IMG/VR virus record: IMGVR_UViG_2939521961_000002
Source: a virus
Taxonomy: Duplodnaviria > Heunggongvirae > Uroviricota > Caudoviricetes
DNA: 47,124 bases
Strand: one strand, 5' to 3'
Below are positions 1 to 47,124 of the stretch, piece by piece. Position 1 is the stretch's first letter. The number at the start of each line of letters is the position of its first letter. A program made the translations under genes and the position numbers. A model generated the notes under the pieces. The model was given only the letters and a program-made list of their open reading frames with translations, had not been told where the DNA came from and made no database searches.

Positions 1-1164
1 TTACGCCTTCTTTATATCCTCCATAATTCCAGAGTGGGACATATTTGGGACATTATCACCAAAAATGTCGTCTATTTTCCTCGCATGCTCTGTCAAATGA
101 TTAGGCGCAAGGTGAGCATACCTACGAACCATTTCTATGGACTCCCATCCGCCCATTTCCTGAAGCACTGATAATGGGACGCCTGACTGAATCAGCCAGC
201 TTGCCCAGGTGTGTCTGAGGTCATGGAAACGGAAATCTTCAATTCCTGCACGACGACAAGCTGATAGCCATGATGTCTTGCTGTCGATGCGCATCTTCCT
301 GACCGCAGGCGTTGATGTTCCATCTGCTCGCTTAGCCGCCTTGGTATGTACAAACACCCATTTGTGATGCTTGCCTATTTGATCACGCAACACTTTACAG
401 GCGGTATCGTTCAGCGCCACACCAATGGCGCGGTTTGATTTGCTCTCTTCTGGATTCACCCAGGCAACTCGTCGCTGCATGTCGATTTGTTGCCATTCCA
501 GATTTATGATGTTCGACTTTCTCAGACCAGTTGCCAGCGCAAACTTGACGACAGATTTCAGTGGTTCGGGGCACTCATCAATAAGGCGTTTTGCTTCCTC
601 CTTTTCCAGCCATCTGACTCGCTTGTTTCTGACCGCTGGTATCTTGATGACAGGCGCTTTTTCCAGCCACTTCCAGTCGCGTTCTGCAGCACGGAGAATG
701 GCCTTTATCATGGCAAGATGCTTTGCCTTTGTCTGAGTTGATACTGGCTTTGGTTCATAAACAGGCGGTTCTTTACCTTTCCTGATGGCGGCCTGAACTT
801 TCTGTTTCCATATTTCTTTCGTCTTTCTGTTATGCATTCTGCTTACAGCAGAGTAAATCTTTGCCTCCGAGATATCTTTAAGCCTTATACCCTCAAAATG
901 TTCAAGCCAGAACTCAATCCGGCTTTTATCTGAATCGAGAGATTTTTTATCAGCTTTTTCCTCAAGCCATCTTAGGCAGGCCTCTTCAAAAGTGACATCA
1001 GGTAAATCCCCTAGCTTTTCTACTCGCCAGAGTTCTGCTTTTCGCTTGTCGTGCAACTCCTGAGCTTGCCGCTTGTCCTTTGTGCCAAGAGATTCCTTAA
1101 TTCGTTTCCCGCCCGGGAGCGAATACGAGGCATACCATATTTCATTTCTGCGGAAGAGTGACAT
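1..1164 (-). CDS. int: Tyrosine integrase (DLP12 IntD-like phage integrase)
   Basis: 387-aa ORF; C-terminal catalytic region ([22 protein letters not shown]) typical of tyrosine recombinases; sits at prophage edge next to xis; stop codon at window position 1-3. Confidence 0.9.
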
Positions 1165-1391
1165 TTTCTTTCCTCTGTTATGCCATCACCCGCGCTCACC
1201 TGGACAGTATGCAGCGGAGACTGAAGCGCCGCAATGCAGGCTTGCCGTGTTGTGAGGTAAGGAGATTTTGGCTTGGTTGGATCTTTACGTGTTGCCTGTA
1301 GGCGGCCTGTTCGTATCCAGTTGGTGGCGGTTGGTCTGGATATCTTAAGAAACTGACAGGCCTCATCGAGTGTGAGGCTGTATGATTCCAT
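1020..1391 (-). CDS. xis: Excisionase-like protein (AlpA/Xis-type HTH)
   Basis: Start chosen at internal ATG ([31 protein letters not shown]) preceded by AGAGG; N-terminal HTH resembles phage excisionases; overlaps int start as in lambda xis/int. Confidence 0.55.
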
Positions 1392-1641
1392 GGTTACCTC
1401 TGCTTTTTGAACGCATGTCACGTAACTTCTTAATGTGTTCTGCCGTTTCGATCTCTTCTGCTATCCGATCTGCATCAGCTTTATTCACAGGTTCAAAGTC
1501 ATGATTAAAGCGGAACATGCTGGCGATACATGTTCTGCCTTTTCGGATGTAGTGAACTTTGTTGTGGGTAGAACGCAGGATTTTGCAGGGAGTGCCGTGG
1601 TGGTCGACGTACCAGGTGTTAGGAAAAATGATTCTGAACAT
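1363..1641 (-). CDS. Hypothetical early-left protein (92 aa)
   Basis: ORF with GAGG 9 nt upstream of ATG; same orientation as pL operon; no family recognised. Confidence 0.4.
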   Translation of the reverse strand: MFRIIFPNTWYVDHHGTPCKILRSTHNKVHYIRKGRTCIASMFRFNHDFEPVNKADADRIAEEIETAEHIKKLRDMRSKSRGNHGIIQPHTR

Positions 1642-1688
1642 TTTTACACCTCAGTTGGACGATGTTGAAATTTGCTGCTTTGAGGCCA

Positions 1689-1907
1689 TCACAGTCCCCA
1701 TTGTTTGTTCTTAAGTTCGATCTCCTCCTGGCAACTTGCACAAGTCCGACAACCCTGAACAGCCAGGCGTCTTCGCTCATCTATCGGATCGCCACACTCA
1801 CAACAATGAGTTGCGGATACAGTCTGGTAGTTCTGACGACGCATTTTTATTGCTGTATTGCGCTGTAATTCTTCGATTTCTGATGCTGAATCAATGATGT
1901 CTGCCAT
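1689..1907 (-). CDS. TraR/DksA-family C4 zinc-finger protein (lambda Orf73-like)
   Basis: 72 aa with CCECGDPI...CRTCASC four-cysteine motif characteristic of the TraR/DksA family; RBS-like GGAAG upstream. Confidence 0.7.
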   Translation of the reverse strand: MADIIDSASEIEELQRNTAIKMRRQNYQTVSATHCCECGDPIDERRRLAVQGCRTCASCQEEIELKNKQWGL

Positions 1908-1961
1908 CTTCCATTAATCCCTGAATTGTTGGTTAATACGCTTGAGGATGAATGCGAACAA

Positions 1962-1983
1962 TAAAAAAGGAGCCTGTAGCTCC
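1962..1983 (-). terminator. Putative intrinsic terminator (minus strand)
   Basis: Hairpin GGAGC-CTGTA-GCTCC (read on minus: GGAGCTACAGGCTCC) followed by TTTTTT on the minus strand, between two early-left ORFs. Confidence 0.4.
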
Positions 1984-2005
1984 CTGATGATTTTGCTTTT
2001 CATGT

Positions 2006-2221
2006 TCACCGTTCCTTAAAGACGCCGTTTAACATGCCGATCGCCAGGCTTAAATGAGTCGGTGTGAATCCCATCAGCGTTACCGTTTCGCGGTGCTTCT
2101 TTAGTACGCTACGGCAAATGTCATCGACGTTTTTATCCGGAAAATGCTGTCTGGCTTTTTTGATTTCAGAATTAGCCTGACGGGCAATGCTGCGAAGGGC
2201 GTTTTCTTGCTGAGGTGTCAT
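2006..2221 (-). CDS. Hypothetical early-left protein (71 aa from internal ATG)
   Basis: ORF MTPQQENALRSIARQ...; start chosen at ATG with GGGG upstream; no family recognised. Confidence 0.35.
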   Translation of the reverse strand: MTPQQENALRSIARQANSEIKKARQHFPDKNVDDICRSVLKKHRETVTLMGFTPTHLSLAIGMLNGVFKER

Positions 2222-2297
2222 TGAACAAGCCCCATGTCGGCAAGCATAAGCACACAGAATATGAAGCCCGCTGCCAGAAAAATGCATTCAGTGGTTG

Positions 2298-2489
2298 TCA
2301 TACCTGGTCTCTCTCATCTGCTTCTGCTTTCGCCACCATCATTTCCAGCTTTTGTGAAAGGGATGTGGCTAACGTATGAAATTCTTCGTCTGTTTCTACT
2401 GGTATTGGCACAAACCTGACTCCAATTTGAGCAAGGCTATGTGCCATCTCAATACTCGTTCTTAACTCAACAGGAGATGCTTTGTGCAT
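2298..2489 (-). CDS. Hypothetical early-left protein (63 aa)
   Basis: Small ORF downstream of exo in the pL operon; start uncertain. Confidence 0.3.
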   Translation of the reverse strand: MHKASPVELRTSIEMAHSLAQIGVRFVPIPVETDEEFHTLATSLSQKLEMMVAKAEADERDQV

Positions 2490-2640
2490 ACCGCCTCCCG
2501 TTTATTATTTATCTTCTCAGCCAGCCGCTGTGCTTTCAGTGGATTTCTGATAACAGAAAGGCCGGGAAATACCCAGCCTCGCTTTGTAACGGAGTAGACG
2601 AAAGTGATCGCGCCTACCCGGATATTATCGTGAGGATGCG

Positions 2641-3321
2641 TCATCGCCATTGCTCCCCAAATACAAAACCAATTTCAGCCAGTGCCTCGTCCATTTTTTC
2701 GATGAACTCCGGCACCATCTCGTCAAAACTCGCCATGTACTTTTCATTCCGCTCAATCACGACATAATGCAGGCCTTCACGCTTCATGCGCGGGTCATAG
2801 TTGGCAAAGTACCAGGCATCTTTTCGCGTCACCCACATGCTGTACTGCACCTGGGCCATGTAAGCCGATTTTATTGCCTCGAAACCACCGAGCCGGAATT
2901 TCATGAAATCCCGGGAGGTAAACGGGCATTTCAGTTCAAGGCCGTTGCCGTCACTGCATAAACCATCGGGAGAGCAGGCGGTGCGCATACTTTCGTCGCG
3001 ATAGATGATCGGGGATTCAGTAATATTCACGCCGGAAGTGAATTCAAACAGGGTTCTGGCGTCGTTCTCGTACTGTTTTCCCCAGGCCAGCGCCTTAGCA
3101 TTAACTTCCGGAGCCACACCGGTGCAAACCTCAGCCAGCAGGGTGTGGAAGTAGGACATTTTCATGTCAGGCCACTTCTTTCCTGAGCGGGGCTTTGCTA
3201 TCACGTTGTGAACTTCTGAAGCGGTGATGACGCCGAGCCGTAATTTGTGCCATGCATCATCCCCCTGTTCGACAGCTCTCACGTCGATCCCGGTACGCTG
3301 CAGGATAATGTCCGGTATCAT
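2641..3321 (-). CDS. exo: Lambda exonuclease (Red alpha)
   Basis: 226-aa product matches phage lambda Exo from memory ([40 protein letters not shown]...GFVFGEQWR); overlaps bet stop as in lambda. Confidence 0.95.
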
Positions 3322-3842
3322 GCTGCCACCTTCTGCTCAGTGGCTTTCTGTTTCAGGAATCCAAGAGCTTTCACTGCTTCGGCCTGTGTCAGTTCTGACG
3401 ATGCGCGAATGTCGCGGCGAAATATCTGGGAACAGAGCGGCAATAAGTCGTCATCCCATGTTTTATCCAGGGCGATCAGCAGAGTGTTAATCTCCTGCAT
3501 GGTTTCATCGTTAACCGGAGTGATGTCGCGTTCTGGCTGACGTTCTGCAGTGTATGCAGTATTTTCGACAATGCGCTCGGCTTCATCCTTGTCATAGATA
3601 CCAGCAAATCCGAAGGCCAGACGGGCACACTGAATCATGGCTTTATGCCGTAACATCCGTTTGGGATGCGACTGCCACGGCCCCGTGATTTCTCTGCCTT
3701 CGCGGGTTTTGAATGGTTCGCGGCGGCATTCATCCATCCATTCGGTAACGCAGATCGGATGATTACGGTCCTTGCGGTAAATCCGGCATGAACCGCCCCG
3801 GAAATCCTGGAGACTAAACTCCCTGAGAAAGAGGTAAACAGG

Positions 3843-4169
3843 ATGACTAAAAATACTCGTTTTTCCCCCGAAGTCCGTCAGCGGGCGATTCGTATGGTTC
3901 TGGAAAGTCAGGATGAATATGACTCACAGTGGGCGGCAATTTGTTCCATTGCCCCAAAGATTGGCTGTACGCCGGAGACTCTGCGTGTCTGGGTTCGCCA
4001 GCATGAGCGGGATACCGGGGGCGGTGATGGTGGGCTCACCAGTGCTGAACGTCAGCGTCTGAAAGAGCTGGAACGTGAAAATCGTGAACTGCGCCGCAGT
4101 AACGATATCCTTCGCCAGGCTTCCGCTTATTTTGCGAAGGCGGAGTTCGACCGCCTCTGGAAAAAATGA
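3843..4169 (+). CDS. IS3-family transposase OrfA (HTH)
   Basis: 108 aa [30 protein letters not shown]...; leucine-zipper-like C-terminus; overlaps orfB by 4 nt at an A-rich site typical of -1 frameshifting. Confidence 0.85.
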
Positions 4170-5056
4170 TGCCACTGCTGGATAAGCTGCGTGAGCAGTA
4201 CGGGGTCGGACCGGTATGCAGCGAACTGCATATTGCCCCGTCAACGTATTACCATTGTCAGCAACAGCGACATCATCCGGATAAACGCAGTGCCCGTGCG
4301 CAGCACGATGACTGGCTGAAGAAAGAGATACAGCGCGTATACGATGAAAATCACCAGGTATACGGTGTGCGTAAAGTCTGGCGTCAGTTGTTACGGGAAG
4401 GTATCAGAGTGGCCAGATGCACTGTGGCACGTCTCATGGCAGTTATGGGACTTGCCGGTGTTCTCCGGGGTAAAAAGGTCCGCACTACCGTCAGCCGGAA
4501 AGCCGTTGCCGCATGCGACCGCGTAAACCGTCAGTTCGTGGCAGAACGTCCAGACCAGTTGTGGGTGGCTGATTTTACCTGGGTAAGCACATGGCAGGGC
4601 TTCGTTTATGTGGCGTTCATCATTGATGTGTTCGCCGGATACATCGTGGGATGGCAGGTCTCATCATCCATGGAAACAACATTCGTGCTGGATGCACTGG
4701 AGCAGGCGTTGTGGGCCCGTCGGCCGTCCGGCACAATCCATCACAGTGATAAAGGTTCTCAGTATGTATCGCTGGCCTACACGCAGCGGCTTAAGGAAGC
4801 CGGATTACTGGCATCAACAGGGAGTACTGGCGACTCGTATGACAACGCGATGGCTGAGAGCATCAATGGTCTTTACAAAGCGGAGGTAATACACCGTAAT
4901 AGCTGGAAAAACCGGACAGAAGTGGAACTGGCCACACTAACGTGGGTGGACTGGTATAACAATCGACGATTGCTGGAAAGGCTGGGCCATATTCCTCCGG
5001 CAGAAGCAGAAAAAGCTTATTATGCTTCCATCGGAAATAATGATCTGGCAGCCTGA
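4166..5056 (+). CDS. IS3-family transposase OrfB (DDE integrase core)
   Basis: 296 aa with DDE-type catalytic core (…WVADFT…HSDKGSQY…YDNAMAES…). Confidence 0.85.
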
Positions 5057-5421
5057 GTTCACAGATAAAATACTCTCCAGGAAACCCGGGGCGGTTCAGC
5101 ATGTACAGGATTCATTGTCCTGCTCAAAGTCCATGCCATCAAACTGCTGGTTTTCATTGATGATGCGGGACCAGCCATCAACGCCCACCACCGGAACAAT
5201 GCCGTTCTGCTTATCAGGGAAGGCGTAAATTTCTTTCGTCCACGGATTAAGGCCGTACTGGTTGGCGACGATCAACAATGCGATGAACTGCGCATCGCTG
5301 GCATCACCTTTAAATGCCGTCTGGCGAAGAGTGGTGATCAGTTCCTGTGGGTCGACAGAATCCATGCCGACACGTTCAGCCAGCTTCCCTGCCAGCGTTG
5401 CGAGTGCTGTACTCATCCGTT

Positions 5422-5718
5422 TTATACCTCTGAATCAATATCAACCTGGTGGTGAGCAATGGTTTCAACCATGTACCGGATGTGTTCTGCCATGCGCTCC
5501 TGAAACTCAACATCGTCATCAAACGCACGGGTAATGGCTTTTTTGCTGGCCCCGTGGCGTTGCAAATGATCGATGCATAGCGATTCAAACAGGTGCTGGG
5601 GCAGGCCTTTTTCCATGTCGTCTGCCAGTTCTGCCTCTTTCTCTTCACGGGCGATCTGCTGGTAGTGACGCGCCCAGCTCTGAGCCTCAAGACGATCCTG
5701 AATGTAATAAGCGTTCAT
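5422..5718 (-). CDS. gam: Gam (RecBCD inhibitor), short form
   Basis: 98 aa matches lambda GamS ([21 protein letters not shown]...[10 protein letters not shown]); the upstream in-frame region is diverged from lambda and closed by a stop at 5794..5796. Confidence 0.9.
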
Positions 5719-5793
5719 GGCTGAACTCCTGAAAATGGCTGTGAAAAAATCGCCCGCGGAATGCCAGGCTGATTCGGAAAACAGGAAAGGGGA

Positions 5794-6084
5794 TTAGTGA
5801 TTCAGAGCGTTGCCGCGTCCGTCGAGAAAAACTTCCACGAGCAAGTCACGGGTATAAGTGCGCTCAATGCCGCGATGCAGATAAAGTCGTCCGCGTAAAT
5901 TAGCTGATGCAGTCCAGGTACCATCTTTGCGTTTGACCAGCATTCCTGGCATGACTGCACCGCGATTAACGGTCTGCGTTCCGTAATGTTGATGAACCAT
6001 AAAAACTCCTGCCCGTAAGCTGGGCTGCTGAACATATAAAGACTTCTGCGCGTATTCAGGCGGTGGATGGCCGCCGGTTGTCAT
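5794..6084 (-). CDS. Hypothetical protein, first ORF downstream of putative pL (kil/cIII position)
   Basis: 96-aa ORF in frame with gam but separated by TAA; no family recognised; see finding on the in-frame Arg-rich upstream ORF. Confidence 0.35.
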   Translation of the reverse strand: MTTGGHPPPEYAQKSLYVQQPSLRAGVFMVHQHYGTQTVNRGAVMPGMLVKRKDGTWTASANLRGRLYLHRGIERTYTRDLLVEVFLDGRGNALNH

Positions 6085-6277
6085 AACTAAGCCGCCTCGT
6101 TGAAGCGACTAAGGTATGAAATGTTGAGTTGATTTCAGCTGGTCACACCGACGTTCACGCGTCCGTTTCATCCCTCGCACTCCCCGAAGCCTGCTGAAAT
6201 TCAAGCTGCGGATCTAAGCGGTCATCGCAACGGTGAATCAGGTGATTGCCGTATCGTTGTGTTGTTGCGATGAACTC

Positions 6278-6350
6278 ATTTAAAACTATAGTTGTTTTAT
6301 CGTCAACAACAAAAGTTGTTTTGTTGGTTGTTTTAGATATAACTGGTTGT
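6278..6350 (-). promoter_or_regulatory. Putative pL promoter with OL operator repeats
   Basis: On the minus strand TTGACG (plus 6301..6306), 17-nt spacer, TTAAAT (plus 6278..6283); three GTTGTTTT half-site repeats resembling the AACAACC motifs at OR. Confidence 0.35.
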
Positions 6351-6449
6351 ATTTAAGATGGATTTATTTTGTGACTTGCATCGCATAGCGATAACTGAAG
6401 CGAGGTCGTGGTGGTTTTTTTGAACGGTGTATGATGAGGGGAGGGCAAA

Positions 6450-6476
6450 AGAAAACCCGGCACGGTGGCCGGGTTT
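6450..6476 (-). terminator. Intrinsic terminator downstream of the cI-linked operon
   Basis: Hairpin CCCGGC-ACGGTG-GCCGGG flanked by A-run and T-run (AAAACCCGGCACGGTGGCCGGGTTT); followed by TTTT on the minus strand. Confidence 0.5.
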
Positions 6477-6550
6477 AGATGATTGGTTAAGAGCGAGGGT
6501 AATGGGGAATGAAAAATCGCTTTACCTAATGCAAGGGTGCGAGCATTTTC

Positions 6551-6994
6551 TTAAGCACTAAAGAAAAAGTACATTGATAGCTTATAAAGTCCTGTTCCTG
6601 CAGCGATGATTGCTGGAACACCAAGCAATACCGCAAGCTTTGCGTCTGAAATCTTTCTATCGACAGCATCACTTGATGGCTTGTTTGTTAAGGATTCTTT
6701 TATAGAGTCCAGACGTGCAAGAATAGTTATCATATTTTTGTCGATAGCTTTAACGTCTGTTTTAAGTTCATCAACGTCTCGTTTGATATGAGCAACATCG
6801 GACTCCAGTTTTGCAACTTTTTCAGGCATGTTATCACTCCCAGACCCACTGCTACCACTTGATTGTAGCATGTCCCATCTTTTTCCAGATATACCTGCTA
6901 GCTGGGAAGACGCACTGGAGTGCAAACAAAATGATTCTGCCGCCTTTGCAATTTTATCATTTAGGTTTGGAGCTTCGTAATAATCGTGTTTCAT
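6551..6994 (-). CDS. Hypothetical tail-anchored coiled-coil membrane protein (rexB position)
   Basis: 147 aa; Ser/Gly linker, heptad-like coiled coil (KVAKLESDVAHIKRDVDELKTDVKAIDKN...), single C-terminal hydrophobic helix (AKLAVLLGVPAIIAAGTGLY); 12 nt after upstream ORF stop, no clear SD (possible coupling). Confidence 0.55.
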   Translation of the reverse strand: MKHDYYEAPNLNDKIAKAAESFCLHSSASSQLAGISGKRWDMLQSSGSSGSGSDNMPEKVAKLESDVAHIKRDVDELKTDVKAIDKNMITILARLDSIKESLTNKPSSDAVDRKISDAKLAVLLGVPAIIAAGTGLYKLSMYFFFSA

Positions 6995-7006
6995 AATTAA
7001 TTACGA

Positions 7007-7270
7007 TTAGTTTGTTTTAGCTTTGTCATGCTGGTCGCGAATGAAGTCAGCCAATTTAAGCATCAATTCTTCGGGCATTCTAATGGTTGCAATGTTGTAC
7101 TTTATGTTCTCAACATCGTCACTTTCATCAACAGGCCATTCAGTTACATTATGAAAAAAAGAAATTGAACCTAGGCGCTGAGAGCCGTCACCAAACGAAG
7201 AGTAGCCAAACGCGTCGGCGTATGCATCGACACAGTTATTTGATTTTTTAACAAGTGTTTTATTACTCAT
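7007..7270 (-). CDS. Hypothetical small protein with C-terminal ribbon-helix-helix-like motif (rexA position)
   Basis: 87 aa; C-terminus IATIRMPEELMLKLADFIRDQ resembles an RHH beta-strand plus helix; AAAGG 5 nt upstream of ATG; 81 nt downstream of cI stop, same strand. Confidence 0.55.
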   Translation of the reverse strand: MSNKTLVKKSNNCVDAYADAFGYSSFGDGSQRLGSISFFHNVTEWPVDESDDVENIKYNIATIRMPEELMLKLADFIRDQHDKAKTN

Positions 7271-7351
7271 TTTTGCCTTTCCCGTAATGTTATTTTTTAT
7301 AAGGTATTTTCTTCAGCGTATTACCCAAAAGCCTCATCAACACGCGGCTGA

Positions 7352-8041
7352 TTATCCGTGTTTTCTGTACGTCTGCGGCATGCTCCCAATAACCTTACCG
7401 AATATGAATACCCGGTTCATCTCGTCTTTCTCGATAGGGTCCCACGGTGAGTAGCTCTTGTTATCAGAGATAACCAGCAGTTTATCCTTCATCATTTGCA
7501 GGCGCTTTACATGGGCGGTGTCGTCGTACAGAAATGCATAGATACCATCACCGTCGAAAGATTTAACCGTGATATCAACGAACAGCAGATCACCTGGTTC
7601 GATCGTTCCTGACATGCTGTCACCACGCACGTTAATGATGCGGATATTTTCTGCCTTCCTACCATCGAACATGTGACGAGCATCGTCAAACGAGTACTCA
7701 ACCGAGCGTAGAACTTCTACAAACTCACGGTTGATGACTCCCGGCCCAGCACTGACTTCTATATCAAGAACGTCAATCTTGAAGTATTTGGAATGGCTGA
7801 CAGTTGATTGTATTGGTTGCACTGTACTGTCTGACATATTTCCAACGCCAGAAGATAACCATTCTGCGCGCACACCCAAAGCGTTCGCGATCTCCACGAT
7901 TTTAGTTGTTTGATTAGCTTTCCCTGTTTCGATTTTCTGAATAGCAGCCTGGCTAACCCCGACCAAATCCCCAAGCGCCTTTTGTGTAAGGCCTCGCGCT
8001 AATCTGGCTTCTTTAAGTCTTTCTGAGAGTGTTGTTTTCAT
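7352..8041 (-). CDS. cI: cI-type repressor (N-terminal HTH, C-terminal LexA/S24-like self-cleavage domain)
   Basis: 229 aa from internal ATG (MKTTLSERLKEARLARGLTQKALGDLVGVSQAAIQKIETGK...); C-terminal ...NVRGDSMSGT...HVKRL... Ser/Lys dyad-like motifs; start lies at a leaderless-type PRM as in lambda. Confidence 0.85.
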   Translation of the reverse strand: MKTTLSERLKEARLARGLTQKALGDLVGVSQAAIQKIETGKANQTTKIVEIANALGVRAEWLSSGVGNMSDSTVQPIQSTVSHSKYFKIDVLDIEVSAGPGVINREFVEVLRSVEYSFDDARHMFDGRKAENIRIINVRGDSMSGTIEPGDLLFVDITVKSFDGDGIYAFLYDDTAHVKRLQMMKDKLLVISDNKSYSPWDPIEKDEMNRVFIFGKVIGSMPQTYRKHG

Positions 8042-8120
8042 AGTCCAAATGTACAACCAAGGTTTTATTCCATCAAACGAAAATGGTTGTTGACTAAAAA
8101 CAACCATAGTTTTAATCTTG
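8042..8120. promoter_or_regulatory. Immunity operator/promoter region (OR, PRM, PR)
   Basis: Palindromic operator ATGGTTGTT-N7-AACAACCAT (8083..8107); PR -35 TTGACT (8089..8094) with downstream -10-like TTAATC/TAATCT; PRM on the minus strand TTGATG (plus 8071..8076) - 17 nt - TACATT (plus 8048..8053) placing the start at the cI ATG. Confidence 0.55.
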
Positions 8121-8145
8121 ATTCAAATTAACCACGGAGGTTGTT

Positions 8146-8376
8146 ATGAACCCAGCTATCAAAACAGCGATCAATATCGTTGGTTCACAAAAGAAACTGG
8201 GCGCTGCCTGCGAAGTTTCACAGCAGGCCGTCTATAAGTGGCTTCACAACAAAGCAAAGGTATCCCCTGAACATGTCGGCAGCATTGTTACGGCTACTGG
8301 TGGAGTAGTGAAGGCATACCAGATTCGCCCGGATCTTCCGAAGTTGTTTCCACACACCGAAAAGAACGCAGCTTAA
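8146..8376 (+). CDS. cro: Cro-like HTH repressor (YdaS/Cro family)
   Basis: 76 aa; GGAGG 6 nt upstream; divergent from cI across the operator region; HTH GAACEVSQQAVYKWL. Confidence 0.7.
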   Translation: MNPAIKTAINIVGSQKKLGAACEVSQQAVYKWLHNKAKVSPEHVGSIVTATGGVVKAYQIRPDLPKLFPHTEKNAA

Positions 8377-8388
8377 ATTTCCATTTCA

Positions 8389-8400
8389 CGCTCTTTAACA
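8389..8400 (+). promoter_or_regulatory. boxA-like antitermination element (nutR position)
   Basis: CGCTCTTTAACA just downstream of cro matches the boxA consensus (CGCTCTTA; rrn-type GCTCTTTAACAA); no obvious boxB hairpin follows. Confidence 0.3.
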
Positions 8401-8445
8401 ATAAGCAATCAACTTAACAGTCAATTCAAACTAAAGGAGTCAATT

Positions 8446-8985
8446 ATGCAACCACTTCCATACCAACAGACTAGCGGATTTAGCCCGACTGCGGTGATAA
8501 ATCGTTCTCAAACAAAACAGGTGCCAGGCCACGAAAAAATCCGTGATGCCGTCCGCGCCTGGTCGGCTGTAGATAATCAGGATGTCGTTGCCACACTCAT
8601 TGTGAATGAGTATCGGGAGCAGGGCGGCGGCACCATCGATTTCCCTGATGATGTCAGCCGTACACGCCAGAAGCTGTTCCGCTTCCTCGATAACAAATTC
8701 GATTCTGAAAAATACCGAAATAACGTGCGTGAACTGACCCCGGCAATTCTGGCGGTACTACCGCTGGAATATCGCGGTTACCTGGTTGAGCAGGATAGCT
8801 TCATGGCTAGGTTGGCTGAAATGGAAAAGGAACTCAGTGAGGCAAAACAGGCTGTCATTCTCAACGCACCACGCCACCAGAAACTGAAGGAAATTAGTGA
8901 AGGTATTGTGTCGATGTTTCGTGTGGACCCAGAGCTGGCTGGTCCATTGATGGCGATGGTTACTACCATGCTGGGGGCGATATGA
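8446..8985 (+). CDS. Putative CII-like / YdaT-family early regulator
   Basis: 179 aa with strong RBS (AAGGAG); position equivalent to cII between cro and O; family assignment from weak recall only. Confidence 0.35.
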   Translation: MQPLPYQQTSGFSPTAVINRSQTKQVPGHEKIRDAVRAWSAVDNQDVVATLIVNEYREQGGGTIDFPDDVSRTRQKLFRFLDNKFDSEKYRNNVRELTPAILAVLPLEYRGYLVEQDSFMARLAEMEKELSEAKQAVILNAPRHQKLKEISEGIVSMFRVDPELAGPLMAMVTTMLGAI

Positions 8986-9071
8986 CAGGTTCAGAAATGG
9001 CGAAAGCCGGTCTGCTGGAACAGAACCGACTTTCAGGTGCAAATCGTAACACACTCATTGCGGGAGGAATT

Positions 9072-10001
9072 ATGGCAAACACTGCTGAGATATTCAATTT
9101 TCCAGTGCCGGATGCGGCACAAAAGGAGCCGCGCGTGGCAGATCTCGATGATGGTTATACGCGCATTGCAAATGAGTTGCTGGAAGCTGTAATGCTGGCC
9201 GGATTAACACAGCACCAGCTTCTGGTCTTCCTGGCTGTCATGCGCAAAACATATGGCTTTAATAAAAAACTGGACTGGGTGAGCAACGAGCAACTTTCCG
9301 AGTTGACCGGGATATTGCCGCACAAGTGTTCTGCTGCAAAAAGTGTTCTGGTAAAGCGTGGGATTTTTATTCAGAGCGGGCGGAATATCGGCATTAATAA
9401 TGTGGTCAGTGAATGGTCAACATTACCCGAATCAGGTAAGAAAAATAAAGTTTACCTGAAAGAGGTAAATTTACCTGAATCAGGTAAGAAAAGTTTACCC
9501 AAATCAGGTAAAGGCACTTACCCGAATCAGGTAAACACAAAAGACAAACTAACAAAAGACAATATAAAACCTTATTCGTCCGAGAATTCTGGCGAATCCT
9601 CTGACCTGCCAGAAAACGACCTTCCTGTGGTGAAAGCGGATGCTGCGATTCAGAGCGGCAGCAAGTGGGGGACAGCAGAAGACCTGACCGCCGCAGAGTG
9701 GATGTTTGACATGGTGAAGACCATCGCGCCATCAGCCAGAAAACCGAATTTTGCAGGGTGGGCTAACGATATCCGTCTGATGCGTGAACGTGATGGACGT
9801 AACCACCGCGACATGTGTGTACTGTTCCGCTGGGCCTGCCAGGACAACTTCTGGTCCGGTAACGTGCTGAGTCCGGCCAAACTCCGCGACAAGTGGACCC
9901 AGCTCGAAATCAACCGGAACAAGCAACAGGCTGGCGTGACAGTCGGCAAACCAAAACTCGACCTGACAAACACAGACTGGATTTACGGGGTGGATCTATG
10001 A
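9072..10001 (+). CDS. O: Replication initiator O
   Basis: Start at ATG after GGGAGG (MANTAEIFNFPVPD...); N-terminal similarity to lambda O (…VADLDDGY…RKTYG…NK…); iterons embedded mid-gene; stop overlaps P start. Confidence 0.85.
   Translation: MANTAEIFNFPVPDAAQKEPRVADLDDGYTRIANELLEAVMLAGLTQHQLLVFLAVMRKTYGFNKKLDWVSNEQLSELTGILPHKCSAAKSVLVKRGIFIQSGRNIGINNVVSEWSTLPESGKKNKVYLKEVNLPESGKKSLPKSGKGTYPNQVNTKDKLTKDNIKPYSSENSGESSDLPENDLPVVKADAAIQSGSKWGTAEDLTAAEWMFDMVKTIAPSARKPNFAGWANDIRLMRERDGRNHRDMCVLFRWACQDNFWSGNVLSPAKLRDKWTQLEINRNKQQAGVTVGKPKLDLTNTDWIYGVDL
9421..9537. repeat. Replication origin iterons (ori) within O
   Basis: Five ~19-bp palindromic repeats of form TTACC-N8-9-GGTAA (TTACCCGAATCAGGTAAG, TTTACCTGAAAGAGGTAAA, TTTACCTGAATCAGGTAAG, TTTACCCAAATCAGGTAAA, CTTACCCGAATCAGGTAAA) followed by an A-rich tract. 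Confidence 0.7.
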
Positions 10002-10699
10002 AAAACATCGCCGCACAGATGATTAACTTTGACCGTGAGCAGATGCGTCGGATCGCCAACAACATGCCGGAACAGTACGACGAAAAGCCGCAGGTACAGC
10101 AGGTAGCGCAGATAATCAACGGTGTATTCAGCCAGTTACTGGCAACTTTCCCGGCGAGCCTGGCTAATCGTGACCAGAACGAACTGAACGAAATCCGCCG
10201 CCAGTGGGTTCTGGCTTTCCGGGAAAACGGGATCACCACGATGGAACAGGTGAGCGCCGGAATGCGTGTTGCCCGTCGGCAGAATAGACCATTTCTGCCA
10301 TCACCCGGGCAGTTTGTTGCATGGTGCCGGGAAGAAGCATCCGTTAACGCCGGGCTGCCAAACGTCAGCGAGCTGGTTGATATGGTTTACGAGTATTGCC
10401 GGAAGCGTGGCCTGTATCCGGATGCAGAGTCTTATCCGTGGAAATCGAACGCGCATTACTGGTTGGTTACCAACCTGTACCAGAACATGCGGGCCAATGC
10501 GCTGACTGACGCGGAATTACGGCGCAAGGCTGCCGATGAACTGACCTGTATGACAGCGCGAATTAACCGTGGTGAGACGATACCTGAACCAGTAAAACAA
10601 CTTCCTGTTATGGGCGGTAGACCTCTAAATCGTGCACAGGCTCTGGCGAAGATCGCAGAAATCAAAGCTAAGTTTGGGCTGAAAGGAGCAAGTGTATGA
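9998..10699 (+). CDS. P: Replication protein P (DnaB helicase loader)
   Basis: 233 aa from ATG overlapping O stop; matches lambda P from memory (MKNIAAQMINFDREQMRRIANNMPEQYDEKPQVQQ...KFGLKGASV). Confidence 0.95.
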   Translation: MKNIAAQMINFDREQMRRIANNMPEQYDEKPQVQQVAQIINGVFSQLLATFPASLANRDQNELNEIRRQWVLAFRENGITTMEQVSAGMRVARRQNRPFLPSPGQFVAWCREEASVNAGLPNVSELVDMVYEYCRKRGLYPDAESYPWKSNAHYWLVTNLYQNMRANALTDAELRRKAADELTCMTARINRGETIPEPVKQLPVMGGRPLNRAQALAKIAEIKAKFGLKGASV

Positions 10700-10880
10700 C
10701 GGGCAAAGAAAGATTCTTCGTTACTTGAAGAAATACAGTGTTTATTGTTCTTTTGAGATGTTGCGAAAACAGGAATTACCACGGTAAACATTTTGTAGCT
10801 GACCCATGCATTGATGAAATATTGTGGGTATTTAATAGAGCATAATTATCAAGTTGCGTAAGATGTGGAGTAATGGTATG

Positions 10881-10898
10881 GGCGGTGTTAGCACCGCC
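10881..10898. terminator. Hairpin between P operon and reverse orphan gene
   Basis: GGCGGTG-TTAG-CACCGCC perfect 7-bp stem followed by TTTAATT on the plus strand; weak T-run. Confidence 0.3.
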
Positions 10899-10903
10899 TT
10901 TAA

Positions 10904-11251
10904 TTAAAGCTCAGAAAGCTGTGATAATATTTTTTCTGGAGTGGTTTCGTTGGAAATGCTAAATAATACAGCACCTTTGACTGATTCATCTCTCATTTCA
11001 ATTTCACATGAATTATGGTTGTATGAGATTGCATAATTTTTTAATGTTCTTTCGCTTTGCCACCACACCATATTTGCAAGACTTCCGTTATACGTTCTTA
11101 TCTCGATTGATCCGGGCAGGGCTTTCCAGATAACACCTCCTAGCAATGTAAGAGCGGCTGCACCAACATTTTTTGCATGATGGTTAGAACGTTCCATTAC
11201 CCCTTCAGCATAACGATGAAGAATCTCTATGTCAGTCGCTTTGATAGTCAT
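10904..11251 (-). CDS. Hypothetical orphan protein (115 aa) in AT-rich island
   Basis: Reverse-oriented relative to replication genes; about 30% GC on hand count; candidate extended -10 (TGcTATATT) about 50 nt upstream on the minus strand; no family recognised. Confidence 0.5.
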   Translation of the reverse strand: MTIKATDIEILHRYAEGVMERSNHHAKNVGAAALTLLGGVIWKALPGSIEIRTYNGSLANMVWWQSERTLKNYAISYNHNSCEIEMRDESVKGAVLFSISNETTPEKILSQLSEL

Positions 11252-11480
11252 GTTATTTCCATGTAATTGCTGTGTGAAACGTAGTGTTAGTTAGGTGTTA
11301 GCAGAATATAGCATCAAAGTCGAAACCGGTAGAAAAAATATTGGTGATTATTTCGCTGCATTTGGAACTGGAACAACAATGATTATTAGCATGATTGCTT
11401 TTTCCAGTCATAAGAATGAGTCGTGTTAATTTTTTCTATTCAATAGGAAATTATCATGTCATCAGAATATGAACAACTAC

Positions 11481-11572
11481 GGTGACTTCTGCGCTAAACG
11501 GGGACGTTTATGCGCACATACAATCCAAACTCTCTTCTCCCTCCACAGATGCAGAAATACACCTGCGATTTT
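11481..11572 (+). repeat. 92-bp direct repeat, copy 1 (5' part of a small ORF)
   Basis: GGTGACTTCTGCGCTAAACGGGGACGTTTATGCGCACATACAATC...CACCTGCGATTTT; about 5 mismatches with copy 2 at 13803..13894. Confidence 0.85.
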
Positions 11573-11650
11573 TTGCATTCGGTGTTTTTGGCAGCCAAGA
11601 ACAGGGAGTCTCTGTTTGTCTGGCGGCTAAAGGTGATATGGAAATCGTGA
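11510..11650 (+). CDS. Small ORF (46 aa) initiated inside repeat copy 1
   Basis: ATG 6 nt after [26 protein letters not shown]...; N-terminal 21 codons shared with the small ORF at 13832. Confidence 0.3.
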
Positions 11651-11729
11651 TGTCTTAGCCTAAAGTAGTTGCAACAGTTGGAGCGATTATGGTGGTAGTA
11701 GTGATCATCGCGCCCCCCATATGCAAGGG

Positions 11730-11759
11730 TTGACGACATTATTTATCCGGCGCTATATT
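11730..11759 (+). promoter_or_regulatory. Putative sigma70 promoter upstream of the Bro-N gene
   Basis: TTGACG (11730..11735), 17-18 nt spacer, CTATAT/TATATT (11753..11759). Confidence 0.4.
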
Positions 11760-11819
11760 CTGTGCGTTGCCGCAAAATCGGCACACGGGATTGGCGTCCC
11801 GGACATCAAAACGACGCAT

Positions 11820-11840
11820 AACCGCGTTCGCGGTTTTTTT
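11820..11840 (+). terminator. Hairpin plus T7 run in the leader (possible attenuator)
   Basis: AACCGC-GTTC-GCGGTT followed by TTTTTTT, about 55 nt downstream of the putative promoter and upstream of the Bro-N start. Confidence 0.35.
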
Positions 11841-12003
11841 ATGCGCAGTGCACGTCTACACAAAAATTATGGTGGGCTGTGTGAGGGCTTCTTCGGAAGC
11901 GCCGGATTTCGTTTTGACCGGTTACGCCAACCTTGCACAGTCCACCACCAGTCGATTGGCGTCGTCGGTGGTGATAGCTCAAATTCAAAACGAGATTATC
12001 GCT

Positions 12004-12612
12004 ATGGTCACTCAGCTCGCATTCCGCGATGTAAAATTCACTCCTATAAATCACAACAACCAGATCTGGTTTACCAGCAAAGAATTGGCGGCAGCATTAA
12101 AATATGCCAGCACCAAAGCAGTAACCGACATCTACAACAAAAATATTGATGAGTTTACTGACGGAATGTCTCAGGTCGTCGAATCAACGACCTCAGGAAA
12201 TTATCGTAAGAAGACTCGCATTTTCTCCCTCCGTGGCGCCCATCTGATCGCCATGTTCGCCCGCACTCCTGTGGCCAAAGAATTCCGCCGCTGGGTGCTG
12301 GATATTCTCGATCGAGAAATTCAACAATCCCCAATCACAAAACAATTCACTGATAACGAACTTTGCACACTTGCTTGGTTATGGCGGGCAAGTGACACAA
12401 TGTTAACCGCTTGCCAAAACGTCACTCCGCTTCTTCAGGTAGCAGAACACCGCGAAGCCGGTCGCTTCACTTCAATCGAACAAGAATATCCCCGGATACT
12501 CAATAAGGCACAGGCAATCCTTGCCAGAGAAACGGCACATGTAAAATTCCGGCCGTGGCAGGATGATAAGTGGAGTCGAGTATTGACGCATTTACGTTCT
12601 GAACGGCTGTAA
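12004..12612 (+). CDS. Bro-N domain protein (antirepressor-like)
   Basis: N-terminus MVTQLAFRDVKFTPINHNNQIWFTSKELAAALKYASTKAVTD...RIFSLRGAHLIAMFARTPVAKEFRRWVLDIL fits the Bro-N pattern; start uncertain (in-frame ORF extends to 11767). Confidence 0.6.
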   Translation: MVTQLAFRDVKFTPINHNNQIWFTSKELAAALKYASTKAVTDIYNKNIDEFTDGMSQVVESTTSGNYRKKTRIFSLRGAHLIAMFARTPVAKEFRRWVLDILDREIQQSPITKQFTDNELCTLAWLWRASDTMLTACQNVTPLLQVAEHREAGRFTSIEQEYPRILNKAQAILARETAHVKFRPWQDDKWSRVLTHLRSERL

Positions 12613-12911
12613 TAAAGTTGCGGGAGAGAAATGCCGCTAGTATTTTGTAATTAATTGAATGCTGACGGTTTAATGAGAAGTCAAGAACACTACTTGTACT
12701 ATAATCGTTCGATGTTAGTGAGGGTTTGATGCAAAAAATGAAGTGATTGACCCTAAATTTGCGCGATCAGCGACAGATTGTACACCGAGATCCTGTGGGC
12801 TGGAATTTGCAGAGAAATACCGAAAATGATATCCAATATTGTTTTCAGTTCCTACATCATACCTGATAAGGGTATAATCATAAAAATTAGGATAATTCAA
12901 GTTATAATTGT

Positions 12912-13328
12912 ATGAATAAAAACGACCTTGAAGCATTATCTGACACTAGGCTTAATGAGGCCAAATGCTTGCTTGATCATGGCTTTTTTCATGGTGCATA
13001 TTATCTTTGTGGGTATGCAGTTGAATGTGCATTGAAGGCCTGTATTGCCAAGTCATTTTTACAACATGAGTTTCCAAACAAAAAAGTCGTAAATGATTCA
13101 TATACTCATGATTTGTCGCAACTTCTCAAAATTGCCAACTTACATCAAATTTTGATTGCTGACGCAAAAAATGATGTTTCGTTGGAGATTAACTGGTCGG
13201 TCGTTAAAGACTGGAGCGAGCAATTTAGATACGACAATAACATAAGTAAAGCTATGGCCGAACAATTGTTTGATGCTGTAGGTGACCAAAATTCTGGAGT
13301 TTTGAAATGGGTAAAAGCACACTGGTAA
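12912..13328 (+). CDS. HEPN-like domain protein (138 aa)
   Basis: Helix GAYYLCGYAVECALKACIAK plus THDLSQLL and FRYDNN resemble conserved HEPN helices; about 32-37% GC; stop overlaps the next ORF. Confidence 0.5.
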   Translation: MNKNDLEALSDTRLNEAKCLLDHGFFHGAYYLCGYAVECALKACIAKSFLQHEFPNKKVVNDSYTHDLSQLLKIANLHQILIADAKNDVSLEINWSVVKDWSEQFRYDNNISKAMAEQLFDAVGDQNSGVLKWVKAHW

Positions 13329-13708
13329 TCGGCAGAGAGTTGACAAAAGATATGGAATTCTCAGGTCAATTTTTGTTAAAAAAACTCAAGTTACAGAATT
13401 TAACTATTGATGCTGCAATGTGGTTTTATTACCCAGATCTATCTTGGAGATATATTTTAGTTATCAGTGACTTCTCAGAACGTGGGCCGGCAGAAATATA
13501 TAGAAAAATCAGTGAGATAAATAGAAATAGCATATCAAAAAAGTATAAGCCGATACCATTAGAAGCAATTGAGGCTAAGGGGGATTCAGCTTTTGTTTAT
13601 AAAATGTTAAAAGGATTTGCTAGAGTCAACGATGGTAAAGTTCGCGTTTCTAATTCTATGGTAAATGGTTTAGAAATCGTTGACTGTCTGATCTATGAGT
13701 TAAAATAA
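13307..13708 (+). CDS. Hypothetical protein (133 aa) translationally coupled to the HEPN-like gene
   Basis: ATG 8 nt after GGAG, overlapping the upstream ORF by 22 nt; no nucleotidyltransferase GS/DxD motif seen; no family recognised. Confidence 0.5.
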   Translation: MGKSTLVIGRELTKDMEFSGQFLLKKLKLQNLTIDAAMWFYYPDLSWRYILVISDFSERGPAEIYRKISEINRNSISKKYKPIPLEAIEAKGDSAFVYKMLKGFARVNDGKVRVSNSMVNGLEIVDCLIYELK

Positions 13709-13802
13709 GAAATCTCTTGCTGGGTATCATTATTGTTTAAATGACTTTTGATTTTCAATAATCAACTTGTCATAATTAAGTCACCGGAGTTTGAACTCCT
13801 CC

Positions 13803-13894
13803 GGTGACTTCTGCGCTAAACGGGGACGTTTATGCGCACATACAATCTAAACTATCTTCTCCCGTCACAGATGCAGAAATGCACCTGCGATTTT
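13803..13894 (+). repeat. 92-bp direct repeat, copy 2 (5' part of the small ORF preceding ybcN/ninB)
   Basis: Matches 11481..11572 with about 5 mismatches; preceded by a 10-bp-stem hairpin whose 3' arm lies inside the repeat. Confidence 0.85.
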
Positions 13895-13933
13895 CTTTAT
13901 CCAGCGTTTGACCTCTGCGGAGGTGAAGCGTGA
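13832..13933 (+). CDS. Small ORF (33 aa) coupled to ybcN/ninB
   Basis: ATG after GGGGA; stop TGA overlaps the GTG start of the next gene (GTGA). Confidence 0.3.
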
Positions 13934-14385
13934 ACCTCCCACAAGACGGCATCAAACTGCATCGCGGTAACTTCACCGCTATCGGTCAGCAGCTCCAGCC
14001 TTATTTGGAAGACGGCAAGTGCTTTCGCATGGTGCTTAAACCGTGGCGCGAGAGACGCAGTCTTTCCCAGAATGCACTTAGCCACATGTGGTACAGCGAA
14101 ATCAGTGAATACCTTATCCGCAGGGGGAAATCGTTCGCTACCGCAGCATGGGTAAAAGATGCTCTCAAACACACATACCTCGGTTATGAAACCAAGGACC
14201 TGGTTGATGTCGTAACCGGTGAAATCACTACTATCCAGTCGTTACGCCATACCTCCGATCTTGATACCGGAGAGATGTATGTCTTCCTGTGTAAGGTTGA
14301 AGCCTGGGCGATGAATATTGGCTGCCACCTGACTATTCCGCAGAGCTGCGAGTTCCAGCTGCTGCGCGACAAGCAGGAGGCGTAA
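13930..14385 (+). CDS. ybcN: NinB-family protein (DLP12 YbcN-like)
   Basis: 151 aa, GTG start after [20 protein letters not shown] motif resembles the NinB S-L-x-Q-N region; position and size match DLP12 ybcN. Confidence 0.65.
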
Positions 14386-14555
14386 TGGCTACACCGCTTA
14401 TTCGTGTCATGAACGGACACATCTACAGAGTACCAAATCGTCGTAAGCGTAAGCCTGAGCTAAAACCATCCGAAATACCAACACTGCTCGGATATACCGC
14501 CAGCCTGGTTGATAAAAAATGGTTGCGACTGGCAGCAAGGAGGAATCATGGCTGA
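14385..14555 (+). CDS. ninE: NinE-family small protein
   Basis: 56 aa ([29 protein letters not shown]...); ATG overlaps upstream stop (TAATG); basic, NinE-like. Confidence 0.55.
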   Translation: MATPLIRVMNGHIYRVPNRRKRKPELKPSEIPTLLGYTASLVDKKWLRLAARRNHG

Positions 14556-14838
14556 TTTGAGAAAAGCAGCGCGTGGTCGCGAATGCCAGGTAAGAATCCC
14601 TGGCGTATGCAATGGCAACCCTGAAACGTCTGTACTGGCACATATCCGGCTGGCTGGACTGTGTGGCACCGGTATTAAACCGCCAGACCTTATTGCCACC
14701 ATTGCCTGTTCTGCCTGTCACGACGAAATCGACCGCCGCACGCATTTTGTCGATGCTGAGTACGCAAAAGAATGCGCGCTGGAAGGTATGGCGAGAACGC
14801 AGGTTATCTGGCTGAAAGAGGGGGTAATCAAGGCGTGA
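14548..14838 (+). CDS. ybcO: DLP12-type YbcO (DUF1364, putative nuclease)
   Basis: 96 aa from ATG after AGGAGG ([35 protein letters not shown]...); cysteine-rich; matches DLP12 YbcO from memory. Confidence 0.75.
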
Positions 14839-15197
14839 ATACCTACAGCATCACATTACCCTGGCCTCCGAGCAATAATCGCTATTACCGCCATAATCGC
14901 GGGCGCACGCACGTCAGCGCAGAGGGGCAGGCATACCGCGATAACGTCGCCCGAATCATTAAAAACGCAATGCTGGATATCGGCTTGGCTATGCCTGTGA
15001 AAATCCGCATTGAGTGCCACATGCCGGATCGCCGTCGCCGTGACCTGGATAATCTGCAAAAAGCCGCTTTTGACGCACTCACTAAAGCAGGTTTCTGGCT
15101 GGATGATGCTCAGGTCGTTGATTACCGCGTTGTGAAGATGCCTGTTACCAAAGGTGGGAGGCTGGAACTGACCATCACCGAAATGGGGAATGAATGA
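14835..15197 (+). CDS. rusA: Holliday junction resolvase RusA
   Basis: 120 aa, GTG start overlapping ybcO stop ([36 protein letters not shown]...TITEMGNE) matches RusA. Confidence 0.9.
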
Positions 15198-15334
15198 TGT
15201 TTGAGTTTTATATGGCAGAACGTCTTCGCCACCGCTGGGGGCGTCTGCGCTTATATCGTTTCCCCGGTTCTGTTTTGACCGATTACCGAATACTGAAGAA
15301 TTACGCCAAAACCCTGACAGGAGCAGGAGTATGA
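15194..15334 (+). CDS. ylcG: DLP12-type small protein YlcG
   Basis: 46 aa [26 protein letters not shown]...; overlaps rusA stop. Confidence 0.55.
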
Positions 15335-15419
15335 AGTCAGAGATAACAATCAACTAATACTGTTTCGTTGATTTTTGCTTGTAATTGGCGTTCTGGTCTG
15401 ATTTTTGTGGAGTAAGTTG

Positions 15420-15803
15420 ATGCGTGATATTCAGATGGTTCTTGAGCGTTGGGGAGCGTGGGCGGCTAATAATCATGAAGATGTGACCTGGTCGTCCATT
15501 GCCGCCGGTTTTAAGGGATTAATTACTTCAAAAGTAAAATCTCGCCCGCAATGTTGTGACGATGACGCGATGATCATTTGCGGGTGCATGGCCCGTCTGA
15601 AAAAGAACAACAGCGATTTGCACGATTTATTAGTAGATTATTATGTAGTCGGTATGACATTCATGTCACTGGCAGGTAAGCATTGCTGCTCTGATGGTTA
15701 TATCGGGAAAAGGTTACAGAAGGCTGAGGGCATAATTGAAGGGATGTTAATGGCATTAGATATCCGGTTAGAGATGGATATCGTTGTTAATAACTCTAAT
15801 TAA
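15420..15803 (+). CDS. quuD: Late antiterminator Q (QuuD / phage-82-type)
   Basis: 127 aa [26 protein letters not shown]...; cysteine-rich zinc-binding region; matches DLP12 QuuD from memory. Confidence 0.85.
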
Positions 15804-15991
15804 TATGCCAATTGTTTACTAAAAATTATTAAGAATGGGGCGTTGAAACGCCCCCAAAAATAAAGGGTAATATATAACAGAAGGTTTATATAGTTAGAAG
15901 CAAGGTTGTGCTTCTAAAGGAAGTGGCTTGAGGGAGCCACTTATATGTTGGGGAGGCAAAGCCTCCCACAACATATGTTTTAGTAATCAAA
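15804..15991. promoter_or_regulatory. Q-downstream region with multiple hairpins (late promoter/qut candidates; nmpC 3' end)
   Basis: Hairpins GGGGCG-TTGAAA-CGCCCC, GAAGCA...TGCTTC, AAGTGGCT...AGCCACTT, GGGAGGC-AAA-GCCTCCC; exact pR' not assigned. Confidence 0.3.
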
Positions 15992-17074
15992 TTAGAACTG
16001 GTAAACCATACCTACAGCAACGATATCATCGGTAGCAACGCCAGATGCTTTCGTGAAATCGCTCTTATCAATCAGGTTGATTTTGTAGTCAACAAAAGTG
16101 GACATATTTTTGTTGAAGTAATAGGTTGCACCTACATCAATATATTCAACCAGGTCCTGATCACCCCAAGCACCCAAGTCTTTCCCTTTAGATTGCAGAT
16201 AAGCAACGGACGGACGCAGACCGAAGTCGAACTGATATTGTGCAACTACTTCGAAGTTTTGTGCTTTGTTGGCAATATGGTTTTTACCAAAAACAGTCAT
16301 GTTTTGGGTTTCAGAATAGGTAGTAGCCAGATAGATGTTGTTCGCATCATATTTCAGACCAGCTGCCCATACTTCAGCATTTTGACCAGATGCATTCAGG
16401 CTGTTGTTACCGTAGATAACCTGATTATTAGTGCGATCAGATTTAGCATAGGTTGCACCTACGCCGAAACCTTCATACTCATAAGTAGTGGAGAAACCGA
16501 AACCATCACCATTAGCTTGAGTTACGTCAGTACGGTCATTTTTACCCTGATACTGAGCAGCAAAGTTCAGACCATCAACCAGACCAAAGAAGTCATTGTT
16601 ACGATAAGTTGCAACACCTGTGGTGCGACCAGTCATGAATACATCTGTTTGGGTCCAGGTATCGCCACCGAATTCTGGCAGAACGTCGGTCCATGCACCA
16701 ATATCGTATGCTACACCGTAGTTACGGCCATAATCGATGGAGCCGTAGTCACCGAATTTCAGGCCAGCGAAGGCAAGACGGGTTTTATCTTTGGAGGAAC
16801 CTTGAGATTCAGCGCGGTTGCCTTTGAATTCATATTCCCACTGACCGAAACCAGTCAGTTGATCGTTGATTTGGGTTTCACCTTTGAAGCCAAGACGGGC
16901 ATAAGTAGTATCACCATCATCTGCATCATTAGAGGAGAAGTAGTGCTTAGCATTAACTTTCCCGTACAGATCCAGCTTGTTACTGTCTTTATTATAAATT
17001 TCAGCTGCCTGAGCAGACATCGCCATCAGTACTGATGCAGCTACAGCAGAAATTGCCACTGTTAATTTTTTCAT
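15992..17074 (-). CDS. nmpC: Outer-membrane porin (OmpC/OmpF/NmpC family), intact
   Basis: 360 aa with signal peptide [23 protein letters not shown], aromatic-rich beta-barrel sequence ending ...VAVGMVYQF; convergent to the late operon, as nmpC in DLP12. Confidence 0.88.
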
Positions 17075-17502
17075 CGTGAGCCCTTTTTTTTGAACTATTA
17101 TTAAAAAATGATGTCACTGCGCGATAAATATTCATCTAATCAATGTGATTATTTCAAGATGTAAGTTTTGGTTTCTCATTTGATTTGTGAAGTAGATCTC
17201 TATTTTTATCTGAACTTTTTCTATCGAATCCTATTCATGGCTCTTGGCTGAATAAAAATAAATCTATTAGCCAATTTATATTAATGGCTGTTATTTATAA
17301 GTGCCCTATAATTTGAAGGTTCAATTTAAATCGGCTAAAAATAACGCTGGAAATTATTTGTTGGTTATTTGTTGAGATTTGTTTATGTATTTGTAGTGGT
17401 GTTTTCAATACTCGGTAGCATTCTCGCAAATATCATTTAGTGGTTTACGTACGTAAAAAATTGGTTATGCTGTTAAGAGTGGTTACTTCGTCACACAGCT
17501 TA

Positions 17503-17525
17503 AACCCGCCGTCGAGCGGGTTTTT
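17503..17525 (+). terminator. Intrinsic terminator upstream of the lysis cassette (tR'-like candidate)
   Basis: AACCCGC-CGTCGA-GCGGGTT followed by TTTTTCCATTTTTT. Confidence 0.45.
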
Positions 17526-17662
17526 CCATTTTTTGAGTCTCGATATTAGCTGATAACCCAATACCTGAGTTATTCACTGACTCCGAGTCTGTTACGTTTC
17601 TGCTTTTTTGCGATACGTTGTATTCCCTCAATTTACACCCGCTTTGTCTGCGAGGTGGGGTT

Positions 17663-17878
17663 ATGAAATCCATGGATAAGTTAACAACGGGTGTCGCCTA
17701 TGGCACCTCAGCAGGTAGTGCCGGTTACTGGTTTTTACAGCTGCTCGATAAAGTCACGCCCTCACAGTGGGCAGCAATAGGTGTGCTGGGTAGCCTGGTA
17801 TTTGGCCTGCTGACGTACCTGACAAACCTTTATTTCAAGATTAAAGAAGATAAGCGCAAGGCTGCGAGAGGTGAATAA
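17663..17878 (+). CDS. essD: Holin, phage-21 S-type pinholin with dual start motif
   Basis: 71 aa [29 protein letters not shown]...KRKAARGE; Met1/Met4 dual-start arrangement; GAGGTGGGG upstream. Confidence 0.85.
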
Positions 17879-18375
17879 TGCCTCCATCATTACGAAAAGC
17901 CGTTGCTGCTGCTATTGGTGGCGGAGCAATTGCTATAGCATCAGTGTTAATCACTGGCCCAAGTGGTAACGATGGTCTGGAAGGTGTCAGCTACATACCA
18001 TACAAAGATATTGTTGGTGTATGGACTGTATGTCACGGGCATACAGGAAAAGACATCATGCTCGGTAAAACGTATACCAAAGCAGAATGCAAAGCACTCT
18101 TGAATAAAGACCTTGCCACTGTCGCCAGACAAATTAACCCGTACATCGAAGTCGATATACCGGAAACAACGCGCGGCGCTCTTTACTCATTCGTTTACAA
18201 CGTGGGTGCTGGCAATTTCAGAACATCGACGCTTCTTCGCAAAATAAACCAGGGCGATATCAAAGGCGCATGTGATCAGCTACGTCGCTGGACATATGCT
18301 GGCGGTAAGCAATGGAAAGGTCTCATGACTCGTCGTGAGATTGAGCGTGAAATCTGTTTGTGGGGTCAGCAATGA
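17878..18375 (+). CDS. rrrD: SAR endolysin (T4-lysozyme-like with N-terminal signal-arrest-release helix)
   Basis: 165 aa; hydrophobic Gly/Ala-rich N-terminus [20 protein letters not shown]; lysozyme-like body; start overlaps holin stop. Confidence 0.85.
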
Positions 18376-18833
18376 ACAGAGTAACCGCGATTATCTCCGC
18401 TCTGGTTATCTGCATCATCGTCTGCCTGTCATGGGCTGTTAATCATTACCGTGATAACGCCATTACCTACAAAGCCCAGCGCGACAAAAATGCCAGAGAA
18501 CTGAAGCTGGCGAACGCGGCAATTACTGACATGCAGATGCGTCAGCGTGATGTTGCTGCGCTCGATGCAAAATACACGAAGGAGTTAGCTGATGCGAAAG
18601 CTGAAAATGATGCTCTGCGTGATGATGTTGCCGCTGGTCGTCGTCGGTTGCACATCAAAGCAGTCTGTCAGTCAGTGCGTGAAGCCACCACCGCCTCCGG
18701 CGTGGATAATGCAGCCTCCCCCCGACTGGCAGACACCGCTGAACGGGATTATTTCACCCTCAGAGAGAGGCTGATCACTATGCAAAAACAACTGGAAGGA
18801 ACCCAGACGTATATTAATGAGCAGTGCAGATAG
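18372..18833 (+). CDS. rzpD: Rz i-spanin
   Basis: 153 aa with N-terminal TM helix and coiled-coil periplasmic domain; Rz1 embedded in the +1 frame. Confidence 0.8.
18592..18774 (+). CDS. rzoD: Rz1 o-spanin lipoprotein (embedded in Rz)
   Basis: 60 aa; lipobox LVVVGC; proline-rich ([16 protein letters not shown]). Confidence 0.7.
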
Positions 18834-18864
18834 AGCTGCCCATATCGATGGGCAACTCATGCAA

Positions 18865-19158
18865 TTATTGTGAGCAATACACACGCGCTTCCAGCGGAGT
18901 ATAAATGCCTAAAGTAATAAAACCGAGCAATCCATTTACGAATGTTTGCTGGGTTTCTGTTTTAACAACATTTTCTGCGCCGCCACAAATTTTGGCTGCA
19001 TCAACAGTTTTCTCCTGTCCAATTCCCGAAACGAAGAAGTGATGGGTGATGGTTTCCTTTGGTGTTACTGCTGTCGGTTTGTTTCCAACAGTAAACGTCT
19101 GTTGAGCACATCCTGTAATAAGCATTGCCAGAGCGGCAGAAAACAACATTTTTTTCAT
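18865..19158 (-). CDS. bor: Bor lipoprotein (serum-resistance family)
   Basis: 97 aa from internal ATG MKKMLFSAALAMLITGCAQQTFTV... matches lambda Bor; lipobox ITGC. Confidence 0.9.
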   Translation of the reverse strand: MKKMLFSAALAMLITGCAQQTFTVGNKPTAVTPKETITHHFFVSGIGQEKTVDAAKICGGAENVVKTETQQTFVNGLLGFITLGIYTPLEARVYCSQ

Positions 19159-19498
19159 CTTATTATCCTGCATTGTTAAAAACGGCAGAATCCTATGTGA
19201 CAACAATTAAACGATAGTTAAATGGATTGATGAAAATTAAAACTATATAGGTGGATGCTCAGCCTATTGGAGGAGGGGGGCACTCAGAATCCTGTGGAAT
19301 GAAATAAACCGCTCTATCTGTCCATTACCCTTTTAGCTGCGCTGTATCGTCGCCGTATTCCCGCATTAACCATGACCGTAGCCCGACGGGGAATTCCTTC
19401 TGCGTGAGTGTGCGGGAATAATCAAAAACGATGCACACCGGGTTTTACTGTGCTGACTGAACCGCCCCGGGTTCCTGGAGAGTGTTTTATCTGTGAAC

Positions 19499-20389
19499 TC
19501 AGGCTGCCAGATCATCGTTTCCGATGGAAGCATAATAAGCTTTTTCTGCTTCTGCCGGAGGAGTATGGCCCAGCCTTCCCAGCAATCGTCGATTGTTATA
19601 CCAGTCCACCCACGTTAGTGTGGCCAGTTCCACTTCTGCACGGTTTTTCCAGCTCTTACGGTGTATTACCTCCGCTTTGTAAAGACCATTGATGCTCTCA
19701 GCCATCGCGTTGTCATACGAGTCGCCTGTACTCCCTGTTGATGCCAGTAATCCGGCTTCTTTTAGTCGCTCCGTATAGGCCAGTGACACATACTGAGAGC
19801 CTTTATCGCTGTAATGGATGGTGCCAGACGGACGACGGGCCCACAACGCCTGCTCCAGCGCATCCAGCACGAATGTCGTTTCCATAGACGATGAGACCCG
19901 CCCCCCCACGATGTATCCGGCAAACACATCAATGATAAACGCCACATAGACGAAGCCCTGCCATGTGCTGACGTAAGTAAAATCAGCCACCCACAGCTGG
20001 TCAGGACGTTCTGCCACGAACTGACGGTTTACGCGGTCACCTGTGGCAACGGTTTTCCGGCTGACGGTAGTGCGGACCTTTTTACCCCGGAGAACACCGG
20101 CAAGTCCCATAACCGCCATGAGGCGCGCCACTGTACATCTGGCCACCCTGATTCCTTCCCGTAACAACTGACGCCAGACTTTACGCACACCGTACACCTG
20201 ATGATTTTCATCGTATACGCGCTGTATCTCTCTCTTCAGCCAGTCATCGTGCTGCGCACGGGCACTGCGTTTATCCGGATGATGTCGCTGTTGCTGACAA
20301 TGGTAATACGTTGACGGGGCAATATGCAGTTCGCTGCATACCGGTCCGACCCCGTACTGCTCACGCAGCTTATCCAGCAGTGGCATCAT
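19499..20389 (-). CDS. IS3-family transposase OrfB, copy 2
   Basis: 296 aa; near-identical to 4166..5056 product with several substitutions. Confidence 0.85.
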
Positions 20390-20712
20390 TTTTTCCAGAG
20401 GCGGTCGAACTCCGCCTTCGCAAAATAAGCGGAAGCCTGGCGAAGGATATCGTTACTGCGGCGCAGTTCACGATTTTCACGTTCCAGCTCTTTCAGACGC
20501 TGACGTTCAGCGCTGGTGAGCCCACCATCACCGCCCCCGGTATCCCGCTCATGCTGGCGAACCCAGACACGCAGGGTCTCCGGCGTACAGCCAATCTTTG
20601 GGGCAATGGAACAAATTGCCGCCCACTGTGAGTCATATTCATCCTGACTTTCCAGAACCATACGAATCGCCCGCTGACGGACTTCGGGGGAAAAACGAGT
20701 ATTTTTAGTCAT
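20386..20712 (-). CDS. IS3-family transposase OrfA, copy 2
   Basis: 108 aa identical in length to 3843..4169 product. Confidence 0.85.
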
Positions 20713-20829
20713 CCTGTTTACCTCTTTCTCAGGGAGTTTAGTCTCCAGGATTTCCGGGGCGGTTCAGACAGACGCAGGGTTACCCTCATAGTCGCTTTTC
20801 CGGTGCGATGGTGGAAGAAACCGGGATGT

Positions 20830-21024
20830 TTATTCATCATCACTTTGGATTGATGTATATGCTCTCTTTTCTGACGTTAGTCTCCGACGGCAGGCTTCAA
20901 TGACCCAGGCTGAGAAATTCCCAGACCCTTTTTGCTCAAGAGCGATGTTAATTTGTTCAATCATTTGGTTAGGAAAGCGGATGTTGCGGGTTGTTGTTCT
21001 GCGGGTTTTGTTCTTCGTTGACAT
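20830..21024 (-). CDS. ylcI: YlcI-like small protein (RHH-like)
   Basis: 64 aa MSTKNKTRRTTTRNIRFPNQMIEQINIALEQKG...; matches DLP12 YlcI from memory. Confidence 0.6.
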   Translation of the reverse strand: MSTKNKTRRTTTRNIRFPNQMIEQINIALEQKGSGNFSAWVIEACRRRLTSEKRAYTSIQSDDE

Positions 21025-21223
21025 GAGGTTGCCCCGTATTCAGTGTCGCTGATTTGTATTGTCTGAAGTTGTTTTTACGTTAAGTTGATGCAGATCAATT
21101 AATACGATACCTGCGTCATAATTGATTATTTGACGTGGTTTGATGGCGTAGATGCACGTTGTGACATATAGATGATAATTATTATCATTTTGCGGGTCCT
21201 TTCCGGCGATCCGACAGGTTACG

Positions 21224-21235
21224 GGGCGGCGACCT
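21224..21235. other. cos: cosN cohesive-end site
   Basis: GGGCGGCGACCT followed by CGCGGGTTTTCGCTATTTATGAAAATTTTCCGG, matching the lambda left end from memory. Confidence 0.8.
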
Positions 21236-21412
21236 CGCGGGTTTTCGCTATTTATGAAAATTTTCCGGTTTAAGGCGTTTCCGTTCTTCTTCGTCGTAAC
21301 TTAATGTTTTTATTTAAAACACCCTCTGAAAAGAAAGGAAACGACAGGTGCTGAAAACGAGCTTTTTGGCCTCTGTCGTTTCCTTTCTCTGTTTTTGTCC
21401 GTGGAATGAACA

Positions 21413-21932
21413 ATGGAAGTCAACAAAAAGCAGCTGGCTGACATTTTCGGCGCGAGTATCCGTACCATTCAGAACTGGCAGGAGCAGGGAATGCCCGTTC
21501 TGCGGGGTGGTGGCAAGGGTAATGAAGTGCTTTATGACTCTGCCGCCGCCATAAAATGGTATGCCGAAAGGGATGCTGAAATTGAGAACGAAAAGCTGCG
21601 CCGGGAAGTTGAAGAACTGCGGCAGGCCAGCGAGACAGATCTCCAGCCAGGGACTATTGAGTACGAACGCCATCGACTTACGCGTGCGCAGGCCGACGCA
21701 CAGGAGCTGAAAAATGCCAGAGACTCCGCTGAAGTGGTGGAAACCGCATTCTGTACTTTCGTGCTGTCGCGGATCGCAGGTGAAATTGCCAGTATTCTCG
21801 ACGGGATCCCCCTGTCGGTGCAGCGGCGTTTTCCGGAACTGGAAAACCGACATGTTGATTTCCTGAAACGGGATATCATCAAAGCCATGAACAAAGCAGC
21901 CGCGCTGGATGAACTGATACCGGGGTTGCTGA

Positions 21933-21958
<26 letters not shown>
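21413..21958 (+). CDS. nu1: Terminase small subunit Nu1
   Basis: 181 aa MEVNKKQLADIFGASIRTIQNWQEQGMPV... matches lambda Nu1. Confidence 0.95.
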
Positions 21959-25659
<3,701 letters not shown>

Positions 25660-26131
25660 TCTCCCGCATATTGCCAGCATGGCTTTTAATGAGCCGCTGA
25701 TGCTTGAACCCGCCTATGCGCGGGTTTTCTTTTGTGCGCTTGCAGGCCAGCTTGGGATCAGCCGCCTGACGGATGCGGTGTCCGGCGACAGCCTGACTGC
25801 CCAGGAGGCACTCGCGACGCTGGCATTATCCGGTGATGATGACGGACCACGACAGGCCCGCAGTTATCAGGTCATGAACGGCATCGCCGTGCTGCCGGTG
25901 TCCGGCACGCTGGTCAGCCGGACGCGGGCGCTGCAGCCGTACTCGGGGATGACCGGTTACAACGGCATTATCGCCCGTCTGCAACAGGCTGCCAGCGATC
26001 CGATGGTGGACGGCATTCTGCTCGATATGGACACGCCCGGCGGGATGGTGGCGGGGGCATTTGACTGCGCTGACATCATCGCCCGTGTGCGTGACATAAA
26101 AGTAAGCGACTCGTCAGAACCGTATTGATAT

Positions 26132-27703
26132 TTACTGAGAGCTCAGATCAACTTTCCAGGGCAACAGATCGCGTACCCGGTTTGCCGGCCAGTCCTGGAT
26201 ATGTTCAATGACGTAACGCAGCCACTTTTCTGGCTCCACATTGTTCAGACGGCATGTGCCGATCAGCGAGTACAACACCGCCGCATGTTCACCACCGCTG
26301 TCGGAACCCGCGAACATCCAGTTTTTCCGGCCTACGGCCACTCCCCGTAAGGCGTTCTCTGCGATGTTGTTGTCGATTTCCACCCAGCCATTACTGCAGT
26401 ACACGTTCAGTGCATCCCACTGTTTCAGCAGGTATGCGAACGCTTTTGCCGTATCTGAGTGACGCGACAGTGTTTTCATCTGTTGCTGTATCCAGTCATA
26501 CAGTGACTGCATCAGTGGCGCGGCTCTGGCTTTTCTTGCCGCCAGACGCTGTTCTGCTGAACAGCCCCGGACCTCTGCCTCGATGGCATACAGTTCACCG
26601 ATACGCTGCAGGGCTTCCGTGGTGATGTAGGTGGGCGCTCTTGCATGCACATCGTGGATTTTTCTCCGGGCATGAGCCATACACGCGGCTTCCGTTATTC
26701 TGCCGGATTCGTATAACGCCCGGTAACCACCGTAAGCATCGGCCTGAAGCACACCGCTGTAACCGGCCAGGTGATTTTGTGGATGGATACCTTTCCGGTC
26801 CGGACTGTACGCGAACCAGACCGCCGGGGGCATCTGTGAACCGGCGTTACGGTCATCACGGACGTAGACCCACAGCCGGGCTGTCCGGGTTTTACCGCTG
26901 CCCGGCTCCTGGACCGGGACGGGGATATCATCAGCATGGACTTTACCGGGCATCAGCACATACTGGCGCAGGACGTCATACAGCGGCTCCAGCAGTTCAG
27001 CAACAGCACCTGTCCAGCGCCCCAGTGTGGCACGGCTCAGCTCCACTCCCTGACGACGGTATATTTCTGACTGGCGGTATAACGGCAGATGGTCTGCATA
27101 TTTCCCGGTGACAACATGGGCCAGAAGCCCCGCTCCGGCATAACTGCGTGCAATGGGTTTTGAAGGTACTGGTGCCTGCACGATATGGTCGCACCGGCAA
27201 CAGGCCTGTTTCGGACGTTGTGTTTCGATAACCTTAAAGGCGCTGCTGATAAGCTCCAGTTGCTCTGACACATCACATCCCAGAGAACTGAGTTCACCAC
27301 CACAGGCAGGACAGCATTCCTCTTCCGGCCGGATAACCCGGGTTTCACGGGGAAGTGAGGCCGGTAACGGTTTACGGGCTGAAGACTGGCGCAGGGCGGA
27401 TGGCAGTACCGGGTCATATTGCTCACCCAGCGTTTCCGCCATTTCTTCCTGAAGTGCGCTGATTCGCTCCTGTGCTTCCTGTATCTGCCGTTCGGTTTTT
27501 GCACGAAGTTTTTCTGAGCTTTTACCGAACTGCATACGTTGCAGTTTCGCAACCAGCGCCTTCAGCCGGTTGATTTCGGAAGCATAAGCCGCCACCCGCT
27601 GTGAGAGCAGGCGGTTGTATTCAGCCATCTGGCGGATGGTGTCCTGTTGCGTCTGCAACAGTGCCCGCAGGCGGGCGTTCTCATGAGCAAGTGAGGTGTC
27701 CAT
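26132..27703 (-). CDS. IS66-family transposase (TnpC/ORF3)
   Basis: 523 aa with N-terminal leucine zipper-like region, CxxC...CxxC zinc-finger motifs and DDE-type core. Confidence 0.85.
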
Positions 27704-27722
27704 ATCCTCACTTTACAACGGG

Positions 27723-28070
27723 TTATATGCGGATTCCAGCGCGTTCCGTTCGTTTCGGGTGCTTCCAGTTGATACCTTCAAGAAGCATGGATAACTGAGC
27801 CGGAGTAAGGTGCACCTTGCCGTCACGGGTGACTGGCCAGACGAAGCGGCCCCGCTCCAGGCGTTTGGTGAAGAGGCACAGTCCGTCACTGTCAGCCCAC
27901 AACACTTTTATCTGGTCACCCCGGCGTCCGCGGAAGATGAACAGGTGTCCGGAGAACGGGTCATCCTTCAGGACGTTCTGAACTTTTGATGCCAGGCCGT
28001 TAAAGCCATTTCGCATATCGGTGATACCTGCAACCAGCCAGATACGCGAACCTGCAGGGAGAGATATCAT
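27723..28070 (-). CDS. IS66-family accessory protein TnpB (ORF2)
   Basis: 115 aa MISLPAGSRIWLVAGITDMRNGFNGLA... typical IS66 Orf2. Confidence 0.8.
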   Translation of the reverse strand: MISLPAGSRIWLVAGITDMRNGFNGLASKVQNVLKDDPFSGHLFIFRGRRGDQIKVLWADSDGLCLFTKRLERGRFVWPVTRDGKVHLTPAQLSMLLEGINWKHPKRTERAGIRI

Positions 28071-28747
28071 CAGTGGCTGCTCCCTTTTATTTCGCGGATA
28101 AGTGTCTGTAATAACGCCGGCGTCAGTTTACCTTTAAGCCTGAGAGTTCCGGCCGGCAGAACCAGCTCACAACACAGACTGTCGGACGGTGTATTTATCT
28201 GCTCTGGTTCCTGTGCGGGGGCCGGGATTTTATTATCCGGCTCCGGCGTTAACGTCACGGGAAGCAGTGCCGGCATATTTTTTCCGGAAGGCAGCAGGCC
28301 ACCTTTCCGGTATTGATGGCGCCAGTTGAAGAGCAGGTTATCGTTGATTCCGTTTTCCCGGGCGATCTGCGCCACACAGGCTCCGGGCTGCAGTGACTGC
28401 TCCACTAAGGCGATTTTAAACTCATAAGGGAAGTTGGGCCGCCGGGGACGTTTTTTTACCACGGGGGCTTCGGATATAACGGTGCTTTCAGGACGTACGA
28501 CTGGTACCGTGGAAAATTGTCCGTAAAGGCAGGCATCAAGTTCCTGCTCCGACATGCCTGCGGGCAAAGGCCACGAAAGGCCAGCTCTCCGAAAGCGCAC
28601 GAACATACTACAAACTGTTGATTTTGGTACACCCAGGCGACGCCCGGCCACAACCCGGGGTAAATGTTCTTCAAAGTGAAGACGTAAAGCTTCAGTGATC
28701 CAGGTCCGGTGTTTCATACGATAGTGTCCATTAAAAATGATGGACAT
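28070..28747 (-). CDS. IS66-family accessory protein TnpA (ORF1), start uncertain
   Basis: Up to 225 aa with HTH-like N-terminal region; overlaps tnpB start; true start may be internal. Confidence 0.6.
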   Translation of the reverse strand: MSIIFNGHYRMKHRTWITEALRLHFEEHLPRVVAGRRLGVPKSTVCSMFVRFRRAGLSWPLPAGMSEQELDACLYGQFSTVPVVRPESTVISEAPVVKKRPRRPNFPYEFKIALVEQSLQPGACVAQIARENGINDNLLFNWRHQYRKGGLLPSGKNMPALLPVTLTPEPDNKIPAPAQEPEQINTPSDSLCCELVLPAGTLRLKGKLTPALLQTLIREIKGSSH

Positions 28748-29270
28748 TATTTTTGTAGAGCCGGAGGAAACAGACCAGACGGTTTAAATGAGCCGGTTAC
28801 ACATAAAACCGGTATGGGCGCTTGCCAACGACATGAACTGCAGTGCAGGTCAGTTGCTTGCCAGTGCCGCCTCCCGGCGTCTGGTCACGCAGACCGCCCG
28901 GACAGGCTCCATCGGCGTCATGATGGCTCACAGTAATTACGGTGCTGCGCTGGAGAAACAGGGTGTGGAAATCACGCTGATTTACAGCGGCAGCCATAAG
29001 GTGGATGGCAACCCCTACAGCCATCTTCCGGATGACGTCCGGGAGACACTGCAGTACCGGATGGACGCAACCCGCCAGATGTTTGCGCAGAAGGTGTCGG
29101 CATATACCGGCCTGTCCGTGCAGGCTGTGCTGGATACCGAGGCTGCAGTGTACAGCGGTCAGGAGGCCATTGATGCCGGACTGGCTGATGAACTTGTTAA
29201 CAGCACCGATGCGATCACCGTCATGCGTGATGCACTGGATGCACGTAAATCCCGTCTCTCAGGAGGGCGA

Positions 29271-29666
29271 ATGACCAAAGAGACTCAATCAACAACTGTT
29301 TCAGCCACTGCTTCGCAGGCTGACGTTACTGACGTGGTGCCAGCGACGGAGGGCGAAAACGCCAGCGCGGCGCAGCCGGACGTGAACGCGCAGATCACCG
29401 CAGCGGTTGCGGCAGAAAACAGCCGCATTATGGGGATCCTCAACTGTGAGGAGGCTCACGGACGCGAAGAACAGGCACGCGTGCTGGCAGAAACCCCCGG
29501 TATGACCGTGGAAACGGCCCGCCGCATTCTGGCCGCAGCACCACAGAGTGCACAGGCGCGCAGTGACACTGCGCTGGATCGTCTGATGCAGGGTGCCCCG
29601 GCACCGCTGGCTGCAGGTAACCCGGCATCTGATGCCGTTAACGATTTGCTGAACACACCAGTGTAA
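29271..29666 (+). CDS. nu3: Scaffolding protein Nu3 (in-frame internal start within C)
   Basis: 131 aa MTKETQSTTVSATASQ... after AGGAGGG; intact despite the upstream IS insertion in C. Confidence 0.8.
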   Translation: MTKETQSTTVSATASQADVTDVVPATEGENASAAQPDVNAQITAAVAAENSRIMGILNCEEAHGREEQARVLAETPGMTVETARRILAAAPQSAQARSDTALDRLMQGAPAPLAAGNPASDAVNDLLNTPV

Positions 29667-29675
29667 GGGATGTTT

Positions 29676-30008
29676 ATGACGAGCAAAGAAACCTTTACCC
29701 ATTACCAGCCGCTGGGCAACAGTGACCCGGCTCATACCGCAACCGCGCCCGGCGGATTGAGTGCGAAAGCGCCTGCAATGACCCCGCTGATGCTGGACAC
29801 CGCCACCCGTAAGCTGGTTGCGTGGGATGGCACCACCGACGGTGCTGCCGTTGGCATTCTGGCGGTTGCTGCTGACCAGACCAGCACCACGCTGACGTTC
29901 TACAAGTCCGGCACGTTCCGTTATGAGGATGTGCTCTGGCCGGAGGCTGCCAGCGATGAGACGAAAAAACGGACCGCGTTTGCCGGAACGGCAATCAGCA
30001 TCGTTTAA
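29676..30008 (+). CDS. D: Head decoration protein D
   Basis: 110 aa [27 protein letters not shown]... matches lambda gpD. Confidence 0.95.
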
Positions 30009-30029
30009 CCTTACCCTTCATCACTAAAG

Positions 30030-30050
30030 GCCGCCTGTGCGGCTTTTTTT
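30030..30050 (+). terminator. Hairpin plus T-run between D and E
   Basis: GCCGC-CTGT-GCGGC followed by TTTTTTT. Confidence 0.5.
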
Positions 30051-30063
30051 ACGGGATTTTTTT

Positions 30064-31089
30064 ATGTCGATGTACACAACCGCCCAGCTGCTGGCGGCAA
30101 ATGAGCAGAAATTTAAGTTTGATCCGCTGTTTCTGCGTCTCTTTTTCCGTGAGAGCTATCCCTTCACCACGGAGAAAGTCTATCTCTCACAAATTCCGGG
30201 ACTGGTAAACATGGCGCTGTACGTTTCGCCGATTGTTTCCGGTGAGGTTATCCGCTCCCGTGGCGGCTCCACCTCTGAATTTACGCCGGGATATGTCAAA
30301 CCCAAGCATGAAGTGAATCCGCAGATGACCCTGCGTCGCCTGCCGGATGAAGATCCACAGAATCTGGCGGACCCGGCTTACCGCCGCCGTCGCATCATCC
30401 TGCAGAACATGCGAGACGAAGAGCTGGCCATTGCTCAGGTCGAAGAGATGCAGGCAGTTTCTGCCGTGCTTAAGGGCAAATACACCATGACCGGTGAAGC
30501 CTTCGATCCGGTTGAAGTGGATATGGGCCGCAGTGTGGCGAACAACATCACGCAGTCCGGCGGTACGGAGTGGAGCAAGCGTGACAAGTCCACGTATGAC
30601 CCGACCGACGATATCGAAGCCTACGCGCTGAACGCCAGCGGTGTGGTGAATATCATCGTGTTTGATCCGAAAGGCTGGGCGCTGTTCCGTTCCTTCAAAG
30701 CCGTCAAGGAGAAGCTGGATACCCGTCGCGGCTCTCATTCCGAGCTGGAGACAGCGGTAAAAGACCTGGGCGAAGCGGTGTCCTATAAGGGGATGTATGG
30801 CGATACGGCGATCGTCGTGTATTCCGGACAGTACGTGGAAAACGACGTCAAAAAGAACTTCCTTCCGGACAACACGATGGTGCTGGGGAACACTCAGGCA
30901 CGCGGTCTGCGCACCTATGGCTGCATTCAGGATGCGGACGCACAGCGCGAAGGTATTAACGCCTCTGCCCGCTACCCGAAAAACTGGGTGACCACCGGCG
31001 ATCCGGCGCGTGAGTTCACCATGATTCAGTCAGCACCGCTGATGCTGCTGGCTGACCCTGATGCGTTCGTGTCCGTACAACTGGCGTAA
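30064..31089 (+). CDS. E: Major capsid protein E
   Basis: 341 aa MSMYTTAQLLAANEQKFKFDPLFLRLFF... matches lambda gpE. Confidence 0.95.
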   Translation: MSMYTTAQLLAANEQKFKFDPLFLRLFFRESYPFTTEKVYLSQIPGLVNMALYVSPIVSGEVIRSRGGSTSEFTPGYVKPKHEVNPQMTLRRLPDEDPQNLADPAYRRRRIILQNMRDEELAIAQVEEMQAVSAVLKGKYTMTGEAFDPVEVDMGRSVANNITQSGGTEWSKRDKSTYDPTDDIEAYALNASGVVNIIVFDPKGWALFRSFKAVKEKLDTRRGSHSELETAVKDLGEAVSYKGMYGDTAIVVYSGQYVENDVKKNFLPDNTMVLGNTQARGLRTYGCIQDADAQREGINASARYPKNWVTTGDPAREFTMIQSAPLMLLADPDAFVSVQLA

Positions 31090-31130
31090 TCATGGCCCTT
31101 CGGGGCCATTTTCTCTCTGTGGAGGAGTCC

Positions 31131-31526
31131 ATGACGAAAGATGAACTGATTGCCCGTCTTCAGGTGCTGGGTGAGCAACTGAACCGTGATGTCAGCCTGA
31201 CGGGGACGAAAGAAGAACTGGCACTCCGTGTGGCAGAGCTGGAAGAGGAGCTTGATGACACGGATGACGCTGCCGGTCAGGACACATCTGTCAGCCCGGA
31301 AAATGCGCTGACCGGACATGAAAATGAGGTTGTATCAGCGCAGCCGGATACCGTGACTGATACGGCTGATCTGGTCACGGTTGTGGCACTGGTGACGCTG
31401 CATACTGATGCACTTCACGCCACGCGGGATGAGGCTGTGGCATTTGTGCTGCCGGGAACGGCGTTCCGTGTCTCTGCCGGTGTGGCAGCTGAAATGACAG
31501 AGCGCGGCCTGGCCAGAATGCAATAA
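31131..31526 (+). CDS. FI: DNA packaging protein FI
   Basis: 131 aa MTKDELIARLQVLGEQLNRDVSLTG... matches lambda gpFI; GGAGGAG upstream. Confidence 0.9.
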   Translation: MTKDELIARLQVLGEQLNRDVSLTGTKEELALRVAELEEELDDTDDAAGQDTSVSPENALTGHENEVVSAQPDTVTDTADLVTVVALVTLHTDALHATRDEAVAFVLPGTAFRVSAGVAAEMTERGLARMQ

Positions 31527-31537
31527 CGGGAGGCGCT

Positions 31538-31912
31538 GTGGCTGATTTCGATAACCTGTTCGATGCTGCCATTGCCTGCGCCGATGAAACGATACGCGGG
31601 TACATGGGAACGTCAGCCACCATGACATCCGGTGAGCAGTCCGGTGCTGTGATACGTGGTGTTTTTGATGACCCTGAAAATATCAGCTATGCCGGACAGG
31701 GCGTGCGCGTTGAAGGCTCCAGCCCGTCCCTGTTTGTCCGGACTGATGATGTGCGGCAGCTGCGGCGCGGCGACACGCTGACCATCGGTGAGGAAAACTT
31801 CTGGATAGACCGGATTTCGCCGGATGATGGCGGAAGCTGTCATCTCTGGCTTGGGCGGGGCGTACCGCCTGCCGTTAACCGTCGCCGCTGGAAGGGGGAT
31901 GTATGGCCATAA
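31538..31912 (+). CDS. FII: Head-tail connector FII
   Basis: MADFDNLFDAAIACADETIRGYMGTSATMTSGEQSG... matches lambda gpFII; 3' end overlaps Z. Confidence 0.9.
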   Translation: MADFDNLFDAAIACADETIRGYMGTSATMTSGEQSGAVIRGVFDDPENISYAGQGVRVEGSSPSLFVRTDDVRQLRRGDTLTIGEENFWIDRISPDDGGSCHLWLGRGVPPAVNRRRWKGDVWP

Positions 31913-32481
31913 AAGGTCTTGAGCAGGCCGTTGAAAACCTCAGCCGTATCAGCAGAACGGCGGTGCCCGGTGCCGCCGCAATGGCCATTAACCGCGTTGC
32001 TTCATCCGCGATATCGCAGTCGGTGTCACAGGTTGCCCGTGAGACAAAGGTACGCCGGAAACTGGTAAAGGAAAGGGCCAGGCTGAAAAGGGCCACGGTC
32101 AAAAATCCGCAGGCCAGAATCAAGGTTAACCGGGGGGATTTGCCCGTAATCAAGCTGGGTAATGCGCGGGTTGTCCTTTCGCGCCGCAGGCGTCGTAAAA
32201 AGGGGCAGCGTTCATCCCTGAAAGGTGGCGGCAGCGTGCTTGTGGTGGGTAACCGTCGTATTCCCGGCGCGTTTATTCAGCAACTGAAAAATGGCCGGTG
32301 GCATGTTATGCAGCGTGTGGCCGGGAAAAACCGTTACCCCATTGATGTGGTGAAAATCCCGATGGCGGTGCCGCTGACCACGGCGTTTAAACAAAATATT
32401 GAGCGGATACGGCGTGAACGTCTTCCGAAAGAGCTGGGCTATGCGCTGCAGCATCAACTGAGGATGGTAATAAAGCGATGA
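31903..32481 (+). CDS. Z: Tail completion protein Z
   Basis: 192 aa matching lambda gpZ. Confidence 0.9.
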   Translation: MAIKGLEQAVENLSRISRTAVPGAAAMAINRVASSAISQSVSQVARETKVRRKLVKERARLKRATVKNPQARIKVNRGDLPVIKLGNARVVLSRRRRRKKGQRSSLKGGGSVLVVGNRRIPGAFIQQLKNGRWHVMQRVAGKNRYPIDVVKIPMAVPLTTAFKQNIERIRRERLPKELGYALQHQLRMVIKR

Positions 32482-32873
32482 AACATACTGAACTCCGTGC
32501 AGCCGTACTGGATGCACTGGAGAAGCATGACACCGGGGCGACGTTTTTTGATGGTCGCCCCGCTGTTTTTGATGAGGCGGATTTTCCGGCAGTTGCCGTT
32601 TATCTCACCGGCGCTGAATACACGGGCGAAGAGCTGGACAGCGATACCTGGCAGGCGGAGCTGCATATCGAAGTTTTCCTGCCTGCTCAGGTGCCGGATT
32701 CAGAGCTGGATGCGTGGATGGAGTCCCGGATTTATCCGGTGATGAGCGATATCCCGGCACTGTCAGAGTTGATCACCAGTATGGTGGCCAGTGGCTATGA
32801 CTACCGACGCGACGATGATGCGGGCCTGTGGAGTTCAGCCGATCTGACTTATGTCATTACCTATGAAATGTGA
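32478..32873 (+). CDS. U: Tail terminator U
   Basis: 131 aa [26 protein letters not shown]... matches lambda gpU. Confidence 0.9.
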
Positions 32874-32880
32874 GGACGCT

Positions 32881-33621
32881 ATGCCTGTACCAAATCCTGT
32901 AATGCCGGTGAAAGGTGCCGGGACCACCCTGTGGGTTTATAAGGGGAGCGGTGACCCTTATGCGAATCCGCTTTCAGACGTTGACTGGTCGCGTCTGGCA
33001 AAAGTTAAAGACCTGACGCCCGGCGAACTGACCGCTGAGTCCTATGACGACAGCTATCTCGATGATGAAGATGCGGACTGGACTGCGACCGGGCAGGGGC
33101 AGAAATCAGCCGGAGATACCAGCTTCACGCTGGCGTGGATGCCCGGAGAGCAGGGGCAGCAGGCGCTGCTGGCGTGGTTTAATGAAGGTGATACCCGTGC
33201 CTATAAAATCCGCTTCCCGAACGGCACGGTCGATGTGTTCCGTGGCTGGGTCAGCAGTATCGGTAAAGCGGTGACGGCGAAGGAAGTGATCACCCGCACG
33301 GTGAAGGTCACCAATGTGGGACGCCCGTCGATGGCAGAAGATCGCAGCACGGTCACAGCGGCAACCGGCATGACCGTGACGCCTGCCAGCACCTCGGTGG
33401 TGAAAGGGCAGAGCACCACGCTGACCGTGGCATTCCAGCCGGAAGGCGCAACCGACAAGAGCTTCCGTGCGGTGTCTGCGGATAAAACAAAAGCCACCGT
33501 GTCGGTCAGTGGTATGACCATCACCGTGAAAGGTGTTGCTGCAGGCAAGGTCAACATTCCGGTCGTATCCGGTAATGGTGAACTTGCTGCGGTTGCAGAA
33601 ATCACTGTCACCGACAGTTAA
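32881..33621 (+). CDS. V: Major tail protein V
   Basis: 246 aa [31 protein letters not shown]... matches lambda gpV including the C-terminal Ig-like domain. Confidence 0.95.
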
Positions 33622-33636
33622 TCCGGAGAGTCAGCG

Positions 33637-34059
33637 ATGTTCCTGAAAACCGAATCATTTGAACATAACGGCGTGACCGTCACGCTTTCTGAACTTTCAG
33701 CCCTGCAGCGTATTGAGCATCTCGCCCTGATGAAACGGCAGGCAGAACAGGCGGAGTCAGACAGCAACCGGAAGTTTACAGTGGAAGACGCCATCAGAAC
33801 CGGTGCTTTTGTGGTGGCGATGTCCCTGTGGCATAACCATCCGCAGAAGACAAAGCAGCCTTCCATGAATGAAGCCGTTAAACAGATTGAGCAGGAAGTG
33901 CTTACCACCTGGCCCACAGAGGCAATTTCTCATGCTGAAAACGTGGTGTACCGGCTGTCCGGTATGTATGAGTTTGTGGTGAATGATGCCCCTGAACAGG
34001 CAGAGGACGCCGGGCCTGCAGAGCCTGTTTCTGCGGGAAAGTGTTCGACGGTGAGCTGA
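33637..34059 (+). CDS. G: Tail assembly chaperone G
   Basis: 140 aa MFLKTESFEHNGVTVTLSELSALQRIEHL... matches lambda gpG. Confidence 0.9.
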   Translation: MFLKTESFEHNGVTVTLSELSALQRIEHLALMKRQAEQAESDSNRKFTVEDAIRTGAFVVAMSLWHNHPQKTKQPSMNEAVKQIEQEVLTTWPTEAISHAENVVYRLSGMYEFVVNDAPEQAEDAGPAEPVSAGKCSTVS

Positions 34060-34475
34060 GTTTTGCCCTGAAACTGGCGCGCGAGATGGGGCGACCCGAC
34101 TGGCGTGCCATGCTTGCCGGGATGTCATCCACGGAGTATGCCGACTGGCACCGCTTTTACAGTACCCATTATTTTCATGATGTTCTGCTGGATATGCACT
34201 TTTCCGGGCTGACGTACACCGTGCTCAGCCTGTTTTTCAGCGATCCGGATATGCATCCGCTGGATTTCAGTCTGCTGAACCGGCGTGAGGCTGACGAAGA
34301 GCCTGAAGATGATGTGCTGATGCAGAAAGCGGCAGGGCTTGCCGGAGGCGTCCGCTTTGGCCCGGACGGGAATGAAGTTATCCCCGCTTCCCCGGATGTG
34401 GCGGACATGACGGAGGATGACGTAATGCTGATGACAGTATCAGAAGGGATCGCAGGAGGAGTCCGGTATGGCTGA
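33637..34475 (+). CDS. T: G-T tail assembly chaperone fusion via programmed -1 frameshift
   Basis: Slippery heptamer G GGA AAG at 34035..34041 near the end of G; the -1 frame continues VFDGELSFALKLAREMGRPDWRAMLAG... (lambda gpT) to 34475. Confidence 0.8.
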
Positions 34476-37029
34476 ACCGGTAGGCGATCTGGTCGTTGAT
34501 TTAAGTCTGGATGCGGCCAGATTTGACGAGCAGATGGCCAGAGTCAGGCGTCATTTTTCCGGTACGGAAAGTGATGCGAAAAAAACAGCGGCAGTCGTTG
34601 AACAGTCGCTGAGCCGACAGGCGCTGGCTGCACAGAAAGCGGGGATTTCCGTCGGGCAGTATAAAGCCGCCATGCGTATGCTGCCTGCACAGTTCACCGA
34701 CGTGGCCACGCAGCTTGCAGGCGGGCAAAGTCCGTGGCTGATCCTGCTGCAACAGGGGGGGCAGGTGAAGGACTCCTTCGGCGGGATGATCCCCATGTTC
34801 AGGGGGCTTGCCGGTGCGATCACCCTGCCGATGGTGGGGGCCACCTCGCTGGCGGTGGCGACCGGTGCGCTGGCGTATGCCTGGTATCAGGGCAACTCAA
34901 CCCTGTCCGATTTCAACAAAACGCTGGTCCTTTCCGGCAATCAGGCGGGACTGACGGCAGATCGTATGCTGGTCCTGTCCAGAGCCGGGCAGGCGGCAGG
35001 GCTGACGTTTAACCAGACCAGCGAGTCACTCAGCGCACTGGTTAAGGCGGGGGTAAGCGGTGAGGCTCAGATTGCGTCCATCAGCCAGAGTGTGGCGCGT
35101 TTCTCCTCTGCATCCGGCGTGGAGGTGGACAAGGTCGCTGAAGCCTTCGGGAAGCTGACCACAGACCCGACGTCGGGGCTGACGGCGATGGCACGCCAGT
35201 TCCATAACGTGACGGCGGAGCAGATTGCGTATGTTGCTCAGTTGCAGCGTTCCGGCGATGAAGCCGGGGCATTGCAGGCGGCGAACGAGGCCGCAACGAA
35301 AGGGTTTGATGACCAGACCCGCCGCCTGAAAGAGAACATGGGCACGCTGGAGACCTGGGCAGACAGGACTGCGCGGGCCTTCAAATCCATGTGGGATGCG
35401 GTGCTGGATATTGGTCGTCCTGATACCGCGCAGGAGATGCTGATTAAGGCAGAGGCTGCGTTTAAGAAAGCAGACGACATCTGGAATCTGCGCAAGGATG
35501 ATTATTTTGTTAACGATGAAGCGCGGGCGCGTTACTGGGATGATCGTGAAAAGGCCCGTCTTGCGCTTGAAGCCGCCCGAAAGAAGGCTGAGCAGCAGAC
35601 TCAACAGGACAAAAATGCGCAGCAGCAGAGCGATACCGAAGCGTCACGGCTGAAATATACCGAAGAGGCGCAGAAGGCTTACAAACGGCTGCAGACGCCG
35701 CTGGAGAAATATACCGCCCGTCAGGAAGAACTGAACAAGGCACTGAAAGACGGGAAAATCCTGCAGGCGGATTACAACACGCTGATGGCGGCGGCGAAAA
35801 AGGATTATGAAGCGACGCTGAAAAAGCCGAAACAGTCCGGCGTGAAGGTGTCTGCGGGCGATCGTCAGGAAGACAGTGCTCATGCTGCCCTGCTGACGCT
35901 TCAGGCAGAACTCCGGACGCTGGAGAAGCATGCCGGAGCGAATGAGAAAATCAGCCAGCAGCGCCGGGATTTGTGGAAGGCAGAAAGTCAGTTCGCGGTA
36001 CTGGAGGAGGCGGCACAACGTCGCCAGCTGTCCGCACAGGAGAAATCCCTGCTGGCGCATAAAGATGAGACGCTGGAGTACAAACGCCAGCTGGCTGCAC
36101 TTGGCGACAAGGTTACGTATCAGGAGCGCCTGAACGCGCTGGCGCAGCAGGCGGATAAATTCGCACAGCAGCAACGGGCAAAACGGGCCGCCATTGATGC
36201 GAAAAGCCGGGGGCTGACTGACCGGCAGGCAGAACGGGAAGCCACGGAACAGCGCCTGAAGGAACAGTATGGCGATAATCCGCTGGCGCTGAATAACGTC
36301 ATGTCAGAGCAGAAAAAGACCTGGGCGGCTGAAGACCAGCTTCGCGGGAGCTGGATGGCAGGCCTGAAGTCCGGCTGGAGTGAGTGGGAAGAGAGCGCCA
36401 CGGACAGTATGTCGCAGGTAAAAAGTGCAGCCACGCAGACCTTTGATGGTATTGCACAGAATATGGCCGCGATGCTGACCGGCAGTGAGCAGAACTGGCG
36501 CAGCTTCACCCGTTCCGTGCTGTCCATGATGACAGAAATTCTGCTTAAGCAGGCAATGGTGGGGATTGTCGGGAGTATCGGCAGCGCCATTGGCGGGGCT
36601 GTTGGTGGCGGCGCATCCGCGTCAGGCGGTACAGCCATTCAGGCCGCTGCGGCGAAATTCCATTTTGCAACCGGAGGATTTACGGGAACCGGCGGCAAAT
36701 ATGAGCCAGCGGGGATTGTTCACCGTGGTGAATTTGTCTTCACGAAGGAGGCAACCAGCCGGATTGGCGTGGGGAATCTCTACCGGCTGATGCGCGGCTA
36801 TGCCACCGGTGGTTATGTCGGTACACCGGGCAGTCTGGCTGACAGCCGGTCGCAGGCGTCCGGGACGTTTGAGCAGAATAACCATGTGGTGATTAACAAC
36901 GACGGCACGAACGGGCAGATAGGTCCGGCTGCTCTGAAGGCGGTGTATGACATGGCCCGCAAGGGTGCCCGTGATGAAATTCAGACACAGATGCGTGATG
37001 GTGGCCTGTTCTCCGGAGGTGGACGATGA
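34468..37029 (+). CDS. H: Tail tape measure protein H
   Basis: 853 aa matching lambda gpH in sequence and length. Confidence 0.95.
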   Translation: MAEPVGDLVVDLSLDAARFDEQMARVRRHFSGTESDAKKTAAVVEQSLSRQALAAQKAGISVGQYKAAMRMLPAQFTDVATQLAGGQSPWLILLQQGGQVKDSFGGMIPMFRGLAGAITLPMVGATSLAVATGALAYAWYQGNSTLSDFNKTLVLSGNQAGLTADRMLVLSRAGQAAGLTFNQTSESLSALVKAGVSGEAQIASISQSVARFSSASGVEVDKVAEAFGKLTTDPTSGLTAMARQFHNVTAEQIAYVAQLQRSGDEAGALQAANEAATKGFDDQTRRLKENMGTLETWADRTARAFKSMWDAVLDIGRPDTAQEMLIKAEAAFKKADDIWNLRKDDYFVNDEARARYWDDREKARLALEAARKKAEQQTQQDKNAQQQSDTEASRLKYTEEAQKAYKRLQTPLEKYTARQEELNKALKDGKILQADYNTLMAAAKKDYEATLKKPKQSGVKVSAGDRQEDSAHAALLTLQAELRTLEKHAGANEKISQQRRDLWKAESQFAVLEEAAQRRQLSAQEKSLLAHKDETLEYKRQLAALGDKVTYQERLNALAQQADKFAQQQRAKRAAIDAKSRGLTDRQAEREATEQRLKEQYGDNPLALNNVMSEQKKTWAAEDQLRGSWMAGLKSGWSEWEESATDSMSQVKSAATQTFDGIAQNMAAMLTGSEQNWRSFTRSVLSMMTEILLKQAMVGIVGSIGSAIGGAVGGGASASGGTAIQAAAAKFHFATGGFTGTGGKYEPAGIVHRGEFVFTKEATSRIGVGNLYRLMRGYATGGYVGTPGSLADSRSQASGTFEQNNHVVINNDGTNGQIGPAALKAVYDMARKGARDEIQTQMRDGGLFSGGGR

Positions 37030-37355
37030 AAACCTTCCGCTGGAAAGTGAAACCCGGTATGGATGTGGCTTCGGCCCCTTCTGTAAGAAAGGTGCGCTTT
37101 GGTGATGGCTATTCCCAGCGAGCGCCTGCCGGGCTGAATGCCAACCTGAAAACGTACAGCGTGACGCTTTCTGTCCCCCGTGAGGAGGCCACGGTACTGG
37201 AGTCGTTTCTGGAAGAGCACGGGGGCTGGAAATCCTTTCTGTGGACGCCGCCTTATGAGTGGCGGCAGATAAAGGTGACCTGCGCAAAATGGTCGTCGCG
37301 GGTCAGTATGCTGCGTGTTGAGTTCAGCGCAGAGTTTGAACAGGTGGTGAACTGA
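37026..37355 (+). CDS. M: Tail tip protein M
   Basis: 109 aa MKTFRWKVKPGMDVASAPSVRKVRFGDGYSQRAP... matches lambda gpM. Confidence 0.9.
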   Translation: MKTFRWKVKPGMDVASAPSVRKVRFGDGYSQRAPAGLNANLKTYSVTLSVPREEATVLESFLEEHGGWKSFLWTPPYEWRQIKVTCAKWSSRVSMLRVEFSAEFEQVVN

Positions 37356-38053
37356 TGCAGGATATCCGGCAGGAAACACTGAATGAATGCACCCGTGCGG
37401 AGCAGTCGGCCAGCGTGGTGCTCTGGGAAATCGACCTGACAGAGGTCGGTGGAGAACGTTATTTTTTCTGTAATGAGCAGAACGAAAAAGGTGAGCCGGT
37501 CACCTGGCAGGGGCGACAGTATCAGGCGTATCCCATTCAGGGGACGGGATTTGAACTGAACGGCAAGGGCAGTGCTGCCCGTCCGACACTGACGGTTTCT
37601 AACCTGCACGGCATGGTCACCGGTATGGTGGAAGATATGCAGAGTCTGGTCGGCGGAACGGTGGTCAGGCGTAAGGTTTACGCCCGTTTTCTGGATGCGG
37701 TGAACTTCGTCAACGGAAACAGTTACGCCGATCCGGAGCAGGAGGTGATCAGCCGCTGGCGCATTGAGCAGTGCAGCGAACTGAGCGCGGTGAGTGCCTC
37801 CTTTGTACTGTCCACGCCGACGGAAACGGATGGCGCTGTTTTTCCGGGACGTATCATGCTGGCCAACACCTGCACCTGGACCTATCGCGGTGACGAGTGC
37901 GGTTATAGCGGTCCGGCTGTCGCGGATGAATATGACCAGCCAACGTCCGATATCACGAAGGATAAATGCAGCAAATGCCTGAGCGGTTGTAAGTTCCACA
38001 ATAACGTCGGCAACTTTGGCGGCTTCCTTTCCATTAACAAACTTTCGCAGTAA
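37355..38053 (+). CDS. L: Tail tip protein L
   Basis: 232 aa matching lambda gpL. Confidence 0.9.
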   Translation: MQDIRQETLNECTRAEQSASVVLWEIDLTEVGGERYFFCNEQNEKGEPVTWQGRQYQAYPIQGTGFELNGKGSAARPTLTVSNLHGMVTGMVEDMQSLVGGTVVRRKVYARFLDAVNFVNGNSYADPEQEVISRWRIEQCSELSAVSASFVLSTPTETDGAVFPGRIMLANTCTWTYRGDECGYSGPAVADEYDQPTSDITKDKCSKCLSGCKFHNNVGNFGGFLSINKLSQ

Positions 38054-38058
38054 ATCCC

Positions 38059-38709
38059 ATGACACAGACAGAATCAGCGATTCTGGCGCACGCCCGGCGA
38101 TGTGCGCCAGCGGAGTCGTGCGGCTTCGTGGTAAGCACGCCGGAGGGGGAAAGATATTTCCCCTGCGTGAATATCTCCGGTGAGCCGGAGGCGTATTTCC
38201 GTATGTCGCCGGAAGACTGGCTGCAGGCAGAAATGCAGGGGGAGATTGTGGCGCTGGTCCACAGCCACCCCGGTGGTCTGCCCTGGCTGAGTGAGGCCGA
38301 CCGGCGGCTGCAGGTGCAGAGTGATTTGCCGTGGTGGCTGGTCTGCCGGGGTGAGATTCATAAGTTCCGCTGTGTGCCGCATCTCACCGGGCGGCGCTTT
38401 GAGCACGGTGTGACGGACTGTTACACACTGTTCCGGGATGCTTATCATCTGGCGGAGATTGAGATGCCGGATTTTGTGCGTGAGGATGACTGGTGGCGTA
38501 ACGGTCAGAATCTCTATCTGGATAATCTGGAGGCCACAGGGCTGTATCAGGTGCCGTTGTCAGCGGCGCAGCCGGGCGATGTGCTGCTGTGCTGTTTTGG
38601 TTCATCGGTGCCGAATCACGCCGCTATTTACTGTGGTGACGGCGAGCTGCTGCACCATATTCCTGAACAACTGAGTAAACGGGAGAGGTATACCGACAAA
38701 TGGCAGTGA
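38059..38709 (+). CDS. K: Tail tip assembly protein K (JAB/MPN and NlpC/P60-like)
   Basis: 216 aa MTQTESAILAHARRCAPAESCGFVVSTPEGERYF... matches lambda gpK. Confidence 0.9.
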   Translation: MTQTESAILAHARRCAPAESCGFVVSTPEGERYFPCVNISGEPEAYFRMSPEDWLQAEMQGEIVALVHSHPGGLPWLSEADRRLQVQSDLPWWLVCRGEIHKFRCVPHLTGRRFEHGVTDCYTLFRDAYHLAEIEMPDFVREDDWWRNGQNLYLDNLEATGLYQVPLSAAQPGDVLLCCFGSSVPNHAAIYCGDGELLHHIPEQLSKRERYTDKWQ

Positions 38710-39371
38710 CGCACACACTCCCTCTGGCGTCACCGGGAATGGCACGCATCTGCCTTTACGGGGATTTGCAACGATTTGGCCGCCGCATCGACCTTCGTGT
38801 GAAAACGGGGGCTGAAGCCATCCGCGCACTGGCCACACAGCTCCCGGCGTTTCGTCAGAAACTGAGCGACGGCTGGTATCAGGTACGGATTGCCGGGCGG
38901 GACGTCAGCGCGTCCGGGTTAACGGCGCAGTTACATGAGACTCTGCCTGATGGCGCTGTGATTCATATTGTTCCCAGAGTCGCCGGGGCCAAGTCAGGTG
39001 GCGTATTCCAGATTGTCCTGGGGGCTGCAGCCATTGCCGGATCATTCTTTACCGCCGGAGCCACCCTTGCAGCATGGGGGGCAGCCATTGGGGCCGGTGG
39101 TATGACCGGCATCCTGTTTTCTCTCGGTGCCAGTATGGTGCTCGGTGGTGTGGCGCAGATGCTGGCACCGAAAGCCAGAACTCCCCGTACACAGACAACG
39201 GATAACGGTAAGCAGAACACCTATTTCTCCTCACTGGATAACATGGTTGCCCAGGGCAATGTTCTGCCTGTTCTGTACGGGGAAATGCGCGTGGGGTCTC
39301 GCGTGGTTTCTCAGGAGATCAGCACGGCAGACGAAGGGGACGGTGGTCAGGTTGTGGTGATTGGTCGCTGA
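38700..39371 (+). CDS. I: Tail tip assembly protein I
   Basis: 223 aa matching lambda gpI. Confidence 0.9.
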   Translation: MAVTHTLPLASPGMARICLYGDLQRFGRRIDLRVKTGAEAIRALATQLPAFRQKLSDGWYQVRIAGRDVSASGLTAQLHETLPDGAVIHIVPRVAGAKSGGVFQIVLGAAAIAGSFFTAGATLAAWGAAIGAGGMTGILFSLGASMVLGGVAQMLAPKARTPRTQTTDNGKQNTYFSSLDNMVAQGNVLPVLYGEMRVGSRVVSQEISTADEGDGGQVVVIGR

Positions 39372-39431
39372 TGCAAAATGTTTTATGTGAAACCGCCTGC
39401 GGGCGGTTTTGTCGTTTATGGAGCGTGAGGA

Positions 39432-47124: not shown

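Follow-up and report, generated by a model that had tools for sequence, protein, structure and literature searches.

How did the head gene C of a lambda-like prophage come to lie in two pieces, and what does the break mean for the prophage that carries it? We studied this question in a DNA stretch of 47,124 nucleotides (hereafter the window), which holds a lambda-like prophage of the E. coli O26:H11 lineage, located at the argU tRNA site beside fimZ (the DLP12 site). The window differs from strain 11368 by 4 SNPs in 42 kb, and its late region shows about 97–98% DNA identity to lambda. In our reading, to which we assign a probability of about 0.95, gene C of this argU prophage was hit, within the O26:H11 lineage, by transposition of an IS66-family element of the ISCro1 type. 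The inserted DNA and its borders consist of the following parts:

26094..26101: left-hand copy of the 8-bp duplication, ACATAAAA, covering part of C codon 152 and codons 153-154
26102-28800, minus strand: complete IS66-family insertion sequence of 2,699 bp, labelled as ISCro1 family by RefSeq/PGAP
26102..26123: terminal inverted repeat on the tnpC side, GTAAGCGACTCGTCAGAACCGT
26132..27703, minus strand: tnpC, a DDE transposase of 523 aa, starting 19 nt past the tnpB stop
27723..28070, minus strand: tnpB, an IS66 Orf2-like accessory protein (PF05717) of 115 aa
28070..28747, minus strand: tnpA, an accessory protein of 225 aa with HTH_Tnp_1 (PF01527) at residues 102-159
28779..28800: terminal inverted repeat on the tnpA side, reading GTAACCGGCTCATTTAAACCGT when reverse-complemented
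28801..28808: right-hand copy of the 8-bp duplication, ACATAAAA

The first-pass annotation had described an IS66-family element with an 8-bp duplication at 26094..28808. This interval is exactly the IS together with both copies of the duplication, and the description was confirmed by the Pfam domains of TnpA, TnpB and TnpC as well as by the presence of ACATAAAA on both sides. The three genes follow each other in the order tnpA-tnpB-tnpC. The TGA stop of tnpA overlaps the ATG of tnpB (TGATG), and tnpC begins shortly downstream. TnpC matches PF03050 (DDE_Tnp_IS66) with E = 2.5e-103 over profile positions 1-283 of 284 and additionally carries PF13005, PF13007 and PF13817 (zf-IS66, LZ_Tnp_IS66 and DDE_Tnp_IS66_C). 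The match of TnpB to PF05717 (E = 4.7e-40, profile positions 2-100 of 101) identifies it as the IS66 Orf2 type, which is unrelated to the TnpB of IS200/IS605, and roughly 100 extra N-terminal residues of TnpA have no Pfam match. All three genes run antiparallel to phage late transcription. When 25900-29000 was scanned for promoters and terminators, the counts did not exceed those in shuffled controls. The element is bounded by imperfect terminal inverted repeats (16 of 22 positions match between the ends), which start with GTAAGCG and GTAACCG, respectively, and is flanked by a direct 8-bp target duplication. Imperfect terminal repeats of about 20-30 bp with a GTAA start are usual for the IS66 family.

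The same gene layout is known from IS66 and IS679, the founding and most closely studied elements of the family. In the latter, all three genes are reportedly required, with tnpA overlapping tnpB and tnpC following about 20 nt later; TnpA of the element studied here is long (225 aa). An 8-bp target duplication like the one in the window has been reported for IS66 (PMC6778807). ISCro1 shares the tnpA-tnpB-tnpC order, the 8-bp duplication and the GTAA ends, and TnpC appears in PGAP as an "IS66-like element ISCro1 family transposase". However, a published ISCro1 copy from ST131, located upstream of afa, is 2,824 bp long (PMC8764528), compared with 2,699 bp here, and for our element the name ISCro1 is a family-level PGAP label. 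ISCro1 is the most expanded IS of Citrobacter rodentium ICC168, with 24 copies (PMC3072379). In an exact scan of species-representative genomes for the 30-nt left end, the matches were limited to two metagenome-bin contigs, one of them a bare IS, and Citrobacter rodentium was not among them. The element itself is widespread: its best match reached at least 99% identity in 1,793 records, and full-length copies with 100% identity were listed at many other E. coli loci, both chromosomal and plasmid, an indirect sign that it may be active in transposition.

Alignment to lambda defined the target site. Lambda nt 1-4879 align to window positions 21224-26101, and lambda nt 4872-18474 to 28801-42401. 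As the two alignments overlap by 8 bp, the single ACATAAAA of lambda (nt 4872-4879) is doubled in the window. The orthologous argU prophage of strain 2013C-3342 gave the same 8-bp overlap and is IS-free. A rebuilt 240-nt empty site was found uninterrupted in 3,157 complete E. coli genomes (at least 80% of the query covered), and the 30 best of these 3,157 matches were 100% identical along the whole query. A chance 8-bp repeat is ruled out by the alignment to lambda and to the IS-free orthologous prophage. In the transposition event that we propose, the DDE transposase TnpC, aided by TnpA and TnpB, would have cut the target with an 8-bp stagger and placed the IS there, and repair of the gaps at these cuts would have produced the 8-bp duplication.

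The interrupted gene and the scaffold gene nested in it comprise three parts:

25640..26101, plus strand: 5′ piece of C, codons 1-154
28809..29666, plus strand: 3′ piece of C, codons 155-439, carrying Ser166, the Nu3 scaffold part and almost the entire Pfam S49 domain
29271..29666, plus strand: nested scaffold gene Nu3, from Met309 of C to the stop, intact and with AGGAGG ahead of it

After removal of the IS and one repeat copy, C has 439 codons and is 99.1% identical to lambda C (440 aligned positions, gap-free); at the DNA level, its identity to NC_001416 nt 4418-5737 is 99.4%. The rebuilt gene is colinear with that of lambda and contains the in-frame nested Nu3; its neighbours B, D and E show 97–99% identity to their lambda counterparts. 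It differs from lambda C in its start codon, which is GTG here and ATG in lambda, and in being split after codon 154. The frame of C is thus broken by 2,707 bp, and PGAP calls both halves pseudogenes. The interruption of C, as originally proposed, is supported by these pseudogene halves in RefSeq NC_013361.1 and by the near identity of the rebuilt protein to lambda C.

The position of the break within the protein turned out to be different from that first described. The first-pass annotation placed the IS between an N-terminal protease part and a C-terminal part of C. In the rebuilt protein, the Pfam S49 domain (PF01343) covers residues 150-297 (E = 5.7e-44), and residues 81-298 align to B. 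subtilis SppA (3RST), with Ser166 opposite the serine of "AASGG", the nucleophile of SppA. The insertion after codon 154 lies 12 codons upstream of Ser166 and inside the SppA-like fold, most of which is located downstream. In other words, it is the protease fold itself that is cut. The frame of the 5′ fragment continues for 8 codons inside the IS (VSDSSEPY) and stops at 26126-26128. On the other side, a hybrid ORF begins with an ATG at 28788, within the IS end and without a well-spaced ribosome-binding site; from its sequence, an N-terminally truncated C could in principle be its product. An active protease should be impossible to obtain from either fragment. Nu3 was correctly described as intact, since its frame runs unbroken from Met309 to the stop behind AGGAGG; the RefSeq annotation of lambda Nu3 uses an earlier in-frame start, equivalent to window position 29061, and this longer version is likewise intact. 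In lambda, both C and Nu3 count as essential genes (PMC10695390, Table 1). Because C is an essential lambda head gene, the prophage alone would be expected to make no mature heads, and the insertion in C would explain its inability to build them unaided.

Apart from the split C, the late genes from nu1 to tfa are all full length relative to lambda, Nu3 included, with the exception of K. The cosN site and terminase are intact as well. Three further changes were located precisely:

3789..5098: IS3-family (IS629/IS1203-like) element of 1,310 bp in bet, after about codon 106
19458..20766, minus strand: another IS3-family element, located about 460 bp upstream of cosN in the interval from iss/bor to ylcI
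38707..38709, plus strand: premature TGA in tail gene K, at codon 217 of 247; the codon is CGA in the orthologous prophage (CGA>TGA)

The tail genes, lysis genes and morons had all been regarded as intact. This applies to the lysis genes and to the morons (iss/bor, lom-like, ompC-like porin), but, given the TGA in K, not to all of the tail genes. The disruption of bet, also proposed earlier, is present in the window, where GCA is duplicated at 3786-3788 and 5099-5101, but it does not extend beyond the window's strain to 11368, in which bet is intact. Among the best matches from 5,426 complete genomes, a set that does not include the window's own strain, none covered the junction of bet and its IS in one piece, and the full-coverage matches listed consisted of two pieces joined by chance proximity. 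Judging from these genome comparisons, the bet insertion is specific to the window's strain. Strain 2013C-3342 lacks the IS3-family element at 19458..20766 in its orthologous prophage. In the early region, an excisionase-like ORF (window 1326-1391) is flagged by PGAP as truncated and has only a partial HTH_17 match, and PHROG and Pfam scans of the early-region ORFs recognised no N antiterminator.

As the late region is about 97–98% identical to lambda and carries one nonsense codon and IS insertions only, the damage looks like recent decay, as far as sequence comparison can tell. The K-12 cryptic prophage DLP12 occupies the same argU site and shares the PGAP names intD, quuD, essD, rrrD, rzpD and nohD with our prophage. 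DLP12 is, however, much less complete; the prophage in the window has a full head and tail region at about 97–98% DNA identity to lambda. It also resembles the defective prophages of EHEC (Sp1-Sp18 of O157 Sakai) in being lambda-like, in having been inactivated by IS elements and point mutations, and in sharing its genome with several related prophages (PMC2669165).

The exact insertion in C is already known: more than 100 published genomes of the E. coli O26 lineage have it in their annotation. An unbroken match to the left junction was present in 111 complete E. coli genomes, and one to the right junction in 113. In RefSeq NC_013361.1 (O26:H11 str. 11368), the two pseudogene halves of the S49 peptidase enclose an annotated "IS66-like element ISCro1 family", so the insertion is neither an artefact nor new. 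An O26 mobilome paper makes no mention of it. That the junctions might be an assembly artefact had been raised together with the original description. A repeat-induced misjoin could in theory place an IS copy into the prophage, given that the IS is a multicopy repeat (the E2865 chromosome matches it in 14 places) and that a stand-alone IS contig of 2,699 bp in a metagenome bin indicates that such repeats do collapse in assemblies. However, the same misjoin would have had to arise in more than a hundred independently assembled complete genomes, and no misjoin would turn a site that occurs once in lambda and once in the ortholog into a perfect 8-bp duplication. We consider this explanation effectively refuted. 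The identical junctions, taken together with the 4 SNPs that separate the window from 11368, instead suggest one ancestral insertion event that would then have been inherited vertically. As an event common to the O26:H11 lineage and its relatives, the insertion may be usable as a lineage marker. Its significance beyond bookkeeping is probably small, as for an insertion that is real but ordinary. The wide occurrence of the insertion could also be taken as a sign of the domestication that the first-pass annotation suggested, with the head and bet knockouts kept by selection. The host would then retain the morons (iss/bor, lom-like, ompC-like porin and a HEPN pair) and the lysis and tail functions while avoiding the danger of a productive lytic cycle. 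Fixation across the 111–113 genomes of one lineage and the intact morons and lysis genes fit this idea, as does the independent lineage of 2013C-3342, which keeps the late half and morons and has lost the early region. Nevertheless, we regard domestication as unlikely. Fixation in a clone needs no selection, and since the lineage is nearly clonal, retention carries no information on selection. The high identity to lambda, combined with IS insertions and a single nonsense codon, is the signature of recent neutral decay; the damage to K runs contrary to selection for tail function, and in strain RM8385 an inversion mediated by the IS splits the prophage.

Another view is that the prophage with the split C is not a dead end, as it might be packaged or transferred through co-resident lambda-like prophages. 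They would either provide gpC (and gpK) in trans or allow C to be restored through homologous recombination across the head module of about 10 kb. The first-pass annotation had allowed for an intact copy of C elsewhere that would restore function, and the reference strain 11368 does contain one: an uninterrupted C at 1,201,536-1,202,855 in a sister lambda-like prophage at about 1.18-1.22 Mb, with a protein identical at 430 of 439 positions (98%) and a gene with 97% DNA identity. This makes rescue in trans or by recombination plausible. The head module proteins of the sister prophage are 96–99% identical to those in the window. Moreover, at least 24 genomes appear both among those with the split C and among those with an intact C, and in Stx1a phages of the phage collection the C gene is 97.1% identical in DNA. 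The intact cosN and terminase of the window also favour mobility, and defective O157 prophages with similar damage are reported to be inducible, packaged and sometimes transferred (PMC2669165). Against it stand the further lesions, namely the nonsense codon in K, the truncated excisionase-like ORF, the insertion in bet and the lack of a recognisable N. In addition, the tail proteins of the sister prophage are less alike, with K at only 87% identity and the other tail-tip proteins at 64–76% (L 76%, I 69%, J 64%). Overall, we hold mobility of this kind to be possible but tentative. In strains with the sister prophage the defect in C is recessive: gpC could come in trans, or the gene could be repaired by homologous recombination with the near-identical head module. 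In agreement with the O157 work, calling a prophage "defective" should not be taken to mean that it is "immobile" where such a 98% identical C is present.

A stronger version, for which we see very little chance, is that the insertion would make the argU prophage helper-dependent, so that it would be mobilised only on induction of a partner, with the IS acting as a recombination hotspot that would reshuffle head modules and the chromosome. The prophage still has cos, terminase, portal, capsid and almost the whole set of tail genes, which on such a reading would be combined with gpC from the sister prophage or from an incoming Stx1a phage. The inserted copy has been a substrate for recombination in at least one genome: in RM8385, it mediated the prophage-splitting inversion, which spans roughly 2.5 Mb.

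Gene C, a lambda-type head gene of the prophage, is interrupted by a textbook IS66-family element with the following features:

26094-26101 and 28801-28808, 8-bp duplication ACATAAAA, direct copies either side of the element
26102-28800, IS66-family element, 2,699 bp between the two copies of ACATAAAA
28747-28070, minus strand, ORF 1, 225 aa, Pfam HTH_Tnp_1
28070-27723, minus strand, ORF 2, 115 aa, Pfam TnpB_IS66 (E = 4.7e-40)
27703-26132, minus strand, ORF 3, 523 aa, Pfam LZ_Tnp_IS66, zf-IS66, DDE_Tnp_IS66 (E = 2.5e-103, full length) and DDE_Tnp_IS66_C

The left end of the element starts with GTAAGCGACTCGTCAGAACCGT and the right end is the reverse complement of GTAACCGGCTCATTTAAACCGT, which gives an imperfect inverted repeat (16/22). 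The stop of the 225-aa ORF and the start of the 115-aa ORF overlap in TGATG, and the 523-aa ORF starts 19 nt past the end of the latter. The ORF set, the Pfam domains and the presence of ACATAAAA at both flanks confirm the family and the 8-bp duplication proposed in the first-pass annotation. Its interval, 26094-28808, was exact and comprises the element plus both duplication copies.

Alignment with lambda placed nt 1-4879 at window 21224-26101 and nt 4872-18474 at 28801-42401. Since both blocks include nt 4872-4879, the 8 bases are single in lambda and double in the window. In silico removal of the element and one repeat copy leaves an open frame of 439 codons, which aligns to lambda C without gaps at 99.1% identity. 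Among complete E. coli genomes, 3,157 cover the rebuilt 240-nt empty site without interruption; the best 30 of these matches were 100% identical, and lambda DE3 lysogens were among them. Additionally, strain 2013C-3342 has an uninterrupted C in the orthologous prophage, which occupies the same place in the chromosome, and its alignment has the same 8-bp overlap.

An assembly artefact at the junctions, an alternative raised in the first-pass annotation, can be ruled out. One-piece matches to the left junction (600-nt probe) exist in 111 complete genomes, and to the right junction in 113. The junction-positive genomes include the E. coli O26:H11 reference strain 11368 (NC_013361.1), many further O26 strains, one O111:H11 and one labelled O103. 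Window 5099-47124 differs from 11368 by 4 substitutions. In RefSeq, 'S49 family peptidase, incomplete' flanks an 'IS66-like element ISCro1 family transposase', tnpB and tnpA on both sides. The interrupted gene is thus already annotated in public records, and it is part of a well-described phenomenon rather than a new one.

The matches listed include full-length, 100% identical copies of the element at many further sites on chromosomes and plasmids, and in 1,793 records the best match had at least 99% identity to it. Because of these copies and records, the element appears to have been recently active in E. coli. In Citrobacter rodentium, ISCro1 is the IS that has expanded most (PMC3072379), and it has also been reported from E. 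coli ST131 (PMC8764528). Two contigs from 'Clostridiales bacterium' metagenome bins (SFEB01000082.1 and SFGJ01000083.1) consist of this E. coli IS, one of them being exactly 2,699 bp long and 99.96% identical to the window element; they are probably mis-binned enterobacterial repeat DNA.

The functional interpretation in the first-pass annotation was partly right, but it was wrong or overstated as to the protease position, tail integrity, the certainty of non-infectivity and domestication. The insertion point lies after C codon 154 (RDIK|PVW). Pfam places Peptidase_S49 at C residues 150-297, and the B. subtilis SppA structure aligns to residues 81-298, with C Ser166 opposite the Ser of the SppA 'AASGG' motif, the SppA nucleophile. 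The element therefore splits the protease fold roughly a third of the way along, 12 codons upstream of the nucleophile position. As the site falls within this fold, the insertion does not part a protease portion from a scaffold portion; the first-pass annotation had placed it between the N-terminal protease part and the C-terminal part of C.

The loss of C itself was borne out by the split frame and by the incomplete RefSeq peptidase on either side. The upstream fragment reads through 8 codons of the element to a stop at 26126-26128. The downstream fragment is readable from an ATG in the element's end (28788), which has no well-placed ribosome-binding site. Nu3, the scaffold gene nested in C, is intact as claimed, with its start at Met309 (window 29271) and AGGAGG in front; the RefSeq lambda record places the start earlier, and that one is likewise intact. 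In lambda, C and Nu3 are both among the essential genes (PMC10695390, Table 1). We infer that the window locus by itself is unable to make functional heads.

An intact C elsewhere, which the first-pass annotation had considered, was found in 11368. This strain has a further lambda-like prophage (NC_013361.1 1181536-1222855, about 1.18-1.22 Mb), whose uninterrupted C (1,201,536-1,202,855, annotated as a normal CDS) encodes a product identical to rebuilt window C at 430 of 439 residues and might restore function. Its head proteins, Nu1 to Z, share 96-99% identity with their counterparts in the window prophage, whereas its tail proteins reach only 64-87%. At least 24 genomes are common to the lists of interrupted and intact alleles. 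Since the sister prophage encodes a near-identical gpC, the defect would be recessive in strains carrying it. The expectation that infectious particles are very likely not formed is thus right about the knockout of C but overstated in its certainty.

Recombination across the head module, where C genes are 97% identical in DNA, could also repair C. In a phage collection, Stx1a-converting phages have a C gene with 97.1% DNA identity. Such rescue would fit a study on O157 (PMC2669165), in which defective prophages were shown to be still induced, packaged and sometimes transferred. The sister prophage also has an intact K, an EspF-repeat (TccP2-like) effector gene and a frameshifted integrase.

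The window prophage adjoins tRNA-Arg and fimZ (flanks seen in 11368; window 1-1164 side), i.e., it occupies argU/fimZ, and its PGAP gene names are those of DLP12 (intD, quuD, essD, rrrD and rzpD, with nohD in the 2013C-3342 prophage). Based on this location and these names, it is related to DLP12, a cryptic K-12 prophage with the same site and gene names, but is far more complete than that one: it is near-complete and has a lambda-type late region. Besides C, the following lesions were observed:

3789-5098, IS629/IS1203-like IS3-family element, 1,310 bp, splitting bet after about codon 106, GCA duplicated at 3786-3788 and 5099-5101
19458-20766, IS3-family element separating iss/bor from ylcI, on the late-transcript path about 460 bp upstream of cosN
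38707-38709, nonsense codon in K (codon 217/247), TGA, CGA in the ortholog, common to 11368, PGAP 'internal stop'

cosN is present at 21224, and the late genes from nu1 to the tail-fibre assembly gene are otherwise all full length relative to lambda. The tail genes had been called apparently intact, but this does not hold for K; its shortened product retains the JAB domain and nearly the whole NlpC/P60 domain. By annotation, the lysis genes and morons are intact, as stated. The element at 19458-20766 is 95.6% identical to the one in bet and is missing from the 2013C-3342 ortholog. The reported disruption of bet is real in the window's strain. It seems specific to that strain, because bet is intact in 11368 and the junction had no one-piece match among the matches listed from 5,426 complete E. 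coli genomes.

Whether these lesions reflect a domesticated prophage, as had been suggested, can be weighed against several observations. Because the lineage is almost clonal, fixation of the insertion in C carries no information on selection. DNA identity of the late region to lambda still stands at about 97-98%, and the lesions are IS insertions and a single nonsense codon, with a tail gene among the genes hit. In the genome of strain RM8385 (NZ_CP028112.1), 2.5 Mb separate the left junction (636452-637051) from the right one (within 3162369-3174968), and the two are on opposite strands. The element by the right prophage half has unrelated DNA next to it, namely a fragment of the ISEc22 family and genes foreign to the prophage. 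This arrangement indicates that recombination between IS copies of the ISCro1 type split the prophage by a large inversion. The 2013C-3342 prophage (NZ_CP027766.1 2594138-2634377) has intact C and K and no IS3 element; it lacks everything between its truncated integrase and the HEPN gene, and with it the early and immunity region in full. Here decay took an independent route. Overall, the pattern looks more like decay that is still under way and differs from lineage to lineage than like a conserved domesticated state.

Several further observations concern the early region. At the expected excisionase place, PGAP annotates an incomplete/truncated HTH gene (1326-1391). The excisionase-like ORF upstream of int (1020-1421, minus strand) matches HTH_17 over its first 36 residues only and overlaps int by 145 nt; Xis may be defective. 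No N-type antiterminator was recognised on the minus strand of window 6000-7350, between the kil-like gene and the repressor. A 147-aa ORF there (6551-6994, minus strand), whose match to phrog_3556 is confined to the C-terminal half (positions 128-267/276), may be truncated. Between P and the nin region (10904-13708) lies a cluster of likely accessory genes. It comprises an integron-cassette-like protein (PF18315, minus strand), a short antirepressor-like protein with the P22AR C-terminal domain, and a HEPN-domain protein, which overlaps a partner of 133 aa that has no family match. The last two could act together in defence or as toxin and antitoxin. In the late region, a single ORF of 986 codons (43580-46540) makes up the side tail fibre gene, whereas the lambda reference record has two, orf-401 and orf-314.
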